In this document: positions 1 to 64,000 of the stretch, piece after piece
Position numbering within the stretch: the stretch's first letter is position 1
How the letters are laid out: every line of letters begins with the position of its first letter
Source of the DNA: Candidatus Micrarchaeia archaeon
GTDB taxonomy: Archaea > Micrarchaeota > Micrarchaeia > CABMEP01
Reading direction: 5' to 3'
Length of the DNA: 64,000 nucleotides
Assembly (NCBI GenBank): GCA_038881595.1
Contig: JAVZPM010000002.1
Coordinates: 59,254-123,253 of the forward strand
Translations under genes and position numbers: made by a program
Notes under the pieces: generated by a model
The model's input: only the letters and a program-made list of their open reading frames with translations
Database searches by the model: none
Told to the model about the DNA's origin: nothing

Positions 1-48
1 ATTACAAGTTGTATTGATAGGTTTGATGAGGGCAGGAAGGCCTATAAT

Positions 49-1101
49 ATGAGAAGGGATTGTATGATATTTAGTAATCTGCTAAAAAATTTAGAAGACA
101 GGGTACCAATGTATATTAAAAAAAAGATTCAAAAATTGCTTTTATATGCAGGGGAGGAAGAAGCGCCAGAATCTTGGTTTATAAAGAATTTAATAGTTTC
201 ATTGCTCTTTGGCCTTGCTTTTCTCTCTGCACCAACTATATTCTTTAGTTATCTATCTGAAGCAGGCTTGAATCTTACAGAGACAAGGTTTCTCATATTA
301 TCGTTTATAATTGGGTTGACTGCATTCATTGTTTACTGGATATTTGTTTTTTCAGCATTGTATCTTAAAATAGAATATAGAAAAAGAAGAACAAATGAAA
401 TATTACCTGATTTTCTTTCAAGCGTTGCAATGAATATAAGGGCAGGAATGGAACCGATTTCAGCACTCTATGTTTCTTTAAGGCCTGATTTTGATCCAAT
501 AACATCTGAAATGATGAAGATAAGGTCTTTAGCCATAGGATCAAAATCAATATTGGATCAGCTGTCTTATCTTACTTCTAAGATTGATTCTAATGCACTT
601 AGAAGAACAGTTGCAATTATAGATAGAGCATCAAGGTCTGGAGGAGAGTTAGGAAGACTGTTGCTATCTGTAGCTGATGATTTAAGAGATACAAATAGAG
701 TACAGAAAGAATTAGAGACGTCAACAAGAGGATACGTATATTTCATTTCATTCCTTACTATATTGGGAATTCCGTTGCTTCTTTCTGTTTCATCAGTTTT
801 CATTAGTGCAACTGCAAAACAAAGCCAACAGTTTACTGGGGGATTCGGAGGTTTAATAAGCGTGATTCCAATATCAAATGTAGTTACTTCTCAAACTTTA
901 GATCCATCAGCAGTTTTAACTATATTCATAATTCTTATATCTATAGGTGCTATCTCCGCTTCACTTATGTTGGGTGTATTATGGCATGGAGAGGTAAAGC
1001 AAGGGTTTAGATATTCAATAATATTATTACCCTTAGCGATTATTGCATTTTTAATATTTAGATCTGCCATGTTCTCTCTAATCGCCTCTTTTGGAATCTA
1101 A
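49..1101 (+). CDS. Type IV pilus/archaellum assembly membrane protein, TadC/FlaJ-like (T2SS-F domain); frame is open to window start, so possibly 5'-partial
   Basis: Polytopic membrane protein with a T2SS-F-like cytoplasmic segment (NIRAGMEPISALYVSL...LRRTVAIIDRASRSGGELGRLL); no in-frame stop between position 1 and the first ATG at 49; followed by a pilin gene. Confidence 0.6.
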   Translation: MRRDCMIFSNLLKNLEDRVPMYIKKKIQKLLLYAGEEEAPESWFIKNLIVSLLFGLAFLSAPTIFFSYLSEAGLNLTETRFLILSFIIGLTAFIVYWIFVFSALYLKIEYRKRRTNEILPDFLSSVAMNIRAGMEPISALYVSLRPDFDPITSEMMKIRSLAIGSKSILDQLSYLTSKIDSNALRRTVAIIDRASRSGGELGRLLLSVADDLRDTNRVQKELETSTRGYVYFISFLTILGIPLLLSVSSVFISATAKQSQQFTGGFGGLISVIPISNVVTSQTLDPSAVLTIFIILISIGAISASLMLGVLWHGEVKQGFRYSIILLPLAIIAFLIFRSAMFSLIASFGI

Positions 1102-1199
1102 AAAAAAGATTTTTATACCTTGCATTATAATCATAATAATCAGTAAACATATCGGTAAAAAATATCACGATATGTGGAAAATTTAATTGAGGTGGATAT

Positions 1200-1682
1200 A
1201 TGTTTGGAAAGAAAAAAGGTCAGGCAACAATTGAATATTTGGTTTTGCTTGCAGTGGCAATAATAATTGCACTGGTAATATTTGCATTTATGGGATGGAT
1301 ACCTGGCTTTGCAGGTAGCCTAAAGGAAAGACAAGTCAAACTCTACTGGTCTTCTCAATACCCAATACAAATAAGAGAATACAAGTTTTTCAATCAAAGT
1401 GGTGATGGTAATTTAACATTACAAGTACAAAATGTTGCTGACTATCAAATAAATATAACAGGTTTTTCAACTAGAAGCGCTTCAAACAATACACCAACCT
1501 ATATATTATTACCTGGTGAAACAAAAGTAATTTCATATATATTGGGTTCTTACAATACCATTTGTAGTAAAGTCGGAGATCCATACGAATTAACAGAAGT
1601 AAAAATAAACTATACGATTATTGGTGGAATTCAAAATATGGTAGAAACTGGTGATAGACCACTTGTAGGAACCTGCCAGTAA
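1200..1682 (+). CDS. Archaeal type IV pilin-like protein (class III signal peptide)
   Basis: N-terminus MFGKKKG|QATIEYLVLLAVAIIIALVIF: basic stretch, G-Q cleavage motif, E at +5, hydrophobic helix; sits immediately downstream of the TadC-like gene. Confidence 0.6.
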   Translation: MFGKKKGQATIEYLVLLAVAIIIALVIFAFMGWIPGFAGSLKERQVKLYWSSQYPIQIREYKFFNQSGDGNLTLQVQNVADYQINITGFSTRSASNNTPTYILLPGETKVISYILGSYNTICSKVGDPYELTEVKINYTIIGGIQNMVETGDRPLVGTCQ

Positions 1683-1868
1683 ATTAATTAGTTAGTTTTT
1701 TTATTTTTATTTTTTATTCTTTTATTAATTTTTCGTGTGCTCTGGTTTTGATCTTATTTTTGATTTTATTTAACTATTTAAATGTCCAGTCCACTATTGG
1801 ACTATTTACTTTTTTATAGCTAGCTAGTTATTTTAGTCATATTTTATTGTAATCTTATTTTTGTTTTT

Positions 1869-2996
1869 TCATTTCAAATATTCTTGCAATTCTTTTTTCA
1901 TATTCTCTATGTTTAGAATAAAATCAGCGTATCCTATCCATTCTCCATCTTCAAAACTATACATGTCACTGTCACTTATCACGATCATTAATTCATTTAT
2001 TCCATTTTTTAAAACAGGCAGTTTAATCTCTTTTCCTATCTCTCCCATATATGAACCATCTTGCGGTTCAATTAGTTCAGCCCCATTAAGAAGATTAATT
2101 TGAGAGCTATTATTTATTTTATATTGAGAAAAGGCAACTACACAATGTCCTAGCGAAGGTTCTTTTAGATAACAAACAACATAAGGATAAATATTTCCTG
2201 GTTTAAGCTCTTTTGCTTCTACATCTCTAATGAACCAGGTATTTCTATTGTTTATGAAATATCTATTACCGTTTTCTATTGGAATGTATGACTCAATAAT
2301 TATCTTTTTATTGCTGCATTTGCTTAATACATTATTCATTTCTGCCTTAAAAAACAGGGAATAATCTTCACAATCGCCCCCTTTATTTGCAATAAATTCT
2401 TCTAATGAACTTAGTTTATCTTTTTTATTATAAAGAGAGGTATCTGAAATATACTTCAGCCCATAAAATTCATCATTAACCAGATAAAAGCAAGCAGTTT
2501 TGATTCTGCATTCATCAAAAACTATTTTATAGCATTCTGTTTTAAGATCGCTTATTAGGCTTGTTTTTAGGCTATTATTCATCTTTTCAATATTTGAATT
2601 TTGAGAAAACCAGCTCATGGATTCATTTATTTTTTGTGAATATTCATCTAACTTTGCTAATAATGCATTTGCTTCATCTTTCAGTTGTTCATATCTGCTT
2701 CCTAAAAGAGTATAATTTTGAGTCAACATCTGATATTCATTTTGCAGCTTAGAGTAATTTTCTTCAGTTTCACTAAGCTTTTTTTTCAAATTTTCATTTT
2801 TTTCTAAAGCAGATTGAAGAGAAGTGATAAGTTGTTGCTTTTCTGAATTTAATTTCTCTATATTTGAAGTTGTATTTTCTACATATTTAAGATGCAGTTC
2901 TCTAAGGGAATTGTAACTGTTGAACTGATATATATTCAATAAAATAAGGAAGAGAACTGCGACTGCAAGAATTTTTTCATTTTCCATTTTATTCAA
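1869..2996 (-). CDS. Membrane-anchored coiled-coil protein with a putative transglutaminase-like (Cys-His-Asp) domain
   Basis: N-terminal TM anchor, about 100 aa heptad-like coiled coil, then GGDCEDYSLFF (Cys motif), LGHCVVAF (His) and a downstream Asp; pattern resembles the transglutaminase-like cysteine protease core. Confidence 0.35.
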   Translation of the reverse strand: MNKMENEKILAVAVLFLILLNIYQFNSYNSLRELHLKYVENTTSNIEKLNSEKQQLITSLQSALEKNENLKKKLSETEENYSKLQNEYQMLTQNYTLLGSRYEQLKDEANALLAKLDEYSQKINESMSWFSQNSNIEKMNNSLKTSLISDLKTECYKIVFDECRIKTACFYLVNDEFYGLKYISDTSLYNKKDKLSSLEEFIANKGGDCEDYSLFFKAEMNNVLSKCSNKKIIIESYIPIENGNRYFINNRNTWFIRDVEAKELKPGNIYPYVVCYLKEPSLGHCVVAFSQYKINNSSQINLLNGAELIEPQDGSYMGEIGKEIKLPVLKNGINELMIVISDSDMYSFEDGEWIGYADFILNIENMKKELQEYLK

Positions 2997-3010
2997 CTTT
3001 TAATGTTTAA

Positions 3011-3083
3011 TAGCCCCGACCGGATTCGAACCGGTGTCTCGGGCTCCAAAGGCCCGCATACTTGACCGCTATACGACGGGGCT
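3011..3083 (-). tRNA. tRNA-Gln (anticodon UUG), no intron
   Basis: Reverse complement folds as a 73-nt cloverleaf: acceptor AGCCCCG/CGGGGCT, anticodon stem CGGGC/GCCCG, loop CTTTGGA, T-loop TTCGAAT; CCA not encoded. Confidence 0.85.
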
Positions 3084-3128
3084 ATACAATTATTTATAGC
3101 TAATCAAAATTTTAAATACTTGCTTATT

Positions 3129-3656
3129 TCACCAAGGTACACTTTTGAGCTTTAGTTTATATGCAATTATATTTGACAAATAATGAATTATTAAAGTTAT
3201 TATTGCCAATATTGATAGTATTATCAAATCAAATTCCTTTGGTAAGTATGGAGAAGCAAATAAAAGTGCAAAAACATAGAAGCTAAGCTGATCAAGAATT
3301 GGGACAGATTTTCCACTCTTTACATTTATTCTTCTTTTTATAAAGCTACCAACCGCATCTCCAGTCATTGTACCGACTGAAAGCAGAAATGCAACCAGGA
3401 CGTGGGTTTCAAATGTAGAATACATATTAAGGATGCCTAAAAACCAGGTAATTATTCCAATAATCGTACCAGTTAAAATTCCAATAAAGAATCCAGTCCA
3501 TGTTTTTCCTTTCCCCAATATTCTCCTGCTGTCATAAAACTTTACTCCATAATCCATCGGTGTTTTGCTTGTTCCAGTTTTGAATAAAACTGGTGCTGCG
3601 TTCGCAAAATATGCAGGAAGTATGAATATAATTGCCTTAATAATTAAATCAATCAT
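3129..3656 (-). CDS. carS: CDP-archaeol synthase (CarS family, DUF46)
   Basis: Motifs PAYFANAAPVL, GKTWTGF and GDAVGSFIKRR in a polytopic membrane protein; start chosen at the internal Met (MIDLIIKA) to avoid overlap with the divergent sppA. Confidence 0.7.
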   Translation of the reverse strand: MIDLIIKAIIFILPAYFANAAPVLFKTGTSKTPMDYGVKFYDSRRILGKGKTWTGFFIGILTGTIIGIITWFLGILNMYSTFETHVLVAFLLSVGTMTGDAVGSFIKRRINVKSGKSVPILDQLSFYVFALLFASPYLPKEFDLIILSILAIITLIIHYLSNIIAYKLKLKSVPW

Positions 3657-3717
3657 TTTTTCACTTATTAGCATTAATAGCATAAATATTTTTAAATATA
3701 CCAAACAATCTATTAAT

Positions 3718-4641
3718 ATGCGATCAACACAACACATAATAAAGCAAGATGGTGCAACCACTATCAGTGCTGGAACAATAATTCTTTATATAATTGCAAT
3801 ATTAGTTATTGCAATGTTCCTTCTCAATTTCTTATCAGTTGTAGGAGTTGGAGGGTGCGTTGGGGTAATAGAGGTAAATGGAGAGATTTCCACTTCTAAA
3901 GGATATGGATTAGTTTCTTCATCTGAAATTATTAGTTTGCTTAAGGAAGTAGAATCCAGGCCAGATATAAGAAGTGTTGTTTTAGTAATGAATACTCCTG
4001 GCGGTTCAGCAGTTGCTTCTAATGAAATTTATTTATATCTAAAAGGCATGAAGAAGCCAACTGTTACATATATAAGTGAAATGGCAACTTCCGGAGGATA
4101 TTTCATATCTCTTGGAACAGATTATATCTATTCAAATCCCTATGCAGTTACAGGGAGCATAGGTGCAAGAACTGGGTGGGTCATTGACATGTCAAGATGG
4201 CTAAATAATACAGGAATAAATATGAGTGTGATAAAAAGCGGAGAGATGAAAGATTCCGGTGATATTTATAGACCTATGACAGAAGAAGAGAAAAAAGTAT
4301 TTCAAGAAATAATTGATGAAATAGGAGGTTCTTTCCTCAATCTTACAATATCAGAAAGATCTAAGAATGCAAGATTTAGCCAGAATTCCATATCTTTAAT
4401 ATCTGACGCAAGGATATTTACAGGAAAACAAGCATTTGAAATTGGATTGGTTGATGAACTTGGAACAAGGCAAGATGCAATAAATAAGGCTGCAGCAATG
4501 GGAGGATTAGACCAGAGCCCGAGCATCTGCGTTCTTGAGACAAAGAAAGATTTCTTAAGTACTATGTTTAATGAGATGGGAAGAGGTATAGGTGAAACTT
4601 TAAGCAATAAGTTATCATTTAATAGTCTTCGTATACAATAA
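3718..4641 (+). CDS. sppA: Signal peptide peptidase SppA (S49 family)
   Basis: VLVMNTPGGSAVASNEIY...SEMATSGGYFISLGTDYIYSNPYAVTGSIGA is typical of SppA/ClpP-fold S49 peptidases; TM anchor after Met at 3718; TTTAAATATA box about 25 bp upstream. Confidence 0.75.
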   Translation: MRSTQHIIKQDGATTISAGTIILYIIAILVIAMFLLNFLSVVGVGGCVGVIEVNGEISTSKGYGLVSSSEIISLLKEVESRPDIRSVVLVMNTPGGSAVASNEIYLYLKGMKKPTVTYISEMATSGGYFISLGTDYIYSNPYAVTGSIGARTGWVIDMSRWLNNTGINMSVIKSGEMKDSGDIYRPMTEEEKKVFQEIIDEIGGSFLNLTISERSKNARFSQNSISLISDARIFTGKQAFEIGLVDELGTRQDAINKAAAMGGLDQSPSICVLETKKDFLSTMFNEMGRGIGETLSNKLSFNSLRIQ

Positions 4642-4695
4642 ATATCAATAAATATAAATAGCCTAGGATAAAAGGCAATCTAACCAAGTGAGAAA

Positions 4696-5268
4696 ATGGG
4701 AAAAAATAAGAAAAATGCATTTATATTCACAACAGATGCATTTCTTGCTCTCCCACTAGTTGTTTTGGCAGTGTCTACATTTATTGCATTTTCAGTTACT
4801 CTTCGAGATAATATTACTGTACAAGAATATGCCTACATAATTGCAAAAGATGCAATAAATGTTTTAATCGATTCAAACCCACAGCATATCGGGGGATCTG
4901 GAGATAATTCATTTGCTTATATAATTGCGCAGAATATTGTTGATTCAGATTTAAATAGCGCAAACAGTACTGCATCTGTTATCGATTCCATTGTTCCTTC
5001 TAATGCAGCGTATATACTTGAATATAAATCCGCTTCTGATAACCAATGGAAAGAGATAAGGATTTTAGACAGAGGGAACAAGATAGCGCAAAACAAATAT
5101 TCAATTCAGGTCTCAAGTACAAGGTTAATCGCAGATATCTCGCAACCAAGACTTAATCCAAGTGGCGACTGTCCAAGTGAAATAGTATGTTCTTTCCCAT
5201 CAATATCACAGTATACACCAGGTTCAACAGTTGGTCCACTACTACTCAGGATAAGGGTATTCATATAA
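4696..5268 (+). CDS. Hypothetical membrane-anchored extracellular protein (possible pilus-associated)
   Basis: Basic N-terminus followed by a hydrophobic helix (KKNAFIFTTDAFLALPLVVLAV); first gene of a co-directional cluster of pilin-like genes. Confidence 0.3.
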   Translation: MGKNKKNAFIFTTDAFLALPLVVLAVSTFIAFSVTLRDNITVQEYAYIIAKDAINVLIDSNPQHIGGSGDNSFAYIIAQNIVDSDLNSANSTASVIDSIVPSNAAYILEYKSASDNQWKEIRILDRGNKIAQNKYSIQVSSTRLIADISQPRLNPSGDCPSEIVCSFPSISQYTPGSTVGPLLLRIRVFI

Positions 5269-5296
5269 TAAATATATTCAAAGGATAAGTGTTTAT

Positions 5297-6715
5297 ATGT
5301 TAGGAAAAGAAAATTTCAAAACAAAAAAATCAAAAATGCAATATAGTAAGCAGAGAAAGGGATTTGTATTTACAATCCTAACCTTAGTTATAATAGTATT
5401 CATGATTATAGAACTTAACATATATTTCAGGACATACGAATTGAAACTTGCTAATGAGCCAACGAAATTAAGGCTTCAGGTAATACAGGATTTCATAAGA
5501 GCATATTCTCCAAACTATTTCAATGAAACTGCATATTCTTTCATTTATTCCTCTTTATATGAACTTAACAAAGATTCAATCCAATATCCACCATCCCAAT
5601 CAAGTTTAGCTGAATTAATTTGGAATATATCTTATTCAGGAAAGAGAACAGACAGCCGTACAGTACAGCTAATAGATCAGACTAAAACACTATCATCTTA
5701 TGATTCAAATCTATCTGCTCTTGCAAAGTCAATGAATATTGATTTGGTTGTTAATTATAAGGATTTCAACATCACACAAATAGATTATTGGACTGTACAG
5801 TACAATTTTACAATTGCAGTTTCAATAAATGATAAAGCATCCAGTACAAGTGTTAAGTTCACTTCTCCTATTTCATTAAACATCTCAATAATTGGATTTG
5901 AAGATCCTTGGCTCGCAAGAATGGGATTCAGAAATAAGAGTATAATACCTGTAGATCAGATTCAGATTGATCAGATAAGGCCTTCCCTTTTAATGAACGG
6001 GACAAGAGGAAGAGGATGGTTTTATGGCGAACCAATAATAGTGACAAGCTGTCCTTCTGCTGATTTTGAATTCAGTGATTCTTTCTTAGAGAATAAGACC
6101 AAGATAATGGTTACAGACAACACAGGAGTTGCTAGGGAATGCGGTCAGCTTTTTGGAGCAGTTATAGTAGTATCTGATCAAAACGCAAACACAAATCCAT
6201 TTGTTGGATTAGATGTCCCATTATTCATAAACTCTTCAGCAAAAATCTCAGATATTCCAAGGCAACCTATCTTAATAGTTTCAGATAACGATACAGTAAT
6301 AACAGATGACAGTTCAGGTCATTATCATTACATGCTTGACATAAACAATCTAAGAAGTGGAATAGAATGCGGAAGATATTTTGTAAGGCCATATAATAAT
6401 TATGGCTATCTAAGAAGGCTCACAAACAACGTTACTGGAGTTTTTGATGAATTTGGTATAGAAACCATTCTGTCAGGTACAACACAAGCAATCCCAACTT
6501 CGAGATCCTCTTATAGTTTTGTTGACAGAGAATACAACTCATCCATCCCCGGTAATCTAATTAAGGGTCTTCCAGGTTGCAGTAATCAATTGATATGCAA
6601 TTATACAAAGGATTATCATTCTTCTTCAATACCTTATCCGACACGATTAAGTACGGATGCAGCTAGATATTATTTAGGTTTATTTAACTCCTCAATGATT
6701 ATAAAAAGAGATTAG
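5297..6715 (+). CDS. Large pilin-like or pilus-associated secreted protein
   Basis: N-terminus RKG|FVFTILTLVIIVFMII resembles a class III signal peptide; large Ser/Thr/Asn-rich ectodomain; co-directional with the following pilin-like genes. Confidence 0.35.
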   Translation: MLGKENFKTKKSKMQYSKQRKGFVFTILTLVIIVFMIIELNIYFRTYELKLANEPTKLRLQVIQDFIRAYSPNYFNETAYSFIYSSLYELNKDSIQYPPSQSSLAELIWNISYSGKRTDSRTVQLIDQTKTLSSYDSNLSALAKSMNIDLVVNYKDFNITQIDYWTVQYNFTIAVSINDKASSTSVKFTSPISLNISIIGFEDPWLARMGFRNKSIIPVDQIQIDQIRPSLLMNGTRGRGWFYGEPIIVTSCPSADFEFSDSFLENKTKIMVTDNTGVARECGQLFGAVIVVSDQNANTNPFVGLDVPLFINSSAKISDIPRQPILIVSDNDTVITDDSSGHYHYMLDINNLRSGIECGRYFVRPYNNYGYLRRLTNNVTGVFDEFGIETILSGTTQAIPTSRSSYSFVDREYNSSIPGNLIKGLPGCSNQLICNYTKDYHSSSIPYPTRLSTDAARYYLGLFNSSMIIKRD

Positions 6716-6716
6716 G

Positions 6717-7169
6717 ATGATAACAATGGGAAATGAATTGTTGTTTAAAGGTCAAATAATGCTTGAAACTCTAATAATAGTCTCATTCCTCTTGCTTATC
6801 CTAATTCCTACTGTAATTTACATCTTGTCTGTTCTTTCCACCGAGTCATGGAAGACAGATGCAAATCAAGCATATTCAACATTGACAAAAATCGTTTCGA
6901 TATCTAACAAGCTAGCAATGCTAGGCAATGGTTCATCTTCTTATGAATCTATATTTCTTCCATCAAGCACTCAACGAATGAATGTATCAAGTGATGGAAG
7001 AGAAATCTTCATTACTTTAAAAGGACCTAAATCAGATGATTTGCAAGTTGTTGCTTTAAGTCCAGTCATTATAAGATTGAATTCAACTCAAGACTGGACC
7101 AATATTAAAGGAGCACAAACACTTATGTTTGTTGTTCAAGATGGAGAGGTAATAATATCAAAAACATAA
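6717..7169 (+). CDS. Archaeal type IV pilin-like protein
   Basis: N-terminus ...FKG|QIMLETLIIVSFLLLIL (G-Q, E at +5, hydrophobic helix). Confidence 0.5.
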   Translation: MITMGNELLFKGQIMLETLIIVSFLLLILIPTVIYILSVLSTESWKTDANQAYSTLTKIVSISNKLAMLGNGSSSYESIFLPSSTQRMNVSSDGREIFITLKGPKSDDLQVVALSPVIIRLNSTQDWTNIKGAQTLMFVVQDGEVIISKT

Positions 7170-7242
7170 TATATTCTAATAGAAAGATTAGTAATTTGAA
7201 TATCAGAATTAGCAATGTTTATTTTATTAATGGTGTGGTTTC

Positions 7243-7695
7243 ATGAAGAAAATTAATAATCTCGTAAAAAAAGGACAAGTTGCATTTGAATTCCTTCTCA
7301 TTTATAGCTTTTTCATATTTGTATTTCTTTCTTCGCTTTATATAATCTCTGGACAGGCAGTTCAACAACAAAGGTATGCAGAAGGATTGTATGCGAGAGA
7401 ATTTATTGTAACAATTGCAGATGAGATAAACGCAGCAGCTATGATTGAAGGCTACGAAAAGAATTTAAATATTCCAACTACAATGAGCAGCGTCCCATAT
7501 CAACTATATGTATATAAAGGTATGATTGGATTAAATTACAGCTCAATAACGAATATAGATCTACTATATCCTTTAGCAACAGATAAAGTATTTGTAAATG
7601 GAGTAGATACATCTAAGTACATTGGATATATTAATACAGCAAAAGGAAAGTTAAAAATAATAAGCTCACAGGGCATGGTGATCTTAAATGACTAA
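7243..7695 (+). CDS. Archaeal type IV pilin-like protein
   Basis: N-terminus MKKINNLVKKG|QVAFEFLLIYSFFIFVFL (class III signal peptide pattern). Confidence 0.5.
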   Translation: MKKINNLVKKGQVAFEFLLIYSFFIFVFLSSLYIISGQAVQQQRYAEGLYAREFIVTIADEINAAAMIEGYEKNLNIPTTMSSVPYQLYVYKGMIGLNYSSITNIDLLYPLATDKVFVNGVDTSKYIGYINTAKGKLKIISSQGMVILND

Positions 7696-8200
7696 AATTT
7701 TTAATTCAAATGAAAACAAAATAAAATACAGAACTAAAAAAGGCCAGTTTTTTTCGTATGATGCGATAGTAGCTGGAATACTTTTCATTCTTCTTTTGAC
7801 AATACTTTATAATTATTGGAATTCATTAAGAACAACAGTTTCAATAAGGATTGATGATTCATCAAGAATTGCATTAAGTGTTTCGAACATGCTTCTGACA
7901 CCTGGTTATCCTTTAAATTGGAATTCATCTAACTTTAATCAGATAGGATTAACAGAAAACTATAATACAATAAAACTTAATGAAGCAAAGGTTTCAAATC
8001 TCACTCTTATTTCTTATATAAATTATGAATTGATGAAAGAAAGGCTGGGGGTAGGACCTTATGAGATATATATTACAATCGGAGATGAAAGAATAGGCAA
8101 TGCTCCTTTAAATCCGACATCCAAGGTCACAATAACAAGGCCAGCCATATATAAGGATAGATTAGAAAATTTATCCGTAACTATTTGGAGTACAAAATGA
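7688..8200 (+). CDS. Archaeal type IV pilin-like protein
   Basis: N-terminus ...YRTKKG|QFFSYDAIVAGILFILLLTIL; overlaps the preceding gene by 8 bp, consistent with an operon. Confidence 0.5.
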   Translation: MTKIFNSNENKIKYRTKKGQFFSYDAIVAGILFILLLTILYNYWNSLRTTVSIRIDDSSRIALSVSNMLLTPGYPLNWNSSNFNQIGLTENYNTIKLNEAKVSNLTLISYINYELMKERLGVGPYEIYITIGDERIGNAPLNPTSKVTITRPAIYKDRLENLSVTIWSTK

Positions 8201-8226
8201 TTTTTTGTATTTAGACTTATTTGGAC

Positions 8227-8733
8227 TTACTTATCTTTTTCTTTATTTAAAAAGAATTTCATTCTGTCTATTAATCCTATATTTTCATTTTTTCTAGATT
8301 CTGCTTCGATTTCATCTTTGACATTTGTTTTTTGACTCGTTTCTTCTATTTTTACTTTATCTTCTTCGTTCTTTCTTTTATATTCAGAGTAAAACTTTTC
8401 AACTGTTCTCCTGTTGACATAATCGTGCTGCCTGAATCCTCCTCCGAATGATTTAGGTATGTGCAGCAACTCATGAATCAATACTTTCGTTCTTTCTTCT
8501 TCATTCATTTTGTCGAATCTCTCACTAATTACCTCTATAACATAAAAAGGATCTGTATTCATCCCAAGTTGCATCACTTTCGGTAGTCCATGACATCTAG
8601 CAATTACTCTTCTTGAGTTAGTTCCATAGCTTCTAAAACAAGCAATCCTCTCTATGTTTACATAGTTGATATTTAGTTTTTCAACTATGTCTTTTATCTT
8701 TTCTTCCAAGTCCCTTGCTCTTTCGTATTTCAT
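8227..8733 (-). CDS. Predicted Zn-dependent metallopeptidase (HExxH motif, SprT/DUF45-like)
   Basis: HELLHIPKSFGGGFRQH motif within a small soluble protein; exact family not resolved. Confidence 0.4.
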   Translation of the reverse strand: MKYERARDLEEKIKDIVEKLNINYVNIERIACFRSYGTNSRRVIARCHGLPKVMQLGMNTDPFYVIEVISERFDKMNEEERTKVLIHELLHIPKSFGGGFRQHDYVNRRTVEKFYSEYKRKNEEDKVKIEETSQKTNVKDEIEAESRKNENIGLIDRMKFFLNKEKDK

Positions 8734-8808
8734 AAAATAAGATTTGATGTAAATGATTTTAAATCTAGAGTTAATTTTATTTCCAATAAGATGAGTTTAA
8801 AATATGAT

Positions 8809-9261
8809 TTACCAGTTTGGATATTTGGATTTTAGTTCATTAAGATAAAATTTATATGCTTCAATAGAATCCATATTGTGGTTTCTTGTGAATCTTTCAT
8901 TCATTTTATGTGGATTCAGCATTGCATTTATTGTCTTCAACAATGCCATCTCTTCTATTGTTATTTTTTCATTCCTATTGACGATCTTCTTTCTTATTAT
9001 CTGAAGAGAAGGATTCCAGGCCATATGAAAATTTTTAACACACCATCGTGCGCCACGATCAATTAGTATATTAACTATTTTTTCTGCTATATATCCGTTT
9101 TCTAGTCTTTCACTTTTATTTATTCTACCTCTACTTTCTTCTAACCTTTTTATCAAAGGCAAGAAGTCAATTATCTCTAGTTTATCCTGATGGGGCTCGC
9201 CAAAATTCTTATTCGATTTGGATGCATTACCGTCTTCCATGAATCTGAATTTTTCCATAAA
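8809..9261 (-). CDS. Hypothetical protein
   Basis: ORF with no recognisable motif; start placed at the internal Met (MEKFRF) to avoid overlap with ppdK. Confidence 0.3.
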   Translation of the reverse strand, partial: FMEKFRFMEDGNASKSNKNFGEPHQDKLEIIDFLPLIKRLEESRGRINKSERLENGYIAEKIVNILIDRGARWCVKNFHMAWNPSLQIIRKKIVNRNEKITIEEMALLKTINAMLNPHKMNERFTRNHNMDSIEAYKFYLNELKSKYPNW

Positions 9262-9376
9262 ACCACATATAAAGCCATCATAATATTTATAGAATTTAAA
9301 ACATTCAATCTTTATATTTCTTTCTATTTTATTATTATTGCTTATTTTATACAATTTAGATTTGAAAGTGATTATT

Positions 9377-12031
9377 ATGGCAAAAATAAAAGAGGTATAT
9401 CTGTTTAAAGAAGGTTCAAGCAAGATGAGGCAAATACTTGGGGGTAAAGGTTGTGAATTGTCTGAGATGACAAGAATCGGATTGCCAGTTCCACCTGGAA
9501 TTGTAATAACTACAGAACAGTGTCTTATTTATCAGAAGACCAAGAAAATCTCAAAAGATCTTGAAAATAAAATATTTAAAGCACTTTCAAGTGTTGAGAA
9601 GCAAGTTGGTAAGAAGTTTGGAGACGAAAAAAATCCACTTTTAATTTCAGTAAGATCCGGAGCACCAGTTTCAATGCCAGGTATGATGGATACGATTTTA
9701 AATCTAGGATTAAACGATAAGACAGTCATAGGTTTTGCAAAAAATACAAATGAAAGAACAGCTTATGATGCATATAGAAGATTGATACAGATGTTCGGAG
9801 AGGTTGTTCTTGGAATCAAGAAAGAAAAATTTGATAAAATATTTGATTCTGTAAAGGAAGAGCATGGAAGAAAGCAGGATATAGAATTAAGTGTTGATGA
9901 GCTTAAAGAGATAATTTCAAAATACAAGCATCTTGTTCATCAAGAAACTGGAAAGGAATTTCCAGACGATCCAAGAAAGCAGCTTTTAATGGCTGTGGAA
10001 GCAGTGTTTAACTCTTGGAACAATCCAAGAGCGATAACTTACAGAAACTTGTATAATATTCCACACGAGATGGGAACTGCAGTAGTCATCCAAGCAATGG
10101 TGTTTGGAAATAGTGGAGAAAAGAGTGGTACTGGAGTTGCATTTACAAGAAATCCATCAACGGGTGAGAAAAAGCTTTATGGCGAATATCTAATTAATGC
10201 ACAAGGAGAGGATGTAGTTGCAGGAATAAGAACACCACAACCTATAGAAAAAATGAAAAAAGAATTGCCACAGGCCTACAAAGAATTAGAAAAAATAGCA
10301 AAGCTTCTTGAAAAACACTATAGAGAAATGCAGGATATGGAGTTTACAATTGAAAATGGAAAGTTATGGATGCTCCAGACAAGAGCAGGTAAGAGAACTG
10401 CAGCTGCAGCTGTAAAGATTGCAGTAGATATGGTCAAAGAAAAACTAATAACAAAGGAAGAGGCAATAATGAGAGTTTCGCCCTCTCAGATAGATCAGTT
10501 GCTACATAGACAAATAGATCCAAGTGTTAAAGTCAATCCGATTGCAAAAGGATTGCCTGCAAGCCCAGGTGCAGCAACTGGAAAGATTGTATTTACAGCA
10601 GATGAAGCTGCAGAAAAAGGTAAGAAGGAAAAGGTAATTCTTGTTGCAGTTGAAACCACTCCAGATGACATCCATGGTATGATCGCATCTCAAGGAATTC
10701 TTACCAGCAGAGGAGGAATGACTTGTCATGCAGCAGTGGTAGCAAGAGGTCTAGGTCTACCATCAGTTGTAGGATGCGAGGCTGCAAAAGTAGATATCGA
10801 TAAGAAAATACTTACAATAAACGGAAAGGTATTCAAAGAAGGAGATTTGATCACTATTGATGGTTCAACAGGGAATGTGATAGAGGGAGAGGTAAAATTA
10901 GTTGAGCCATCAATCTCAGGTGAATTCGATGTATTTTTGAACTGGTGCGATTCAGTTGCAAGGATGAAAGTAAGAGCGAATGCAGACACTCCTTCTGCTG
11001 CAAAAGGAGCACGCAACTTTGGGGCAAAAGGAATTGGGTTATGCAGAACAGAAAGAATGTTCAACGATCCAGAGAGACTTCCTTTTGTACAAAAGATGAT
11101 TCTCTCAGAGACAGCAGAGGAGAGAAAGAAATGGCTAGCAAAGCTTAAGGAATTTCAGGTTAAGGATTTCTATGAGATTTTCCTTGCAATGGATGGTTTG
11201 CCAGTAACTGTCCGTTTGCTAGATCCACCACTTCATGAATTTCTGCCTAAGCTCGAAGAATTGCTTGCAGAAATAGCAGAACTCAGTTCAAAGAAGGTTG
11301 ATGAAAGAGTTATTGAGGAGAAGCAGGCAATGCTTAAGAAGGTAAGAGAGCTGCAGGAATTCAATCCAATGTTAGGCCATAGAGGATCAAGATTAGGAAT
11401 CACTTATCCAGAGATTTACGAAATGCAAGTCTCTGCAATATTTGAAGCAGTTGCAAGATTAAAGAAAGAGAAAAAGAATCCAATCGTAGAAGTGATGGTT
11501 CCATTGATAGGAAACATCAATGAACTAAAGATATTAAAGCCAATAATAAAGAAGACTGCTGATGAAATATTAGAAAGAGAAAAAGTAAAACTAAATTATA
11601 CGATTGGAACAATGATAGAGATCCCAAGAGCTGCATTAACAGCAGATGAAATAGCACAAGAGGCAGAGTTCTTCTCATTTGGAACCAATGACCTTACTCA
11701 AACAACACTTGGATTTAGCAGAGATGATGCAGAGGCCAAATTCTTGCAGCTTTATCTCAATAAAGGAATTTACAAGTCTAATCCATTTGAAGTAATAGAT
11801 TATGGGGTAGGAAAGCTTGTGGACATGGCAGTTAAGCTTGGAAGATCTACAAGAAAGAACCTTAAGGTCGGAGTATGTGGAGAAACAGGTGGAGAACCTA
11901 CTTCAATCAAATTTTATCATGATGTAGGATTAGATTATGTAAGCTGCTCTCAATACAGAGTTCCAATTGCAAGATTGGCTTGCGCTCAGGCAGCTTTAGC
12001 AGAAAAAATGAAAGTGAAAAATGCAGAATGA
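9377..12031 (+). CDS. ppdK: Pyruvate, phosphate dikinase
   Basis: Full-length match to PPDK architecture: N-terminal ATP-grasp (MAKIKEVYLF...GGKGCELSEMTRIGLPVPPG), central phospho-His domain (TSRGGMTCHAAVVARG), C-terminal PEP-utilizing TIM barrel. Confidence 0.95.
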   Translation: MAKIKEVYLFKEGSSKMRQILGGKGCELSEMTRIGLPVPPGIVITTEQCLIYQKTKKISKDLENKIFKALSSVEKQVGKKFGDEKNPLLISVRSGAPVSMPGMMDTILNLGLNDKTVIGFAKNTNERTAYDAYRRLIQMFGEVVLGIKKEKFDKIFDSVKEEHGRKQDIELSVDELKEIISKYKHLVHQETGKEFPDDPRKQLLMAVEAVFNSWNNPRAITYRNLYNIPHEMGTAVVIQAMVFGNSGEKSGTGVAFTRNPSTGEKKLYGEYLINAQGEDVVAGIRTPQPIEKMKKELPQAYKELEKIAKLLEKHYREMQDMEFTIENGKLWMLQTRAGKRTAAAAVKIAVDMVKEKLITKEEAIMRVSPSQIDQLLHRQIDPSVKVNPIAKGLPASPGAATGKIVFTADEAAEKGKKEKVILVAVETTPDDIHGMIASQGILTSRGGMTCHAAVVARGLGLPSVVGCEAAKVDIDKKILTINGKVFKEGDLITIDGSTGNVIEGEVKLVEPSISGEFDVFLNWCDSVARMKVRANADTPSAAKGARNFGAKGIGLCRTERMFNDPERLPFVQKMILSETAEERKKWLAKLKEFQVKDFYEIFLAMDGLPVTVRLLDPPLHEFLPKLEELLAEIAELSSKKVDERVIEEKQAMLKKVRELQEFNPMLGHRGSRLGITYPEIYEMQVSAIFEAVARLKKEKKNPIVEVMVPLIGNINELKILKPIIKKTADEILEREKVKLNYTIGTMIEIPRAALTADEIAQEAEFFSFGTNDLTQTTLGFSRDDAEAKFLQLYLNKGIYKSNPFEVIDYGVGKLVDMAVKLGRSTRKNLKVGVCGETGGEPTSIKFYHDVGLDYVSCSQYRVPIARLACAQAALAEKMKVKNAE

Positions 12032-12155
12032 ATGATAGATTCAAAATGTTTGATAGATAATTTTTTTGTTTTTGTTTTTTATTTTAGTTATTTTTTTATT
12101 AGTCTTTATCTCTTTTATTTTTTATTTTCTTTCTTTTTTGTTGTCTATTATCTTA

Positions 12156-12923
12156 TTATCTAACGTCTTCGTATTCCTGCTTCGACTTTCCAGTAAGGGT
12201 GTATTTTATTAGATTTGTGGCATGGAAGAAAAAGAACTTCTTGTATCCCCAGTGCTTGAGTCGCCTCGCTGAAGTATATGTTACTGCATCAACAAATCTT
12301 ATCTTTCCTTTTTTCTTTATTCTGTTAAAGAGGTCTATGTCTTCTGCAGTTTTAAGATCAAGATTGAATCCTCCTATTTGATTAAAAGCGTCTTTTCTGA
12401 CAGCCATGTTCATTCCTGCAACAGCAGGCTTTCCAATTAGATCAGTGAATCTTATATAAGGTGTGAATAATCTTGCCAGTATATTATCTATCTTGCTTCC
12501 ATCTCTCATCAAAACTCTTCCATAAACAGCTACAACTTTTTCATCTTTAGAGAATGCATCCGCTATTTTCCTCAACCAATCCTTCTCTGCGATTGTGTCA
12601 GAATCAATAAATGCAATTATCTTTCCTTTAGCTATTTCAGCTCCCTTCTGTCTCTCTGCTGCTGCAGATCTCCTTTTTTCAATTATCACTTTGTCTGCAT
12701 ACTTTCTTGCAATTTCTCTTGTTTTATCTTCGCTGTTTCCGTCGCATACAATTATCTCTAAAGGTTTGTAAGATTGGTTCTTTAACGATTTTAAGCATGA
12801 TTCTATATATTTCTCTTCATTCAATGCAGGAACTACAACACTTATTTCAAGCTTATTATTCGTCTTTCTTTTTTCTTTTTTTTCTTGCACCTTTTCATTA
12901 TCTCTTTTTTTATCTTTTTTCAT
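12156..12923 (-). CDS. Family 2 glycosyltransferase (dolichyl-phosphate sugar transferase-like)
   Basis: ISVVVPALNEEKYI...IIVCDGNSEDKT...IAFIDSDT motifs typical of GT2 (DxD). Confidence 0.8.
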   Translation of the reverse strand: MKKDKKRDNEKVQEKKEKRKTNNKLEISVVVPALNEEKYIESCLKSLKNQSYKPLEIIVCDGNSEDKTREIARKYADKVIIEKRRSAAAERQKGAEIAKGKIIAFIDSDTIAEKDWLRKIADAFSKDEKVVAVYGRVLMRDGSKIDNILARLFTPYIRFTDLIGKPAVAGMNMAVRKDAFNQIGGFNLDLKTAEDIDLFNRIKKKGKIRFVDAVTYTSARRLKHWGYKKFFFFHATNLIKYTLTGKSKQEYEDVR

Positions 12924-12987
12924 TTAGGCACCTTAAAATTTTAAAAGAAAGATCGAATTAAAAATAAATAAAATAAAAACAGAAAAA

Positions 12988-15180
12988 TTAGTCCATAAAG
13001 TCCTTTGCTGTTGGAGGTTCTTTAGGTTCCCCTTTTCTTTCACGGACTTTGGTTACTAATTCGTTCTGCAGTGAAGTTGGAACGAGCTCGTATCCTGCAT
13101 ATTCATGATACCAGATTGCTCTTCCCTGTGATGCAGATCTTAAATCATTGGACATTCCAAATGTCTCTGATACTGGCAGCTTTGCCTTAACAGTGGATAA
13201 GTCTCCTTCCTGTCCAATCTCAAGTATTTCACCACGTCTTCCCTGCAATGCAGTTATTATGTTTCCTGCATATTCCTGTGGTGATTGTACAAGGAATATT
13301 TGCTTAGGTTCCATGAGCCTTACTCCAGAGGTAAGCATGCTTGCATAGATAGGTCTTTTTATTGCAGGCATAATTTGTGCAGGACCTCTGTGTGCAGGAT
13401 CTTCGTGAATTATTGCATCTGTTAACAATACCTTCACACCAACAACCTTTTCTTTTGCAAGAGGTCCCTTATCTACTGCTTCCTCGAATGCCTTGAGCAC
13501 TAATTCCATAATTTCCTGCATGTACTGTACTCCTTTCGTTGCATCCACAAGCACGCATCTGTTCTTTATGTCTAGGACCTTCTTTGCCTGATCTCTTTCC
13601 ATTCCTGCCTCTACAAGCGCATCAACAATAGCCTTTCCTTTAGGTCTTCCCTCAGGAATCTTTCCTTCTACTATTGCATTGTAAACTCCTTCTTCAAGAG
13701 GTTCAACTTTTATCTTGAATTTGTTGTGTTTATTAGGTGATTTTCCTTCAAGTTCAGGCCCTGGTTTGAGTATTGTTTCTCTGTAAACCACGATTGGTGG
13801 TGATGTTTCTATTTCCACTCCTTTCTCCTTTGAAATTTTGTATTCTACAATCTCAAGATGCAGTTCACCCATACCACTTATAAGGTGCTCACCGGTTTCC
13901 TGGTTGATCTCTACTTTAAGGGTTGGGTCTTCTTTTGACATCTGTCTTAGAACTTCAATTAACTTGACAAGATCTTTTGTGTTCTTTGCTTCTATAGACT
14001 TTGTAACTACAGGTTCAGAGTAGTGTTTTATCTGTTCGAATGGTTCAAAGTTCGGATTTTCACTTATTGTTTCTCCAACATAAAGATCTCTCAATCCCAC
14101 TATCGCAGCAATGTTTCCTGCCGGCACTTCTTCTGCAGGGATTCTGTCTGGACCCATGTAAATTCCTACTTGTTGAACCTTTGCTGAAGTGTGTTTTGAT
14201 GCAACAGTTAATTCTGTACCTTTTCTTACTGTTCCGCTGAATATTCTTGCAACTCCTACTTCTCCAGCATGCTTGTCTACAACCACACCGAATATAATTC
14301 CACATACCTTTGCATTAGGGTCAGTATTTAACATTGCCTTTCCATCTTCTGTGTTTAAATCACCGTGCCACAAGATTGGAATTCTATATACTTGTGCCTC
14401 TTGTGGGTTTGGAAGATGTTGGATTACCATTGTAAGAACGACCTCATCTATTGGTGCCTTTTCAACCAATGTTTTGTGATCATTTTTAGTACACAACTCA
14501 TATATATCTGTAAATTTAACTCCCTTTGACTTCATATATGCAAACGATGTAGCCCACTTATTGAAAGCAGATCCGAAAGCAATGTTTCCTTTTTCTACAT
14601 TTATCTTCCATTCATCTTTCTTGTCTGCAGGTGCATATTTGTCTATTAGCTTGTTTATATCTGTAATCAGTTTGACTAGTCTTTCTTGAGTCTGCTGTGG
14701 TGTGTATTTTAACTCATTGATTAATCTATCAATCTTATTAATGAATACTGTTGGCTTTGATTTTTCCTTTAAAGCCTGTCTTAATACCGTTTCGGTTTGA
14801 GGCATAATACCTTCAACTGCGTCTACTACTAAAATAATTCCATCTACCGCTCTCATTGCTCTTGTAACATGACCTCCGAAGTCTACGTGTCCTGGAGTGT
14901 CAATAAGATTGATGACATATGGCTCTCCGTTATACTCAAAACCGAGAGAGATGTTTGCAGATTTAATTGTAATTCCTCTCTTCTGTTCAAGTTCCTCAAA
15001 GTCCATGACTCTCTGTTCTCCTGCAAGCTCTTTGCTAATCAAGCCTGCCCTTGCTACTAGAGAATCTGCTAGTGTTGACTTACCATGATCTACGTGTGCC
15101 ACTATAGCAATGTTTCTCACATACTTTAGATTTTTCATAATTTTCTGTACTTCTTCTACAACTAATTCTTTTCTTACCAT
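12988..15180 (-). CDS. fusA: Translation elongation factor 2 (aEF-2)
   Basis: G domain AHVDHGKSTL, DTPGHVDF, 730 aa; conserved position downstream of S7. Confidence 0.95.
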   Translation of the reverse strand: MVRKELVVEEVQKIMKNLKYVRNIAIVAHVDHGKSTLADSLVARAGLISKELAGEQRVMDFEELEQKRGITIKSANISLGFEYNGEPYVINLIDTPGHVDFGGHVTRAMRAVDGIILVVDAVEGIMPQTETVLRQALKEKSKPTVFINKIDRLINELKYTPQQTQERLVKLITDINKLIDKYAPADKKDEWKINVEKGNIAFGSAFNKWATSFAYMKSKGVKFTDIYELCTKNDHKTLVEKAPIDEVVLTMVIQHLPNPQEAQVYRIPILWHGDLNTEDGKAMLNTDPNAKVCGIIFGVVVDKHAGEVGVARIFSGTVRKGTELTVASKHTSAKVQQVGIYMGPDRIPAEEVPAGNIAAIVGLRDLYVGETISENPNFEPFEQIKHYSEPVVTKSIEAKNTKDLVKLIEVLRQMSKEDPTLKVEINQETGEHLISGMGELHLEIVEYKISKEKGVEIETSPPIVVYRETILKPGPELEGKSPNKHNKFKIKVEPLEEGVYNAIVEGKIPEGRPKGKAIVDALVEAGMERDQAKKVLDIKNRCVLVDATKGVQYMQEIMELVLKAFEEAVDKGPLAKEKVVGVKVLLTDAIIHEDPAHRGPAQIMPAIKRPIYASMLTSGVRLMEPKQIFLVQSPQEYAGNIITALQGRRGEILEIGQEGDLSTVKAKLPVSETFGMSNDLRSASQGRAIWYHEYAGYELVPTSLQNELVTKVRERKGEPKEPPTAKDFMD

Positions 15181-15249
15181 AATACCTACCTTTATATCAA
15201 TATAAATGAGAAAAGCGAGCGAAAGCCCGCATGAAAATAAAAGAAGAAT

Positions 15250-15855
15250 TTATCTTGCGCTTCTTGCCATTCTTTCTGTTTCATCCTTCTTCTTTATTGC
15301 ATAGCTGTTTACATCTCCAGTTGCTGCAAGTATTATTTCATTTGCAAGCGCTTCTGCGAGTGTGGCTTTCTTATCGAAAGATGAAATTATTGCTGCAAGG
15401 CTTATGTTTCTAAGAGCCATGTCCACTCTTCTCTTTGGAGAAACGTCTACTGCAACCTGGTATCTTACTCCTCCGTATTCCACTCTTGTCACATCTTCTC
15501 TTGGAGCGCTGTTTTCTATTGCTTTTATGAGGTACTGGATTGGGTTTTGCTTTGTTTTTTCATGGATGATGTCGAAAGCTTCTTCTACTATTTTTATTAC
15601 TCTTGTCTTTTTGCCTTGCAATTTTCCATGGGTTCTTATGAGCTTTCCTCCTACCTTTTCACCAGTTCCTCCTCTCATCAGCTTGTTTACGAGTCTTTCC
15701 ACTATATTCTTTTCTATTCTTTTCTTTCTTTTTCCAACTCTACCAAAAGTGTGAGGCATTACTGAAGGTCTTAAATTTATGTAATCCTTCATTGTCTCAT
15801 CAGTGATTTGTACATTGTAATCATATTTGTTGAAAAGCTTATCATTGATTTCCAT
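15250..15855 (-). CDS. rps7: 30S ribosomal protein S7 (uS7)
   Basis: Sequence characteristic of archaeal S7; located between S12 and EF-2. Confidence 0.95.
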   Translation of the reverse strand: MEINDKLFNKYDYNVQITDETMKDYINLRPSVMPHTFGRVGKRKKRIEKNIVERLVNKLMRGGTGEKVGGKLIRTHGKLQGKKTRVIKIVEEAFDIIHEKTKQNPIQYLIKAIENSAPREDVTRVEYGGVRYQVAVDVSPKRRVDMALRNISLAAIISSFDKKATLAEALANEIILAATGDVNSYAIKKKDETERMARSAR

Positions 15856-15893
15856 ATTATCACTCTATTAAATTAAATTAAGAGAATAGAAAA

Positions 15894-16316
15894 TCATCTT
15901 CTCGGTTTTTCTTTCTTACCTCTTCTTATCTCTTCAAGAGAAGTATTGTTTACGGCGATCACCTTGTATCTGACGCCAGGAATTGAACCCATCTGTCCTC
16001 TTTGTGATCCACCAAGTCCTTCTACTAAAACTTCATCATGTTCATCTATGTGATTTATCGCTCCGTCTCTGGGTGCGAATGCAGTGATTATCTTTCCATT
16101 CTTTATCAACTGGATCTTTACACATTTGATAAGACCAGAGTGAGGCTGCTTTTGCTCAAGCACTTTCTTTTCTAACACTATTCCTCTTGCTGCATGAGCT
16201 CCCTCGAGAGGATCGTATTTCTCTTTGAGTTTTTCAACCTTTCTTCTCCATGTTTTCTTTAACCATCTGTATTTCTTTCTTTTCTTTAATATATCTCTTC
16301 CAGAGAATTCTCCCAT
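15894..16316 (-). CDS. rps12: 30S ribosomal protein S12 (uS12)
   Basis: Conserved S12 core ([18 protein letters not shown]...[22 protein letters not shown]). Confidence 0.95.
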
Positions 16317-16528
16317 ATAATTACACCTTATAATGTTTAACAGCTTCAGCTGATAAACTTAAGAACACTCATTTAGAGTGTTATAAGCATAAGTGTATTA
16401 ACATATTAAGCCCGATGCACAGAAAAAGTTCTGTAAGGGCAGCATTGATGAAATTTGAATATATATTAGAGATGATACATAATATATATGTTTGTAGTGT
16501 TTTTAAATCTTATTTTATTACTCTTCAA

Positions 16529-16930
16529 TCATGCTCTTATCTCAATTTTCTTAAAGTTTCTTTCAACAAGTATATTTGCGAGCTTTATTTTATTTCCACC
16601 TCTTCCGATGACATACTTCCTATCTTCAGAGCTAGTTATTATCTTAGCAGTGTTACCTTCTATTACAACATTCACTTTTATAGGTGCAAATATGTTGCTA
16701 ATAAATCTTTCGAGTTCTTCAGACCATTCTACAACTACTATATCTCTTTTAAGTTTCTTTTTAAGACTATTAATCATCTTTCCTCCAGGTCCTATAACCT
16801 TTCCAACATCTCCTTCTGCAACTACTATAGCAAGCGTTTTCCCATCATCATATACATCTCTTATTGCTGCGCGAGTTGCATCCTGAAGGAACATCATCAT
16901 TTTAATGTCTTCATTAGATAGTTTTGTCAT
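16529..16930 (-). CDS. nusA: Archaeal NusA-like protein (two KH domains)
   Basis: Two KH-type GxxG motifs (VIGPGGKMIN, VIGRGGNKIK); conserved position between L30e and S12. Confidence 0.85.
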   Translation of the reverse strand: MTKLSNEDIKMMMFLQDATRAAIRDVYDDGKTLAIVVAEGDVGKVIGPGGKMINSLKKKLKRDIVVVEWSEELERFISNIFAPIKVNVVIEGNTAKIITSSEDRKYVIGRGGNKIKLANILVERNFKKIEIRA

Positions 16931-16953
16931 TAGATCTCCTTTTTTTTTATACT

Positions 16954-17256
16954 TTACTCAGCGATTTTTAGAATCTCTGAATCACCAGGTTCTATTATGG
17001 CCATCATAAGTACAGGAAAAGGTTTTCCAGCTAATGATCCTAACTCTAGTGATGGATAATTCAATTCCTTATAAGGAACTTTGGAATTTTTACATATTTC
17101 TATTATTTCATTCTTCAAATTTTTTGGGCAATTTCCAGCTAAAAGTATAAGCTTTGCATTTCCACGTGCAGCTAGATATTTGCAGGTTCTTGTTCCAAAT
17201 TCTACCTTTCCAGTGTCAACGCATATTCTTATTGATTTTTCAATATCTATATTCAT
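16954..17256 (-). CDS. rpl30e: 50S ribosomal protein L30e (eL30)
   Basis: 100 aa, L30e/L7Ae-fold sequence; conserved position after rpoA''. Confidence 0.9.
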   Translation of the reverse strand: MNIDIEKSIRICVDTGKVEFGTRTCKYLAARGNAKLILLAGNCPKNLKNEIIEICKNSKVPYKELNYPSLELGSLAGKPFPVLMMAIIEPGDSEILKIAE

Positions 17257-17283
17257 ATTTTCACCCTATAGTAAAATCAATTT

Positions 17284-18345
17284 TTATTTAGTTTCATGTT
17301 TCATTGTAAGCTTAACAAGACCAGTTCCTAATGGAACAGGTTGTCCTATTAGTATGTTTTCAGTTACTCCTTTCAATCTATCTTCTTCTCCATTTATTGC
17401 AGCATTAACTAAGTGTTTAACAGTTTCTTCAAATGCTGCTCTTGCAAGAACAGACGGTTTTCTTCCGCTAAGACCATGTCTTCCTACTGAAATAACCTCT
17501 CCATCAACAGTCATCGCGTCCGCAAGAAGACAGATATGTCTTATATCAACATCTGTTTTCTGAATTTTCATAGTAGTATATATCTCATTAACTATTGCAT
17601 TTCTTGCAGCTTCTATTCCAAATAAATTGTAGATTTCAATTATGTCATTTGTAATGGATCTGGTAGGATCTACATATGGTAATTTAAATAATTCTGTAAG
17701 GTTTGATCCTCCTGCAATAATTATCCATTCACCATTTTCATCTTGGGTTACAACTGGTTTTGTTATTCCACTAACACCTTTAATATGTAGATTTTTCAAT
17801 TTATTTGTGAATTTTCTTAACATTCTTAATGGTGTATTTTTGGCTATAAGAAGAACTTTATCAGCTTGATGTTTCATTGTAATGTTAGGTTCTAATTCTG
17901 CCTTTATTTTCTTCTTTACTTGAATCAGATCTATATTTCTTTGCTTTATTTCATTTTTGTCTATCTTTATCAATACTTGTTTCTTTTTAAAGTCTTCAGA
18001 AAAAGTTGCAATATCATTGAGTATAACTTGGTCTATCTCATTTGCTATTTCTTCTACTTTTTTCTTGTCTTTATATTTCTCTTTGAGGTATATCATAACG
18101 ATGGGTTTTTTAGGTTTCTTTTTTGCATCTACTATTTCAATGAGTCTTGGAAGACCAGTTGGTACTGCCTCGACTACACCAGGAAGGTGGAAGGTACGCA
18201 TAGTCATTTGTGTTCCAGGTTCACCTAAGGAATGTGCAGTAAGTATCCCTACTCCTTCTCCAGGGGTTATCATAATATCTTTTTTCTCTTTATCAATATG
18301 CTTTGTCATTATATCACCATTATATTTATTCTTTTTCAGGTACAC
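17284..18345 (-). CDS. rpoA2: DNA-directed RNA polymerase subunit A'' (true start may be the internal Met near 18309)
   Basis: Conserved A''/Rpb1 C-terminal region (PGEGVGILTAHSLGEPGTQMTMRTFH); the first ATG overlaps the rpoA' stop by 20 bp. Confidence 0.9.
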   Translation of the reverse strand: MYLKKNKYNGDIMTKHIDKEKKDIMITPGEGVGILTAHSLGEPGTQMTMRTFHLPGVVEAVPTGLPRLIEIVDAKKKPKKPIVMIYLKEKYKDKKKVEEIANEIDQVILNDIATFSEDFKKKQVLIKIDKNEIKQRNIDLIQVKKKIKAELEPNITMKHQADKVLLIAKNTPLRMLRKFTNKLKNLHIKGVSGITKPVVTQDENGEWIIIAGGSNLTELFKLPYVDPTRSITNDIIEIYNLFGIEAARNAIVNEIYTTMKIQKTDVDIRHICLLADAMTVDGEVISVGRHGLSGRKPSVLARAAFEETVKHLVNAAINGEEDRLKGVTENILIGQPVPLGTGLVKLTMKHETK

Positions 18346-20920
18346 CTACAGGTGTTAATAGCTCTTCTTTTATTTTCTTTATTTTCATAGTGTCTCTTCC
18401 ATCTCCACCGTATATGAATTGTATTATCTTTCCACTTCCGTCTCTAACACTGTAATCATCTTTTACAACTAAGTCCTGAAGTGCATTAATCATTCTTCTT
18501 TGCATGTATCCTGATCTTGCAGTTCTTATTGCAGTGTTAACTATAGATTCTCTTGCAGACATGGATTGGAAGAAGTACTCAATTGGATTAAGACCATCTA
18601 TGAAATTGGATCTAATAAATCCTCGAGCTACAGCACTTAAATCCTTTGGTTTGAAGTGAGAGAGCGTTCTATATCTATACCCTCTATGTAATCTTTTTTC
18701 TCTTACTACTTGCTGTGCGATTGCTCCAGACATCTGAGTAACGTTTGTCATAGAACCTCTTGCTCCGATCTTTGCTATTATAATCGCCTTATTTTCCTGA
18801 CCTAAGTCCTCTTCTAATACTTTACTTATATCGTTTCTAATTTTTCCAAGAGTATCAACTGATTTACTCTCTAAGGTTTCTTTAAGGCTCTTTCCAGGTT
18901 CTCTTTCAAGAGTTTTATTCTTATATTGCATTATGTATACATTTACTTGCTTTTCTGCATTTTCAACAATTTCTTTGATCTTTTTCTTTCCTTCTTCAGA
19001 TATAGTATAATCCTTCAAACTTACAGTCATTCCCTTTATAGTTATAATTTCAGCTGCAATTCTTCCGATAGCATCTATGAATTTTCTTGCTTCTTCATTT
19101 CCATAATTTAGGGTTATTGCTTCTACAATCGCATTTAACGATTTCTTTTCAAAGTATCCACTTATTACTTTTCCATCTTTTATTTCAACAATGCTTTTAT
19201 CACTTCCTTTCTTTCCAATTTTAGATTCAACTCTAAGATTCAATCCCTTTGGCAAAATTTGAGAGAGTATCAATTTTCCACTATATCTATCTTTTACATC
19301 TGGTTTAGGAAGTTCATATATTCCTGCCATAGCTAAAAGGTCTGCTGCTTGACTTTTTGTAAAGGTTGTTTCATCCAGCGATAAGAGATAGGTTCCAGTT
19401 ATACGATCTTGTGTTGGTCCGATTATTGCATGTCCATGACGTGGTGAAATGATTTGTTTCTCTACTAGCATTAATGTTTCGGCCTCTGCTCTTGCCTCTT
19501 CTTTCTGAGGAACATGTATATTCATTTCATCTCCATCGAAATCAGCATTGTATGGAGTTGTAACAGATGGCGGAACTCTGAATGTTTTTCCAGGTAATAT
19601 CTTTACTCTGTGGGCCATTATAGACATTCTGTGGAGTGATGGATAACGATTGAATAATACTATATCTCCATCCATGAGTTGTCTTTCAACAGTCCATCCA
19701 GCAGCAATTTCCTTTATTAATTCTTCTTTATTAGCATCTGTAACCTTTCTTCTTCTTCCGTTTGGAGAGGTTACATAAATAGCTCTTGGTTTTTCGTTTG
19801 AATTTATCATTTTCTTGCATTCTTCAAGGTTCCAGTCAGTAACTTTTACAGGTACAGTTAATTCATCAGCTATCTGTTGTGGCACTCCTACTTCATTTAT
19901 AGATATACATCCATCTGGAGATACTACAGTTCTTGCACTGAAGTTTACTCTCTTTCCAGAAAGGTTATATCTGAATCTTCCCTCCTTCCCTTTGAGACGT
20001 TGTGCCAATGTTTTTAATGGCATTCCTGATCTGTGTGTTGCAGGAGGTATGTTAGGACTTTCATTATTGAAATAAGTAGTAACATGGTATTGTAAGAGTT
20101 CCCATAAATCTTCTATGATAAGTTGTGGCGCTCCTGCGTTTATATTAGATTCCAATCTCTGATTTATTCTCAAAACTTCTACAAGTTTATGAGTAAGGTT
20201 GTCTTCGCTTCTTTCACCGCTTTCAAGAGTTATAGAAGGTCTCACATTGACAGGTGGGACAGGTAAAACAGTGAGAACTGCCCATTCGGGTCTGCTGTAT
20301 TCTGGATCAAAGCCAAGTTCTCTTAAGTCGTCATCTGAAATCTTTGCAAGCCTATCTCTTACCTCTGTAGGAAGCATTAATCTGTCATCTTCATAGAAGT
20401 TGGTTGGTCTTTCAAACTTTATTTCTTTTTGTTCAGTTTGACAGTGAGGACATTTTTTAACTTTCTTAGTTCTTGCAAGAAATGTTGCAATCATTTCATC
20501 TCTTGTCATTAAGCTACTTTTTATTTCATCTATTTCCTCCTTTGCAAGTAGTACCTTTCCACATGAATTACAAGTTGACCTTAGAAACATATATATCATT
20601 GGAGCAAATTCTGGATGTATCACAGGCCTTATCAGTTCTATTGAACCAAAGTGACCAGGGCAAGTTCTGACTGTTCCTCCACATGTCTTGCATCTTAAAC
20701 CAGGATCTATAACACCCATTCTTAAGTCTGCAAACCCTCCTTCGATAGGATACCCATCATCATTATATGTATCAGGTACAAAAAGTTTTACTGCAGACAT
20801 TTTTCTAATCATCTCTGGAGAGAAAAGAGTGAATTTTATCTTACTTATGTATTTTTCTAAAATTTCATTTTCATCCAATGTAACCACGATACCACCATTA
20901 ATGTTATAAAAACTATTCAT
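18326..20920 (-). CDS. rpoA1: DNA-directed RNA polymerase subunit A'
   Basis: 864 aa with Zn-binding Cys clusters and the NADFDGDEMN catalytic motif. Confidence 0.95.
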   Translation of the reverse strand: MNSFYNINGGIVVTLDENEILEKYISKIKFTLFSPEMIRKMSAVKLFVPDTYNDDGYPIEGGFADLRMGVIDPGLRCKTCGGTVRTCPGHFGSIELIRPVIHPEFAPMIYMFLRSTCNSCGKVLLAKEEIDEIKSSLMTRDEMIATFLARTKKVKKCPHCQTEQKEIKFERPTNFYEDDRLMLPTEVRDRLAKISDDDLRELGFDPEYSRPEWAVLTVLPVPPVNVRPSITLESGERSEDNLTHKLVEVLRINQRLESNINAGAPQLIIEDLWELLQYHVTTYFNNESPNIPPATHRSGMPLKTLAQRLKGKEGRFRYNLSGKRVNFSARTVVSPDGCISINEVGVPQQIADELTVPVKVTDWNLEECKKMINSNEKPRAIYVTSPNGRRRKVTDANKEELIKEIAAGWTVERQLMDGDIVLFNRYPSLHRMSIMAHRVKILPGKTFRVPPSVTTPYNADFDGDEMNIHVPQKEEARAEAETLMLVEKQIISPRHGHAIIGPTQDRITGTYLLSLDETTFTKSQAADLLAMAGIYELPKPDVKDRYSGKLILSQILPKGLNLRVESKIGKKGSDKSIVEIKDGKVISGYFEKKSLNAIVEAITLNYGNEEARKFIDAIGRIAAEIITIKGMTVSLKDYTISEEGKKKIKEIVENAEKQVNVYIMQYKNKTLEREPGKSLKETLESKSVDTLGKIRNDISKVLEEDLGQENKAIIIAKIGARGSMTNVTQMSGAIAQQVVREKRLHRGYRYRTLSHFKPKDLSAVARGFIRSNFIDGLNPIEYFFQSMSARESIVNTAIRTARSGYMQRRMINALQDLVVKDDYSVRDGSGKIIQFIYGGDGRDTMKIKKIKEELLTPVGVPEKE

Positions 20921-22751
20921 CTGTCTTATTGCTTGTAATCATTCTCGGGAATATTCCAAGTGATTTTATTTCATCAATTAGGAGTTTGAATGCATAAGAC
21001 ATTTCTACTTGTGAGAAGTTTGTAGAATCGCAGATAGGACAGATTGGTTTGTTCTTTAGATAGTCATAATATGCAAATGATCCACAATCATTGCAGATTA
21101 TTTGGACTGTTTTATCAGATTCATCCATTAAACGCTCTTTTAGTAGCATTGTTGCTCCATATCCTATAATACAGTCTCTTTCCATTTCACCTAATCTAAG
21201 ACCACCTTCTCTTGATCTTCCTTCTGTTGGTTGGTGGGTCAAAAGTTGTACTGGACCTCTGCTTCTTGCATGTATTTTGTTAGAGACAAGATGCTGTAGT
21301 CTTTGATAGTAGATTACACCTATGAATATTTCTGCTTCAATTCTTTCTCCTGTAACACCATCATAAAGAACTTCATAACCATCAGATTCAAATCCATATT
21401 TCTTTAAAGTTTCTTTGGCCTCCTCCAAATTCGCTGGTGTGAAAGTAGTTCCATCAACACGTTTTCCTTCGAAACAAGCAGCCTTTCCTAAGAGTGTTTC
21501 AAGAAGATGACCAACTGTCATACGAGAAGGAATTGCATGTGGGTTAATAATCAAATCAGGTACGATACCGTCTTTTGTAAATGGCATACTCTCCTGAGGC
21601 ACAAGTAACCCTATAACTCCTTTTTGTCCATGTCTAGATGCAACTTTATCACCATTTTCTGGTATTTTAGTTTCTCTTACTCTAACTTTTACCATTTTGT
21701 TTCCAGATGGACTTTGAGTAATAAGAACAGAGTCAACAATTCCTTTTTCTTCTGCCTTAAGGGTAACCGAACTTTCTTTCTTTTTCTCTTCAGCAATTCC
21801 AAATGCGCTTACTTCTTCAAGGAATCTTGGAGGAGAGGTTTTTCCTATTAACACATCTCTTCCTCCTACTTCTACCCCTGGTGAGATTAATCCGTCCTCA
21901 TCTAAATACTTATATGCTGTCTCTCCTCTATATCCGTTAACTGTAGGAGCAGGAATTTCAAATCTATCCTTTTGTCCTCCTGGATATCTTCTTTCCTCTG
22001 TTGAATATGTTTTAAACATTTCAACTCTAAGTAATCCTCTATCTACAGCAGATTTGTTAACAACAACCGCATCTTCCATGTTGAATCCTCTATAACTCAT
22101 TACTGCAACAACCAAATTATTTCCTCCGATTCTTTTATCAGTTCCAAGTATTCTTTGAGGTCTAGTTGTTACAATTGGAGTTTGAGGATAAAACATTACA
22201 TATGCCTTTGTATCATATCTTAATGAATAATTGGAAGCAAATAACCCAAGTGCCTGTTTAGCCATAGAGCAAGCCATGGTAGTTCTTGGTGATGAATTGT
22301 ATTCTTGCATTGGCAGTTGAGATGTGACAAAACTGAGTATACCTACAGGATCAATTTCAAGATGTGTATGCTCTGGTGTTATGTCTTCTTCTCTAACTGC
22401 TATGTAAGAAAGAGTATCTTCCTCTCCTGGATCCAAATATTCTATTATACCGTTTCTTATTAAATCCTTCCATTCGATTTCGTTGTTTTTTATTTTTGCT
22501 TTGATTTCTGGGGTTAGTTTTGATTTTCCATTTTCTACTATTATTAAAGGTCTTCTGCTTCTGCCTCCATCGCTGTTTATGTAGACTTCTTTAAGCTTCG
22601 GATAAAATTCTACATTAACCTCGTGATTTATTTCTCCATTTCTTCTTTTTCTAATTATTTCACGTACAAGCTCTTCACCATTTGGATGAGAACCAACAAT
22701 TTTACCATTAAGATATACTATGAATTCATCATTTTTCTTTGCCACGTTCAC
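20913..22751 (-). CDS. rpoB1: DNA-directed RNA polymerase subunit B' (C-terminal half of split RpoB)
   Basis: Rpb2 C-terminal domains including GEMERDC and a C-terminal Cys4 Zn ribbon. Confidence 0.95.
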   Translation of the reverse strand: MNVAKKNDEFIVYLNGKIVGSHPNGEELVREIIRKRRNGEINHEVNVEFYPKLKEVYINSDGGRSRRPLIIVENGKSKLTPEIKAKIKNNEIEWKDLIRNGIIEYLDPGEEDTLSYIAVREEDITPEHTHLEIDPVGILSFVTSQLPMQEYNSSPRTTMACSMAKQALGLFASNYSLRYDTKAYVMFYPQTPIVTTRPQRILGTDKRIGGNNLVVAVMSYRGFNMEDAVVVNKSAVDRGLLRVEMFKTYSTEERRYPGGQKDRFEIPAPTVNGYRGETAYKYLDEDGLISPGVEVGGRDVLIGKTSPPRFLEEVSAFGIAEEKKKESSVTLKAEEKGIVDSVLITQSPSGNKMVKVRVRETKIPENGDKVASRHGQKGVIGLLVPQESMPFTKDGIVPDLIINPHAIPSRMTVGHLLETLLGKAACFEGKRVDGTTFTPANLEEAKETLKKYGFESDGYEVLYDGVTGERIEAEIFIGVIYYQRLQHLVSNKIHARSRGPVQLLTHQPTEGRSREGGLRLGEMERDCIIGYGATMLLKERLMDESDKTVQIICNDCGSFAYYDYLKNKPICPICDSTNFSQVEMSYAFKLLIDEIKSLGIFPRMITSNKTDE

Positions 22752-22798
22752 ACCTTTTAATTTAGTATTAACATTAAATATTGAAATTTATCATCGAC

Positions 22799-24265
22799 TC
22801 ATTTCATAGCTTTTACTCCAATTTTCTTTAGAATACTTTCCACTTCTTTTTCATCTACTCCAATTGAAATCTCATTTGTTAAGGCCATATTCTTAACTAG
22901 AGAGGCAGATGAGCCTTCAGGAGTTTCGTTTGGACATAATCTTCCAAATTGAGTTCCATGCAGATCTCTTGCTTCAAAGTGAGGATGCACTCTGCTAAGT
23001 GGTGAATTGATTCTTCTTAAATGGGAAACTGTCGCTAGATAAGAGACTCTATCAAGAAGCTGACATACTCCGGTTTGCCCCGCTATCCAGTTTCCAGTAG
23101 CCATCGCATATCTTATTCTATCACTTAAAGAATCAGGTCTAACAAATGTTTGTACATCTTGCAACCTTCTTCCTCTTGCAACAGCTCTTTCTGCTTGGTA
23201 GGCTATATCTCTTACCAAGAACTGGAATGAGTATCTAAATAACTCTTCCATCAAAACTCCACTTAATTTAATTCTTTTATTTCCATAATGATCTTTATCA
23301 TCTGCAGGATATTTCTTGTTTGCTACAAGTGTTGTTCTTTGTGCCATTAATGCAAGGAATTTTGCTTTAAGATGCTTTGCAGCAGGAGTAGTTCCAAAGT
23401 GAGGTAGTAAATAATTGTTTAATAACACTTCTACTCTTTTGTCTCTATATTCTTTGGGTTGTCCAGGAACTGCTTTTTTACCGATCTCATCTATTGCATC
23501 ATCAACAGTCTTTACCTCACCAATTTCTATATTTAAAAGCACATCATTGATTACATGCTTATCATCGTCAAATAATTCAAGTATATCATCATCTTTCTTT
23601 ATTCCAAGAGCACGAAGTACAACCATAAATGGTAGTTTAGGTGGAGCAGCTGGAAATTCAATAGTCCATGTACCATCTTCTGATCTGTTTACCGCACATC
23701 TCATTCTTGCTCCGCCGCTCTGTGAAAATATTTTCGCTGTGATTATCGATCCTTGTTTTTCTTTGGTTACCATAATTCTATTTGCAATCAAATCTTCTAT
23801 TCCGATTAAAACTCTCTCTGTTCCATTTATGATCATATATCCTCCTGGATCCATTGGGTCTTCTCCTGCTTTTATCAGTTCTCCTCTGGACATTCCTTCG
23901 GTATAACATATTTTTGACCTTACCATAGCAGGGACATCTCCGATATAAGCAATTGTGGTTTTTCTTTCAATATCATTTATTATAGGGGTTATTTCCATGT
24001 ATACTCTTCCAGCATAAGTAAGATCTCTTTGCCTAGCTTCCATAGGTAAAATAGGTCTTGTTGCAGAATCAGATTCGATAACAATAGGTTTTTCAACCCA
24101 GGCCCTCCCAAGTTTAAGTTCATAATTCGGAACATTAGGTCTTATTACTCCAACTGAACTTACTATTTTTTGTATCCCTTCTTCTATAAATCTATTATAT
24201 GAGTCAAGATGCTGCTTGACTAATTTATTTTCATTTAAATATTTCTCTAATAGATCCTTTGTCAC
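22799..24265 (-). CDS. rpoB2: DNA-directed RNA polymerase subunit B'' (N-terminal half of split RpoB)
   Basis: Rpb2 N-terminal protrusion/lobe region; immediately upstream of B'. Confidence 0.95.
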   Translation of the reverse strand: MTKDLLEKYLNENKLVKQHLDSYNRFIEEGIQKIVSSVGVIRPNVPNYELKLGRAWVEKPIVIESDSATRPILPMEARQRDLTYAGRVYMEITPIINDIERKTTIAYIGDVPAMVRSKICYTEGMSRGELIKAGEDPMDPGGYMIINGTERVLIGIEDLIANRIMVTKEKQGSIITAKIFSQSGGARMRCAVNRSEDGTWTIEFPAAPPKLPFMVVLRALGIKKDDDILELFDDDKHVINDVLLNIEIGEVKTVDDAIDEIGKKAVPGQPKEYRDKRVEVLLNNYLLPHFGTTPAAKHLKAKFLALMAQRTTLVANKKYPADDKDHYGNKRIKLSGVLMEELFRYSFQFLVRDIAYQAERAVARGRRLQDVQTFVRPDSLSDRIRYAMATGNWIAGQTGVCQLLDRVSYLATVSHLRRINSPLSRVHPHFEARDLHGTQFGRLCPNETPEGSSASLVKNMALTNEISIGVDEKEVESILKKIGVKAMK

Positions 24266-24350
24266 GTAATCATCCCCATGAGCTAGATTTTATATTTTTT
24301 AGATCTCATTCGAGATCTAAACTTTTAGATCGAGATCAAAATAAGACTCA

Positions 24351-24617
24351 TCAAACAACTACTCTGTAATAAATGTTTTTTGCATGTTTTTCTTCTCTGT
24401 GTATTCTTATTATGTCTCCTTTTTTCGGATTAAGATGCCTTATAGCTGGATCATCTATTTTTATTTTTGGTAACTGTTCCTTTGTAGCATTAAGGCTCTC
24501 CAGTAACTTTTTTTCATCTTCTTCTTTTACTATTTCATGTTTAGGAATTAGTTTATGCACTATAGGTTCATTTTCAAAATTCGAAATTTTGGGTTTTTTA
24601 ACCTTAGTTTTGGCCAA
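24351..24617 (-). CDS. rpoH: DNA-directed RNA polymerase subunit H (Rpb5-like)
   Basis: 88 aa, HKLIPKHEIV...YRVVV matches RpoH; first gene of the RNAP operon. Confidence 0.85.
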   Translation of the reverse strand: MAKTKVKKPKISNFENEPIVHKLIPKHEIVKEEDEKKLLESLNATKEQLPKIKIDDPAIRHLNPKKGDIIRIHREEKHAKNIYYRVVV

Positions 24618-24845
24618 ATTATCACCATAGAATGCCGGTTAGATATCACTAAGGATAGCCTAACAACTAGCATTTCTTTCAGAGATCTAGATCTAAAAGC
24701 AAATTATATTAGTTATTAAGATTTATAAATATTTTGTTACTTTTAGATTTTTTTCTTTTTAATCTACCAGTGATATTTTTTGGTTAGTTTTTTAAAACTC
24801 ACTATATATTTCAATAATATAATTTAATGTTTAATCAGTGATAAG

Positions 24846-25214
24846 ATGAACGATATAGGAGAGCAGCTTTCTTTAGTACTTAAAGAAATTAAAAGTTCAG
24901 GAGATGTCGAGGCTTCTGTTATAATGAGAAGAGATGGAATAATTATATCTTCAGATTTTCAAGATATTTCTTCAAAAAATCTTTCAGTTATGTCCTCACT
25001 TATTTCAGTTGCTGAGTTATCTTCTTTAGAATTAAAACGTGGCGTTTTTCAAGAGATGATGATTGAAAGTGAAAATGGTAAGATTATTTTGATCAATGCA
25101 GGAAAAAATGCAGTTTTACTTTCATTTGTTAAAAAAGAAGGAAATATAGGTTTTATTTTAATTACTTTAGAAAGTGCAGCAAAAAAAATACAAAGTATAA
25201 TTGATAAAATTTAG
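24846..25214 (+). CDS. Roadblock/LC7 (MglB-like) domain protein
   Basis: About 120 aa with a Roadblock-like pattern (ASVIMRRDGIIISS ... KIILINAGKNAVLLSFV). Confidence 0.55.
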   Translation: MNDIGEQLSLVLKEIKSSGDVEASVIMRRDGIIISSDFQDISSKNLSVMSSLISVAELSSLELKRGVFQEMMIESENGKIILINAGKNAVLLSFVKKEGNIGFILITLESAAKKIQSIIDKI

Positions 25215-25230
25215 ATATTATATTTGATAG

Positions 25231-25977
25231 GTGGATCGAATGGAAAATACAGTAAAGAAAAAGTTATTCTTTACCTCTCTTCCTAGGGTTCCTTCAGGTA
25301 TATTTGGACTTGATGACATGATGGAGGGAGGTTTCGAAAAAAACAGTTTAAATCTCATATGTGGAGAATCGGGTTCAGGAAAAACTTTGTTTGCAATGCA
25401 ATTCATTTTCTTCGGTGCACAAAAATATAACGACAATTCATTATTCATATCATTTGAAGAGACAAAGGATGAATTAAAAAGGAGAATGGCGAGATTCGGA
25501 TTTGATCTTACAGCACAAGAGGCGAGTGGAAAACTTTTGATTTATTCTTATTCTCTAAGAGAAGTAAACAAATTTATTGAAGATCTTCCTAATATAGAAA
25601 GTTTGATAAAAAAGAATAAAATATCTAGAATAGCATTTGATTCTCTTACAACCTACTCTGCTTTCTTCGATAATCCTTCAAGAAGAACACTTGAGATAAT
25701 TTCATTGATCGATAAATTCAAAAAACTAGATTGCACAATTGTTATCACTTCTGATCTTAAAATACCTTCTAAGACATTAGAAGCAGAGGAAGGATTGATC
25801 AATGAATATTTAGTTGATTCGGTAATTTCACTTTATTCTGTGAGAAGGGGAGATATTAGAGATTTTGGACTTGAGATAATAAAAATGAGGGGTACAAATC
25901 ATAGCAGAAAAATTGTTCCAATGAGAATAGTACCTACGGGGATGATAGTATATCCAGATATGCCATTTATTAAGTAA
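25231..25977 (+). CDS. KaiC-like RecA-superfamily ATPase
   Basis: VPSGIFGLDDMMEGGF...ICGESGSGKTLFAMQF (Walker A) plus a downstream hydrophobic-Asp Walker B; single KaiC-type domain. Confidence 0.7.
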   Translation: MDRMENTVKKKLFFTSLPRVPSGIFGLDDMMEGGFEKNSLNLICGESGSGKTLFAMQFIFFGAQKYNDNSLFISFEETKDELKRRMARFGFDLTAQEASGKLLIYSYSLREVNKFIEDLPNIESLIKKNKISRIAFDSLTTYSAFFDNPSRRTLEIISLIDKFKKLDCTIVITSDLKIPSKTLEAEEGLINEYLVDSVISLYSVRRGDIRDFGLEIIKMRGTNHSRKIVPMRIVPTGMIVYPDMPFIK

Positions 25978-26016
25978 TTCTAGAACGATTTGTTTTAATT
26001 GTAAGTTATTTTTTAA

Positions 26017-28041
26017 TTAGACTTTTAGTTCTTTTCTTAGTTCTTTTATTAACTTCTCTTTTCTCTTACTGTCTTTGATTGCATGTTCAATTACATCTAT
26101 GAGGTTGTTTACAGCTATTATCTCTATTTTCTTTCTTTTTTCTTCATCCAATACGATATCATCTAAATTCTCTTTCGGAACAATTACTGCTTTTAATCCT
26201 GCATCAACAGCAGCTTCAACTTTAGCTGTAACTCCGCCTACTGGAAGAACTTCTCCTCTTACGCTTAATGAACCAGTCATTGCAACATCTTGTCTTATTG
26301 CAACTCCTTCCATTGCGCTTAAGACCGCAAGAGCAACAGAAATAGAGGCGCTATCTCCTTCTACACCTTCGTATGTTTGTAAAAATTGAATATGTATGTC
26401 ATAACCAGTTACATCTTTTTTCATATGTTTCTTTATTATTGCACTTACATTGTCAACTGCTTCTTTTGCAATTTCCCCAAGTTTTCCGGTTGCTATAACC
26501 TTTCCTTCGAATTTAGATGAAGCAGGAGTCACTTCTGCAACTATCGGCATTACCAATCCACTGCTTCCATCACCTATCACCGCTAACCCATTCACTCTTC
26601 CGACTTTCGCACCATGAGTCTCTAAAACACTGTATTCTTTCTTTTGTTCAATCATCATATGTGCAATTTGTTGTTCTATTGTTTTTGCAACTCCTTTTGC
26701 CTTAAGTACATGTGATACGTCAGTCACAGGAGAGTTTTCACTTTTTGCTATATCTCCAGCAGCCCTTATAAGACCACCTAGTTCTCTTAATTTTAATGTA
26801 AGTCTTCTTTTTCTACCAGCTTTTCTTTTTGCCTCTTTGATTATTTCTATAACAGCATCTCTTGTGAAGTGAGGTATTTTTCCGTCCTTCTTTACCTCCT
26901 GTGCAACGAATCTAACTAATTTCTCCCTATTTTCCTTAGTGTCCGGCATAGTGTCATTAAGGTATACTTCATATCCGTATCCTCTTATTCTTGATCTTAA
27001 TGCAGGGTGCATATTTTGAAGATCATTTAAATTTCCTGCTGCAACGAGAACAAAGTCACATGGAACTGGTTCAGTTCTAGTTAAAGCACCACTTGACATC
27101 TCACTTTGACCTGTAATTGGGAATTTCTTTTCCTGCATTGCAGTGAGCAGATCTTGTTGTGATTTTGGATTTAACGTTCCAATTTCATCTATATAAAGAA
27201 CACCCATATCAGCTCTATGAATCGCTCCACTCTCAACTCTGAGATGTGCCGGAGTACCCAAACCCCCTGTTTGTAGTGGATCATGTCGTACGTCTCCAAA
27301 AAGGGCTCCTGCTTTAGCACCAGTAGCTTCGATGAAAGGTGCGGTTCTTCTTCCAGTGTTGTCAACTATAAGCTTTGGTTCATTATATTCTTCCCTTCTG
27401 ATTCCACTTTGAAGTCTTGACGTAAACATCCACATTGCAAGAAAGAACAATCCTCCAAGTACAATAGCAGCAATTATTGAAGAGTATTTCTCAATTTCTG
27501 AAAGTACTGAAAGGTCTACGAATTGAAATATTAGCAAACCGATTATGAGAATGATAAGTAATGTAGTTATCCAAGATATGCCACTTTGTTTTTTTGGCAT
27601 TAGTTTTTGCATCTTGCTTGCAAGTATTATTTTTCTTCCTTGTCCAATTTTTTCCTCTTCAGGCGCATTTTCAGGTGGAAGTCCATTAGGGTAGGTAAGT
27701 ACTGTTTTAATCTTTGGATTATTTTCATCGAATTCATTTGGATATACTAATACATCTCTCAGGTTTTCTGCAGGCATTAATTCAGCCATTCCTTGTGCAA
27801 GCATACTTTTCCCAGTACCTGGAGAACCAAGAAGAAGAACGTTTCTTCTCTGTGCAGCAGCTTTCTTTACTATTTCTACTGCCTTATCCTGTCCTATTAT
27901 TTGATCGATTATTTTTTCAGGTATTTTTATTTCTGCGGTTGTATTAAATTTAGGAATAGTTTTTTCAATATCTTCTAAATCTTCACTTATTTTTCTTGTT
28001 TTTTTATTTTCTTTTTTTAATTTTAAAGTTTTCTCTTTCAT
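26017..28041 (-). CDS. lonB: ATP-dependent Lon protease, archaeal membrane-bound LonB type
   Basis: AAA+ Walker [17 protein letters not shown] insertion within the ATPase domain, C-terminal Lon proteolytic domain. Confidence 0.9.
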
Positions 28042-28122
28042 TAAATCACATTATTAATCATATAATATTAATCTAAAAATTTAAAAAAAATATATTTTCA
28101 AAAATATTACATTTTCATCACT

Positions 28123-28911
28123 TTATTTCAATCTTGAAAAAGCAGTATCTCCAGATGGCAGAAGATGAAGTAATTCATCTTTTTTAACATTTAGTTGCTT
28201 TGCGATTTTTTCTGCAACTATATCTTTTGAATATCTTCCAGGTTGCAGAGTAAAACAAATCTTGAATTTATCGGCTCCACTCTCTTCTGGAAGACACAGA
28301 AGTTCACCATTTTCATTTAATCCGATAAGTAATTTTAATTGAACTCCTCTGAAGTAATTTTTTCTTCCTGAAATAAAAAAACTTCCTTTTTGTAGATATT
28401 CTCCAGATGGCGGGGATTTACTTACTTGATCTTTCGTTACATAATAGACATCGACACTTCCATATCCTGTCTTCCATGCGGATGAATAACAAGCAGCAAA
28501 TTGAGCAGTTTGTTTAAGAGAGGATTCTGGTGCATTTTTCCCTTTTTTAAGTACTACAGCAGGAGCTCCAATTATGTCAGCGTGAAAAAATAAATCATCG
28601 TTCTCAAGCCTTTTTTTGACTATTTCTTCATTCTGTCCTGCGCTTTTTCCACCTATTGCTAAAAATCCATCTGTTGTAAAGAACCAATGATACTGACTAT
28701 ACCATTCTTTCTTCTCTTGTTTTTTTTCTTGTTTCTTCTCTTTTTTTTCTTTTAGTCTTTCCGTTTCTTTTTCCATTTCTTTTTTCGTTTCTTCTATTGC
28801 TTTTTTCGTTTCTTCCAGTTTTCTTTTCAACTTTTTGGCATTTTCAAAATAAGTATTTGCATTGTCAAAAACTTCCTTATTTGGATCGATTATTATTTCC
28901 ATATCTATCAA
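28123..28911 (-). CDS. NFACT-R (DUF814) domain protein with N-terminal coiled coil
   Basis: WFFTTDGFLAIGGKSAGQNEEIVKK...LFFHADIIGAPAVVLKKG...AAC YSSAW pattern of the NFACT-R/DUF814 domain; Lys/Glu-rich coiled coil. Confidence 0.55.
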   Translation of the reverse strand: MIDMEIIIDPNKEVFDNANTYFENAKKLKRKLEETKKAIEETKKEMEKETERLKEKKEKKQEKKQEKKEWYSQYHWFFTTDGFLAIGGKSAGQNEEIVKKRLENDDLFFHADIIGAPAVVLKKGKNAPESSLKQTAQFAACYSSAWKTGYGSVDVYYVTKDQVSKSPPSGEYLQKGSFFISGRKNYFRGVQLKLLIGLNENGELLCLPEESGADKFKICFTLQPGRYSKDIVAEKIAKQLNVKKDELLHLLPSGDTAFSRLK

Positions 28912-28969
28912 TACTCGAAATATTATAAATCAGATATTAAGAAGAAAATAAAGATCTTAAAATAAGTCT

Positions 28970-29158
28970 TTATTCTTTTATTTTTGCTGCATATCTACCT
29001 GGGGACTTTATACCTAATTTCTTTGCGATCTCAGAAACTTCTGGATTAATTATTATTACCTCTCCACTCCATCTATCTGTTAATCGTTCGCTTCCACAGA
29101 GCGGACACTTGTTTTGACCTTTTGAAATATATTTACAATCTTTGCATGCTTTTTCCAT
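28970..29158 (-). CDS. spt4: Transcription elongation factor Spt4 / RNAP subunit E''
   Basis: 62 aa Zn ribbon (CKDC...CPLCGS) with C-terminal RYA; adjacent to rpoE. Confidence 0.8.
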   Translation of the reverse strand: MEKACKDCKYISKGQNKCPLCGSERLTDRWSGEVIIINPEVSEIAKKLGIKSPGRYAAKIKE

Positions 29159-29186
29159 ATAAACACCTGTGATTCTTTATATTAAA

Positions 29187-29813
29187 TTATTTTTTCTTTC
29201 CTTTTTCAGTTTTCTTCTCTTTATCTTCTTCTTTTTCTACTTTCTTTGTTTTCTTTCCTTTCTCTTCTTCATATAACCAAGTTAAATTTCCTAATCCATC
29301 TCCCTTCATTGTCATTGCAATCTTAGTTTCAGGAATTGTTGGTTTCATACTAACAGATACTATTCTTGCTCTTACAATATCTCCTTTCTTTACAGTATGT
29401 TTGCTTCCTTTTAGAAGAAGGCTTCCTGTTTTTTTATCAAATGTTATAAAGTCATTTGCGATTTGAGATAAGTGAACAAGTCCATCAAATGGGCCTATAT
29501 TTATAAATATTCCAAAATCCATAACCTCTGTTACTTCTCCATTAACAATTTCATGTGTTTCTGGAATATATACAAGTACATTATATTTGACGTCGTAGTA
29601 TGCAGCTCCATCACCTAATACAACCTTTCCTCCTTTTATGTCATGTATATTCCATATTTTTAATACAACTCCATATTCTAGGTCAACTTTTCTTTCGTAT
29701 TTGTCTTGTAATATTCTTAATATGGAATCATTAAGTTCCATTGTGAAATATGAAGGAGGCACTCTGATTGTATCAGAAATCGTTATAACTTTGTACATAA
29801 GATCAAACCTCAC
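29187..29813 (-). CDS. rpoE: DNA-directed RNA polymerase subunit E' (Rpb7-like, S1 domain)
   Basis: MYKVITISDTIRVPPSYF N-terminus and S1 domain; Lys/Glu-rich tail; upstream of spt4. Confidence 0.85.
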   Translation of the reverse strand: MRFDLMYKVITISDTIRVPPSYFTMELNDSILRILQDKYERKVDLEYGVVLKIWNIHDIKGGKVVLGDGAAYYDVKYNVLVYIPETHEIVNGEVTEVMDFGIFINIGPFDGLVHLSQIANDFITFDKKTGSLLLKGSKHTVKKGDIVRARIVSVSMKPTIPETKIAMTMKGDGLGNLTWLYEEEKGKKTKKVEKEEDKEKKTEKGKKK

Positions 29814-29950
29814 GATTCAAATCAATGTTTTATATTTGGCAAAATCCAGTAGGACATTGCCATATAATTAATACAATACCTGACTAGCCACTTATAATAG
29901 GAATATATTAAATACTATATTTGATTCAGAAAATTTTAAATTGTATTGAT

Positions 29951-30370
29951 TTAGTCTCTAAGCATTATAATTTGTGCGCCCAACCTTTTTAAATATTGCT
30001 TGAGTTTTTTATCGTACGTTACTATAGATAGTTTTTGTTTCTTTGCTATTTTTATGAACCATCTATCTAAAGGTGGGTCTGCTTTCTCTACGTTTATTTT
30101 CTTGTCAGTTTCCCATTTTTTGATTATTTTTAGTGCTATAGTTGCATTTCTTTTTTCAGACAAACTACTCTTCTTTGAGTTGATAATTTTTTCTAATTCA
30201 TCATATATTCCAGAAGGAATTACTACAATTGATTTGATCCCTCTAATTTTTTTATGGAGTGTTTCTAAAATGTCAATCTTTTTTTGTATAGAATAAATAA
30301 TCGCATTGGTATCAAACGTCAATATTTGTTTTTCTTCTTTCCTTTCTATCTCTTTATTTTCAAATTTCAT
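29951..30370 (-). CDS. PIN-domain protein (putative ribonuclease)
   Basis: ILTFDTNAII (N-terminal acidic motif) and a later acidic residue in VTYD; about 140 aa. Confidence 0.45.
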   Translation of the reverse strand: MKFENKEIERKEEKQILTFDTNAIIYSIQKKIDILETLHKKIRGIKSIVVIPSGIYDELEKIINSKKSSLSEKRNATIALKIIKKWETDKKINVEKADPPLDRWFIKIAKKQKLSIVTYDKKLKQYLKRLGAQIIMLRD

Positions 30371-30374
30371 TTAA

Positions 30375-32978
30375 TCACTGTTTCGTTTTTATTAGACGTT
30401 TCTTAGCTTCGAATATTATTGTAATAATTACAATAAGAGGAATAATGTACATCCATTGCATCATAGTAAGAGGTTTAAGTTCAAATAAAGATGACAAAAA
30501 TGGTATGTAAAATGCAGCAAATAGAATTAGAAATGTTAAACAAATAGAGAGAATAGTATCTGCAGAAATATGTTTCCATGATTCAAGTAAGCTATCTTTT
30601 ATTGATATTGAGTTTATAGATATTGTTAATACAGTTATAGATAATATTGCTATTGCTAATGTTCTACTATATCCTTCAAATATTGGGATTAATGTTAAAT
30701 ATCCAAAGTATATTGATACAACTAGTGCAATTAAAAGCATCGCAAGGTATTCATTCGTTTCAGGAAATCTTTTTGATGTTTTAATTGCCAATGATTTTTC
30801 ATATAATCTTTCCTTCGAGAAATTTGTTGCAATTGCAACATCTGCAATTAAATTTATAAGCAGTATCTGGGTTGCAGTCATCATGTCTCCTGTAAATACT
30901 ATTGCGCTTATCATAACAGTAAAAAATATTGCCATATCTGATGCTGATAAAGCATAAAAAGTTCTTTCTATATTTCTTCTCATATCCCTGGATTCCTCTA
31001 TTAGATCTGCTATACTTTCATATCTATCGTTCTTTATTATTCCATCGGCATTATTCTTTATTATTCCTGGAGCACTCTCAACTGCCAGAGACACATTCGT
31101 GTATAATAATGGACTGTAGTCTGTTCCTATGGATTCGATGTATGTGACATGATGCCCTTCTTTTTTAAGCGTATCTAATATCATAGCCTCATATTCTTCT
31201 GTAGATTCCGAGAAAACAACGGATTCAAGTATTCTTTTTGTTCTTTCTTCAGCTCTCATATATTTTAGTTCTTCACATATAACTGCTTTGTCTTTTTCAG
31301 TCATTATTCCAATTTCTCTTGCAAAGCTTACTGCCTCTCCACTTTTTGCTTTAGTTATTATAATTGGCTTTATTCCTGCTTCTTTAAGTTCTTGTACTGT
31401 TTTTTTGACTTCTTGCTTTGGTGGATCATATATACCTAATAAAGAAAGGAATGTAAAGTATTTCGGCTCTTCTTTTTTCCAGGCAAATGCAATTGCATAT
31501 GGTGTTTGTCCATTTGCAGTCATTTTGATTTCTTGATTTTCTATTTCTTCTTTAATTTTTTCATCAATCTTTAGGAATTTTCCATTCGAGTAGAGTGATT
31601 TGCATCTTTCTTTTACTTTTTCAGAAGGTCCAAACATAACAAATGCAATTCTGTTTCTTTTCTTTATCTTAACAATTTTTACATCTTCTGTTTCTTTACT
31701 TTCAAGCAACACCCATTCTCCTCTTATATTTGTTATTGGAATTCTATTTTTCATTGCCATTACTACTAGTGCACCTTCGATTGGATCGCCGTCAAGATAG
31801 GGTATATTATCTTTGTACTCTAGTGTTGCTTCTGTAGCAGCTGCAGCCATTTCTGTCATCATATCTATAGTTGCGTAATTTTTTGTTCCTTTGAAAATAC
31901 CAAGAACATCCCATCCATCTCCAGTTACATATACTTCTTTTCTATCTATCCATATTCTTCTTACTGTAGGTTCGTTTCTTGTCAGTGATTTTAACATTTC
32001 TGTAACTACAACTGTAGTCCTGCCAATTTTATCTGCCGCAGCTTCTCTTCTAAGCACAATGAATTTAGACATCCTTTCTATCGTCGATGCATATATATAA
32101 GTTGCAACACTAAATATAGTGTCAGGGATTGCAGCTACTGCAGCGGCAGCAGCGATTACGATTGCATTAAATAATGGCATTCCGTCTGCAACTAGTTGAA
32201 ATACGATAATAAGTGAAGCGAGATACACCACATTTCCAAAAGAATCAGTGGCTCTCTTTACTCTGCTTATCGAATCGTTTTTCTTTGGATCTGTTGATAA
32301 AATGTTTTTAATTCCAAAAACAGTATAGTATTTCGTATTCTTTCCTGTAGCTGTGACTGTTATTGTACATTCTCCCTTTTTAATAAAAGTTCCGGCATAA
32401 ACAGACGACGGATCTGATTTATATGGCCTAAAGGTTTTTTCTACTTCCATTTCTGGTACTTTTTCTACAATTCCTCTTTGGAATATGTTTTCATCAACCA
32501 AACAGTTTTTAGCTTTAATAACTATTCCATCTGCAGGAACAAGCATTCCTTCTTCAAGTATTAATATGTCACCTGGAACGATCTCTTCTATATCAAGTCT
32601 AATTATCTTTCCATTTCTGTATGCTTTTACATACCCATAAAATTCTTTAAGATTTTTTATTATTTTTTCTTCACTTTCTCTATTTCTTATCCAATTTATG
32701 GAAACTGTTAGCAAGATTATCGAGATGATTAATAGACTATGAGCAATATTCACTGTAGCAAGAAATATAGCTGCAAGAATTAGAATAATAATAGGATAGC
32801 TAAATTGTGAAAAAAGTAGTTCCAATTCACCTGTTCTCGCATATTGATAAATAACGTTTTTTCCATTTCTCTTGAGTCGTTCATTCGCTTCTTCTGTTGT
32901 TAATCCAATAGGTAGATTTTTAATTTCATTACTAATTTTTTCTTTTTTTTCATTTATTTCTTTTTTTCTCTCCGCCAT
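30375..32978 (-). CDS. P-type ATPase homolog with divergent catalytic motifs
   Basis: Cation-ATPase N-terminus (GLTTEEANERLKRNGKN), PGD..PADG actuator segment, DPPK and a polytopic C-terminus; DKTGT, TGES, TGD and GDGxND positions are altered. Confidence 0.7.
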   Translation of the reverse strand: MAERKKEINEKKEKISNEIKNLPIGLTTEEANERLKRNGKNVIYQYARTGELELLFSQFSYPIIILILAAIFLATVNIAHSLLIISIILLTVSINWIRNRESEEKIIKNLKEFYGYVKAYRNGKIIRLDIEEIVPGDILILEEGMLVPADGIVIKAKNCLVDENIFQRGIVEKVPEMEVEKTFRPYKSDPSSVYAGTFIKKGECTITVTATGKNTKYYTVFGIKNILSTDPKKNDSISRVKRATDSFGNVVYLASLIIVFQLVADGMPLFNAIVIAAAAAVAAIPDTIFSVATYIYASTIERMSKFIVLRREAAADKIGRTTVVVTEMLKSLTRNEPTVRRIWIDRKEVYVTGDGWDVLGIFKGTKNYATIDMMTEMAAAATEATLEYKDNIPYLDGDPIEGALVVMAMKNRIPITNIRGEWVLLESKETEDVKIVKIKKRNRIAFVMFGPSEKVKERCKSLYSNGKFLKIDEKIKEEIENQEIKMTANGQTPYAIAFAWKKEEPKYFTFLSLLGIYDPPKQEVKKTVQELKEAGIKPIIITKAKSGEAVSFAREIGIMTEKDKAVICEELKYMRAEERTKRILESVVFSESTEEYEAMILDTLKKEGHHVTYIESIGTDYSPLLYTNVSLAVESAPGIIKNNADGIIKNDRYESIADLIEESRDMRRNIERTFYALSASDMAIFFTVMISAIVFTGDMMTATQILLINLIADVAIATNFSKERLYEKSLAIKTSKRFPETNEYLAMLLIALVVSIYFGYLTLIPIFEGYSRTLAIAILSITVLTISINSISIKDSLLESWKHISADTILSICLTFLILFAAFYIPFLSSLFELKPLTMMQWMYIIPLIVIITIIFEAKKRLIKTKQ

Positions 32979-33003
32979 ATAGATCAGCTAGTAAAAGCAT
33001 TTA

Positions 33004-34227
33004 TTACTTTACAATTATTCTTTCTCCTACGCTGCTTATTCTCTCAAGTTTTATAGGTATTTTTGTTCCTACAGGAGTCTGTGCTATCGCAGTTCCCGCT
33101 TTTTTATCTATTCCTATTACTTTTCCGATATATGCACCTATCTCTGTTATTATCTCCTTTCCTTCTAATCTTATCTTCGCTGCGACCCTTATCTTTAACG
33201 TTCTAGCAAATTCTGTTGCAAGTAATGTTACGATTATAGAGAGAATTATGGCGATTAAAAATTCATAGAACCACGCCTCTCCTACTATCCAAGAGAGAGC
33301 AAGATATGATAAGAAAGAGACAACTATCCCATTAAATGAATATAATCCACTATCTATAAGTTCAAACAAACTTCCTTTTGGATAAAGTTCAATCGCCCTT
33401 CCAATCATTATTAAAATTATTATAAATACTGCAAAGGGCCATAGTATAGGTCGTAGTCCAAATGATAAAGATTCAAAAAAGCTATAGCCATTTGAGCTTG
33501 CATTAATAAATTCATTTACACCTATTGAGATAGATATCAAAGCTAATGCGAATATAGGCACATAAACCACAAGTGTAGTTCTTGTAGAGGATGAAAACAA
33601 ATTTCTAACTGTATTTATAATAAAATCTTCTATACCAAATCCTTTAAGTAAGAGATATAAACCAACAATACCCACTATAGGTCTCCATCCATATCCAAGC
33701 ATATCGCTAATAAGAAAAGAAATCAATATTAAAGCAGGAACTCCGAAGAAAAGTTTTGCATAATATGGCTCTTTTAGTTTGCTTAAAAGAGTAACGTATG
33801 TTTTTTCAAGCTCTTTTGCTTGCTTCATAACTACGGTTTTCTTTGAGTCAAGTTTTACTCTTGAAGAGATTAAAGGAAGCAGTTCTTCGTCATCAGCTCC
33901 ATCAGTTACAAAAATACATGATGTTGCATGAAACTGTTGAAGAATAGACTCTAATTGTGTAACTATTTTCTTATCTGCATGATACCCTAATCGACTATCT
34001 CCAGTAATAGTTACAACCTCTGCTTTTTTAGTTTTTATTATTTCATCATAGATCTTTACTGCCTGAAACATTGCATTTGCATCTGTATCTTCTGGATCGT
34101 TTAGAAGAAGATTAGTTGCAGCATGTATATTTGCTTGTCTTCCTATTACTGGCCCAGTTATTCGTGCTTTTTTACCTAAATCATCATCACGATCTACACA
34201 TAATATTAGTATATTTTCTTTCGTCAT
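33004..34227 (-). CDS. Archaeal membrane protein, DUF373-like
   Basis: Soluble N-terminal domain (ILILCVDRDDDLGKK...) followed by multiple TM helices; family assignment from memory of the N-terminal pattern. Confidence 0.4.
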   Translation of the reverse strand: MTKENILILCVDRDDDLGKKARITGPVIGRQANIHAATNLLLNDPEDTDANAMFQAVKIYDEIIKTKKAEVVTITGDSRLGYHADKKIVTQLESILQQFHATSCIFVTDGADDEELLPLISSRVKLDSKKTVVMKQAKELEKTYVTLLSKLKEPYYAKLFFGVPALILISFLISDMLGYGWRPIVGIVGLYLLLKGFGIEDFIINTVRNLFSSSTRTTLVVYVPIFALALISISIGVNEFINASSNGYSFFESLSFGLRPILWPFAVFIIILIMIGRAIELYPKGSLFELIDSGLYSFNGIVVSFLSYLALSWIVGEAWFYEFLIAIILSIIVTLLATEFARTLKIRVAAKIRLEGKEIITEIGAYIGKVIGIDKKAGTAIAQTPVGTKIPIKLERISSVGERIIVK

Positions 34228-34369
34228 TCAAGCACCATTGAGTTTTTTTTCTATGAATAAATGTTATTAAATATTTATAAATTCTATTATTGTATATAAT
34301 ATAATCTTACGTAATTATAAATCTAAGACCTATTTTAATTGATTAATAATTTAAGAGTTAATTTTAAAG

Positions 34370-35086
34370 TTGGTAGTTATGGAAAAAGATAGAGAAGTTA
34401 TAGCTGTTCCTGGAGATATACTTGGAACAGAAGAGGAATTTCTTCCTGGAGAGGGAACATATACAGATAAAGATGGAAATATTCGTGCATTAAACGCAGG
34501 AATTGTTGAAATCAGCGATGATAGGCGAATATCTGTTTTTTCAGATAGAGAACCTGAAAAACTTAAACCAGGTGATGTAGTTTATGGTAGAGTAGAAGAA
34601 ATGTTTGAGTCAGTCGCATTCCTTACTATCGAGCATCCAAATTCTTCAAGTATAGAACGAATTGATAGGATGTCAGCAGTTATTCCAATTTCAGAGATAA
34701 AAGAAGGATATGTTAAATCAATACGAGATGCAATTCATGTTGGTGATATCATAATTGGTGCAGTTAAAGAAGTTACTCCATTAAGAATAATTGTTACTCT
34801 TAAACCAAAAGGAATGGGCGTAGTAATGGCGTATTGTAGTTACGATCGAAAGCCAATGTTATTGAAAGGAAGGTCTCTTATTTGTAGTAAATGTGGACAA
34901 AAAGAGGAACGTCTTATTGCAGATAGCTATGGAAAATTTGAATACATTGAATCTGCACAAATAATTCCAGAAAGAAAAGATAGATTTCAGAAATTAAGAT
35001 TAGTAAAAGGAAGGTTTTCTGGAAGAAAGAAATATAGATATTTTCAGGAAAAATTTCAATTTAAAAAAAGAAGATCAAGATTCTAA
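34370..35086 (+). CDS. csl4: Exosome complex RNA-binding protein Csl4
   Basis: N-terminal domain, S1 domain and C-terminal Zn ribbon (CSYD...CSKCG); conserved neighbourhood with rpoL. Confidence 0.8.
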   Translation: MVVMEKDREVIAVPGDILGTEEEFLPGEGTYTDKDGNIRALNAGIVEISDDRRISVFSDREPEKLKPGDVVYGRVEEMFESVAFLTIEHPNSSSIERIDRMSAVIPISEIKEGYVKSIRDAIHVGDIIIGAVKEVTPLRIIVTLKPKGMGVVMAYCSYDRKPMLLKGRSLICSKCGQKEERLIADSYGKFEYIESAQIIPERKDRFQKLRLVKGRFSGRKKYRYFQEKFQFKKRRSRF

Positions 35087-35151
35087 TAGTTTTAGTATTT
35101 TAAAGTTTTGTCTACAATAGTTTTAATATTGTATAATAATGAGGTGTTTAA

Positions 35152-35415
35152 ATGTCTGAATTAAAGGTTAATAAAGTAGATAAGAATCATGTAGAGATTC
35201 ATTTTTTTGGTGAGGACATTGCTTTTGTTCATGCTCTTAGAGAATTTGTTATCGAAAACGATGATGTTGAGTTTGCAGCAGTTAAGCAGGAACACATAGA
35301 AGTGGGAGAACCTATTCTTGTTGTGAAAACAAAGAAAGGAAATCCAATCCCTATCGTTGCAAAAGCTGCTGCAAAGCTTGCAAAGACAGCTGAAGATCTT
35401 GTAAAATCAATTTAA
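35152..35415 (+). CDS. rpoL: DNA-directed RNA polymerase subunit L (Rpb11-like)
   Basis: 87 aa with characteristic RpoL sequence (HFFGEDIAFVHALREF). Confidence 0.85.
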   Translation: MSELKVNKVDKNHVEIHFFGEDIAFVHALREFVIENDDVEFAAVKQEHIEVGEPILVVKTKKGNPIPIVAKAAAKLAKTAEDLVKSI

Positions 35416-35453
35416 TAGATAAATCAAATAATCTAATAGAATTATCTGATTAG

Positions 35454-36044
35454 ATGACAAATCTTGTCCGGAAAGAAAGTATAAAAATAGACAAAAATAT
35501 TAGAATTCTTGCAGTGGACGATTCCCCTAGAATCAATTCTTCTTCCTTTCTTATAGGGATTGTTTATAGGAATGGAATTGTAGAAGGAGCTGTCAGTACT
35601 AATATAACATACGATGGAGATGATAGTACAGAACAAATAATAAAGATGGTAAAGAGATCTCGTTTTTCAAATCAAATAAAATTAATTCTGCTAAATAGCA
35701 TTACAATGGGAGGTTTAAATATAATAGATATATCTGAATTGTCTAATTCTCTTTCAATACCTGTTATTGCAATCACTCGTCACTTGCCAAGAGTTTCTGA
35801 ACTAGAGAAAGCAGTTGATAGGCTTGAGATTTCGAAAGAGGAAAAAGAAAGAAAACTTAATGCAATCAAGAATGCTGGAGAACCGTTTAAAATCAAAACA
35901 AAGCCAATACTCTATGCTCAGGTAGCAGGCATAGACAGGTTTAAGGCAATGGAAGCAATCAAAGATATAGGCATAGAACCTTTGAGATTATCACATATAA
36001 TTGCTTCTGCGCTTGTTTTAGGAGAATCAAAGGGAAGATTCTAA
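35454..36044 (+). CDS. DUF99/UPF0215 family protein
   Basis: About 195 aa; conserved archaeal family commonly next to csl4/rpoL; assignment by context and pattern. Confidence 0.45.
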   Translation: MTNLVRKESIKIDKNIRILAVDDSPRINSSSFLIGIVYRNGIVEGAVSTNITYDGDDSTEQIIKMVKRSRFSNQIKLILLNSITMGGLNIIDISELSNSLSIPVIAITRHLPRVSELEKAVDRLEISKEEKERKLNAIKNAGEPFKIKTKPILYAQVAGIDRFKAMEAIKDIGIEPLRLSHIIASALVLGESKGRF

Positions 36045-36306
36045 TTAATTTTAATTTTTGCAATATTGTTTCTAAAGTAGTGCCACCCAGATATAAGTAG
36101 AGCAAATAAATCTTATTTTGTGGTTTGGATCTAGATCTAATATCTTTTTTATATCTTTTTCTTTTATATCGCATTTCTTTTATCCTAATACTTAACTGCA
36201 TACTTTTTTATTTAATATTTAATTTTACTTTTTAGTTTTTGTTTTCAGTTATATTTATCTATTTTTTTATTTATAATTATTTTATCCGTAATTAATAGAT
36301 CTTAAT

Positions 36307-36486
36307 GGGCCAGTAGCTCAGAGGTAGAGCGCTTCGTTCGCATAAACTTTCTTAGAAAGAGAGTTTGATCAAGGAATTTTCTAAGAAACTCTTTATCAAA
36401 TAGTTTCATCAAAATAAGTGATTGAACTTTCCTAACATGAAAGTAGTAAAGTTTCGGAAAACGAAGAGGTCGCGAGTTCGAATCTC
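36307..36486 (+). tRNA. tRNA-Ala (anticodon CGC) with an approximately 108-nt intron at the canonical 37/38 position
   Basis: Exon 1 36307-36342 (GGGCCAG...CTTCG TTCGCA), exon 2 36451-36486 (A CGAAG...CTGGTCC A); G3:U70 Ala identity pair; T-loop TTCGAAT. Confidence 0.8.
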
Positions 36487-36528
36487 GCCTGGTCCATAAT
36501 TAGTATATAATCAATTAGAGAGGTTAAC

Positions 36529-37773
36529 ATGAAAAAAAATGAAGGAAAAAAGAATACTAAAAGTAATGTCTTTTGGCTTGGGATCGTAAGCCTTCTTGCA
36601 GATGCTTCTTCAGAGATGATCGCTCCGGTTATGCCACTATTTCTATCTAGTGTTCTTGGGGCAAGTGGATTTATGATAGGATTAATTGAAGGGATTGCAA
36701 AATCTGCTGAGAGACTACTCTCATTTGTTTTTGGATGGTATTCTGATAAGATTGGAAAAAGAAAGCCTGTGATTGCGTTTGGTTACTTTCTTTCATCAAT
36801 TATGAAGGGAGCATTCGCATTCACAACTGTATGGACTGAATTTTTGTTTGCAAGAGTTATTGAAAGAACAGGAAAGGCAATAAGAGATGCACCAAGAGAC
36901 GCATTGCTTGCTTCTTCAACCGGAGATTCACTTGAGGAGAGAAGAAAGGGATTTGCACTGCATAGAATGTTAGATACGCTTGGTGCCATCATCGGTCCTC
37001 TGATAGCACTTCTTTTTGTAGCCTCTCTAACGCTAGATTTCGAAAGTACTGTAAGGAATCTTTTCATTCTTTCACTTATACCTGGTCTTCTTGGTGTCTT
37101 AATAGTATTAATTTTTGTAAAAGATGTTGAGCTGAAGAAATCAGAAAGAACTAAGAAATCAATCTCAAAATCATTTTCTATAGAGTATGGAGATAGCTAC
37201 AAGCAATTTTTATTTTCCTTAGTTCCGTTTTTCCTTTTTGCCCCTCCGCTTGCATTCATATATCTGCAAGCTAGCGAATTCGGTCTTGTTCTATCAGGGG
37301 TGATAACGCTTGGCTTTTTGTATTCCGTCTTTTACATATTAGGAGCAAATCTAATCAATTTTGCTTCAGATAAATTTAAGATGAAAATAGGAAGAAAGCA
37401 GGGAATTGAGATTTCACTTTTGTTTGTGATGCTTTCGTTCTTAGTAGTTTTTCTTGTCCAATATTTGCAATTAGATCAGGGCAATGCTCTTACGTTTATT
37501 TTTCTTATTTTAGCATTAGTTCTTTATGGAATAGGTATGGGTATGTTTGAAGTGGAATCTAAATCCTATATCTCTCTTCTTGTAGAGAAAAAAGAAATGG
37601 GCGGAGCATTCGGCGCATATCAAACCATCAGCGGAGTAATGATAATATTCTCTGGCTTGATATTTGGATTTATTTGGGACTTTTCACCTGGATTTGCATT
37701 TTTGTTGGCCGGAATTAGTACATTTGTATCGCTCTTTTTATTTAGATTTTTCACATACACTACAGTAAAATAA
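36529..37773 (+). CDS. Major facilitator superfamily transporter
   Basis: About 12 predicted TM helices, MFS-like loop motif (GWYSDKIGKRKP). Confidence 0.75.
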   Translation: MKKNEGKKNTKSNVFWLGIVSLLADASSEMIAPVMPLFLSSVLGASGFMIGLIEGIAKSAERLLSFVFGWYSDKIGKRKPVIAFGYFLSSIMKGAFAFTTVWTEFLFARVIERTGKAIRDAPRDALLASSTGDSLEERRKGFALHRMLDTLGAIIGPLIALLFVASLTLDFESTVRNLFILSLIPGLLGVLIVLIFVKDVELKKSERTKKSISKSFSIEYGDSYKQFLFSLVPFFLFAPPLAFIYLQASEFGLVLSGVITLGFLYSVFYILGANLINFASDKFKMKIGRKQGIEISLLFVMLSFLVVFLVQYLQLDQGNALTFIFLILALVLYGIGMGMFEVESKSYISLLVEKKEMGGAFGAYQTISGVMIIFSGLIFGFIWDFSPGFAFLLAGISTFVSLFLFRFFTYTTVK

Positions 37774-37851
37774 ACAGTAAAATAAAAGTTTAAATTTAAA
37801 TTTTCTAAATTTCATCAATCAATATTGTGGATGAATTGCAAAAATCTTGTT

Positions 37852-38349
37852 TTATTTTTTGAGATCGTTTATTCCATCTTCTTCATTCACATCTCTTATT
37901 TTATCCATCGGAGCATTTTCTGGCTTTGGTTGGAAGTTTATTTCATTTTCAAAGTAAGTCTCTCTAGGATTTTCTTTTCTCTCTCCTTTTTCTTTCATCT
38001 TTTCCTCTTCTAATTCTCTTATTACTTCTTTTTTTATTTTGTCCCATATTTCCTTCCATGTCATTTTGTCATTCGAATCTTCATTTTCTTTTTCATTTTT
38101 TTCTTTTAAATCCCTTATTTCTTCATGTAAGACATCGCTTTTTCTTTTTTTCTCTGGAATTTCATCGCATTCCTTAAAACGTTTATAATTATTATTAGAA
38201 GATTCATCACTAGAATCTTTTTTCTCTCTGAACATGAACCATTCCATAACATCACTAAATAACATAGCATTTTTTAAATATATAAATATTTCGTTTTGGT
38301 GGCTTTGTAGAAATCCTATGGAGGTAAAACAGTTTCTCTTAGATGTCAC
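37852..38349 (-). CDS. Hypothetical highly charged (Glu/Lys-rich) protein
   Basis: ORF only; low-complexity charged sequence. Confidence 0.25.
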   Translation of the reverse strand: MTSKRNCFTSIGFLQSHQNEIFIYLKNAMLFSDVMEWFMFREKKDSSDESSNNNYKRFKECDEIPEKKRKSDVLHEEIRDLKEKNEKENEDSNDKMTWKEIWDKIKKEVIRELEEEKMKEKGERKENPRETYFENEINFQPKPENAPMDKIRDVNEEDGINDLKK

Positions 38350-38470
38350 TTTTATCGTGATAAGTCATAAGAGATACCTAATAATTTAAAAAATCCTGTA
38401 GAACCACTCAGATTTACTTTTTTCTCTGGTTTTGAATGAGGGTGCTACGAAAGTAGACGTTATAATATAA

Positions 38471-39370
38471 TTAATGTAGCAAAATTGTGTCGCATCCTTC
38501 TGGTTCTCCATAATATGCAGGACCGCTTATAACTAGTTTTACATATCCAAGTATCGGTATTCTGAAGATTACCTTTCCTTTTATGTCACTTTCTCTAACA
38601 ATATCAAAATAGCTAATGTCCATGTAGTTATTGTTGTCTCCCTTTGTTAGCAGATAATAACTTTCTCCCACTTTGAGCTTAAGAAATACCCTGTGGACTA
38701 TATCCATGTTTGTATAAGTTCCATTTACATGTGATGCGTAAACTATGACATCATTAGTGAGATTTTCATTTATTTCTTTTCCATTAATATATATTGATCT
38801 AACGCATTCGGGGGAATAACCTATCAGTTTCTTTGTTGATGAAGAAATTCTTGGACACATGCTCTGGCATTTGTAAGTGATACTTCCATTCTTGCTAGTA
38901 CCACATAGAACTTTAGAATTGTTTATGTCATTCAATTCTTCTTCTGTTATTTCAATTGTAGGCGCATTGATATCTTTTGCCTTTATTCCCTGCACTATTA
39001 CAAAGTCTCCTCTCTCATATGATGGCAGGAGAGAGCATGAAACCACTCCACTGATTGGGACAGAGGTTCCAAGCAAAAATGATATAGATGAAAATATAAT
39101 TATTGCAAGTGCAGCAGCCTTCAATATCTCAATTATTTCTTGTTTCCAGCTTGTTTGCGATGCACTTACGTAAATGTCAACAAAAAAATACGCAATAAGG
39201 GAAAAGCCTGAAAGAAATGCGAAGATTATGGACTTTGTCAAAAGATAAAGCACGAACGATATTCCAAAAACAATCAGTAGCAGATTGCTTTTATGTAGTT
39301 CTGTTAGTTTTTCTTTCTGTTTCTCTTCCTTTTCTATTTTTTTTGCATTTTTTTCTAATTTGTCTTCCAT
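38471..39370 (-). CDS. Signal peptidase I, archaeal Sec11 type, with a Cys-containing insertion
   Basis: N-terminal TM anchor; catalytic boxes VVSCSLLPSYERGD (Ser box), DIVHRV (His) and TKGDNNNYMD. Confidence 0.7.
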   Translation of the reverse strand: MEDKLEKNAKKIEKEEKQKEKLTELHKSNLLLIVFGISFVLYLLTKSIIFAFLSGFSLIAYFFVDIYVSASQTSWKQEIIEILKAAALAIIIFSSISFLLGTSVPISGVVSCSLLPSYERGDFVIVQGIKAKDINAPTIEITEEELNDINNSKVLCGTSKNGSITYKCQSMCPRISSSTKKLIGYSPECVRSIYINGKEINENLTNDVIVYASHVNGTYTNMDIVHRVFLKLKVGESYYLLTKGDNNNYMDISYFDIVRESDIKGKVIFRIPILGYVKLVISGPAYYGEPEGCDTILLH

Positions 39371-39510
39371 GATTATATTTGTTTGTAAAGTAATTAAAAT
39401 ATATCTTAAATATCTTAAAAATAGAATTAAGAAAAATAAACGATTGAAATAAAAAATAGAATATAAAAAAAGAAAAAATTAAGGCGATTGCAATGACAGA
39501 CTAGTTATGT

Positions 39511-40605
39511 TTACCACATAACTTCTTCTATCATTTCATATGCCTTGTGTTCCTGTTTCTGTGGTTCAAGGTTTCCAAGCAATGATGTGGAGGTAACTCC
39601 GGTCATGATTGCAGTGACAACAACCTTGTCTCCAAGTTCTGGCATGAGTCTTGCTCCCCAGATGACATTTGCATTGTTGTCAAATGCTGCAGTTATTCCT
39701 TCACCAATCTTGGTTGCCTCACCCAATGTAAGATTTGGACCACCTGCTATGTGGATAAGCGCTCCCTTTGCACCTTCATAGCTCACATCAAGCAATGGGT
39801 GTTCTAATGTGCTCTTTATTGCATCCTCAACCTTGTTTGTTCCCTTTCCTTCTCCAACAGAGAGCATTGCAACTCCACCGTTGCCCATGATTGCTCTTAT
39901 GTCGGCAAAGTCAATGTTGATAAGGGATGGGGTCATTATAGTATCAGATATTCCCTTTATTGCTCTTGCAAGTATTTCATCTGCTACATTGAATGCCTCG
40001 TTCATAGGTAAGTTTGGCACGTACTGAACTAATCTGTTGTTGTCAATTACAACTACAGTGTCACATGTTTTTCTTAATTCTTCCAATCCCCATCTTGCCT
40101 TTTCTGTTCTTGCTCTCTCAAGAGAAAATGGGTATGTAACCATACCAACTACTATTGCACCCTCTCTCTTTGCAACCTCTGCAACAACTGGTGCAGCACC
40201 TGTACCTGTACCTCCTCCCATACCTGCTGTAATGAATACTAAATCTGCTCCACTTAATGCCTCTGCAAGCTTGTCTTTTGATGCCTCAGCTGCCTTTCTT
40301 GCAACCTCCGGATATCCTCCAGCACCAAGACCTCTTGTTATGGACTGACCAATTAAGAGTCTCTTGTGAGCCTCTGTTATCTTCAGGTGGTTGACATCAG
40401 TGTTAATTGCTATCGTGTCTGCGGTTTTTATTCCAGATCTCATTATTCTAGTGATGCTGTTGCATCCTCCTCCACCTACTCCTACTACAGTAATTCTGAT
40501 CTTGTCTGATCCAAGGTAATCCTTCTCCGGTGCCTTGGTCGCCTTAACTGTGGTTCCAGATGTAAACGAACTTAGGAAACTTTCCATTTCAACACCCTGC
40601 CTCAA
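39511..40605 (-). CDS. ftsZ: Cell division GTPase FtsZ (paralog A)
   Basis: Tubulin/FtsZ signature [24 protein letters not shown]. Confidence 0.95.
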
Positions 40606-40668
40606 ATTAAATATTATTTTCCACTAAAAAATTAAGTGGAATGGCTGCAAAGCAGCCACTTAACAAAT

Positions 40669-41730
40669 TTAACCAATTATTTCAATGTCACCATATATTG
40701 GTGATTCTACTTTTTGCTCTTCAAGTGGTACTCCAACAACACTTGCACCCTTTACTCCAGTTACGATTGCAACTATTTCTATCTTGCCATCATATCCTGG
40801 AATGAGTCTTGCACCCCACTTGACGCTTGCCGTTGAATCCATTCTTTCAGTTATTATTTCTCCTGCCTTGATTGCATCTCCTAATGTCAGGTCGTTTCCA
40901 CCAGAGATGTGGATCAAAGCACCTTTTGCTCCTTCGAAGTCAACATCAAGCAATCTGTTCTTTAGAACTCCTTCTGCAGCTGCCTGAACCTTGTTTGTTC
41001 CTCTTCCTTCACCTACCGCAATGAAACCAACATCACCTTGAGACATAATTGCTCTTACATCTGCAAAGTCAATGTTGATTAATGAAGGTTGTGTTATCGT
41101 CCAGACAAGTCCACCAATTGCTCTTGCAAGTATCTCATCTGCAACTCCAAAAGCCTCATTCATTGGGAGATTTGGAACCAATTGAACCAGTCTGTTGTTG
41201 TCAATTATAATAACACTGTCTGCATGTTTTCTAAGCATCTGAATTCCTTCGTCTGCTTTGCTTCTTCTTGCCTTTTCAAGTGCGAATGGGTAGGTAACCA
41301 TAGCAACTACTATTGCACCTTGTTCTTTTGCAATTTCTGCAACAACAGGAGCACTTCCTGTACCTGTACCTCCTCCCATACCTGCACAGATAAAAACTAA
41401 TTGTGCATCTTTTAGTGCTCTTTCGATTAAAGGCTTGTCAATTTCTGCAGCCTTTCTCCCTACATCAACATATCCTCCAGCACCAAGACCTCTTGTTATA
41501 GATTTACCTATAAGAATCTTTTGAATCCTTTCATCTAATGTCAATAAGTGCTGATTATCTGTATTAATTGCAATCAGATCAGCACCCTTAACACCATATC
41601 TAAGAAGTCTCTGAAGGGTGTTGTTTCCTCCACCACCGCAGCCCACGACTGCGATCTTAATTCTTTCAACTGGACCAAGATTTGACTCAGCCTCAGTGTG
41701 TCCTGTAACAGATTTGATTAAGCTTTCCAT
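40669..41730 (-). CDS. ftsZ: Cell division GTPase FtsZ (paralog B)
   Basis: [25 protein letters not shown]; second FtsZ directly upstream of the first. Confidence 0.95.
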
Positions 41731-41895
41731 TACAATCGCCTCAATATTGCTATTAATATATAATATTTAAATATGTTTCTTTTTTTCTTTTTTCTTCGTC
41801 GTAAATTTTTTGAAAAATTTTCAATTTTGAAGAAAGAAAATAACTATTTCATACATTTTCAGTTTTTTTGACGGCTCAAAAATAAAAAGATAATT

Positions 41896-41962
41896 TTAAA
41901 AATTTTGAATTATAATTCTTATCATTATATATAAAATTATTAAAAATTTTGAATTATAATTC
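41896..41962. promoter_or_regulatory. Two exact copies of a 23-bp direct repeat (TTAAAAATTTTGAATTATAATTC), 44 bp apart, in a divergent promoter region
   Basis: Copies at 41896-41918 and 41940-41962, between ftsZ (minus) and the DUF134 gene (plus). Confidence 0.4.
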
Positions 41963-42016
41963 ATTTAACTTGTATATTATGTGCTGTCAAAATATAGTTA
42001 GTATTCAAGTGATTAA

Positions 42017-42298
42017 ATGCCAAAAAAGAGAAAATATAGAAAGATAGGTTCAATTCCTAATGTAAGATTATTCAAGCCATTCGGAAATAAAGTAAATCAT
42101 TTAGATGAGATCATATTAACAATCGATGAATTCGAAGCACTAAGACTTAGTGAATTAAACAACCTTAAACAGAAACAAGCAGCAAATAGAATGTGGATTT
42201 CTCAATCTACTTTCAATCGTCTTCTTAAATCTGCTAGAAAAAAGATTGCTTTGGCAATTATAGCAGGAAAACAAATTAGAATTGAATCAAGCAAATAA
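42017..42298 (+). CDS. DUF134/UPF0251 family DNA-binding protein (sigma-70 region 4-like HTH)
   Basis: 93 aa; LTIDEFEALRLSELNNLKQKQAANRMWISQSTFNRLLKSARKK matches the DUF134 pattern. Confidence 0.6.
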   Translation: MPKKRKYRKIGSIPNVRLFKPFGNKVNHLDEIILTIDEFEALRLSELNNLKQKQAANRMWISQSTFNRLLKSARKKIALAIIAGKQIRIESSK

Positions 42299-42322
42299 AT
42301 AAAAAGTAAAAGAATTTAGAGA

Positions 42323-43468
42323 TTAGATTATTTCTTCAATATTACCATCTGCAGCTTTTTCGATTCTTTCCATTATCGCTCTTCCAATTCCAAATTCATA
42401 AACCCCTTCAATTAATATAACATCGAAATTATTTTTATCGGCATTTCTCAACTCTTTAAATAGACAACGTGCCATTTGAATATGATTTTCATATTCCGTA
42501 ACGCTTCCTAATTTAGAAAATTCTTTCTTCATTTTTTCAGGGATTGGTTCTGAGAATATTATCTTTACTTTTTTCTTTTTATTGGATAATTTTTCTGCAG
42601 CATATGCCATATTAATTATTGTTTTTATCCTTCCATCTTTTCTTCTTCCTATAAATACCTTTGCATCTGGAGAATAATTTTTATATTTCATACCTGGTGA
42701 AAGATGTTTTTCACAGTCTTTTTTACAGATTTCAATATTCTTTTTGAGTTCATTCTCTATTTGCTCTTTTGTTATATATCCTTCTCTTAAAATAGTATAG
42801 GGTTCAGATACCATATTAATTACAGTTGATTCAATACCTATCTTACATTGACCGCCATCTATAATTAATGGAACCTTTCCTTGAAGATCAGAAAATGCAT
42901 CCTTTGCATTGGTAGCACTTGGTTTTCCTGAAAGATTAGCAGAAGGAGCAGCTATAGGAAATCCTGATGTTTCGATTATGTCTAATGCAACAGAGTGATT
43001 TGGCATTCTTATTGCAATAGTATCTAATCCTGCAGTTGTTATCTCTGGTACTAAATTATTTTTCTTTAATATCAAAGTTAAAGGACCTGGCCAAAATTTA
43101 TTTATTAGTCTATTAGCATCTTCACTTATCTCCTCAACTAAGAATTTTAGCATTTCTACAGATGATATATGAACAATTAATGGATTGTCTTTAGGTCTAT
43201 TCTTAATTTTAAATATCTTAGAAACAGCACTAGAGTCAAATGCATTTGCACCTAATCCATATACAGTTTCAGTTGGAAATACTATAACTTCTCCAGAATT
43301 TAGTAACGAGGAAACTTCTTCGATTATTCTTTTATATTCAAGTGCATGTAGTTTTCTTACATCGATTATTTTAGTGTTGATAATTTGTTCTTCTTTTGGA
43401 TTGAGAATTTGCTTATCTTTATTTTTTCCTTTTATCTCTTTCTCTTTTTTATTTCTTTTCAAATCCAT
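42323..43468 (-). CDS. sua5: L-threonylcarbamoyladenylate synthase (Sua5/YrdC with C-terminal Sua5 domain)
   Basis: YrdC motifs VIVFPTETVYGLGANAF, PLIVHIS; about 380 aa including the Sua5 C-terminal domain. Confidence 0.9.
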   Translation of the reverse strand: MDLKRNKKEKEIKGKNKDKQILNPKEEQIINTKIIDVRKLHALEYKRIIEEVSSLLNSGEVIVFPTETVYGLGANAFDSSAVSKIFKIKNRPKDNPLIVHISSVEMLKFLVEEISEDANRLINKFWPGPLTLILKKNNLVPEITTAGLDTIAIRMPNHSVALDIIETSGFPIAAPSANLSGKPSATNAKDAFSDLQGKVPLIIDGGQCKIGIESTVINMVSEPYTILREGYITKEQIENELKKNIEICKKDCEKHLSPGMKYKNYSPDAKVFIGRRKDGRIKTIINMAYAAEKLSNKKKKVKIIFSEPIPEKMKKEFSKLGSVTEYENHIQMARCLFKELRNADKNNFDVILIEGVYEFGIGRAIMERIEKAADGNIEEII

Positions 43469-43570
43469 AATCTACACCATACAATATGGCAGAACTAATT
43501 TTAACTTAAAATTTAACGATTATGTTCTTTATATATTTAACGATTTGTTCAATATAATGTAAAATTAGAT

Positions 43571-44500
43571 CTAGACTTTTATTTTTCCAATTATTCTCAT
43601 CTTTCCTTCTGGCTTCAATAAAAGATATTCATTTCCAGGAATGATTGCAATATCTCTATCTGATTTAAGTTTTATTTTTCCTTCTGAAATGCTTACAACA
43701 TCAACTTGCCTGTATTGAAGATGTGCAGCAATAAATATTTTGCTGTTTTCTTTTAATTCTTCTGTATAGTACTTATTCTTTATGAAATCGCCCTCTATTT
43801 CTCTTATAGATTTTAATTCCTGTTTTGAAAATAAATGCCCTCGTTCTACATCTTCAACACTGACTCCTTTTAGAGCCAGGCCTACTCTTTCTCCTATTTC
43901 AGCGGATTTTACATCTTTATCATGGACTTGTATAGAACGGATAGTTACTTTTTTTCCTCCAGGATATATTCCAAATTCATCATGGACATTTACATTCCCT
44001 CTTGCAACACCAAGAACAACAGTCCCAACACTTTTAACATCGAAAGCAGAATCTATTATTATGTATTCTATTTCTGATTTTTTATTTTCAAATTTTGCAA
44101 TTCTTGGATATATTTCAGATGGAACCTTATCCACAATTATAAACGATTCAAGAACAGTTCCTCTTACTAGATTTACAAATTTGTCTTTTTCGACGTAGTC
44201 ATCAAATATTATCAATCCTTTTTTTATTCCTAAAAGGTCAAGTGCAATTATGTATTCTCCCAATTCTTTATCTAATTTTTTAACAACTAAAATTGCTGCA
44301 TCAGCCATTGCTAAACAATGTGTAAGAGATTGGAGTTTTTCTGGATAGCTTGTAGGAACTAAGAAAGTTGCAGTTAGTTCTCCACCTTGCATGTCACTTC
44401 CTTTGTAATTATATATTGTAAAATCAGTAACAGTTCCTTTTTTTCCTAGTTCTTTTGCAAATTCGTTGTCTCCTAAAATTACTACATTTATATTTTTCAT
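43571..44500 (-). CDS. EF-Tu/SelB/aIF2-gamma-fold protein with degenerate G domain (putative pseudo-GTPase)
   Basis: Domain II beta-barrel pattern (VGTVVLGVARGNVNV...GERVGLALKGVSVEDVERG); the N-terminal region lacks the GHVDHGK P-loop and DxxG. Confidence 0.5.
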   Translation of the reverse strand: MKNINVVILGDNEFAKELGKKGTVTDFTIYNYKGSDMQGGELTATFLVPTSYPEKLQSLTHCLAMADAAILVVKKLDKELGEYIIALDLLGIKKGLIIFDDYVEKDKFVNLVRGTVLESFIIVDKVPSEIYPRIAKFENKKSEIEYIIIDSAFDVKSVGTVVLGVARGNVNVHDEFGIYPGGKKVTIRSIQVHDKDVKSAEIGERVGLALKGVSVEDVERGHLFSKQELKSIREIEGDFIKNKYYTEELKENSKIFIAAHLQYRQVDVVSISEGKIKLKSDRDIAIIPGNEYLLLKPEGKMRIIGKIKV

Positions 44501-44603
44501 TTTTCACACCATAGATAAGATTTACAAAATAGATAATAATTAGTAAATTATAATTGAAATTAATATTTATAATGTTTAGCAAGCTAATTTTTCTGTTGAT
44601 TCT

Positions 44604-45338
44604 ATGGCTCAGTTTGTAAAATTACATAAATTTTCGAATATTTCAGTTTCACAACTTTGGTCGTTTACTGTAGCTGCAAGAAAGATGCCTAAAGGGTTTT
44701 ATCAACTTAATCCAATTTCGTTTGTAAAAGAAAATGATGGAGAGATGTTTATATTGGGAAAGGATTTAGAAAATTTTTCTAAATCTTTTTCTGGACCTAT
44801 GTCTTCAAATGAAGTTCAAAATGCATTGATTCAAAATTTCTTTTCAGAATGGCTTAAATCTTACGAATCAGCAAAAATTTCGCTTAATGATCTTAATGGG
44901 CTTTCATTTTCTTCCCTTTCAAATGATGTCCTTTATAAAGTTTATTCTATAATAAGTACACAAAGCAGTGATGTTGGAAGAATGCTTTTCTTTTCAAAAA
45001 TTCTTGAAGCAGCAAATAAAGATGCTTATTTAAAATTGAGAGATCTCCTTTCAAATAAATCAATATCTTACGAAGAAATTTTTTCTCTTTCTTTGAACCT
45101 ATTTAAAGATGATTTATTTGAAGAGATAGGAAAGCGAATATACAAGAATAAAAAAGAAACATTATTGTTGTCTCCAGAAGAGTTTTATTCTTCCTTATAT
45201 GGCGGAGTATTCGATGAACAGGAAATCGAAGAAAGAAAAACAAATTACATAATGGTTTATGATCTTGAAAAGGATGCGCCACATATCTATAGCGGAGAAA
45301 AAGCAAGGGCAATGGAAGCCTCTTTATTGAAAAGTTAA
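44604..45338 (+). CDS. Hypothetical protein
   Basis: ORF only, no recognised motif. Confidence 0.3.
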   Translation: MAQFVKLHKFSNISVSQLWSFTVAARKMPKGFYQLNPISFVKENDGEMFILGKDLENFSKSFSGPMSSNEVQNALIQNFFSEWLKSYESAKISLNDLNGLSFSSLSNDVLYKVYSIISTQSSDVGRMLFFSKILEAANKDAYLKLRDLLSNKSISYEEIFSLSLNLFKDDLFEEIGKRIYKNKKETLLLSPEEFYSSLYGGVFDEQEIEERKTNYIMVYDLEKDAPHIYSGEKARAMEASLLKS

Positions 45339-45362
45339 TTATGTATATTTCAGGGTGGTAAT

Positions 45363-45647
45363 ATGATGTCTAAAATCCCTATAAAATTGGATAAAGTGAA
45401 TAAGAAAGATATAGATAAAGAAATTTTAAGAGCAGGAATAATTGCAGAACTTGATGCAATAAATCTATATGAGCAAATGGCAGCATTGGCTCAAGACAAA
45501 AATATAAAAGCTATACTTCTTGACATTGCAAAAGAAGAGAAGACCCATGTCGGCGAGTTTCAAAGGCTTCTTTTGAATCGAGATAAGCAACAGGCAGAAG
45601 AATTAGAAAAAGGAAAGGAAGAAGTAATGAAAGAAGTAGGAGAATAG
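45363..45647 (+). CDS. Small ferritin/rubrerythrin-like helical-hairpin protein
   Basis: AELDAINLYEQMA and EEKTHVGEF (ExxH) suggest a half-ferritin diiron-type hairpin; tentative. Confidence 0.35.
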   Translation: MMSKIPIKLDKVNKKDIDKEILRAGIIAELDAINLYEQMAALAQDKNIKAILLDIAKEEKTHVGEFQRLLLNRDKQQAEELEKGKEEVMKEVGE

Positions 45648-45676
45648 CATTATTTTAAAGAAAACAGAAAACAAAG

Positions 45677-45787
45677 GGCCGCAGAGGGGAATCGAACCCC
45701 TGCTTGGAGGTTTCTGCATTTTTGATGAAACTTTCTTTTAGAAAGTTTCTCCACAGCCTCCCGTCCTACCATTAGACGACCGCGGCC
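45677..45787 (-). tRNA. tRNA-His (anticodon GUG) with an encoded G-1 and an approximately 38-nt intron in the anticodon loop
   Basis: Reverse complement: G-1 + GCCGCGG acceptor, anticodon stem GGAGG/CCTCC, loop CTGTGG|intron|A, T-arm AGGGG TTCGATT CCCCT, discriminator C. Confidence 0.75.
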
Positions 45788-45847
45788 ATATTTTATGATT
45801 TCAATGTCCTTTAAAACTAAATTATATTATTTTTAAAAGATATAAAC

Positions 45848-46942
45848 TTATCTGGTTATCTTTGCATTTTCAATTACCTGTTTTGTTTCTGCAGCTTCCT
45901 TATTTTTCTTGAAATATTCTCTGATCGGTTCAAGTATTTCTATTAAATTTTCTGCAATTGAATTTTTAAGATCCATCGGATGAAGTTTTCCTTGAGAATA
46001 AATATTTGTTAGTTCCTCAAAAGACTGAATCTCAATCTTCCCTCCAAATTTGGCAGGTCTTTCTATTATCATTTCATTTTTTTCTCTAAAGATGACGTGT
46101 TTTGCAAGATCCATCATTGGATTATTTTCGACTTCCTTTTCTGGACAGAATGCCTTTGAAATCTTTATTCTTATATCTTCTGGTTCATCATAAATGAATA
46201 TTGCTGTATTCGGTTTTGATTTTGACATCTTTACTGCACTTAGTGCTTCCTTTCTTTCAGTTGGATTTTTTGGCAAAGGCCAAATTGGAGGTTTTACAAG
46301 ACCTTGCAATAGATGGTGATGGACAGGAACAGGTTTCCAGAATCCTATCTTTTCTCCAACCTCCATTGCAACTACATTTGCCTTTCTCTGGTCCATTCCT
46401 AATTGAGGAATCTGAACACCAAAATGAAATATGTCTGCAACCTGCATTGGAGTGTAAAGAAGAGAAGCAAGTTTCAAACCTTCGCTTTCTTTTCTTCCAG
46501 CTATTTCCAATGTTCTTATTCCTCTTGCAAGTGTCATTTCTTTCGCAACCTTTACAACTATCTCCCAGTAATCAAGGTCATCATAAAGTTGGTCTGGCCA
46601 GATGAATTCTATTTTATCTTCAGGCACTCCTAATGAGACCCATGAATGCTTAAAGTGAAGAGCAGCCTTCTTAATTAATTCTCTGTCTCCACCAAGCTTG
46701 TCATTGATCCAGGCATGCCAAGTTGCAAGATATACCTTGAATTTTATTCCTGCCTGAATGAAATCCTTCATTTTGTAAGAACATATCAAACCAGTTCCTA
46801 GATGAACTTTTCCCGATGGTTCAAATCCATTATATGCTACTGGCCTGTCGTTTGTCTCTAGAAGTTCTCTTAATGCCTGGATAGTTATAATTTCATCTGT
46901 AGGTGATCTTGCAATCAGTTCAATTTTTGTTTCAATATCCAT
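45848..46942 (-). CDS. tyrS: Tyrosyl-tRNA synthetase (archaeal type)
   Basis: Class I motifs GFEPSGKVHLG (HIGH-type) and KMSKS. Confidence 0.85.
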   Translation of the reverse strand: MDIETKIELIARSPTDEIITIQALRELLETNDRPVAYNGFEPSGKVHLGTGLICSYKMKDFIQAGIKFKVYLATWHAWINDKLGGDRELIKKAALHFKHSWVSLGVPEDKIEFIWPDQLYDDLDYWEIVVKVAKEMTLARGIRTLEIAGRKESEGLKLASLLYTPMQVADIFHFGVQIPQLGMDQRKANVVAMEVGEKIGFWKPVPVHHHLLQGLVKPPIWPLPKNPTERKEALSAVKMSKSKPNTAIFIYDEPEDIRIKISKAFCPEKEVENNPMMDLAKHVIFREKNEMIIERPAKFGGKIEIQSFEELTNIYSQGKLHPMDLKNSIAENLIEILEPIREYFKKNKEAAETKQVIENAKITR

Positions 46943-47385
46943 AAGCTATTTTTCTAGCTAAGACTTATAAATATTTAACAGCTAAAGAAAGATATAAAAA
47001 TTAATTTATACAAATATATCTGAACATTCAAAATTTTTATTAGGTGATTATTTGGGTTCTAGACCAAGAAAATGGAAGAAAAAAGGAAAAATGAGATGGA
47101 AATGGATCAAGAAGAGAAGAAAGAAAATGAGAAGAATGCAAAAGAGAAGAGTAGGAGAACTGTAAGGTGTTTTTATGACAAGAAGCTTCATAAAAAACAT
47201 GTCTTCATGGTTCAAGTCAACTTTTTGGGATAGGGTTTTCTCTAAAAAAACCAGAATCATATTCCAAAAAGAAAAAAACACCTAAACAGTACTATAAAGG
47301 AAAAGAACGCCAACAAATCTCTTCCATGAAAAAGAAAAGATAATTTTTTAGATTTTTATTTTATATTTTTAAATCGGCGTGTCTT

Positions 47386-48192
47386 ATGGTAAAAAGATCA
47401 ATAAAAATAAAAGGTAAATCTGCAAAAAGCAATACTCATTCTAATTCTTCAAAAAAGGAATACAGCCTTTATAAGCTTATAACAAGCAGAAATATCGGTG
47501 CATTGTCTGAAAAGGAACAGGATATTCTTTTTAATGCAAAGATTGCAGTTGTCGGCTGCGGTGGTCTTGGAGGGATTGCTATAGATCTCCTTGCAAGGGC
47601 AGGAGTTGGAAACCTGACCATTGCAGATGGAGATGTATTTGAAATTTCAAATCTAAACAGACAGATCTTTAGTAGCTATTCAGTAATTGGCAAAAAGAAA
47701 GTGGATATAATAAAGAAAAGAGTATTAGATATTTCTCCTTCGACTAAGATTAAAACTTATGACAAATTTGTTGATTCAGAAGAAGCAGCGTTTAATCTAT
47801 TGAAAGGTCATGATGTAGTAGTTGATGGTTTAGATAATGTTCTTTCAAGAATCTATCTTTCAAGAGCAGCAAAGGACTTGCAGATACCTTATGTCTTTGG
47901 TGCAGCAGAAAAGACGAGAGGATATTCAACCATATTCCTTCCAAAAGGTCAGAGCTACGAATCAATATTCATGCTTCCTTCAAATGGTAAGAAAATAGAT
48001 GAAAAATTGAAAGAAAGGTTGCAAAAGGCAGGGGGCTGTTATTCCATACTTGGCATAACTGCAAATATCATAGGTTCAATAGAAGCAATGCAGACCATTA
48101 ATCTTCTCTTAAATAAGCCATATGTGTGCGCTCCAGATTTTATTCATTTTTCTTTATTTGATTCAGTTCCATTTAGAATTTCACCTCTCTAA
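47386..48192 (+). CDS. ThiF/MoeB/HesA-family E1-like protein
   Basis: Nucleotide-binding VGCGGLGG and downstream RQ motif typical of E1-like adenylyltransferases. Confidence 0.85.
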   Translation: MVKRSIKIKGKSAKSNTHSNSSKKEYSLYKLITSRNIGALSEKEQDILFNAKIAVVGCGGLGGIAIDLLARAGVGNLTIADGDVFEISNLNRQIFSSYSVIGKKKVDIIKKRVLDISPSTKIKTYDKFVDSEEAAFNLLKGHDVVVDGLDNVLSRIYLSRAAKDLQIPYVFGAAEKTRGYSTIFLPKGQSYESIFMLPSNGKKIDEKLKERLQKAGGCYSILGITANIIGSIEAMQTINLLLNKPYVCAPDFIHFSLFDSVPFRISPL

Positions 48193-48236
48193 TCAAAACA
48201 ACTTTAACTCAAATAGTTAATTAAATTAGTGATTTT

Positions 48237-49067
48237 ATGAAATTTGGCACAGCTGGAGTTCCAATCTCATGTGAAAAAAGAGATTCAATTTCTGGAATAG
48301 AATGTGTTTATAACTTAGGTTTAGATGCATTTGAGTTAGAATTCGTGCATGGATGTAGAATGAATGAAGGAAGTGCCAAGGAAGTAGGACAGATTGCTAA
48401 AAAATATAACATAGTTCTAAGCGCTCATGCTTCTTATTACTTGAATCTACTTTCTGAAGAAAAGCTGAAATATAAGAAAACAGTAGATGAAATAATTAAG
48501 ACAGCAAAGATACTTCATATCGCAGGAGGAGACAGGCTAGTGTTTCATCCTGGTTTTTTCTTAAAGATGGGTCATGATAAGGCATATGAGCGAATGAAAG
48601 GAGAATTTAAGTCTCTTGCAAAGCAGATAAAAGAAAATAATTTTCATGTTCATCTTGCTCCAGAGACAACTGGAAAACCAACTGCATTCGGTTCATTTGA
48701 AGATCTTTTTTCTCTTGCAGAAGAAATTGGATATGATTTAATAAGGCCAACGATTGATTGGGCACACATGCATGCAAGAGAAAATGGAAGGTTTAGAACA
48801 AAAGAAGATTATGTTAAGGTATTAGAGTTTGTAGAGAAAAAAGTAGGAAAAGAAGGATTAAAGACACTTCATTGTCACATGTCATCAATCAACTTCACTT
48901 CTAAAGGAGAGAGGAATCATCTTACAATGGATAATGACATTCCTCCAGTCAAACCTCTTTTTGAAGCATTACATGAATTCAAATGCGACGGTGTGATAAT
49001 ATCTGAATCACCAAACATTGAAAAAGATGCAATATATATGAAGAGATTATTCAATTCTATAAAGTAG
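48237..49067 (+). CDS. AP endonuclease family 2 / endonuclease IV-like TIM-barrel protein
   Basis: SAHASYYLNL resembles the Endo IV HAPYLINL motif, with several conserved His/Glu/Asp positions. Confidence 0.5.
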   Translation: MKFGTAGVPISCEKRDSISGIECVYNLGLDAFELEFVHGCRMNEGSAKEVGQIAKKYNIVLSAHASYYLNLLSEEKLKYKKTVDEIIKTAKILHIAGGDRLVFHPGFFLKMGHDKAYERMKGEFKSLAKQIKENNFHVHLAPETTGKPTAFGSFEDLFSLAEEIGYDLIRPTIDWAHMHARENGRFRTKEDYVKVLEFVEKKVGKEGLKTLHCHMSSINFTSKGERNHLTMDNDIPPVKPLFEALHEFKCDGVIISESPNIEKDAIYMKRLFNSIK

Positions 49068-49142
49068 ATACATTCTATAAATATTATTTGCGTCACAATT
49101 GATTGGACATCACTTTTTTAAATTATATCACTAAATCATTTT

Positions 49143-50357
49143 ATGGCAAAGAGAATCAAACCTTCTGGCAAATCTAAATCAGTAGGTCCAAAGAGGCCTA
49201 GATCTTTAATTTCAAAACGCATTCCTGAGAGCAGGAGTGAAAGAAAAGATCTTGTTTTCATGGATTATGCATCATCTACACCAATACGCGAAGAAGTTTT
49301 AGAGGCAATGCAACCATATTTTAAATATAAGTTCGGAAATCCATCATCCCTTCATTCTTATGGCCGTGATGCAAAGTTGGCAATAGAACAATCAAAGGAA
49401 ATAATTGCAAAGACAATTAATGCATCACCAGATGAAATTGTTTTCACCTCAGGTTCAACAGAATCTTCAGTTCTTGCAATAAGAGGAGTAGCCAAAGCAA
49501 AGATCGCATATGGTAGTCATATATTATCTTCAGCAATAGAACACGATCCAGTTTTTTCAACATGTAAATCACTAGTTACAGAAGGTTATACCCTTTCAAG
49601 TCTTCTTGTAGATGTTGATGGAATGATAAGTATAGCGGATTTAAGATCAAAGATAACTCCAAAGACAATACTTGTGTCTATACAGCATTCAAACGGAGAG
49701 ATAGGAACAATTCAGCAGATAGAGGACGTAGGAAGAATAACTAAAGAAAAAAACGTGACTTTACATACCGATGCAACATTTTCTTATGGCTGGGTTCCAT
49801 TAGATGTAAAAAAGATGAATGTAGATCTAATGAGTTTCGATGCACACCACTCTTATGGTCCTAAGGGAATAGGTGCACTCTATGTAAAGAACGGAACTCC
49901 TATAAAGCCGATATTTCCAAATAGAGAGAACATTCTCCGCCCAGGTACACTAAGTGTTGCATCTATAGTAGGTTTTGCCGTTGCAGCAGAGTTAGCACAT
50001 AAGGAAATGAGTAAGACTCAAAAGAATCTAATTAAGCTTCAAAAGATGTTCATTGATTATGTAGAAGAAAACATAAAATTCGTGAAACTTAATGGTCATC
50101 TTACAAAAAGATTGCCAAATAATGTCAACTTTAGTTTCAGTGGGATAACCGGTACGGAACTTGTTAAGCAACTCGAGGAGAAAGGATTTATTACCTCAAC
50201 TTGCATAGATTGCAGAGTTCTTGAGGCGATAGGTGTCAAGGGAGAGAAATTTACTGGATCTGTAAGATTTACATTTGGAAAAGACACAACTCCTGAAGAA
50301 GTAAAAAGTTTGTCTATAACATTGAAGTCACTAGTGGAAACAGCGAGACAGGGCTAA
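49143..50357 (+). CDS. NifS/IscS-like class V aminotransferase-fold protein lacking the PLP-binding lysine
   Basis: Overall IscS-like (FGNPSSLHSYGR, TSGSTES, GSVRFTFG), but the SxHK site reads DAHHSYGPKG and the catalytic Cys loop is replaced by TSTCIDCRV. Confidence 0.7.
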   Translation: MAKRIKPSGKSKSVGPKRPRSLISKRIPESRSERKDLVFMDYASSTPIREEVLEAMQPYFKYKFGNPSSLHSYGRDAKLAIEQSKEIIAKTINASPDEIVFTSGSTESSVLAIRGVAKAKIAYGSHILSSAIEHDPVFSTCKSLVTEGYTLSSLLVDVDGMISIADLRSKITPKTILVSIQHSNGEIGTIQQIEDVGRITKEKNVTLHTDATFSYGWVPLDVKKMNVDLMSFDAHHSYGPKGIGALYVKNGTPIKPIFPNRENILRPGTLSVASIVGFAVAAELAHKEMSKTQKNLIKLQKMFIDYVEENIKFVKLNGHLTKRLPNNVNFSFSGITGTELVKQLEEKGFITSTCIDCRVLEAIGVKGEKFTGSVRFTFGKDTTPEEVKSLSITLKSLVETARQG

Positions 50358-50390
50358 CGTATTTAATTTTTTATCTATTTTTAATTTAAT

Positions 50391-52514
50391 TTGATAATTT
50401 GTGATTTAATGGTTGGAATAAAAGAAGTTCAAAAAAGAGACGGTTCAATAGTGAAATTTGATCAATCTAAAATCACAAATGCAGTTTACAAAGCAACTGA
50501 GGCTGCTAAAACGCCAGATATGAAATTTGCACAAAAGATTTCAGATAGAGTGGTTAAAAAACTATCTGCTATTTTTAAAAATAAAATACCTTCAGTTGAA
50601 GAGATACAAGATATCGTTGTAGAGGAACTTTTAAAGGAGAATAAAAAAATTGCAAAACTTTACATCAATTACAGGAGGGAGAGAGCAGAGATAAGAGAAA
50701 AGAAAAAAGTTCTTTTTGGCGTTTATGATGATCTTAAATTAGATCTAAATGCAACTAAGGTATTAGCTTCAAGATATCTACAGAAGGATGTTAGCGGAAA
50801 AATTATAGAGACTCCAAAGCAAATGTTTAAACGAGTCGCAAAGAAAATTGCAGAATCAGATCGTATTTATGGAGAAGATGTGAAAAAATCAGAAAAAATT
50901 TTCTATGAAATGATGAGTAATCTTGAATTCCTACCAAATTCACCAACTTTAATGAATGCAGGAACGAGATTAGGACAGCTTTCTGCGTGTTTTGTTCTTC
51001 CAATAGATGATTCTTTAGAAAGTATTTTTGAGACATTGAAGTATGCAGCCCTTATACATCAAAGTGGAGGAGGGACTGGTTTTTCATTTTCAAAAATTAG
51101 GCCAAAAGGTGACTTAGTACGTTCTACAATGTCAATTGCATCAGGTCCTGTTTCATTCATGAAGATATATGATGCGATGACAGAAACGATAAAACAAGGG
51201 GGAAGAAGACGCGGTGCAAACATGGGTGTTCTTAGATGTGATCATCCAGATATAATTGAATTTATTAATTCCAAAAAACAAGGTGGACTGAAAAACTTTA
51301 ACATTTCAGTAGCAGCAACAGATAATTTCATGAAAGCAGTTCAAAAAGATGACGATTATGAATTAATAAATCCAAGAACTGGGGAAGTAACTAAAACAAT
51401 CTCTGCAAGGGAAGTTTTTAATCTTGTAGCTGAGCAAGCTTGGGAAATAGGTGACCCGGGTCTTATATTTATAGATAGAATTAATAAATTACATCCATTA
51501 AGAAAAATTGGAGAAATAGAGGCTACAAATCCTTGTGGTGAGCAGCCTTTATTACCATATGAATCTTGTAATTTAGGAAGCATAAATCTTACTAAATTCA
51601 TACTTTCAGATGGAAGTGATTTTGATTGGGATAGATTAGAAATTGCAGTTCAAAACGCAGTGCATTTTTTAGACAATGTTATTGATGCAAATTCAATTCC
51701 TATTCGTGAAATAGACCAAGTTACAAAAGCAAATAGAAAGATAGGATTAGGTATAATGGGATGGGCAGATTCTCTCATTCTTCTTGGAATTAGATACGAT
51801 AGTAAAGAAGCGATTTTAATGGCTGAAAAGCTAATGAGATTTATAAGACAGATATCATATAATACTTCTATAGATCTTGCAAATGAAAGAGGAAGCTATC
51901 CTAATTTTAAGTTTTCGATTTATCCATCAAAATATAAGCGATTAAGAAACGCAACATTAAATACTATTGCACCAACAGGTTCACTTTCAATAATTGCAGG
52001 TGTATCTTCTGGAATCGAACCTTTATTTGCAGTTGCTTATTATAGACAAGTTCTAGAAAATATGAAGCTAATAGAAATAAACAGAATCTTTCATTCTATG
52101 TCTATTGAAAGAGGTTTCTATAGCAGATCATTAATGGAAAAGATCTCACATGGTTTATCAATACAGAAAATGAGTGAAATTCCAAGGGATGTAAGAGATT
52201 TGTTTGTTACTGCTTATGATATTGAACCTATATGGCATTTAAAAATGCAAGCAGCTTTCCAAAAATATGTTGATAATGCAGTTTCAAAAACAATAAATTT
52301 ACCTTATGAAGCGACCGTTGAAGAGGTACAGGATATTTATATGAAAGCTTATGAATTAGGAATAAAGGGAATAACAATCTATAGATATGGAAGTAAAACA
52401 GAACAAGTTATATATTTAGGTCTTCCAAAAGAAGCTAGTGAAGAGCAGAAAAGAAAGATTACTGTTTCTTCTGAATTTGCAGGTCACTGTTCTTCAGGTA
52501 TTTGTCAAATTTAA
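50391..52514 (+). CDS. nrdJ: Ribonucleoside reductase, class II (adenosylcobalamin-dependent) with N-terminal ATP-cone
   Basis: ATP-cone (VQKRDGSIVKFDQSKI), active-site NPCGEQPL, C-terminal Cys pair; single-chain about 700 aa. Confidence 0.9.
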   Translation: MIICDLMVGIKEVQKRDGSIVKFDQSKITNAVYKATEAAKTPDMKFAQKISDRVVKKLSAIFKNKIPSVEEIQDIVVEELLKENKKIAKLYINYRRERAEIREKKKVLFGVYDDLKLDLNATKVLASRYLQKDVSGKIIETPKQMFKRVAKKIAESDRIYGEDVKKSEKIFYEMMSNLEFLPNSPTLMNAGTRLGQLSACFVLPIDDSLESIFETLKYAALIHQSGGGTGFSFSKIRPKGDLVRSTMSIASGPVSFMKIYDAMTETIKQGGRRRGANMGVLRCDHPDIIEFINSKKQGGLKNFNISVAATDNFMKAVQKDDDYELINPRTGEVTKTISAREVFNLVAEQAWEIGDPGLIFIDRINKLHPLRKIGEIEATNPCGEQPLLPYESCNLGSINLTKFILSDGSDFDWDRLEIAVQNAVHFLDNVIDANSIPIREIDQVTKANRKIGLGIMGWADSLILLGIRYDSKEAILMAEKLMRFIRQISYNTSIDLANERGSYPNFKFSIYPSKYKRLRNATLNTIAPTGSLSIIAGVSSGIEPLFAVAYYRQVLENMKLIEINRIFHSMSIERGFYSRSLMEKISHGLSIQKMSEIPRDVRDLFVTAYDIEPIWHLKMQAAFQKYVDNAVSKTINLPYEATVEEVQDIYMKAYELGIKGITIYRYGSKTEQVIYLGLPKEASEEQKRKITVSSEFAGHCSSGICQI

Positions 52515-52561
52515 TTTTGAATTAAACATTATCCTGAAAACTTTTTTGTTTCTTTGTGCGT

Positions 52562-53179
52562 TCATTCGCTTTCTTCATCTTTATCTCCTTTTCTTTTCTG
52601 ATATCTGCCTCTCTTCTCTATTTCATCCATTTGTCTTACTACTTTTTTCCATTCTTTAAATGTTTTGTACCCTTCTAAAAAATGTTTGAAATTTTTTCCT
52701 ATCGATCTTTTCATTAATAAAACATCTATTGCTCTCTCTTCTGGATCATTTGAAAATTCTGCTAAACCAAAATCTATAATATATGGTTCGTTTTTTACAA
52801 ACATTACATTCGCTGGGGTGAAGTCACCATGTGTTATTCCTATTGAATGAAGTTTAGATAGTATCTTTCCGACTTCTTTGTAATCCTTAGTAGAATTTTT
52901 TCTATCTTTCATTAATTTTCCTTCAAGCCTTTCAAGAATCAACTCGTATCTGCCGGCATGATATATTTTTGGAACATTTATACTACTTTTTAATGCATGA
53001 AGTATACATCTTGCTTCTGTTTTGTTCCTCATTTTTCTAAGTATTTCATCTAATTCGCTTATTCTGTATTCTTTTTTGTCTCTAACTTTTACAACAACAG
53101 GAAGACCGAATAATTCAGAGAAATAGACTTTTGCTTCTGCACCTCTGCTTTTGTAATTCTTTTGTTTACTTTGGCTCAC
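52562..53179 (-). CDS. bud32: Bud32/PRPK-like kinase (KEOPS subunit)
   Basis: Small atypical kinase: GAEAKVY, catalytic HGDFTPANVMF, IIDFGLA. Confidence 0.8.
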   Translation of the reverse strand: MSQSKQKNYKSRGAEAKVYFSELFGLPVVVKVRDKKEYRISELDEILRKMRNKTEARCILHALKSSINVPKIYHAGRYELILERLEGKLMKDRKNSTKDYKEVGKILSKLHSIGITHGDFTPANVMFVKNEPYIIDFGLAEFSNDPEERAIDVLLMKRSIGKNFKHFLEGYKTFKEWKKVVRQMDEIEKRGRYQKRKGDKDEESE

Positions 53180-53862
53180 TCTTCTCCCTTCTTTTCTTTC
53201 AGAACAGTCGGTCCTCTCTTTAAAAATTCACCCAAGCTCTTTGCTCCGCTTTTTGTTATGATGTAAGAACCTGTGAATACTATTGCTGCGACAAATGGAT
53301 TTAATCCGAGTGCCAATGCGCCTATGCTTCCTCCGCCTATCAAGGGTAAAGAGGGTGAAGTGAGCAACTCGGCTATTTTTTCACTTAGCGTAGGTGGCGT
53401 TTTAGTGAATGGATTTATTTCTATTAATGTCTTTCCATTCTTCATAATCCTTACAGCACCATCTTCTTCACTTGAGATTATAGAAATAGTTCCTGGCACT
53501 TCAGATATTCCAAGTGCAGCGCTATGTCTTGTGCCATGTCCTTTGTAATGTTTCGTTTTTTTAATTTGGGCTCCATATGCAATAAGATATCCTTCTTCGT
53601 CAATTATTATTGCACCATCAAGTTCAGCAAGCTTCTTTATTACTGGAAGTATTTTTTTATTGTTTATTTTAACCTTAGTCTTTTCAAGTATATCTGTATA
53701 TAACCATGAATAATATGGTTTAAGATTTCTATTAGTAATTATGAAGAACGAACCTTTTTTTTCCTGTCCAAATTCCATTGCTAGATCAATAACTAACTTA
53801 ACAACGTTCTTCTCTAAATCTATGTCATTAATTATCTTTTCTTTAGTTTTTTTATCTACCAT
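53176..53862 (-). CDS. dacZ: Diadenylate cyclase (DAC/DisA_N domain, DacZ-like)
   Basis: DAC motifs LDGAIIIDEEG (DGA) and GHGTRHSAALGISE (RHR-type); hydrophobic C-terminal region. Confidence 0.8.
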   Translation of the reverse strand: MVDKKTKEKIINDIDLEKNVVKLVIDLAMEFGQEKKGSFFIITNRNLKPYYSWLYTDILEKTKVKINNKKILPVIKKLAELDGAIIIDEEGYLIAYGAQIKKTKHYKGHGTRHSAALGISEVPGTISIISSEEDGAVRIMKNGKTLIEINPFTKTPPTLSEKIAELLTSPSLPLIGGGSIGALALGLNPFVAAIVFTGSYIITKSGAKSLGEFLKRGPTVLKEKKGEE

Positions 53863-53970
53863 TATTTCCCTCTAAAGCAATCTAATATCTATCGTATCAA
53901 ATTGGTCGTATATTATTAATTAGTAGACAAACGTATATAAACTTTAATACTATTTTTTAAAATTTGCAAG

Positions 53971-54969
53971 CTATTTCCATTTTACTAAAAATTCATCAGT
54001 TCTGAACTTAGGTTTTGGAATGATTTTGTTTGGAGATAAAAGGTATTTTCTTTGATTATTCTCATCTAATTTCGATATTAGATAACCGACATATGCAATC
54101 ATTCCACCATTATCTGCATTGAATTCATTTGGTGCTACTCCGAATTTACAGTTCCATTCTTTTGCCATTTCTGAAAGCATTTTTTGCAATCTTTTATTTT
54201 GCGCAACCCCTCCACAGATCGTTATTTCTTTTTTTCCAGTTAACGCTAGTGCTCTTTCTGTTATTTCACACAATGCTGCATACGATGTTTCTTGTAATGA
54301 GTAGCATATATCTTCTATTTTCTCTTTTCCTATTAGTTTTTCTGAATGTGTCAATATCCCGCTGAATGAAGCATCCATTCCTTTTACAGAATATGGCATT
54401 GGTATATACTTCTTTCCATTCAGGGCTTTTTCTTCCACATCTTTTGCATTTTTTAACCCTGCAGATCTTGCAAATGTATCTAACATATTTCCAATTCCAA
54501 TATCAAGTGTTTCTCCAAGAATATGATATTTATTTTCCTTCTTAATAAGTATCTGTGTATTTCCACCACTTACGTAAAGAACAAGAGGATCTTTAAATCC
54601 AGTGAAATATTTAGAGATCTCTATATGTGCAACACAGTGGTTAACACCTACAACAGGTTTATTGAATGAAATTGTAAACGTTCTTGCTGCTATAGATGAG
54701 ATTCTTAGACAAGGCCCTATTCCTGGTCCCTGAGAGAATGATATTAAATCAACATCTTGTAATTTAATTCCAGCTTTTTTAAGAGCCGTTTCCATCACTT
54801 GTTGGAATGCATCTGCATGGTGATCTGCTGTCTTTCTTGGATGGATTCCATACTCAAAAAGCATACTTTTTTCGTTTGCAATTATTCTTCCATTTTTCAC
54901 TATACCTACTCCTAGTGTATGTGCAGTACTTTCAATTCCTAGTACTACTTTTATTCTATTCAGCTTCAT
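53971..54969 (-). CDS. kae1: tRNA N6-adenosine threonylcarbamoyltransferase Kae1
   Basis: LGIESTAHTLGVGIV, FSQGPGIGPCLR and ASKH-fold motifs of Kae1/TsaD. Confidence 0.95.
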   Translation of the reverse strand: MKLNRIKVVLGIESTAHTLGVGIVKNGRIIANEKSMLFEYGIHPRKTADHHADAFQQVMETALKKAGIKLQDVDLISFSQGPGIGPCLRISSIAARTFTISFNKPVVGVNHCVAHIEISKYFTGFKDPLVLYVSGGNTQILIKKENKYHILGETLDIGIGNMLDTFARSAGLKNAKDVEEKALNGKKYIPMPYSVKGMDASFSGILTHSEKLIGKEKIEDICYSLQETSYAALCEITERALALTGKKEITICGGVAQNKRLQKMLSEMAKEWNCKFGVAPNEFNADNGGMIAYVGYLISKLDENNQRKYLLSPNKIIPKPKFRTDEFLVKWK

Positions 54970-55027
54970 ACCTACCTATTCATCTTTAATCCGAGCAATT
55001 TAAATTGTTTTCTGGTTTATTTATATT

Positions 55028-55096
55028 AGATGATGACAATGGATGAATCTGAGTTCTAGTTTGCTAGGACAGTGACGAATGATTGGCGGTCTGATA
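55028..55096 (+). ncRNA. Candidate C/D box sRNA (2'-O-methylation guide)
   Basis: C box AGATGATGA (55028-55036), 12-nt guide, D' CTGA (55049-55052), C'-like TGACGA (55073-55078), 12-nt guide, D box CTGA (55091-55094); intergenic. Confidence 0.4.
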
Positions 55097-55150
55097 AAAT
55101 GAATCATTAAATTATTATATCTTTAAATTTCTTTTTGTCAATATAACTTC

Positions 55151-56731
55151 ATGCTATTTGAACTGATATTTATTCTTGCAGGAGTTGCAATATTTATCTA
55201 TAGTATTGAACAGCTTAGTGATCAGCTCCTGAGAGTTTCAAAAGAAAGACTTAAAGAAATACTTCAAAGATTTACAGATAAACCTATAAAAGCATTAGGG
55301 ACAGGTTTAATAGTAACTGCAATTATTCAGTCCAGTACTGCAACTACTTCTATCTTAGTTTCTCTTGTCAATGCAGGTTTAATATCGTTTGAACAAAGTC
55401 TCGGTGTCATAGCCGGTGCACATATAGGAACAACAGTTACAGCACAACTTGTGGCGTTTAGATTTATGGGATTTGCACCTGTTTTTATATTATTAGGGTT
55501 CCTATTAAGTTTGTTCCAGAGATATAACCTTCTAGGGAAGTCAATCTTTCTTTTTGGTCTTGTATTTTTTGCACTTTCTATAATATCAGAAGCAACAGGT
55601 CCATTTAAAGAGAGCCAAGAATTAAAGGACTTGCTTGTTTCTTTAGATAATCCATTATATTCTATTATTGCAGGTATTGTTTTAACCTTATTACTTCAAT
55701 CCAGCTCAATAGTCACTGCGCTTGCAGTTTTGCTTACGATGGAAGGTTTGATTCCTGTATCCATATCAATTCCATTAGTATTGGGAAGTAACATAGGAAC
55801 CACATCTACAGTTTTATTTGTTTCAAAGAATATGGACATATATGCAAAGAGGACTGCTTACGCGCATTTTCTTTTCAGCACTGTAGGTGTCATTCTTATT
55901 TATCCTTTTCTTAGTGACTTCACTTATTTTGTAAATTCTATAAGTTTTAATGAAGGTTCAGCTGTTGCAAATGCACATACGATATTTAATGTGATGATGG
56001 CTGTTATATTTCTCTTTTCATTGCCTTTTTTCATAAAATTAATAGAGAAATTAACTCCGACTACAGAAAAGCAGATTTTATTCACACCTAAATATATAAA
56101 GAAAATACCACGTGATACAGATCTCGCAATAGAAAAAATAAAACTCGAGTTAATTAATCATTTACAAATATCTAAAGAGATGTTTACAATTGCAACTGAT
56201 ATGATTGCAAATAAGGACATATCAAAATTGCAAACAATAGAGAAGTATGAATCTTTAAGCGACTATCTAGACTCTAAGATAACCAGTGCGCTTGTTGAGC
56301 TTTCTCAAAGAAATCTTACAGAAAGGCAATCTTCTCAGATCGTTATTCTTTCGAAAATATCCAATGAAATTGAAAGATTGGCAGACACTGCTCATGATTA
56401 TGCATATATAACGCAAAAATTGAATGAGAACAATTTAGAGTTTTCAAAAGATTCCATCAGGGACATATTGAAAATAAAGTTCGCTCTTGATGAAATTTAT
56501 GATTTTATTGAATTCAATTTCAATTCAATTAATAATTCTAAATTATCAAAGATAATCAAAATGAGAAAAAATGTAGATAAGCTTATATCTTCTTCGCATA
56601 GATTAAGAATTAAACTGCTTTCAGATGAAAAGATCGGTACGTACTCCACTGTTTTATTTATTGATGCAATTTCTTCTTTTGAGGAAGCAGTTTCAGTTTT
56701 GGTAAGAATATCAAAGAATCTAAAAATGTAA
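55151..56731 (+). CDS. Na+/phosphate cotransporter (NptA type II-like) with C-terminal PhoU-like region
   Basis: Duplicated Na/Pi cotransporter motifs (IIQSSTATTSILVSL and LLQSSSIVTALAVLL) and a C-terminal helical domain. Confidence 0.85.
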   Translation: MLFELIFILAGVAIFIYSIEQLSDQLLRVSKERLKEILQRFTDKPIKALGTGLIVTAIIQSSTATTSILVSLVNAGLISFEQSLGVIAGAHIGTTVTAQLVAFRFMGFAPVFILLGFLLSLFQRYNLLGKSIFLFGLVFFALSIISEATGPFKESQELKDLLVSLDNPLYSIIAGIVLTLLLQSSSIVTALAVLLTMEGLIPVSISIPLVLGSNIGTTSTVLFVSKNMDIYAKRTAYAHFLFSTVGVILIYPFLSDFTYFVNSISFNEGSAVANAHTIFNVMMAVIFLFSLPFFIKLIEKLTPTTEKQILFTPKYIKKIPRDTDLAIEKIKLELINHLQISKEMFTIATDMIANKDISKLQTIEKYESLSDYLDSKITSALVELSQRNLTERQSSQIVILSKISNEIERLADTAHDYAYITQKLNENNLEFSKDSIRDILKIKFALDEIYDFIEFNFNSINNSKLSKIIKMRKNVDKLISSSHRLRIKLLSDEKIGTYSTVLFIDAISSFEEAVSVLVRISKNLKM

Positions 56732-56807
56732 TTATTTTAAGATAAATTTGAATATATTAATTCAACTACTTTATGTTTGGTTAATGATTATGTTTGGTTA
56801 ATGAAGA

Positions 56808-57398
56808 TTAGTAATCGACCCCCCATCTTGCAAGAATTCCTTTGTCAAATGGGTGCTTTATTTTTTTAACTTCACTGACTAAATCGGCGATTTCGATTAT
56901 TTTTTCATTAGGCTTAAACCCAGTGAGTATAACTTCTGTATACTTATTTTTTTTCTTTAGAATATCAAGTATTTCATCGTATGTGAAATGCCCAAATGCA
57001 GCTGCAGTATTTATCTCGTCTAAAATAACTAAATCATATTCCCCTGAAGAAAGAAGTTTTTTGCTTAGTTTTAAACCTTTCTTAGATTTTTCAATTATGT
57101 GTTTATCATAATCAAAATAAATCTTAGTAATTTTCGCTTTTCCATCTCTTACAAGTTTATCATATTCTTTTCCAGCAGAAGGCCCCAATTCAAATATTTT
57201 TATTTTGTGTTTTTTAAGATAGTTAAATTCTCCGCTTATTCCTCCATCTTTAAGAAATTGAACTACCGCAACTTTTAATCCATGCCCAGCTGCTCTGATC
57301 GCGGTTCCAATTGCCGCGCTTGTCTTTCCTCTTCCATCACCATAAAATACCTGGATTAATCCAATTTCTAATTTTTTCTTTTTATTATTCTTTTCCAT
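56808..57398 (-). CDS. cobA: Cob(I)yrinic acid a,c-diamide / corrinoid adenosyltransferase (CobA/BtuR)
   Basis: GLIQVFYGDGRGKTSAAIG P-loop and the length are typical of CobA/BtuR. Confidence 0.85.
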   Translation of the reverse strand: MEKNNKKKKLEIGLIQVFYGDGRGKTSAAIGTAIRAAGHGLKVAVVQFLKDGGISGEFNYLKKHKIKIFELGPSAGKEYDKLVRDGKAKITKIYFDYDKHIIEKSKKGLKLSKKLLSSGEYDLVILDEINTAAAFGHFTYDEILDILKKKNKYTEVILTGFKPNEKIIEIADLVSEVKKIKHPFDKGILARWGVDY

Positions 57399-57488
57399 GT
57401 TTTAATTATGATGTGTTCATTTTAAATCCTTTATGGATTTGTTATTGCAATGTTAAAGGTTTAAAAACTTAACAGTGTAAAGTTATTT

Positions 57489-57857
57489 ATGATACCTTGC
57501 GAATTCATGGTTACTGAACTTCTTCCTACAATAAGAAAGGAAACTGTGAAGTTTCTTATTTCAAAAAATTACTCTCAAAGAGAGGTTTCAAAAATGATAG
57601 GTATTTCAGAAGCGGCAGTTTCATTATACTTGAAAAAGAAAAGAGGATTGCATAAGAAGGAATTAGAAAAAATTATTACAGATTACATTCAAAAAAACTA
57701 TGATTTCAATAGAACATTCACTGAGAATGTTTGTAATCTTTGCAATGATTTTAGAAAATCCGGTTATTTCTGTAAAAGCCATAGAATAATATCAAAAATA
57801 CCTAAAGAAGAGTGCAAAGGTTGTTTCATAAATCATAAAGATGGTGAGATTAAATGA
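57489..57857 (+). CDS. HTH transcriptional regulator with C-terminal Cys cluster (putative Fe-S/Zn-binding)
   Basis: HTH-like segment (YSQREVSKMIGISEAAVSLYLKKKRG) and C-terminal CNLC...C...C..C; overlaps the iscS start by 4 bp. Confidence 0.45.
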   Translation: MIPCEFMVTELLPTIRKETVKFLISKNYSQREVSKMIGISEAAVSLYLKKKRGLHKKELEKIITDYIQKNYDFNRTFTENVCNLCNDFRKSGYFCKSHRIISKIPKEECKGCFINHKDGEIK

Positions 57858-59026
57858 AAAGAATATATCTTGATTATGCAGCCACTACTCCTGTAAGAGA
57901 TGAAGTTATTAAGGAAATGTTGCCTTATTTTAACAAGAATTTTGGAAATGCTTCTTCTCTTCATATGGATGGAAGAATTGCTGCAAATGCATTAAAAAAA
58001 GCAAGAGAAAAAATTGCAAATATAATAAATGTCTTACCGGAAGAGATAGTATTTACTTCAGGAGGGACGGAATCTGATAATCTTGCAATAAAAGGAATTG
58101 CTTATGCAAATAAAGACAAAGGAAATCATATAATAACTTCTTCAATTGAACATCATGCTGTACTAAATACGGTAAAGGAGTTAGAAAAAGAAGGCTTTAA
58201 AGTTACTTTTCTTCCCGTTAATAAATTCGGAGAAGTGAGTCCTAAAGATGTTGAGAATGCAATAACGGATAAGACAATATTAATTTCTATTATGCATGCA
58301 AATAATGAGATAGGTACAATCCAGCCTATAGATAAGATAGGTAAGGTAGCAAAGAAGTATAATATTCCTTTTCATGTAGATGCAGTTCAGAGTTTTTGCC
58401 ACATTCCAGTTGATGTAAAGAAAATGAATATCTCTCTTTTATCAGTCTCATCACACAAAATTGGGGGGCCAAAAGGAGTAGGAGCACTTTATGTCAGAAA
58501 AGATTTAAAATTGAAACCTCTGCTTACTGGCGGGCCGCATGAATTCAATAAAAGAGCAGGAACAGAAAATATTCCAGGAATTGTTGGCTTTGCAAAAGCA
58601 GCTGAAATATCATCAAATGAAATGGAGAAGGAAAGCAAAAGGTTGTCAAGGCTTAGAGACAAACTAATCAAATCAATTCTTTCAGAAGTTCCAGGATCAA
58701 GATTAAATGGACATCCTAAGAATAGGCTTCCAAACAATGTAAATTTTGGTTTTATTGGCGTAGAAGGAGAGGCATTACTTCTAATGCTTGATTCTTTAGG
58801 AATTTCAGCTTCAACAGGATCTGCATGTTCATCACATGATCTTTCACCTTCTCATGTATTACTTGCATTAGATCCCGATCCAGTTAAGGCGCATGGTTCT
58901 CTTAGATTAACATTAGGATATAAAACAAAAGAAGAAGAAATAGATAAAGTAATAAAGGTCATTCCTAAGATTGTTAATCAGATAAGAAAGATTACACCAA
59001 GAATAGAGGGGGTAACTACTTACTGA
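57854..59026 (+). CDS. iscS: Cysteine desulfurase (IscS/NifS)
   Basis: Canonical PLP site SSHKIGGPKG and catalytic loop STGSACSSHDLSPSHVL. Confidence 0.9.
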   Translation: MKRIYLDYAATTPVRDEVIKEMLPYFNKNFGNASSLHMDGRIAANALKKAREKIANIINVLPEEIVFTSGGTESDNLAIKGIAYANKDKGNHIITSSIEHHAVLNTVKELEKEGFKVTFLPVNKFGEVSPKDVENAITDKTILISIMHANNEIGTIQPIDKIGKVAKKYNIPFHVDAVQSFCHIPVDVKKMNISLLSVSSHKIGGPKGVGALYVRKDLKLKPLLTGGPHEFNKRAGTENIPGIVGFAKAAEISSNEMEKESKRLSRLRDKLIKSILSEVPGSRLNGHPKNRLPNNVNFGFIGVEGEALLLMLDSLGISASTGSACSSHDLSPSHVLLALDPDPVKAHGSLRLTLGYKTKEEEIDKVIKVIPKIVNQIRKITPRIEGVTTY

Positions 59027-59050
59027 TATAAAATCTAAAATGGTGATTAT

Positions 59051-59503
59051 ATGGTAAAAAATGAGCGTACAAAAAAGAACAAAAGCGCAGAGAAGACCAA
59101 AAGTCAGGAAATTACAAATTCATCTCTTTATACTCAAAAAGTAATGGAACATTTCATGAATCCGCATAATATGGGTGAGATAAAGGACGCAGATGCAATT
59201 GGAGAGGCAGGCAATGCAGTCTGCGGAGATGTTATGTATCTTTATCTGAAGATCAAGGATAATAGGATAAAAGACATAAAATTTAAGACACTGGGATGCG
59301 CTGCAGCTATAGCAACCAGTAGTATGGTGACGGATTTGGCGAAGGGAAAAACATTGGAGGAAGCGATTAAGATAACAAACAAAGAAGTTGCAGAAGAACT
59401 TGGTGGTCTTCCAGCTGTTAAAATGCATTGCTCTGTACTTGCACAGCAAGCATTAAAGAATGCAATTGAAAACTATTGGAAGAAACAGAAAAAGAAAGAA
59501 TAG
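59051..59503 (+). CDS. iscU: Fe-S cluster assembly scaffold IscU/NifU-like
   Basis: Three conserved Cys (AVCGDVMYL, LGCAAAIA, MHCSVLA) in the IscU pattern. Confidence 0.9.
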   Translation: MVKNERTKKNKSAEKTKSQEITNSSLYTQKVMEHFMNPHNMGEIKDADAIGEAGNAVCGDVMYLYLKIKDNRIKDIKFKTLGCAAAIATSSMVTDLAKGKTLEEAIKITNKEVAEELGGLPAVKMHCSVLAQQALKNAIENYWKKQKKKE

Positions 59504-59549
59504 AGATTTTTGTAATCTATAAAAACAAATATTTATATATTAAGATGTA

Positions 59550-60038
59550 GTGTTATTTTTTATGCAAAATCAAAATTTCAAGCAAACAAATCAAAATAGT
59601 TTAAATTTAGGAGTTCGTTGCTATTCAAAATTTACAAAATTATTAGAAGAAGGATATATTAGTTCAGTGGAGTATATTAAAAATAATCCAGCGAGAGTTT
59701 TAAAATTAGGTTCTACCACTATTCTTTTTTCATTTATGCTAGGATATGTTTTAGGAACTAAGAATGTTAGTGAAAATATGGTTAGATCTGTCAATTCCAC
59801 TCTCTCATCTATTGATAGACAGAATCTTAAGATTATTTCAAAATTAGAAGAGATATCTGTAATGCAGAATAATTTGAATGAAAGAGTAAAGTCTTTGGAA
59901 CAGCAATCTAAAGCTAGATTAGATACTATAGAAAACAAAATTCAGTTCCAAAAAGCATCGGAAGAAGGTCAAAAAAAGGTAGAAGAAATCAAAAAGAAAA
60001 ATAAGTGGAAGAAATTGCTTCCATGGAATTGGTTCTAA
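59550..60038 (+). CDS. Hypothetical membrane-anchored coiled-coil protein
   Basis: ORF with one predicted TM segment and a coiled-coil C-terminus. Confidence 0.3.
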   Translation: MLFFMQNQNFKQTNQNSLNLGVRCYSKFTKLLEEGYISSVEYIKNNPARVLKLGSTTILFSFMLGYVLGTKNVSENMVRSVNSTLSSIDRQNLKIISKLEEISVMQNNLNERVKSLEQQSKARLDTIENKIQFQKASEEGQKKVEEIKKKNKWKKLLPWNWF

Positions 60039-60106
60039 AAATATTGTATTAGTAAGGGAGTTGTTTTTAATTCTTTTTTTACATATTATTTTCATTATTA
60101 TTTGAT

Positions 60107-60213
60107 GCCCCTGTAGCTCAGCTTGGATAGAGCGACTGTCAGACTTAACTTGTTGTTTTGTCTGGTCGAACCTCCTAAGCAGTAGGTCGAGGGTTCAAAT
60201 CCCTCCGGGGGCG
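60107..60213 (+). tRNA. tRNA, probably Arg (anticodon CCU), with a 32-nt intron at a non-canonical position (32/33)
   Basis: Acceptor GCCCCTG/CGGGGGC, D-arm GCTC...GAGC, anticodon stem ACTGT/GCAGT, T-arm GAGGG TTCAAAT CCCTC; a canonical loop (CTCCTAA) forms only if 60141-60172 is spliced out. Confidence 0.6.
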
Positions 60214-60277
60214 CTAAAAACCCCTTTTATTTAAATTCTACAGAATAAGATAATTATTTAAATATTTCCGAATATAT

Positions 60278-60481
60278 ATGTATGAGGCAGATAAAATGGA
60301 AAAGGTAAAGATAGGTATCCAGGTTCGTAAATCAAAGCAGACTCTTTTGCAAAGAAGCATAGGGACATTAGAGCGAGGCATAAGGACCTTTAAATCGATA
60401 GCAGTTGAAGGCATCTTTAAGAAAAAGAAATTTACAAAAGAAGAATTAGAGCAAGCTGAACAAGCTTGGATCAGGGGCTGA
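60278..60481 (+). CDS. Small hypothetical basic protein
   Basis: 67-aa ORF between a tRNA and fibrillarin; no motif recognised. Confidence 0.2.
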   Translation: MYEADKMEKVKIGIQVRKSKQTLLQRSIGTLERGIRTFKSIAVEGIFKKKKFTKEELEQAEQAWIRG

Positions 60482-60612
60482 ACACTAATTTTCATTATAC
60501 ATTAATTCCATTATATATTTATATTCATTTAAAGTTATTTCACTTGCTTTTTCCTTTCATGATTTTCTAGAATAAAATCAACATTTTTAAAATTATTGAT
60601 TAAACTATTCTT

Positions 60613-61305
60613 ATGAATAAAAAAGAAAAAAGATCCAAACACGATTTGCTTCAGATATTTCCAGGCATATTCAAAATAGACGACAAGTTAGCTACTCTTA
60701 ATGCCTACCCTGGAAATACAGTTTATGGTGAGCGATTAATAGATGTAGAAGATAAAGAATATAGATTATGGGATCCATTCAGATCAAAGCTTGCAGGAGC
60801 AATAAAAAAAGGTCTTAAATCGAGCGGGATAAAGAAAGGAGATTCCGTGCTTTATCTTGGAGCTGCAAGCGGAACAACTTGTTCTCATATTTCAGATATC
60901 ATAGGAAAGAATGGCATTATTTACTGTGTTGAGTTTTCAGAGAGGCCTTTGAGAGATCTTATCTCAGTCTGCGAAATAAGAGACAACATGATTCCGATAT
61001 TGGGTGATGCACGAAAACCTCAAGAATATAAGAAGTATATTGAAAGTAAGGTAGATTTCATATATCAAGATGTTGCACAGCCAGATCAGATAAGAATATT
61101 CAAGCTTAACTCTGACATGTTTTTGAAGGAAGGTGGAGAAGGATTCATATGCATAAAGTCTCAATCAATTGATGTCACAAAGGCATCAAAAGAAGTATAT
61201 AAGGAATCATTAAAAGAACTTAAAGATTATGGTTTTACGATTTTACAGGTGATTGAGCTTTCCCCTTATGATTTAAATCATCTTTTTGTTCATGTTAAAA
61301 AATAA
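60613..61305 (+). CDS. flpA: Fibrillarin-like rRNA/tRNA 2'-O-methyltransferase
   Basis: SAM-binding LYLGAASGTTCSHISDI and a conserved fibrillarin C-terminal region. Confidence 0.9.
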   Translation: MNKKEKRSKHDLLQIFPGIFKIDDKLATLNAYPGNTVYGERLIDVEDKEYRLWDPFRSKLAGAIKKGLKSSGIKKGDSVLYLGAASGTTCSHISDIIGKNGIIYCVEFSERPLRDLISVCEIRDNMIPILGDARKPQEYKKYIESKVDFIYQDVAQPDQIRIFKLNSDMFLKEGGEGFICIKSQSIDVTKASKEVYKESLKELKDYGFTILQVIELSPYDLNHLFVHVKK

Positions 61306-61349
61306 TAAAATAGACAAGAATAATAAAAAAATAAAGTCTTCTATTTTTA

Positions 61350-62297
61350 TTATTCTTTACATTGTTCCAGTTTTGGATATAAGTAACAATAGGCATTGTT
61401 TATGTATGCTGGATAAATTATATACATGCAATCTACAACAATCATTGGGGTTGTTGGTTTGCCAATAAATGTTTCTGCAAATCTTTCATCAGTTCTTAAT
61501 TCTCCTTTCGGATAGTCATCATTTACACATTTCTTTATCAAATCTATATTTCCTCCGTTTTGTTGAATACACGTTAAAAGTTCTTCTTCAGAAAGGAATT
61601 CTTTCTTTTCATTGTATCTGTTTATTACGCAGGTTTTGAATTCATTGAAATAGTCTTTATCTTTTGTGCATTCATAATATAAAAGCGCAATATATGCAGA
61701 GGAATTTACATTTTCTGTTATGTCTTTATAGGTGTATGTTGAAAGAATCCTGTAGTTTAGTCGTATGTCTTCATTGAATGTTTGAATGAATTTTTTGATT
61801 TCGCTATCGTATTTTATTGACCACGGATCATATGGATCAATATAAACATCAACCGTCTTTTTATCTCCAACGCTGCATCCAATTTCTTTTCCAGTTTTTC
61901 TAATGGTGGAAGGTTCTGATGGTATTACTAGATTTTGGCTTACTTTGTTAATCGTAAAATCATTTGCATTCATCCATAAATCAATATTTACTATTCCATC
62001 TGTTGAGTATCCGTTAATATTTATTTTCCATATTCCATTTTCAAGAGTTTTATTGTTTATAGTGATATTTACTATGCCATAGTATAGATTAAGGAAACGT
62101 ATAGCTCTGTTGTCGATAATAGCCGATGGCCCTTCGTCTCCAAATGGAATTTTGATTCCAAGAACAAATAAAGCAAAAATAAATGCGAATATTACAAAAA
62201 ATAGTAAGTATGGAAAGCTTATTTTTTCTTTTACTTTTTCTTTTACCGAGTGTAGTACCTGTCTTATCTTTGATTTGTTCTGTCTTCTTGATTTCAT
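61350..62297 (-). CDS. Membrane-anchored extracytoplasmic protein with a DsbA/thioredoxin-like region (non-canonical active site)
   Basis: N-terminal TM anchor; VDVYIDPYDPWS aligns to the DsbA-type FxDxxCPxC region with DPWS in place of CPxC; cis-Pro-like TTPMIVV. Confidence 0.35.
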   Translation of the reverse strand: MKSRRQNKSKIRQVLHSVKEKVKEKISFPYLLFFVIFAFIFALFVLGIKIPFGDEGPSAIIDNRAIRFLNLYYGIVNITINNKTLENGIWKININGYSTDGIVNIDLWMNANDFTINKVSQNLVIPSEPSTIRKTGKEIGCSVGDKKTVDVYIDPYDPWSIKYDSEIKKFIQTFNEDIRLNYRILSTYTYKDITENVNSSAYIALLYYECTKDKDYFNEFKTCVINRYNEKKEFLSEEELLTCIQQNGGNIDLIKKCVNDDYPKGELRTDERFAETFIGKPTTPMIVVDCMYIIYPAYINNAYCYLYPKLEQCKE

Positions 62298-62319
62298 TTA
62301 ACCACCTTTCTGTATATCT

Positions 62320-62865
62320 TTATCTGCATTGCGATAGAAATAAGTTTAATTCAGATTCTGAATTAAAACTTCCAATATGTATCTGAGAATTTTTCAAGCA
62401 TATATATGTAGGAGTGCCTTCCAATTCAAATGAGTTCATGCAATTCATGAATTTGATCAGCTGTTCAGTATTTTCTGTACTTATCATTCTTATATTATAT
62501 TCAGTTTTCATTTTAGCTATCCAAGGGGTGTTCTTCTGTGAATAAACACAATCCTCTCCGTATATATAAATAACTGACTCATTAATTCCATATCCAGTTA
62601 GACATTCTGTAGTTGTTTTTCCAGCACTTTGCTTTATAATTATTGAAACGTTAGTTTTATTCACATTATTAATCTGGCCTTCTTGATTCTCTCTGAATAA
62701 TATAATCAAAGATATAAATGCAATAAACACTAATATAATTAGAACTGCAATTATACTTCTATTCTTGTTATTTATATTACTTGTATTTCTGTTTATTTCC
62801 TCATCCCTTTTCTTGCTTTCTAGCTCTTTAGCTGTTTTTTTCTTTTTATTCTTTTTCTTTGCCAT
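62320..62865 (-). CDS. Membrane-anchored thioredoxin-like protein with CxxS motif
   Basis: N-terminal TM anchor; GEDCVYS (CxxS) and a GTPTYICL cis-Pro loop in thioredoxin-like spacing. Confidence 0.4.
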   Translation of the reverse strand: MAKKKNKKKKTAKELESKKRDEEINRNTSNINNKNRSIIAVLIILVFIAFISLIILFRENQEGQINNVNKTNVSIIIKQSAGKTTTECLTGYGINESVIYIYGEDCVYSQKNTPWIAKMKTEYNIRMISTENTEQLIKFMNCMNSFELEGTPTYICLKNSQIHIGSFNSESELNLFLSQCR

Positions 62866-63003
62866 AATCTAAATTGAATATAAAGGATTAAAAATTTAAA
62901 GTAGATAATATAATAAAACATATATGGATAACTATCGTGGTTAGAGCAATAATTTAATATTTTTACTTACAGATATATATTTATGTAATGGGTTGAGCGT
63001 CAT

Positions 63004-63115
63004 CCCACCGTAGCTCAATCTGGCAGAGCATCTCGCTGTAGTCCAGCCTGTCAGATCCTCTGACAGTCGTTTTGTAGAAACGAGAGGGTTGCTGGTTCAA
63101 ATCCGGCCGGTGGGA
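63004..63115 (+). tRNA. tRNA-Tyr (anticodon GUA) with an approximately 38-nt intron at 37/38
   Basis: Acceptor CCCACCG/CGGTGGG (C1:G72), anticodon stem TCTCG/CGAGA, loop CTGTAG|intron|A, T-arm GCTGG TTCAAAT CCGGC. Confidence 0.75.
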
Positions 63116-63129
63116 CTTGAAAAAAATGC

Positions 63130-63239
63130 GCTTGGGTGGTGTAGAACCTTGTTGCGCAGGTTCTGCGCACATGGTGCACAGTGGTCTAGCATTGCGGCCT
63201 GTCACGCCGCCGACCCGGGTTCGAATCCCGGCCCAGGCG
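63130..63239 (+). tRNA. tRNA-Asp (anticodon GUC) with an approximately 37-nt intron in the D-loop
   Basis: Exon 1 GCTTGGGTGGTGTAG, exon 2 TGGTCTAGCAT T GCGGC CTGTCAC GCCGC...CCGGG TTCGAAT CCCGG CCCAGGC G; the mature 73-nt cloverleaf requires removing 63145-63181. Confidence 0.65.
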
Positions 63240-63324
63240 CTTTTATATTCATTTTTATATTCTTATTTTTATAAATAAGAATAATTAAATTTAAGAATAA
63301 CTAAATTAAGTCATTTTCATTAAC

Positions 63325-63660
63325 TTATTTTGGGCATTCTCCTTCTGTCCAATATTCAACTTTAGGATCTTGGCATGCGAAACATTTATTAGAATACGTT
63401 GCTGCACAAGGATATCTCACACATTTTATTGATTCATTAAACCATCCACATACTGGCTCATATAAAGCAATGCAAACCTCTGCTTTTCTTGACTCTGGCG
63501 TACAATAATTCTGTTTTTTATAATCAAAATGATCAGAATTTTCTTTAATCACTTTATCTGCAATGTAAATTAAAGCAGCTATTGCAATTATAGCTATCAC
63601 AAAGTAGAAAACAATTTTCATTTTTTTATACATTTTAATTTTCACTTCCTTTCCCTTCAT
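63325..63660 (-). CDS. Membrane-anchored Kazal-like domain protein (putative protease inhibitor)
   Basis: N-terminal TM anchor; Cys pattern with PVCG and TYSNKCFAC resembles the Kazal-type core. Confidence 0.5.
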   Translation of the reverse strand: MKGKEVKIKMYKKMKIVFYFVIAIIAIAALIYIADKVIKENSDHFDYKKQNYCTPESRKAEVCIALYEPVCGWFNESIKCVRYPCAATYSNKCFACQDPKVEYWTEGECPK

Positions 63661-63700
63661 AAGATCACTCTCAGATATTTTACAAATAACTCCATAAATA

Positions 63701-64000
63701 TTATCTTTTAGAAAACCATTCTATTAGTTTTTTGAAATCCATTGTATTTAAAATATCATTCTTTTCACACCACCCTCTTCTTGCCACTCCAATTCCATAT
63801 TCTATATAATTAAGATGGTCAACTGCATGTGCGTCAGTGTTTATACATAATTTTATTCCCATCTCCTTTGCTTTTCTTGCATATATGTCATTTAAGTCTA
63901 ATCTTAATGGAAAGCTATTTATTTCCATTGCTATCTTTCTCTCTTTACATACTTCCATAATCTGATCCATGTCAACTTCATAAGGCATTCTTTCATTTAT
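63701..64000 (-). CDS. PHP-domain phosphoesterase, C-terminal part (gene continues beyond window end)
   Basis: INTDAHAVDHL...GVARRGW resembles the C-terminal metal-binding region of PHP-family hydrolases; the ORF is too short to be complete. Confidence 0.4.
   Translation of the reverse strand: MNERMPYEVDMDQIMEVCKERKIAMEINSFPLRLDLNDIYARKAKEMGIKLCINTDAHAVDHLNYIEYGIGVARRGWCEKNDILNTMDFKKLIEWFSKR

Follow-up and report, generated by a model that had tools for sequence, protein, structure and literature searches.

The locus described here raises the question of what six genes with prepilin-like N termini do in one neighborhood of an archaeal genome. The genome is a hot-spring MAG of the Micrarchaeota (DPANN) with a GC content of about 32%, and the window, that is, the whole 64-kb stretch of DNA that was analyzed, had been interpreted in a sequence-only reading as a type IV pilus-like locus with six tandem pilin-like genes. 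All of the ORFs described in that reading were found where it had placed them. A class III-type pattern ([KR]-x(0,1)-[GAS] and then a hydrophobic 20-mer, all inside the N-terminal 45 residues) was scanned against every ORF of 70 aa or longer in either strand of the 64 kb. This check, which had been called for earlier, recovered all six genes and otherwise only three spurious matches: an over-extended SppA start and two short ORFs (30000 to 30296 and 56842 to 57111) without other support. Since the scan returned just these six genes and three spurious ORFs, the six are not a chance set. Their N termini fit class III signals and the motifs are conserved within families, upholding the pilus-like character of the locus. 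Nevertheless, the six do not form one run, as about 3 kb and other genes separate the first pilin from the remaining five. Overall, the region probably represents a Micrarchaeota version of an archaeal type IV filament system, an ordinary kind of system, arranged in two gene groups.

The first group carries the motor genes. As the sequence-only reading had remarked, neither a secretion ATPase nor an A24 prepilin peptidase was found in the 64-kb window, and that reading had suggested that they may lie upstream. The 5.5 kb lying 5' of the window on the source contig were inspected (locus L001, of which 11,682 nt are identical to the window). The suggestion held for the ATPase: a T2SSE gene of 640 aa (PF00437 at 3.2e-31) lies directly 5' of the window (L001 positions 2633 to 4555), and no peptidase gene was found in these 5.5 kb. 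The best solved relatives of this ATPase are A. fulgidus GspE (2oap; 8.5e-71), FlaI (1.6e-48), and CpaF (1.5e-36), which by sequence similarity assigns it to the GspE/FlaI family. A second, very divergent ATPase paralog of 761 aa, with CpaF as its best solved match, lies upstream of the window in the opposite direction of transcription. The first platform gene, T2SSF1 (plus strand, 322 aa, TadB/TadC-like; L001 4578 to 5546; PF00482 at 3.3e-11), named "type II secretion system F family protein" in GenBank, starts upstream of the window and reaches into it with its 3' end (1 to 52). It is followed by T2SSF2 (49 to 1101, plus strand; 350 aa), which had been taken for a TadC/FlaJ-like platform gene, possibly truncated at its 5' end. 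Its single T2SSF domain (PF00482, 3.9e-09, residues 122 to 246) bears out the first point and not the second, as the gene is complete: its ATG overlaps the stop of T2SSF1 (ATGA at 49 to 52), and positions 1 to 52 are the tail of that upstream gene. The record's annotation places the T2SSF2 start at 64. The two platform proteins are colinear and only 20% identical, and no PDB chain was matched by the T2SSF2 sequence. Hence, the locus contains both a GspE/PilB/FlaI-family ATPase and polytopic T2SSF platform proteins, the components of type IV filament machinery.

The same group includes a 160-aa pilin gene (1200 to 1682, plus strand) whose product starts with the class III signal MFGKKKG↓QATIEY (the arrow marks the predicted cleavage site), with E at +5. 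The earlier recognition of a class III pilin at this position is supported by PF04021, which was matched at 22.6 bits, under the gathering score of 23.7, and at an E value of ≤0.01 in all 30 aligned family members. A search for Pilin_N/PilA-type domains matched this pilin only, below threshold (PF07790, 0.029), and homologous proteins carry the label "UPF0333 family" or "class III signal peptide-containing protein." The family shows a near-invariant N terminus, a variable middle, a hypervariable head pattern, and an invariant Cys pair, with a mean pairwise identity of 0.78 over +1 to +40 versus 0.43 over the remainder. N-glycosylation sequons occur at 3.1 per 100 aa, and this density of about 3 per 100 aa is shared by the 472-aa protein described below, whereas the window's cytoplasmic proteins have 0.1 to 0.8. 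The gene is preceded by GAGGTG and a TATA-like box and followed by a long T-tract. This pilin is probably the main filament subunit.

The roughly 3 kb between the 160-aa pilin gene and the remaining pilin-like genes are occupied by a minus-strand coiled-coil gene, tRNA-Gln, CarS, and SppA. The tRNA-Gln gene (UUG; 3010 to 3084, minus strand; ARAGORN) is outside the system and marks the break between the two pilus gene groups. The gene for the CDP-archaeol synthase CarS (3129 to 3656, minus strand; PF01864 at 1.9e-51; NF003114 at 194 bits) is divergent from sppA and is part of a conserved block, probably without a functional relation to the filament. The signal peptide peptidase SppA (S49 family; 3718 to 4641, plus strand; 307 aa) matched TIGR00706 at 163.5 bits (cutoff, 155.45) and PF01343 at 1.3e-33; its translation contains an ATSGGY motif, characteristic of the S49 nucleophile. 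The sppA gene runs in the same direction as the first gene of the cassette, 54 nt 5' of it.

The second group continues with five co-directional plus-strand genes (4696 to 8200), here called A to E. Five in a row is comparable to the numbers of pilin-like genes in ComGC-GG and GspG-K. At least three of their products had been credited with a K-G↓Q...E(+5) N terminus; in fact, all five are prepilin-like, and E at +5 is present in two only, the others having D at +6 (two proteins) or no early acidic residue (the 472-aa protein). Relatives were collected by a genome scan with the N-terminal pattern of B, yielding a comparative sample of 38 non-redundant Micrarchaeota loci, 35 of them testable for flanking genes. 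Gene A (4696 to 5268; 190 aa), annotated as "hypothetical protein," starts with KKNA↓FIFTTDAF and has D at +6. Its family, found in 35 of the 38 loci, has two invariant Cys residues and keeps [AG]↓F[IV]F[ST]xD in 33/33 aligned members; the protein of this genome has N at -2 and K at -3, where 28 of the 33 orthologs have K or R at -2. Gene B (5297 to 6715; 472 aa) encodes the largest pilin-like protein, with RKG↓FVFTIL and no early acidic residue, D and E being absent before +17 in all 36 family members. Korotkov and Hol reportedly described in 2008 a GspK without Glu5. B has 641 cluster representatives at an E value of ≤1e-10. It is a candidate tip or cap subunit. Gene C (6717 to 7169; 150 aa; FKG↓QIMLE, E at +5) starts 1 nt past the B stop, or at 6726 in the record's annotation, and gene D (7243 to 7695; 150 aa; KKG↓QVAFE, E at +5) encodes its full-length paralog (hhalign probability, 95%; E value, 2e-8). 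Both families were found in 33/38 loci, with G↓Q...E(+5) in all members aligned (24/24 for C and 29/29 for D). Gene E (7688 to 8200; 170 aa; KKG↓QFFSYDA, D at +6) overlaps D by 8 nt and is followed by a T-tract; its family was found in 32 of the 38 loci, with the motif in 30/30 members. By hhalign, the N-terminal helix of D can be aligned to its counterpart in the major pilin family (probability, 90%), and D reached just 13.9 bits on PF04021. A, B, C, and E had no PF04021 match, and neither Pfam and NCBIfam searches nor PDB profile searches with the five proteins returned anything.

A to E represent five distinct families whose order, A-B-C-D-E, is kept in the 38 loci. Judged by overall similarity, each family is present in 32 to 38 of these, compared with 19 for the best flanking gene, and the spacing within the cassette is short or absent. 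The region from +1 to +40 is better conserved than the remainder in all six pilin-like families, each of which keeps its own fixed cleavage-type motif, with G or A at -1 and Q or F at +1 in every aligned member. All six proteins have a basic leader, a [KR]-[GA] site, and at least 20 hydrophobic residues, A with N at -2; in distant members, the leader is shortened to MKG or MRA and the cleavage-type site is retained. As expected for a set of minor pilins, five families thus stand in fixed order, with one much larger member devoid of an early acidic residue. SppA directly 5' of the cassette, together with the divergent CarS, both of them housekeeping genes, was seen in 31/35 testable loci, over lineages in which B is only about 20% identical. 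An ATPase operon lies within 10 kb of the cassette in only 5 of the 35 loci, and the other 30 have neither an ATPase nor a major pilin at that distance. Major-pilin genes adjoin the block in the window's clade and in one further locus (L002). Because the ATPase and the 160-aa pilin are more than 10 kb from the cassette in most loci, the link between the motor/pilin group and the cassette is positional and confined to one clade.

Structure prediction of the 472-aa protein had been proposed as a further check. The AlphaFold model of B (pLDDT, 72.5) consists of a 49-residue helix (residues 21 to 69) and a globular alpha/beta head, and that of E (pLDDT, 83.8) of a helix over the same residues, two short helices, and four C-terminal beta-strands that build the head. 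In both, the helix starts at residue 21, next to the predicted cleavage after G22 in B and G19 in E. Thus, the pilin architecture of an N-terminal helix of about 50 residues plus a head is present in both models. The fold did not follow suit: searches with the two models gave no significant pilin match, E had no significant PDB fold match, the heads did not resemble a solved pilin or archaellin, and homology of the cassette proteins to Gsp/Pil minor pilins was not detected. As for the processing enzyme, no A24 prepilin peptidase was found in the window, its 5.5-kb upstream stretch, or the surroundings of related loci, using a GxGD[..]K regular expression, inspection of ORF translations, and Pfam on selected candidates. 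The related Micrarchaeon Mia14 has just one FlaK-like peptidase, whose gene lies in another part of the genome (PMC5498576).

Several known systems resemble this one in part. "Ca. Mancarchaeum acidiphilum" Mia14, of the same phylum, has two type IV pilus loci (MIA14_0170-0177 and MIA14_0252-0260; Golyshina et al. 2017, PMC5498576). Class III pilin genes occur there in rows, and the authors propose a role in host interaction. It shares the secretion ATPase and TadC genes, with two TadC genes in one locus, and its other locus has a seven-gene run annotated with class III signal peptides; MIA14_0254-0260 are possible counterparts of A to E. However, the Mia14 run directly follows the ATPase and TadC, whereas the cassette follows SppA/CarS and is mostly far from any ATPase; Mia14 was not among the genomes returned by the scan with the N-terminal pattern of B. 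The Epd pilus of Methanococcus maripaludis (System 1/clade 1; PMC4858521; bioRxiv 10.64898/2026.04.22.720090) likewise combines an ATPase with two platform genes, and its pilins show Q at +1 together with a signal of the DUF361/PF04021 type; it requires several minor pilins besides the major one, and System 1 is reported in some DPANN. Unlike the Epd system, the locus lacks an EppA gene, two cassette proteins have F instead of Q at +1, and the major pilin has 160 aa with a globular part of about 110 aa, instead of a headless protein of about 70 aa. Membership in clade 1 is doubtful, since the 640-aa ATPase resembles A. fulgidus GspE much more than CpaF, solved structures serving here as a proxy. 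A pair of tadC genes is the usual state in clade 1 and also occurs in many clade 2 loci (PMC4858521), and two platform genes beside the ATPase are found in some 4A loci as well (PMC4858521; 10.64898/2026.04.22.720090).

It is common for archaeal ATPase/TadC modules to work with sets of pilins whose genes lie in trans (PMC4858521), and in clade 2 the Haloferax volcanii PilA1-6 set works in trans with PilB3-PilC3, its motor and pilin genes being at separate places, as in our locus (PMC4858521). Among solved structures, the ATPase of our locus is nearest to A. fulgidus GspE (2oap), an archaeal secretion ATPase. Unlike in H. volcanii, no Pilin_N/PilA-type Pfam match exceeded the threshold, and arCOG02911, a minor pilin of clade 2, has been described as all-beta, in contrast to the alpha/beta model of B. 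With the Tad/Flp pilus (CpaF, TadB, TadC), the system shares a related ATPase and a platform split into two single-domain T2SSF proteins. It differs in its pilins, which have heads, whereas Flp pilins are headless, of about 50 aa, and cut by the TadV/CpaA peptidase, and in the lack of RcpA, TadZ, or TadD counterparts. The bacterial sets GspH-I-J-K and FimU-PilV-W-X (PMC7248040; PDB 3ci0) similarly comprise four to five co-transcribed pilin-like genes besides the major pilin. One of their members is much larger, with an inserted domain and no early acidic residue, and B is likewise large and lacks an early acidic residue. These four core minor pilins are proposed to prime filament assembly and remain at the tip, with the largest, GspK, as the cap (PMC7248040).

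We consider it probable that the two gene groups encode an archaeal type IV pilus in which one major pilin is joined by five minor pilins, A to E, with B as the cap. The first group would supply a hexameric ATPase of the GspE/FlaI family, two single-domain T2SSF proteins in a TadB/TadC-like split, and the 160-aa pilin, expressed under its own promoter-like and terminator-like signals. The second would supply, after sppA, the proteins A to E. These may be inserted into the membrane and cleaved behind the K/R-G/A motif by a prepilin peptidase whose gene lies elsewhere, whereupon the motor of ATPase and platform would lift them out of the membrane. We infer that A to E co-assemble with the 160-aa pilin as a low-abundance complex that serves filament initiation and forms the tip. 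Beneath B, the two small paralogs with E at +5 (C and D) and the two proteins with D at +6 (A and E) would be stacked; B at the tip could have an adhesive role.

Alternatively, A to E might build a short filament or pseudopilus of their own, of the type II secretion, ComG, or bindosome-like kind and independent of the 160-aa pilin. They would then borrow the ATPase and platform in trans and serve S-layer secretion, DNA uptake, or envelope organization, not a pilus tip. This we hold to be rather unlikely. None of A to E looks like an abundant major subunit, because none of them is a separate gene with a strong promoter or shows a hypervariable head pattern; major-pilin genes stand beside the block in the window's clade and L002, and the linked genes include none for a secretin-like or ComEC-like protein or a substrate. 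The idea draws on the 30 loci with neither ATPase nor major pilin nearby, on the agreement in gene number with ComGC-GG and GspG-K (PMC7248040), on the exchange of archaeal pilin sets between motors (PMC4858521), and on the speculation of Golyshina et al. about DNA exchange via type IV pili in Mia14 (PMC5498576). That the array is a chance run of ORFs with hydrophobic N termini, or of mis-called genes, has a vanishing probability: spurious ORFs are common in such an AT-rich genome at about 32% GC, but the order and motif of each gene are kept in 32 to 38 independent Micrarchaeota loci, B has its 641 cluster representatives, and both AlphaFold models are mostly confident. The conservation data refute it.

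The tight linkage to SppA is left unexplained by a tip complex, and the lack of Pfam, NCBIfam, or PDB profile matches for A to E, the failure to find a peptidase, and the N at -2 in A also count against such a complex. The linkage would be accounted for if A to E were uncleaved bitopic membrane proteins in an envelope complex with a co-transcribed SppA, for example in biogenesis or quality control. SppA is adjacent and co-directional in the 31 loci, despite the divergence of B, and CarS, another membrane-biogenesis gene, is equally linked; no Pfam pilin model or pilin fold matched A to E and no peptidase gene was found nearby. We nevertheless find this improbable. Five separate families carry an unchanging [KR]-[GA] and then Q or F right ahead of the helix, a pattern that marks prepilin peptidase substrates and not generic signal anchors, and the site persists in distant members whose leader shrinks to MKG/MRA. 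Moreover, two families share Q...E(+5) with the PF04021-positive pilin, with whose helix that of D aligns, and helices of 49 residues far exceed the need of a membrane anchor.

To a wider, tentative idea we give a minor share of belief: sppA-A-B-C-D-E might be a vertically inherited signature module of the Micrarchaeota, dedicated as a surface device to host-archaeon contact via the 450- to 900-aa B proteins. Equally tentatively, the device could be the tip complex of a pilus or else a pseudopilus standing by itself, with the co-transcribed S49 protease in a specific role such as maturing or turning over its subunits. If true, the cell-to-cell connections reported to link ARMAN cells with Thermoplasmatales (cited in PMC5498576) would have a candidate structural basis in this module. 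In a tiny symbiotic archaeon, A to E are good candidate genes for host contact, their putative role.

The minus-strand gene between the two groups (1869 to 2996) encodes a membrane-anchored coiled-coil protein of 375 aa with a GGDCEDYS motif and is restricted to the close clade. Pfam matched only coiled coils in the whole protein and nothing in its C-terminal 234 aa, and matches to LapG were marginal (NCBIfam E value, 0.058; PDB 4fgo E value, 0.66). Transglutaminase-like surface peptidases are reported to be linked to archaeal type IV pilus loci (Makarova 2016, PMC4858521), and the protein is a weak candidate for a surface cysteine protease accessory.

All genes that the sequence-only reading had placed at the left end of the window were present in the ORF listing, and its interpretation of the region as a type IV pilus-like locus was supported. 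We class the locus as a DPANN archaeal system of the type IV pilus type, which is a known kind, and its motor is already annotated: GenBank names both ATPases, both T2SSF platform proteins, and the signal peptide peptidase SppA, and it lists the 160-aa pilin, the five cassette proteins (A to E), and a coiled-coil protein as "hypothetical protein". What we add is a correct model of the edge gene, the upstream ATPase with a divergent paralog, the recognition of all six pilin-like genes, and the finding that the cassette is a conserved, unannotated, SppA-linked module across the sampled Micrarchaeota. The window carries archaeal genes (CarS, split RNA polymerase subunits, EF-2, and two FtsZ), and the named homologs all come from Micrarchaeota/Micrarchaeia MAGs, the nearest being hot-spring bins.

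Both strands of the whole 64 kb were scanned, in every ORF of 70 aa or longer, for a class III-type start, i.e., a basic residue, then G, A, or S, then a strongly hydrophobic 20-mer near the N terminus. The scan returned exactly six pilin-like genes plus three spurious ORFs (one over-extended SppA start and two short ORFs without further support). Six is also the number proposed earlier, but the genes are not in tandem: since unrelated genes intervene, the arrangement is one pilin and, about 3 kb off, a separate five-gene array. The pilin gene (1200-1682, + strand) encodes 160 aa beginning MFGKKKG/QATIEY (here and below, a slash marks the predicted cleavage site). It is followed by the gene for a membrane-anchored coiled-coil protein of 375 aa (1869-2996, -), the CDP-archaeol synthase gene carS (3129-3656, -) with a tRNA-Gln (UUG; 3010-3084, -) between these two, and sppA (3718-4641, +; TIGR00706, 163.5 bits). 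The cassette genes, all on the + strand in the ORF listing, are A (4696-5268, 190 aa), B (5297-6715, 472 aa), C (6717-7169, 150 aa), D (7243-7695, 150 aa), and E (7688-8200, 170 aa). Directly after the cassette and convergent with E lies a gene of the "putative phage metallopeptidase" family (8227-8733, -; 168 aa; PF18894, 4.6e-26). This gene is kept after the cassette in the closer relatives L007 to L011, and homologs lie farther downstream in L009 and L013.

The T2SSF platform gene at the window edge (49-1101, +; 350 aa, with one T2SSF domain, PF00482, 3.9e-09) had been suspected of being 5' truncated. Contig L001 (GCA_038871195.1) matches the window without a difference over 11,682 nt and carries an extra 5,494 nt upstream, where the first of two T2SSF genes was found (322 aa; PF00482, 3.3e-11). 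Its stop codon and the start codon at window position 49 overlap (ATGA), so the window gene is complete and is the second of the two. A truncated first ORF was thus ruled out, the open frame upstream being that of another gene in a different frame. The two single-domain T2SSF proteins are colinear, with an identity of only 20%. A TadB/TadC-like split of the platform is known in archaeal clade 1 and many clade 2 loci (PMC4858521), and also in "System 1" and some DPANN 4A loci (bioRxiv 10.64898/2026.04.22.720090).

A secretion ATPase and a prepilin peptidase had been suggested to lie perhaps upstream, and the first of these is there: L001 encodes a 640-aa ATPase (PF00437, 3.2e-31), which among solved structures is closest to Archaeoglobus fulgidus GspE (2oap, 8.5e-71), followed by FlaI (1.6e-48) and CpaF (1.5e-36). 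Transcribed divergently from it is a 761-aa gene (L001 294-2579, -, about 2.9 to 5.2 kb upstream of window position 1). Its product has no Pfam match; it matches CpaF at 5.8e-06, A. fulgidus GspE at 8.6e-05, and, by BLASTP, the 640-aa ATPase at 2e-09 over 270 residues. By these similarities, it is a very divergent paralog of the secretion ATPase family, with Walker A (GIKGCGKTS) and an FHA[DE]S box retained and other motifs altered. Between genomes, the paralog is 78 to 83% conserved, compared with 65 to 73% for the canonical ATPase; a second motor and a regulatory pseudo-ATPase are both conceivable roles for it. The other component, an A24 prepilin peptidase, was not seen in the window, in the 5.5 kb upstream, or in the flanks of related loci, as judged by a GxGD[..]K regular expression, the reading of ORF translations for the rest of the window, and Pfam searches of selected candidates. 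Over 43 loci and the window, each read in all six frames, the regular expression gave only one irrelevant match, which is a weak negative. The cultured Micrarchaeon Mia14 encodes one FlaK-like peptidase, apart from its pilus loci (PMC5498576).

The 160-aa protein was then considered as the major subunit. On its own it scores slightly below the cut-off of PF04021, "Class III signal peptide" (22.6 versus 23.7 bits), and its family matches PF04021 in 30 of 30 aligned homologs (best E value, 3.5e-05), some of which are named "UPF0333 family" or "class III signal peptide-containing protein". About 50 first mature residues are near-invariant, the middle is hypervariable, and a pair of cysteines is invariant; mean pairwise identity is 0.78 over +1 to +40 versus 0.43 over the remainder. 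The protein has 3.1 N-glycosylation sequons per 100 aa, compared with 0.1 to 0.8 for cytoplasmic proteins of the window. The intergenic sequence, read directly, has a TATA-like box and a GAGGTG ribosome-binding site 5' of the gene and a long T-tract 3' of it; a sigma-70 promoter scan found 55 sites versus 49.7 expected, the model being uninformative for an archaeon. These features are those expected of an abundant, surface-exposed filament subunit, from which we infer a major-pilin role. In L002, a distant relative (B identity, 31%), two tandem paralogs of the 160-aa pilin (6428-7502) immediately precede CarS-SppA-cassette, and no ATPase is close by; this layout hints at a tendency of the cassette and shaft pilin genes to move together.

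The coiled-coil gene lies tail to tail with the pilin gene and was found only in the close clade. Its product is anchored by its N terminus, continues as a long coiled coil, and ends in a domain with a GGDCEDYS motif. Pfam gave no match to the C-terminal half, and LapG matches were marginal (NCBIfam, 0.058; PDB 4fgo, 0.66), so that a transglutaminase-like cysteine protease is a weak lead. Such transglutaminase-like peptidases have been described adjoining archaeal pilus loci (Makarova 2016, PMC4858521).

Prepilin-like N termini had been proposed for at least three of the array proteins; all five have one, each family with its own fixed cleavage-type motif. Family A has [AG]/F[IV]F[ST]xD, with D at +6 as the first acidic residue (33/33); E has KG/Q[FY]FS[FY]DA, likewise with D at +6 (30/30); C and D have G/Q..LE and G/Q.A.E, both with E at +5 (24/24 and 29/29); and B has KG/F[VIL]FT and no acidic residue before +17 (36/36). 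The members were gathered by motif patterns, which makes the motif residues partly circular; the acidic residues missing from B were in no gathering pattern, and similarity clustering by BLASTP gave nearly the same member sets independently of the patterns. Conservation over +1 to +40 exceeds that of the remainder in every family, and in distant lineages, the leader is down to MKG or MRA with the cleavage-type site retained. Full-length paralogy is limited to C and D (hhalign probability, 95%; E, 2e-8), and five copies of one pilin were therefore ruled out; A and E share only the N-terminal helix (59%), and the helices of D and of the major pilin family align (90%). Pfam and NCBIfam searches of ten ORFs of the region gave A to E only stray weak matches to DUF7311 and DUF7266; Pfam gave no more than stray weak matches for every C and D family member, and profiles of the E and C families matched no PDB sequence.

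To follow the cassette across genomes, we used B, for which 17 word-indexed homologs were found. Of 1.84 billion cluster representatives, their profile matched 1140 at E<=1e-3 and, at the stricter E<=1e-10, 641; 10 of 10 distant matches that were looked up and carried a name were Micrarchaeota. A genome scan with the B N-terminal pattern gave 37 loci, nearly all titled Micrarchaeota/Micrarchaeia, with four just "archaeon" and one "Candidatus ainarchaeum". When all ORFs of 38 non-redundant Micrarchaeota loci were clustered by BLASTP, B was present in 38/38, A in 35/38, C and D each in 33/38, E in 32/38, and SppA in 30/38; the commonest other flanking gene reached 19/38. The cassette order is the same in these loci across the phylum. 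In the window, spacing is operon-like (SppA-A, 54 nt; A-B, 28 nt; B-C, 1 nt; C-D, 73 nt; D-E, overlap of 8 nt), with a T-tract after E. Within 10 kb in the distant loci, no Q...E(+5) class III-type gene was found besides C and D, except for a 441-aa ORF in L043. An extra small, membrane-anchored, cysteine-rich ORF (about 100 to 145 aa) was observed between sppA and A in 22 distant loci, among L004 and L016 to L040 (e.g., L016 8915-9232), and is absent from the window's clade.

Structure prediction, which had been suggested for B as a possible tip protein, gave a pilin-like helix-plus-head without a significant pilin fold match. The AlphaFold model of B (17-sequence alignment; pLDDT, 72.5; residues 402 to 472 of low confidence) has a predicted helix at 21 to 69, beginning about the predicted cut between G22 and F23, followed by an alpha/beta head. 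That of E (alignment of database homologs; pLDDT, 83.8) has a helix at 21 to 69 from just past G19/Q20, two short helices, and four beta-strands. As modeled, both have the pilin "lollipop" architecture; since fold searches with the predicted structures gave no significant pilin match, the claim is one of pilin-like architecture and not of fold membership. B homologs measure 435 to 530 aa in most loci, about 640 aa in L041 and L043, and 912 aa in L038 (9986-12724), suggesting domain insertions in a putative tip subunit.

The organization of A to E resembles that of the core minor pilin sets of bacterial type II secretion systems and type IVa pili. GspK of these sets lacks Glu5, and B is likewise one large subunit with the sequence hallmark of a cap. 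A bacterial set comprises four to five distinct subunits; GspK, the largest, contains an inserted domain and sits on the tip as a cap (PMC7248040). Homology of A to E to Gsp or Pil minor pilins was not detected by Pfam, NCBIfam, or PDB profile and fold searches. By analogy, we propose that A to E would prime assembly and stay at the tip, with B as the cap and a possible adhesin; the motor would consist of a hexameric ATPase and two platform proteins, the short leaders would be cut off by a peptidase encoded elsewhere, and the 160-aa pilin would polymerize into the shaft. The literature goes no further than type IV pili (FlaIJK) in Micrarchaeota (PMC8561730) and two loci in Mia14, of which one contains several class III pilin genes in a row (PMC5498576, Supplementary Table 2) that may or may not be orthologous to A to E.

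The genes surrounding the cassette bear on this tip-complex model. SppA on the same strand and CarS on the opposite strand lie directly upstream in 31 of 35 loci with enough upstream sequence, whereas an ATPase lies within 10 kb in only 5 of these 35; no motor or shaft gene is linked to the cassette as tightly as SppA and CarS are. The divergent CarS/SppA pair persists upstream in loci whose cassette proteins share only about 20% identity. The tip-complex model does not explain this coupling, and no known functional link accounts for it. The cassette proteins might instead build a stand-alone pseudopilus and use the motor in trans; the rarity of a nearby ATPase is consistent with this reading and the two tandem shaft pilin paralogs beside the cassette in L002 sit less easily with it, and we consider it unlikely. 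Alternatively, A to E might form an uncleaved membrane complex working with SppA, which is closer to the gene neighborhood and harder to square with cleavage-type sites retained in leaders as short as MKG; this reading is more improbable still. We keep to the tip complex as the most likely model. Our literature search found no paper linking SppA to pilins and none describing the five-gene cassette.

The ultra-small DPANN archaea of the Micrarchaeota (ARMAN and relatives) live in dependence on archaeal hosts, and we know of no account of how they attach to their hosts or exchange material with them. Gene order, fixed motifs, and a cap-like B turn an anonymous run of genes into concrete candidates for labeling, proteomics, and cryo-ET in co-cultures that already exist, and the SppA coupling, as conserved as the cassette, is a small new observation on archaeal pilin gene organization. 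If the cassette is a routine minor-pilin set, this is useful annotation and no more. Sequence cannot decide among adhesion, host contact, DNA uptake, and secretion as the function.

Elsewhere in the window, about 17 kb from the cassette, a Roadblock/LC7 gene (PF03259, 4.4e-12) is followed by a KaiC-family ATPase gene (PF06745, 9.7e-49) at 24846-25977 (+); both families are listed as often accompanying or regulating such pilus loci in archaea (Makarova 2016, PMC4858521). Two tandem FtsZ-like genes, judged from their translations (364 and 353 aa), lie at 39511-41730 (-).

What the first reader, a model, noticed from the sequence alone, without database searches (positions are those of the whole stretch)
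30375..34227. P-type ATPase homolog with degenerate catalytic motifs, next to a DUF373-like membrane protein
The 867-aa protein has P-type ATPase architecture (Cation_ATPase_N-like GLTTEEANERLKRNGKN, PGD..PADG, DPPK, many TM helices). The hallmark motifs are altered: DKTGTLT reads DKIGRTT, TGES reads FQRG, MITGD reads IITKAK, and GDGVND reads GTDYSP. The phospho-acceptor Asp is retained, but nucleotide-binding and dephosphorylation residues look compromised, suggesting a non-pumping or regulatory derivative. It is co-directional with a DUF373-like membrane protein separated by 25 bp.
Basis: seen in the sequence. Interest (0 to 1): 0.6.

Follow-up and report, generated by a model that had tools for sequence, protein, structure and literature searches.

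The report
Catalytically dead calcium-pump relative in Micrarchaeota
This archaeal gene encodes a full-length relative of calcium pumps that has lost every residue needed to burn ATP, including the aspartate that is normally phosphorylated, yet evolution keeps it carefully intact, so an ion-pump fold has apparently taken on a new, ATP-independent job.

Summary
The ORFs are real: an 867-aa P-type-ATPase-like protein (30375..32978, minus strand) lies 25 bp downstream of a bona fide DUF373 protein (33004..34227). The host is a DPANN archaeon (Candidatus Micrarchaeota). 'DKIGRTT' aligns with the upstream VETLGxT motif. The true DKTGTLT position reads TEMLKSLT, so the phospho-acceptor Asp is replaced by Glu327. 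In 20 clade members versus 26 live pumps, D351 is Glu in 20/20. TGES, F487, K515, R560, D627, K684, D703 and N706 are all lost. The clade is tiny (about 4-6 clusters among 1.84 billion representatives) and monophyletic (100/100) on a very long stem. It is under strong purifying selection (dN/dS about 0.1), strongest in the 'dead' P and N domains. AlphaFold gives a complete P2A fold (TM 0.83 to SPCA1). Membrane-site residues N709, D713 and a new D681 are invariant. Nine of 80 Micrarchaeota DUF373 loci have an ATPase immediately downstream, and all nine are the dead type. Verdict: a conserved pseudo-pump and a new variant of a known kind. Its actual activity is unknown; a cation-binding, ATP-independent membrane protein is the best guess.

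The parts
30375..32978 (-). 867-aa P2A-type P-type-ATPase homologue with all catalytic motifs lost (pseudo-pump)
   Evidence: ORF. Pfam. NCBIfam scores are all below cut-off. Best PDB sequence hit is LMCA1 at 2.5e-51. AF2 pLDDT 84. Foldseek TM 0.83 to hSPCA1 8iwp. dN/dS about 0.1.
31980..32009 (-). True equivalent of ICxDKTGTLT: VVTEMLKSLT. Glu327 replaces the phosphorylated Asp
   Evidence: Alignments. Glu in 20/20 dead members versus Asp in 26/26 live pumps. Coordinates verified.
32013..32033 (-). It is actually the equivalent of the upstream (V/I)ETLGxT motif (SERCA E340 region)
   Evidence: It lies in helix 314-318 of the model.
32460..32483 (-). A-domain loop FQRGIVEK replacing TGES. The dephosphorylation Glu is replaced by Gly169
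   Evidence: E183 is Gly in 17/20 dead members; TGES is intact in 26/26 live pumps.
31620..31634 (-). N-domain FGPSE replacing KGAPE. The ATP-binding Lys is replaced by Phe449
   Evidence: K515 is hydrophobic in 19/20. F487 and R560 are lost in 20/20. The R489/K492 segment is deleted.
31341..31358 (-). P-domain ITKAKS replacing ITGDHK. The TGD Gly and Asp are lost; Thr542 is kept
31188..31196 (-). EYE: charge reversal at the K684 position (Glu597)
   Evidence: Glu in 18/20 dead members, Lys in 26/26 live pumps.
31104..31139 (-). IESIGTDYSPLL replacing TGDGVNDAPALK. D703 becomes Ser616, G702 becomes Glu615, N706 is lost, and Asp620 is kept at the D707 position
   Evidence: The register is ambiguous by +/-1 between HMMER and MAFFT, but D703 and N706 are lost in either register.
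31416..31427 (-). DPPK, the retained hinge motif (DPPR)
32112..32129 (-). M4 IPDTIF in place of IPEGLP. Pro285 is invariant. The E309 position is variable (E/D/Q/N/Y). The second Pro is lost
30831..30941 (-). M5-M6 membrane cation-site residues: Ser680-Asp681 (Asp invariant at the N768 position), Asn709 (N796) and Asp713 (D800) invariant, T799 replaced by Ala
   Evidence: invariant columns.
33004..34227 (-). DUF373 membrane protein: N-terminal acidic alpha/beta domain, helical membrane bundle and C-terminal PRC barrel. It lies 25 bp upstream on the same strand
29951..30370 (-). PIN_9 domain protein 4 bp downstream. It belongs to the PIN-Rpo7-Spt4 block rather than to the ATPase
   Evidence: Pfam. 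The block is inverted as a unit in L005 and L007, while DUF373 and the ATPase stay together.

Best explanation
The gene encodes a conserved, catalytically inert paralogue of P2A-type (SERCA/PMR1/LMCA1-like) Ca2+-ATPases, that is, a 'pseudo-pump'.

Shown here:
- It keeps the complete A-P-N-M architecture and ten-helix membrane domain.
- Every residue needed for ATP binding, aspartyl-phosphate formation, Mg2+ coordination and dephosphorylation is replaced in all members.
- The replacements are themselves conserved: Glu at the phospho-site, Glu at K684, Glu-Ser at G702-D703, and Lys/Arg at G354.
- The family arose once, on a very long branch, and has since been under strong purifying selection, strongest in the P and N domains.

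Inferred:
- It cannot run the Post-Albers E1/E2-P cycle and therefore does not pump at the expense of ATP.
- An intramembrane polar constellation at the canonical cation site is invariant (Asp681, Asn709, Asp713, Pro285). The most likely job is therefore an ATP-independent, cation-binding membrane function: a facilitator or channel, or a cation sensor.
- The remodelled headpiece would then act as a regulatory or ligand- or partner-binding module. The former active site is now an acidic cluster (E327, E597, E615, D620) that could bind a divalent cation or mimic a fixed state.
- It is probably co-transcribed with the upstream DUF373 membrane protein in this lineage.
For: Fold and architecture: Pfam domains; full-length alignment to LMCA1 and SPCA1; AF2 pLDDT 84.2, pTM 0.79; TM 0.83 to hSPCA1 in the E1 state.

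Loss of catalysis in all 20 members versus 26 live pumps: D351 is E in 20/20; T353 is hydrophobic in 20/20; E183 is G in 17/20; F487 and R560 are lost in 20/20; K515 is lost in 19/20; D627 is lost in 20/20; K684 is E in 18/20; D703 is S or A in 20/20; N706 is lost in 20/20. PF00702 and TIGR01494 score below their cut-offs.

Functional constraint: intact ORFs across 29-94% identity. dN/dS is 0.09-0.105 overall, 0.04-0.07 in the P domain, 0.07-0.09 in the N domain and 0.12-0.13 in the membrane domain.

Single origin and accelerated stem: monophyly 100/100, stem 0.85 versus 0.06 substitutions per site.

Membrane site: D681, N709 and D713 are invariant in 20/20.

DUF373 linkage: DUF373 lies directly upstream and co-directional in the window, L001-L005 and L007-L014, and also in the deep branches L013 and L023. 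All 9 ATPases found next to DUF373 in 80 species loci are the dead type.

Independent evidence that D->E at this site is not tolerated in a working P-type module: it is lethal in the Toxoplasma P4-ATPase-guanylate cyclase (PMC13466520).
Against: - No biochemical data exist, and the proposed cation-binding activity is inference only.
- The M4 gating Glu (E309 position) is not conserved (E9/D5/Q4/N1/Y1). The helix-breaking prolines P312 and P803 are lost. The canonical Ca2+ site II geometry is therefore probably not preserved.
- DUF373 occurs in hundreds of Micrarchaeota clusters and in about 70 of 80 species loci without the ATPase, usually next to Csl4-RpoL and a convergent LonB.
- One dead member (P0016, L006) has Sua5 rather than DUF373 upstream. 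The pairing may therefore be inherited synteny rather than functional coupling.
Confidence: 0.5

Rival explanations
1. Regulatory or hetero-oligomeric partner of a live pump. The dead paralogue pairs with an intact P2A Ca2+-ATPase, as many pseudoenzymes do with their active paralogues, and modulates or stabilises it.
For: In L005 a fully canonical P2A ATPase (LTGES, DKTGTLT, KGAPE, TGD, GDGVND, PEGLP) lies 42 bp downstream of the dead copy on the same strand. Live P2A pumps exist in Micrarchaeota. Oligomeric P-type ATPases are known; a dimeric MgtA preprint was listed.
Against: Only 1 of about 10 dead-ATPase loci has a live neighbour. There is none within the 64-kb window. The sampled live Micrarchaeota pumps sit in unrelated contexts and in other assemblies. 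The L005 pair shares only 26% identity.
Confidence: 0.2
2. Ion-independent structural or scaffolding membrane protein. The pump fold is kept only as a rigid platform, for example to anchor DUF373 or a cell-surface or host-contact apparatus of this symbiotic DPANN archaeon. The membrane polar residues would then be structural.
For: The strongest constraint is on the cytoplasmic P and N domains rather than the membrane domain. The E309 position and the M4 and M6 prolines are not conserved. There is a recurrent DUF373 neighbour.
Against: Three buried polar or acidic residues at exactly the canonical cation site are invariant over 29-94% identity, and one of them (D681) is a gain relative to live pumps. 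No partner has been identified.
Confidence: 0.2
3. It is still an ATP-driven pump with unusual chemistry, for example a Glu acyl-phosphate.
For: A carboxylate is retained at the nucleophile position in every member. GDPxEGAL, DPPK and Thr542 are kept.
Against: All supporting catalytic residues are missing: T353, K684, D703, N706 and TGES, plus F487, K515 and R560 for ATP. D->E at this site inactivates tested P-type ATPases (Toxoplasma P4GC, PMC13466520; SERCA D351 mutagenesis is my own recollection and was not retrieved). All P1-P6 subfamilies keep DKTGT (PMC10654040).
Confidence: 0.04
4. A decaying gene remnant with no function.
For: There is wholesale loss of catalytic motifs and a very long stem branch.
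Against: Full-length intact ORFs occur in all lineages down to 29% identity. dN/dS is about 0.1. The replacement residues are themselves conserved. The gene is retained in reduced DPANN genomes.
Confidence: 0.02

Closest known systems
P2A-type Ca2+-ATPases (SERCA, SPCA/PMR1, Listeria LMCA1)
   Same: Same domain order and length. Full-length sequence homology (LMCA1 E 2.5e-51; SPCA1 E about 1e-49). Predicted structure superposes on hSPCA1 at TM 0.83. It retains PGD..PADG, GDPxEGAL, DPPK, the M4 Pro, and the M6 Asn and Asp.
   Different: It lacks the DKTGT Asp (Glu instead), TGES, KGAPE Lys, F487, R560, TGD Asp, K684, D703 and N706. The M4 Glu is variable, and the second M4 Pro and the M6 Pro are lost. 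Identity to live pumps is only about 22%, whereas live pumps share 40-45% across domains of life. It scores far below every curated equivalog cut-off.
Degenerate flippase modules of alveolate P4-ATPase-guanylate cyclase fusions (P4GC-beta, Cryptosporidium, gregarines, Tetrahymena)
   Same: A P-type ATPase module in which the DKTGT Asp and the A-domain Glu are altered, yet the module is retained. This suggests a non-catalytic role (PMC13466520).
   Different: Those are eukaryotic, belong to subfamily P4, are fused to a cyclase and are only partially degenerate. The authors infer weaker constraint on the module. Here the protein is stand-alone, archaeal, P2A-derived and completely degenerate, and the dead domains are the most constrained part.
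Transporter-fold proteins repurposed as channels or regulators (CFTR and SUR in the ABC superfamily); own knowledge, as an analogy only
   Same: The concept is the same: a primary-active-transporter fold is kept while the transport cycle is abandoned or altered.
   Different: They belong to a different superfamily, and CFTR and SUR still bind and use nucleotide. No functional data exist for the present family.
DUF373 (PF04123) archaeal membrane proteins
   Same: The upstream gene is a full-length member (E 1e-81, covering 332/335 of the model).
   Different: Function is unknown. This study adds only a C-terminal PRC barrel, an invariant acidic N-terminal alpha/beta domain, and a phylum-wide divergent arrangement with Csl4-RpoL.

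Membership tests
P-type ATPase superfamily | A, P, N and M domain architecture and fold | tested here: met
   PF00690, PF00122 and PF00689 score above cut-off. AF2 model pLDDT 84. TM 0.83 to hSPCA1 and 0.81 to SERCA1a.
P-type ATPase superfamily | DKTGT signature with the phosphorylatable Asp | tested here: not met
   The position reads E-M-L-K-S. It is Glu in 20/20 clade members and Asp in 26/26 live pumps.
P-type ATPase superfamily | A-domain phosphatase motif TGES (catalytic Glu) | tested here: not met
   The loop reads FQRGIVEK. E183 is Gly in 17/20.
P-type ATPase superfamily | N-domain nucleotide-binding residues (F487, K515, R560; SERCA numbering) | tested here: not met
   F487 and R560 are lost in 20/20, K515 is lost in 19/20, and the R489/K492 segment is deleted. 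Only E442 (GDPxEGAL) is kept.
P-type ATPase superfamily | HAD motifs II-IV of the P domain (TGD, K684, GDGxND) | tested here: not met
   T625 is kept, D627 is lost, K684 is Glu in 18/20, D703 is Ser or Ala in 20/20, N706 is lost in 20/20, and D707 is kept in 16/20. PF00702 scores 22.7 against a cut-off of 26.4.
P-type ATPase superfamily | Curated family HMM threshold (TIGR01494 HAD-IC P-type ATPase) | tested here: not met
   55.6 bits against a cut-off of 62.3.
P-type ATPase superfamily | ATP hydrolysis with an acyl-phosphate intermediate, coupled to transport | not testable with these tools
   This needs purified protein, a [gamma-32P]ATP phosphoenzyme assay and flux assays.
P2A Ca2+-ATPase (SERCA / PMR1 / LMCA1 type) | Equivalog-level sequence score | tested here: not met
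   TIGR01116 scores 218 against 703. TIGR01522 scores 206 against 798. These are nevertheless the best-scoring subfamilies.
P2A Ca2+-ATPase (SERCA / PMR1 / LMCA1 type) | Ca2+ site II ligands: M4 PEGL Glu, M6 Asn and Asp | tested here: inconclusive
   The M6 Asn and Asp are invariant. The M4 Glu is variable (E9/D5/Q4/N1/Y1; Asp286 in the window). T799 is Ala. The N768 position is an invariant Asp.
Pseudoenzyme (operational definition: homologue of an enzyme family that lacks the catalytic residues yet is conserved) | Catalytic residues absent in all members, plus purifying selection | tested here: met
   Motif table. dN/dS about 0.1. Monophyly 100/100.
DUF373 (PF04123), upstream gene | Pfam gathering threshold, full-length match | tested here: met
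   275 bits against a cut-off of 28.3, covering profile positions 2-332 of 335.

The most novel reading that the evidence does not exclude
A P-type ATPase fold has been converted into an ATP-independent cation channel, carrier or sensor. The former phosphorylation pocket is rebuilt as a conserved acidic cluster (Glu327, Glu597, Glu615, Asp620 with Lys/Arg330). It would act as a cytoplasmic divalent-cation or partner-binding switch that gates the retained intramembrane site (Asp681, Asn709, Asp713). The protein would operate together with the co-transcribed DUF373 protein. This would be the first stand-alone, non-enzymatic member of the P-type ATPase superfamily with a defined function.
Probability: 0.2. 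Interest if true: 0.8.

Novelty: new variant of a known kind. Interest (0 to 1): 0.58.

Why it matters
The DKTGT aspartate is treated as the defining, universal feature of P-type ATPases (PMC10654040). This is a stand-alone prokaryotic family that has discarded it, together with every other catalytic residue, yet is kept under strong selection in reduced DPANN genomes.

- It shows that the pump fold can be repurposed without the Post-Albers cycle.
- It offers a natural 'locked' P-type scaffold for asking which conformational or ion-binding properties survive without phosphorylation.
- It has a practical annotation consequence. These genes are currently labelled 'Ca2+-transporting ATPase' in public records, so metabolic reconstructions of Micrarchaeota that count them as Ca2+ pumps are probably wrong.
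- It gives the uncharacterised DUF373 family its first recurrent, lineage-specific partner.

Tried and rejected
2. Recent tandem duplication of the live neighbour in L005 is rejected. The pair shares only 26% identity, and the dead clade does not group with live Micrarchaeota pumps.
3. I looked for a second, live P-type ATPase in the window and found none.
4. I tested co-occurrence of live and dead copies in the same assemblies. Three look-ups of live Micrarchaeota pumps gave unrelated contigs and assemblies, so this is inconclusive and MAG incompleteness prevents a verdict.
5. DUF373 as an obligate partner is rejected. About 70 of 80 species have DUF373 without the ATPase, and one dead member lacks DUF373 upstream.
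7. The PIN_9 gene 4 bp downstream as part of the unit is rejected. It travels with Rpo7-Spt4 and is inverted away in L005 and L007.
8. Literature searches for a described dead P-type ATPase family (pseudoenzyme, FUPA, Micrarchaeota, catalytically inactive) found nothing relevant. A search for 'D351E' gave only unrelated hits.
9. Geometry of the acidic cluster in the model could not be done, because model coordinates are not exposed to scripts.
10. dN/dS against more distant orthologues was unusable because synonymous sites are saturated.


Full report
**1. What is in the sequence**

Two co-directional ORFs lie on the minus strand. One is 867 aa (30375..32978) and the other is 407 aa (33004..34227), and 25 bp separate them. 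A 139-aa PIN_9 ORF follows 4 bp downstream of the larger one.

The neighbourhood is archaeal information-processing genes: LonB, NFACT-R, Spt4, Rpo7, Csl4, RpoL and Endo_dU. GC content is about 31%. Near-identical proteins in public data are annotated as Candidatus Micrarchaeia/Micrarchaeota MAGs, that is, DPANN archaea.

The 407-aa protein is an unambiguous DUF373 member (PF04123, E 1e-81). The 867-aa protein matches Cation_ATPase_N, E1-E2_ATPase and Cation_ATPase_C above threshold. Its HAD/Hydrolase P-domain match falls below the Pfam cut-off (22.7 versus 26.4 bits). Every NCBIfam P-type model scores below its cut-off, including the generic TIGR01494 (55.6 versus 62.3). The best subfamily models are SERCA-type and PMR1-type, at 218 and 206 bits against cut-offs of 703 and 798.

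**2. The motif register**

This is a register error.

- In the phmmer alignment to Listeria LMCA1, 'AADKIGRTTVVVTEMLKSLTRNEPTV' pairs with '[27 protein letters not shown]'.
- The same register is given by MAFFT with canonical archaeal and bacterial pumps, by L-INS-i with 26 live pumps, and by BLASTP of orthologue P0015 against a live pump.
- In the AlphaFold model Glu327 sits at the C-terminal end of beta-strand 323-326, the position of HAD motif I. Asp316 lies within helix 314-318.

The phosphorylated Asp is therefore replaced by Glu327. 'DKIGRTT' is the counterpart of the conserved upstream (V/I)ETLGxT motif.

**3. Extent and conservation of the degeneration**

A word-indexed search of 5.8 billion proteins found a tight clade (P0001-P0016, 94-36% identity). 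Identity then drops sharply to 29% or less for canonical Ca2+-ATPases. An exhaustive profile search of 1.84 billion 50%-identity representatives added only three deeper full-length members (P0121, P0122, P0123) and two fragments. From about 410 bits downward all hits carry DKTGT. The family is therefore very small, about 4-6 clusters at 50% identity.

The table compares 20 dead members with 26 live pumps, in SERCA1a numbering assigned by motif.

| Position | Dead clade (20) | Live pumps (26) |
|---|---|---|
| D351 | Glu 20/20 | Asp 26/26 |
| K352 | lost 16/20 | Lys 26/26 |
| T353 | hydrophobic 20/20 | Thr 26/26 |
| G354 | Lys/Arg 18/20 | Gly 26/26 |
| E183 (TGES) | Gly 17/20 | Glu 26/26 |
| F487, R560 | lost 20/20 | Phe, Arg 26/26 |
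| K515 | hydrophobic 19/20 | Lys 25/26 |
| D627 | Glu or Ala (lost) | Asp 26/26 |
| K684 | Glu 18/20 | Lys 26/26 |
| G702 | Glu 19/20 | Gly 26/26 |
| D703 | Ser/Ala 20/20 | Asp 26/26 |
| N706 | lost 20/20 | Asn 26/26 |
| D707 | kept 16/20 | Asp 26/26 |

The R489/K492 segment is also deleted. Retained features are PGD..PADG, GDPxEGAL, DPPK, Thr625 and the M4 Pro.

In the membrane domain, the N796 and D800 equivalents (Asn709, Asp713) are invariant. The N768 position is an invariant Asp (Asp681), which is a gain relative to live pumps. T799 is Ala in 20/20. The E309 position is variable (E9/D5/Q4/N1/Y1), and the second M4 proline and the M6 proline are lost.

**4. Is it a functioning gene?**

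Yes.

- Intact full-length ORFs persist over 29-94% identity.
- Nei-Gojobori dN/dS against three close orthologues with unsaturated dS (0.24-0.28) is 0.09-0.105 overall. It is lowest in the 'dead' P domain (0.04-0.07) and N domain (0.07-0.09). It is higher in the A domain (about 0.13) and the membrane domain (0.12-0.13).
- The replacement residues are themselves conserved.
- In a neighbour-joining tree the dead clade is monophyletic in 100/100 bootstraps. Its stem is 0.85 substitutions per site, against 0.06 for the live Micrarchaeota clade. Dead-live identity is about 22%, while live pumps from archaea and bacteria share 40-45%.

This is the pattern of a single loss of catalysis, followed by rapid remodelling and then stabilising selection on a new function.

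**5. Structure**

AlphaFold2 with a 21-sequence alignment gives a confident model (pLDDT 84.2, pTM 0.79). It has the complete P2-ATPase fold. The best global matches are human SPCA1 in the Ca-E1 state (TM 0.83) and SERCA1a E1.Mg2+ (TM 0.81). The predicted pose is not evidence for a physiological state.

**6. Genomic context**

DUF373 lies directly upstream on the same strand at every level of ATPase identity where the upstream region is visible:

- the window;
- L001/L002 (94% ATPase identity);
- L003/L004 (63%);
- L007 (60%, with the downstream PIN-Rpo7-Spt4 block inverted);
- L005 (47%, also rearranged downstream).

I then fetched 80 DUF373 loci from different Micrarchaeota species and scanned them by tblastn. 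About 60 have Csl4-RpoL(-Endo_dU) divergently upstream. Only 9 have a P-type ATPase downstream, and all 9 are the dead type. These include the deep branches in L013 ('ICSEKVKTLT') and L023 ('VCIEKIKNLT').

Where the ATPase is absent, the commonest downstream gene is a convergent LonB (21/72), and the remaining neighbours are diverse. One dead member (P0016, L006) has a Sua5 gene upstream instead.

DUF373 therefore does not need the ATPase. The ATPase is almost always found behind DUF373 with a short spacer, mostly 22-32 bp. This fits co-transcription but could also be inherited synteny.

In L005 a fully canonical P2A pump follows the dead one but shares only 26% identity with it. No other locus shows this arrangement. 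Live Micrarchaeota pumps sampled elsewhere sit in unrelated contexts.

**7. DUF373 itself**

**8. Mechanism**

*Shown:* the protein has the pump fold, lacks all catalytic residues and is under selection.

*Inferred:*
- It cannot bind ATP productively, form or hydrolyse an aspartyl phosphate, or run the E1/E2-P cycle. D->E at this site is lethal in the Toxoplasma P4-ATPase-cyclase (PMC13466520). All P1-P6 subfamilies keep DKTGT (PMC10654040).
- Three polar or acidic residues at the canonical intramembrane site are invariant. I therefore favour an ATP-independent cation-binding function (facilitator, channel or sensor).
- The strongly constrained headpiece would act as a regulatory module. The former active site has become a conserved acidic cluster with a nearby Lys/Arg. 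This could bind a divalent cation, or could satisfy itself through salt bridges and fix one conformation. That part is speculation.

*Rivals:*
- a partner or regulator of a live pump, supported only by L005;
- an ion-independent scaffold;
- an unusual but active ATPase, which is very unlikely;
- a decaying gene, which is effectively refuted.

**9. Comparison with known systems and novelty**

By homology this is a P2A-type ATPase derivative. By the defining functional features of P-type ATPases it fails membership: DKTGT, TGES, the nucleotide site, HAD motifs II-IV and the curated thresholds are all not met.

The nearest documented precedent for a degenerate P-type module is the flippase part of some alveolate P4-ATPase-guanylate cyclases. 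Those modules are eukaryotic, fused, only partly degenerate and thought to be under weaker constraint.

I found no description of a stand-alone or prokaryotic catalytically dead P-type ATPase family in the searchable literature. Public records label these proteins 'Ca2+-transporting ATPase' or 'cation transporting ATPase C-terminal domain-containing protein'.

I rate it a new variant of a known kind. Interest is moderate to high for P-type ATPase specialists and for DPANN genome annotation. It is limited by the absence of any functional read-out and by the tiny, uncultured host range.

Noticed in passing
L005:10692-13349 (+), JGI metagenome 3300031999 contig Ga0315274_10000434: A fully canonical P2A Ca2+-ATPase (LTGES, DKTGTLT, KGAPE, TGD, GDGVND, PEGLP) lies 42 bp downstream of the dead paralogue. 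This is the only dead/live tandem seen, and the two share only 26% identity.
   Followed up: partly
window 33004-35086, and L008-L087: DUF373 is divergently paired with Csl4-RpoL(-Endo_dU) in about 60 of 80 Micrarchaeota species loci. This is a phylum-wide arrangement that links an uncharacterised membrane protein to exosome and RNA-polymerase subunit genes.
   Followed up: partly
window 33004-34227 (-), residues 5-135 and 355-407: The DUF373 N-terminal alpha/beta domain carries invariant acidic motifs (D12, D14, D16; D44, D49, N51; T73, T75, G76; D109, G110, D113). They are suggestive of a metal or phosphoryl site, but no solved structural relative was found. The C-terminal domain is a PRC barrel.
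   Followed up: partly
L003:14098-16659 and L006:10104-11048+ (LonB), compared with window 26017-28041: LonB carries an intein (PF14890) in some related Micrarchaeota (853 aa and more than 1100 aa). It is intein-free (674 aa) in the window.
   Followed up: no
window 29951-30370 (-): A PIN_9 domain gene starts 4 bp after the ATPase stop. Across relatives it travels with Rpo7 and Spt4 as a block, which is inverted in L005 and L007.
   Followed up: partly
window 20913-22751 and 22799-24265 (-): Two adjacent large ORFs (612 aa and 488 aa). By synteny with L001 they correspond to a split RNA polymerase subunit B (Rpb2 domains 1-3 and 4-7). This was not scanned directly in the window.
   Followed up: no
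window 39511-40605 and 40669-41730 (-): Two tandem ORFs of about 355-365 aa. They sit at the position where related loci (L001, L003) carry two tandem FtsZ/tubulin paralogues. This was not verified in the window.
   Followed up: no
window 5297-6715 (+): A 472-aa ORF with no Pfam match at E <= 1e-5.
   Followed up: no
window 9338-12031 (+) and 55151-56731 (+): A pyruvate phosphate dikinase/PEP-utilising enzyme (897 aa) and a Na+/Pi cotransporter fused to PhoU. Both are ordinary metabolic and transport genes. No other P-type ATPase is present in the 64 kb.
   Followed up: yes

Follow-up and report, generated by a model that had tools for sequence, protein, structure and literature searches.

The introns of tRNA-Ala(CGC) and tRNA-His(GTG) in the DNA analyzed here are apparently members of a widespread family of DPANN tRNA introns that share one conserved cassette, judging from sequence comparisons that reach further than the claim of an earlier note on these genes. 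The cassette, of about 30 bases, is a 10-bp hairpin of the form [K]AAACUUUY-loop-RAAAGUUU[M] (K-M being U-A or G-C) followed by AUCAAAA, and it starts 1-3 nt past the 5' splice site, which lies at anticodon-loop position 37. We think it probable, without being confident of it, that both introns are ordinary bulge-helix-bulge (BHB) introns carrying a single modular cassette that has been copied between tRNA genes. The earlier note had taken two sequence blocks common to these introns as a sign that the introns share an origin, that they are mobile, or that both contain the same element for processing or recognition. Both blocks, AAACTTTCT and AGTTTCATCAAAA, are indeed found where it placed them, and the suggestion is supported in that the blocks are homologous and belong to a single conserved cassette; the data are compatible with a cassette that is mobile or copied as well as with one that is a recognized element. 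Throughout, "the window" refers to the whole 64,000-nt stretch.

Both genes match the Rfam tRNA model from end to end apart from a single insertion after the anticodon, and removal of the insert leaves a canonical cloverleaf in each case, as expected of BHB introns. ARAGORN in intron mode also detects both. The Rfam tRNA model identifies six tRNA genes in the window, only one of which (the intron-less tRNA-Gln) is reported by ARAGORN under default settings; tRNA-Arg, tRNA-Tyr and tRNA-Asp contain introns unrelated to the cassette. The window has a GC content of 31-36% and includes a fibrillarin gene, and ordinary TTTATA/TTTAAA boxes are present upstream of its tRNAs. The parts of the two genes are as follows.

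36307-36496, forward strand: tRNA-Ala(CGC) gene (Rfam tRNA model, 52.5 bits)
36307-36342, forward strand: tRNA-Ala(CGC) 5' exon, positions 1-37, with anticodon stem CTTCG and loop TTCGCA
36343-36460, forward strand: tRNA-Ala intron, 118 nt, at position 37/38 (cloverleaf reading)
36343-36374, forward strand: Ala cassette unit 1, T-AAACTTTCT-t-AGAAAGAGAGTTT-GATCAAGG, a partly decayed copy (alignable with the His intron and with the intact orthologous cassettes)
36344-36352, forward strand, and 45740-45748, reverse strand: shared block AAACTTTCT
36385-36415, forward strand: Ala cassette unit 2, with eroded stem and intact tail, holding AGTTTCATCAAAA (covariance model R1, 31.7 bits, E=0.009)
36402-36414, forward strand, and 45720-45732, reverse strand: shared block AGTTTCATCAAAA
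36424-36444, forward strand: Ala unit 3, hairpin GAACTTTC-ctaacat-GAAAGT, no tail (from the fold; conserved in locus L005)
36448-36454, forward strand: Ala distal arm AAAGTTT, predicted to pair with AAACTTT at 36344-36350 as helix h'
36455-36458, forward strand: Ala CGGA, predicted to pair with loop positions 32-35 (TTCG)
36459-36460, forward strand: AA, which with A38 makes up the predicted Ala 3' bulge
36461-36496, forward strand: tRNA-Ala 3' exon (Rfam tRNA model)
45677-45787, reverse strand: tRNA-His(GTG) gene (Rfam tRNA model 45677-45786/7, 49.3 bits)
45751-45787, reverse strand: tRNA-His(GTG) 5' exon, encoded G-1 included
45712-45750, reverse strand: tRNA-His intron, 39 nt, at position 37/38
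45749-45727, reverse strand: His cassette hairpin G-AAACTTTCT-aaa-AGAAAGTTT-C
45726-45719, reverse strand: His cassette tail ATCAAAAA
45717-45714, reverse strand: His GCAG, predicted to pair with loop CTGT (32-35), followed by an AA bulge
45677-45711, reverse strand: tRNA-His 3' exon

These coordinates retain the start that the earlier note had given for tRNA-Ala and move its end, which at 36486 was 10 nt short; the Ala intron is 118 nt long, not about 108 nt, with 1-3 nt of ambiguity in its boundary due to a run of A. The location given for tRNA-His holds, and its intron measures 39 nt where roughly 38 had been claimed.

The His intron is a single complete unit and represents the minimal form of the cassette (model R1, 38 bits, E=5e-4 at 45719-45749). 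In its fold, helix H is CTGT/GCAG and the 3' bulge (AA|A) is a proper one, while a 3-nt 5' bulge lies opposite a 9-nt strand, which makes the motif relaxed on the 5' side. The Ala intron can be folded into a strict hBHBh' at -25.5 kcal/mol, compared to -29.2 for the minimum free energy structure, with h CTTCG/CGAAG, H TTCG/CGGA, bulges CA|T and AA|A, and h' AAACTTT/AAAGTTT; the same distal-arm architecture is repeated in loci L003, L007, L009 and L025. The internal inverted repeats noticed earlier in the Ala intron are genuine and give it a rod-like fold. Its unusual length is explained by reiteration of the module: it contains three units, partly decayed. Unit 1 has four changes in the window, giving GAGAGTTTGATCAAGG, and is intact in L003, L005, L007 and L291. 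The intron is long, as the earlier note had said, though not exceptionally so, as predicted introns at related loci reach about 100-190 nt.

According to the mechanism we propose, the hairpin placed 1-3 nt after the 5' cut would provide the helix that flanks the 5' bulge within the intron, and in the minimal form the tail would serve as the extra strand facing that bulge. The four bases downstream would then pair with anticodon-loop positions 32-35, and two more would form the 3' bulge together with nucleotide 38. The Ala intron would have grown by tandem reiteration of the unit, leaving three units at different stages of decay, and its distal AAAGUUU, by pairing with the first AAACUUU, would close the strict hBHBh'. 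Movement of the cassette between tRNA genes would have occurred by intron duplication or transposition. Cleavage would fall to the lineage's broad-specificity splicing endonuclease, which is of the epsilon2 type in Micrarchaeum relatives (PMC3239211), and exon ligation presumably to RtcB. The splice sites and the splicing of both introns are what we infer from the sequence, as are the mechanism of copying and the reason for the retention of the stem and tail sequence.

The window is from a Candidatus Micrarchaeia metagenome-assembled genome, and a protein encoded beside the genes assigns it to the NCBI contigs of GCA_038873915.1 and GCA_038881055.1. Orthologous loci were recovered via the neighboring FtsZ gene, and all are titled Candidatus Micrarchaeia or Micrarchaeota. 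The Micrarchaeota belong to DPANN and count relatives of ARMAN-2 among their members. Syntenic tRNA-Ala(CGC) genes have introns of 118 nt (L005, with diverged sequence), 105 nt (L003), 81 nt (L009) and 63 nt (L007), with shorter ones of 52 nt in L291 and 49 nt in L025. A 37/38 intron in this gene is found in the Micrarchaeum clade and L025; the gene is intron-less in L008, L023, L027 and many more distant genomes, and in L021 it has a D-loop intron of different sequence and no 37/38 intron. The range of 49-118 nt arises by gain or loss of units among relatives. For tRNA-His, the introns of the orthologues in L003, L005 and L206 are 39-41 nt long.

The orthologous Ala and His introns open with a common segment of about 33 nt, in which 17 columns are invariant across both tRNAs. 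The closing pair of the hairpin differs by tRNA (U-A or U·G in Ala, G-C in His), a compensatory change. Cassettes of orthologous genes are more alike than are the Ala and His copies within one genome, which indicates that no recent exchange has taken place between these two introns; recent gene conversion between them in the window was rejected on these grounds, as orthologues group by tRNA and not by genome.

Sought elsewhere, the shared motif was found in the orthologous introns and also in over 100 further introns of tRNA genes. Public metagenomes were searched with the pattern AACTTT-N5-13-AAAGTTYMATC-N20-50-GTTCRAWTC, whose last part is the T-arm motif, and at least 120 contigs matched this combination of cassette and T arm; nearly all of the matches listed are archaeal-type tRNA genes. 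Canonical 37/38 introns of 30-61 nt account for 90 of the 120 matches listed. After in-silico splicing, ARAGORN re-found 66 of these 90, which cover at least 15 isotypes and 26 anticodons, counts that are approximate because the anticodon register is sometimes off by one (e.g., Glu read as Ser). The sample was selected by pattern, and thus exaggerates the uniformity of the cassette.

Copies are also found in introns at other positions, in the D loop (L225, L240, L271) and the T loop (L238), and three tRNAs contain two cassettes each (L193, L275, L286). Others lie directly after the tRNA 3' end (L241, L182, L293) or in the 5' leader (L235), and in L009, L053 and L241 an antisense cassette is located at the 3' end of a long intron. 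Intergenic cassettes are rare (L207, L210, L238), with few copies in 0.64 Mb of cassette-selected loci. In 1.35 Mb made up of the window and 80 Micrarchaeota loci chosen by FtsZ, all 10 model matches with E<0.05 are inside tRNA introns.

Among the metagenomic copies listed, host contigs range from 25 to 60% GC, compared to 10-30% for the cassette itself. The nearest named relatives of uL2 on contig L218 (57% GC) are Micrarchaeota (65-67% identity), and those of AMP phosphorylase on L183 (30% GC) are Nanoarchaeota/Woesearchaeota (52-54% identity). The cassette thus seems to be present in two or more DPANN phyla, a tentative assignment based on two contigs placed by one protein each. The tRNA-Ile intron of L218 has an orthologue in L299 with a shortened stem and changed tail, in a genome whose uL2 is 87% identical.

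No further cassette-bearing tRNAs were found in a 9-kb extension of the window's contig. Permissive Rfam scans of both gene regions returned the tRNA model and chance-level matches, and no family for the cassette. The literature we searched makes no mention of the cassette sequence or of a conserved DPANN intron motif, and the sequence matches in it are unrelated primers. The cassette family in DPANN tRNA introns is apparently undescribed.

The cassette hairpin is selected as a paired structure. Paired combinations fill 99.1% of the alignment cells of the stem, and 5 of the 9 stem pairs show compensatory change, with none of 500 shuffles reaching the observed score and a collapse of the signal in slid registers; pair counts were taken from an equal-length subset (A3) and a model-based alignment (A4), the latter being fitted to the model. 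In 83 distinct sequences the closing pair is U-A in 43, G-C in 31 and another pairing in 9, the base before AAAC being unconstrained by the search pattern. Conservation extends to the AAAA after ATC (93-97%), which is likewise outside the pattern. Loops differ from copy to copy, both in sequence and in size (3 to more than 13 nt), and stems are not of uniform length either.

Full pairing of positions 32-35 with the 4-mer just ahead of the final two intron bases is seen in 42 of 81 introns, and pairing at three of the four positions in another 25 of 81, compared to 4 of 81 with full pairing when partners are shuffled. The commonest 3' bulge across cassette introns is AA|A. Pairing of the 4-mer together with this bulge amounts to the geometry of a BHB intron. 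A distal AAGUUU arm beside the 4-mer that pairs with 32-35 was seen by eye in about one fifth of the metagenomic introns listed.

Several observations point to copying between genes. These include the presence or absence of introns and shifts in their position, tandem and inverted reiteration, and a shared stem variant. The rare variant CUUUC/GAAAG is present in both the Ala and the His cassettes of the window, L003 and L005, and cassettes on one contig are of the same stem type in 8 of 10 pairs compared to about 40% expected, a rough hand estimate from family frequencies. Some orthologous tRNAs also have related introns at different positions (L021 vs. L025, L049 vs. L053). Old copying by itself has difficulty explaining near-identity across contigs of 25-60% GC; such near-identity, in apparently two phyla, implies either continuing spread or sequence-specific selection. 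At the same time, decaying copies such as Ala unit 1 of the window and the L299 intron indicate that the cassette sequence is not indispensable. One tentative possibility is that the cassette serves as a sequence-specific handle, either for an active system by which BHB introns are inserted or copied or for a dedicated factor that binds pre-tRNA.

The strongest alternative to copying is that the cassette is kept mainly as a sequence read by a trans-acting factor, a processing or recognition handle whose similarity from intron to intron would reflect function. Candidate factors would be the splicing endonuclease of DPANN archaea, which has a lineage-specific L3 or L2 loop, the ligase, a pre-tRNA chaperone or a modification enzyme. 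We consider this rather unlikely, though it would account for several features: a stem and tail that stay constant in sequence, beyond what pairing requires, over hosts of 25-60% GC and apparently two phyla; a loop that is free in sequence and length, as expected of a protein-bound hairpin; a position that is fixed with respect to the 5' cut, whether or not the intron is canonical; and copies that directly follow tRNA 3' ends or, in one case, lie in a 5' leader, these too being removable parts of pre-tRNA. DPANN endonucleases also share a special L3 loop associated with heavy tRNA disruption (PMC5829648). However, the same genomes have many tRNAs that are intron-less or contain unrelated introns, as do Gln and Arg, Tyr and Asp in the window, and 32 of 47 neighboring tRNAs in the selected metagenome loci have no predicted intron. 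Decayed copies persist in apparently intact genes, and a protein that reads the cassette is putative only.

The cassette could instead act in DNA or in transcription, as a palindromic operator, an att core or a terminator hairpin that is tolerated in tRNA genes because it is spliced out; we regard this as quite improbable. It is a palindrome with symmetric variation, its 5' arm can contain T4-T5 runs, and copies are located just past tRNA 3' ends and in att-like duplicated repeats of tRNA 3' ends (L241, L182). A look-alike element in giant-virus contigs, at a median of 19 nt past stop codons, would also fit such a role. Yet a loop or spacer of 3 to more than 13 nt with a variable stem suits an RNA hairpin better than the binding site of a dimer, and in loci not selected by cassette only tRNA introns were matched and nothing intergenic. 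Furthermore, the window copies (CTTTCT) are without a T run, and an intragenic terminator would be harmful.

An internal promoter was rejected separately, as the BRE/TATA-like AAAGTTTAATCA does not fit archaeal spacing: it is too near the 3' exon or, in L235, the 5' end of the tRNA. A viral origin was also considered, as 95 IMG/VR contigs match the cassette pattern. At least some of these are giant viruses (L177 encodes NCLDV capsid proteins), and since the viral motif is intergenic, shows no orientation bias and does not overlap tRNA predictions, it was treated as a look-alike.

In euryarchaea, the intron at position 37/38 of pre-tRNA-Trp houses a box C/D guide RNA. By analogy, the excised and probably circularized cassette intron might be a functional small RNA, with hairpin and tail as scaffold and the segment complementary to the anticodon loop as guide. 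The two cases are alike in having a conserved module in a 37/38 tRNA intron, and this reading could draw on the constant-plus-variable architecture, the strong conservation, and the fibrillarin gene in the window, which implies that guide RNPs exist in the organism. Unlike the tRNA-Trp module, however, the cassette has no C/D boxes, K-turn or Rfam match, and is found in nearly all isoacceptors as opposed to Trp alone. Neither the Ala nor the His intron has sense-strand C (RUGAUGA) or D (CUGA) boxes, and Rfam snoRNA matches are antisense and at chance level (E about 1 or more, far below gathering scores). The variable segment is fully explained by the BHB requirement, and decayed copies exist. 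Such a function is accordingly difficult to credit and very improbable.

The decisive evidence for relatedness of the Ala and His introns is beyond the window. Within it, neither block is remarkable by itself: the 9-mer has 4 matches window-wide vs. 2.7 expected, and the 13-mer with at most one mismatch has 2 vs. 0.8 expected, a number reached by 20 of 100 shuffles. Aligned to each other, however, the introns are significantly similar. A common substring of at least 13 nt was obtained in 8 of 5000 dinucleotide shuffles, and the local alignment of Ala intron positions 2-30 to His intron positions 3-29 has a score of 34, reached by 2 of 5000 shuffles. Overall, similarity of the two introns within the window is moderately significant (p about 1e-3). 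The similarity claimed earlier is real, but the His intron aligns best with the opening 30 nt of its Ala counterpart and not with the 13-mer site, as the exact 13-mer is in the second, reiterated Ala unit; the aligned stretches begin at near-equal distance from the 5' splice site in both introns. When a covariance model built solely from metagenome sequences is run over the 64 kb of the window, just two matches reach E<0.01, at 45719-45749 on the reverse strand and 36385-36415 on the forward strand, one per intron. That the blocks are shared by chance, or by convergence of A/T-rich hairpin-forming introns in a 32% GC genome, deserves next to no credence: although shuffled A/T-rich introns share 7-8-mers on average and neither block is over-represented alone, the intron-to-intron alignment has a p of about 4e-4 to 2e-3, the cassette is kept in orthologues and in over 100 tRNA introns, the contigs reaching 60% GC, and a model without any window sequence picks exactly the Ala and His introns.

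For a cassette copied between tRNA genes, the closest precedent is found in the Thermoproteales, where similarity between introns was the basis on which transposition was inferred. These transposed tRNA-intron families (Fujishima et al., 2010, Mol Biol Evol 27:2233, via PMC4090602) are described there as very similar introns in tRNAs for different isoacceptors, at varied tRNA positions and with presence or absence among related genomes, in hosts whose endonucleases accept relaxed BHB motifs, and the cassette introns resemble them in these respects. In contrast to the families as described there, the cassette belongs to DPANN lineages and not to Crenarchaeota, is modular, with tandem and inverted reiteration within one intron, and is also located immediately next to tRNA exons, in 3' trailers and in a 5' leader. 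The Thermoproteales introns form many genome-specific clusters, and similarity of that type would be confined to one genome and its close relatives; that of the cassette is not, as one short, near-constant sequence extends across 25-60% GC and apparently two phyla.

Closer to the window's own lineage, 56% of tRNA genes are disrupted in Ca. Micrarchaeum acidiphilum ARMAN-2 (PMC3239211), which has many introns, including some at non-canonical positions such as 59/60, and whose epsilon2 endonuclease cuts strict and relaxed BHB motifs in vitro (PMC3239211, PMC3488258). The accessible portions of these papers deal with intron positions and the enzyme, and not with a conserved intron sequence.

A second comparison, to mobile DNA, concerns the REP/PATE elements related to IS200/IS605, in which a short hairpin and the single-stranded stretch beside it are both conserved, with copies in both orientations and in tandem. 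Such elements are recognized by dispersed intergenic copies and an HUH (TnpA/RAYT) transposase. The cassette is similar in that its flank has TCAA (TTGAT on the other strand) and that copies are in tandem and in both orientations, but it has one hairpin in place of two distinct ends, and its distribution, with matches in tRNA introns only over the 1.35 Mb searched, argues against membership.

To our knowledge, neither the cis-element nor the machinery of archaeal tRNA-intron transposition is known. The cassette is a sharply defined sequence, common to the introns of most tRNA species and fixed in place relative to the splice site. If it is the handle of an inserting or copying system, these introns would make up a true mobile element that moves horizontally from one DPANN lineage to another, and the cassette would be the first concrete cis-element for archaeal tRNA-intron transposition. 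DPANN metagenome-assembled genomes often appear to be short of a full tRNA set, and a model of the cassette would flag disrupted tRNA genes in them.

Comparison of the window with L003, a Micrarchaeota locus recovered with FtsZ, bears on how quickly the cassette-bearing intron of tRNA-Ala changes. The two FtsZ sequences are 100% identical in the best segment, whereas the tRNA-Ala gene (L003 14569-14747, minus strand; window 36307-36496) has an intron of 105 nt in L003 vs. 118 nt in the window, and the middle of the intron is largely dissimilar. Both loci preserve unit 1 as well as the closing arm. The intron interior therefore evolves much faster than adjacent genes. Protein genes in the window include:

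39511-40605, minus strand, FtsZ paralogue, adjoining the second
40669-41730, minus strand, FtsZ paralogue, adjoining the first
60613-61305, plus strand, fibrillarin gene

Position within the tRNA also varies. A GC-clamped cassette variant, CGCTTTTTAG[GT]AAAAAGC..GGCAAAAAC, is common to orthologous tRNA-Val(GAC) genes from distant Micrarchaeota, where it lies in the D-loop in the first locus below, in contrast to the canonical position 37/38 in the other two:

L049 3361-3487, tRNA-Val(GAC)
L053 4374-4549, tRNA-Val(GAC)
L043 2315-2578, tRNA-Val(GAC)

In a separate case, tRNA-Ala(CGC) has a D-loop intron in one Micrarchaeota locus (L021, 12285-12408) vs. a 37/38 cassette intron in another (L025, 5929-6050), the two differing in sequence. 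Taken together, the tRNA-Val and tRNA-Ala cases suggest intron relocation.

Cassette copies were also found beside tRNA 3' ends. Two metagenome contigs carry direct repeats of a tRNA 3'-end fragment plus the adjoining cassette, with the second copy lying ~0.1-1.1 kb beyond the complete tRNA gene on its downstream side:

L241 ~1390-1440 and ~2535-2600
L182 ~1400-1440 and ~1520-1565

In their arrangement these look like the att repeats left by integration of an element at a tRNA gene. In a third metagenome contig (L210, ~1870-1960), tandem TGTCTCTAATCAAAAA units directly follow a cassette-like element that is itself 3' of a stop codon, so that AATCAAAAA, the tail motif, recurs here without the rest of the cassette.

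A repeat near-identical to the archaeal cassette, AAACTTTTT-ARA-AAAAAGTTTAATCAAAAA, is frequent in AT-rich viral contigs (IMG/VR loci L083-L177), with 121 matches at E<0.01 (nhmmer, 0.82 Mb of IMG/VR contigs). Example sites are:

L090 3846-3904
L150 7771-7860
L101 9143-9280
L177 12666-12693

At least some of these contigs are giant viruses, as seen from the NCLDV major capsid proteins encoded on L177. The viral element is intergenic in 115 of the 121 matches, occurs in both orientations and, at some sites, in tandem, and lies a median of 19 nt past a co-oriented stop codon; none of the 121 matches in the IMG/VR contigs overlaps a predicted tRNA. The element probably represents a hairpin of the 3'-end or terminator type, and it may be only a look-alike of the archaeal cassette, favored by the search pattern.

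Three further tRNA genes in the window contain introns, all unrelated to the cassette introns:

60107-60213, plus strand, tRNA-Arg(CCT), ~32-nt insert, apparently just 5' of the anticodon loop
63004-63115, plus strand, tRNA-Tyr(GTA), ~38-nt intron
~63127-63240, plus strand, tRNA-Asp(GTC), insert of ~30-35 nt at a non-canonical site in the D-arm region

For tRNA-Asp, the Rfam tRNA match is limited to model positions 8-63 (31.3 bits). Default ARAGORN detected only one of the six tRNA genes in the window. Its intron mode detected all six, with several anticodons wrong (e.g., Ala called Leu, His called Tyr). These results illustrate how tRNAs can seem to be missing from such genomes.
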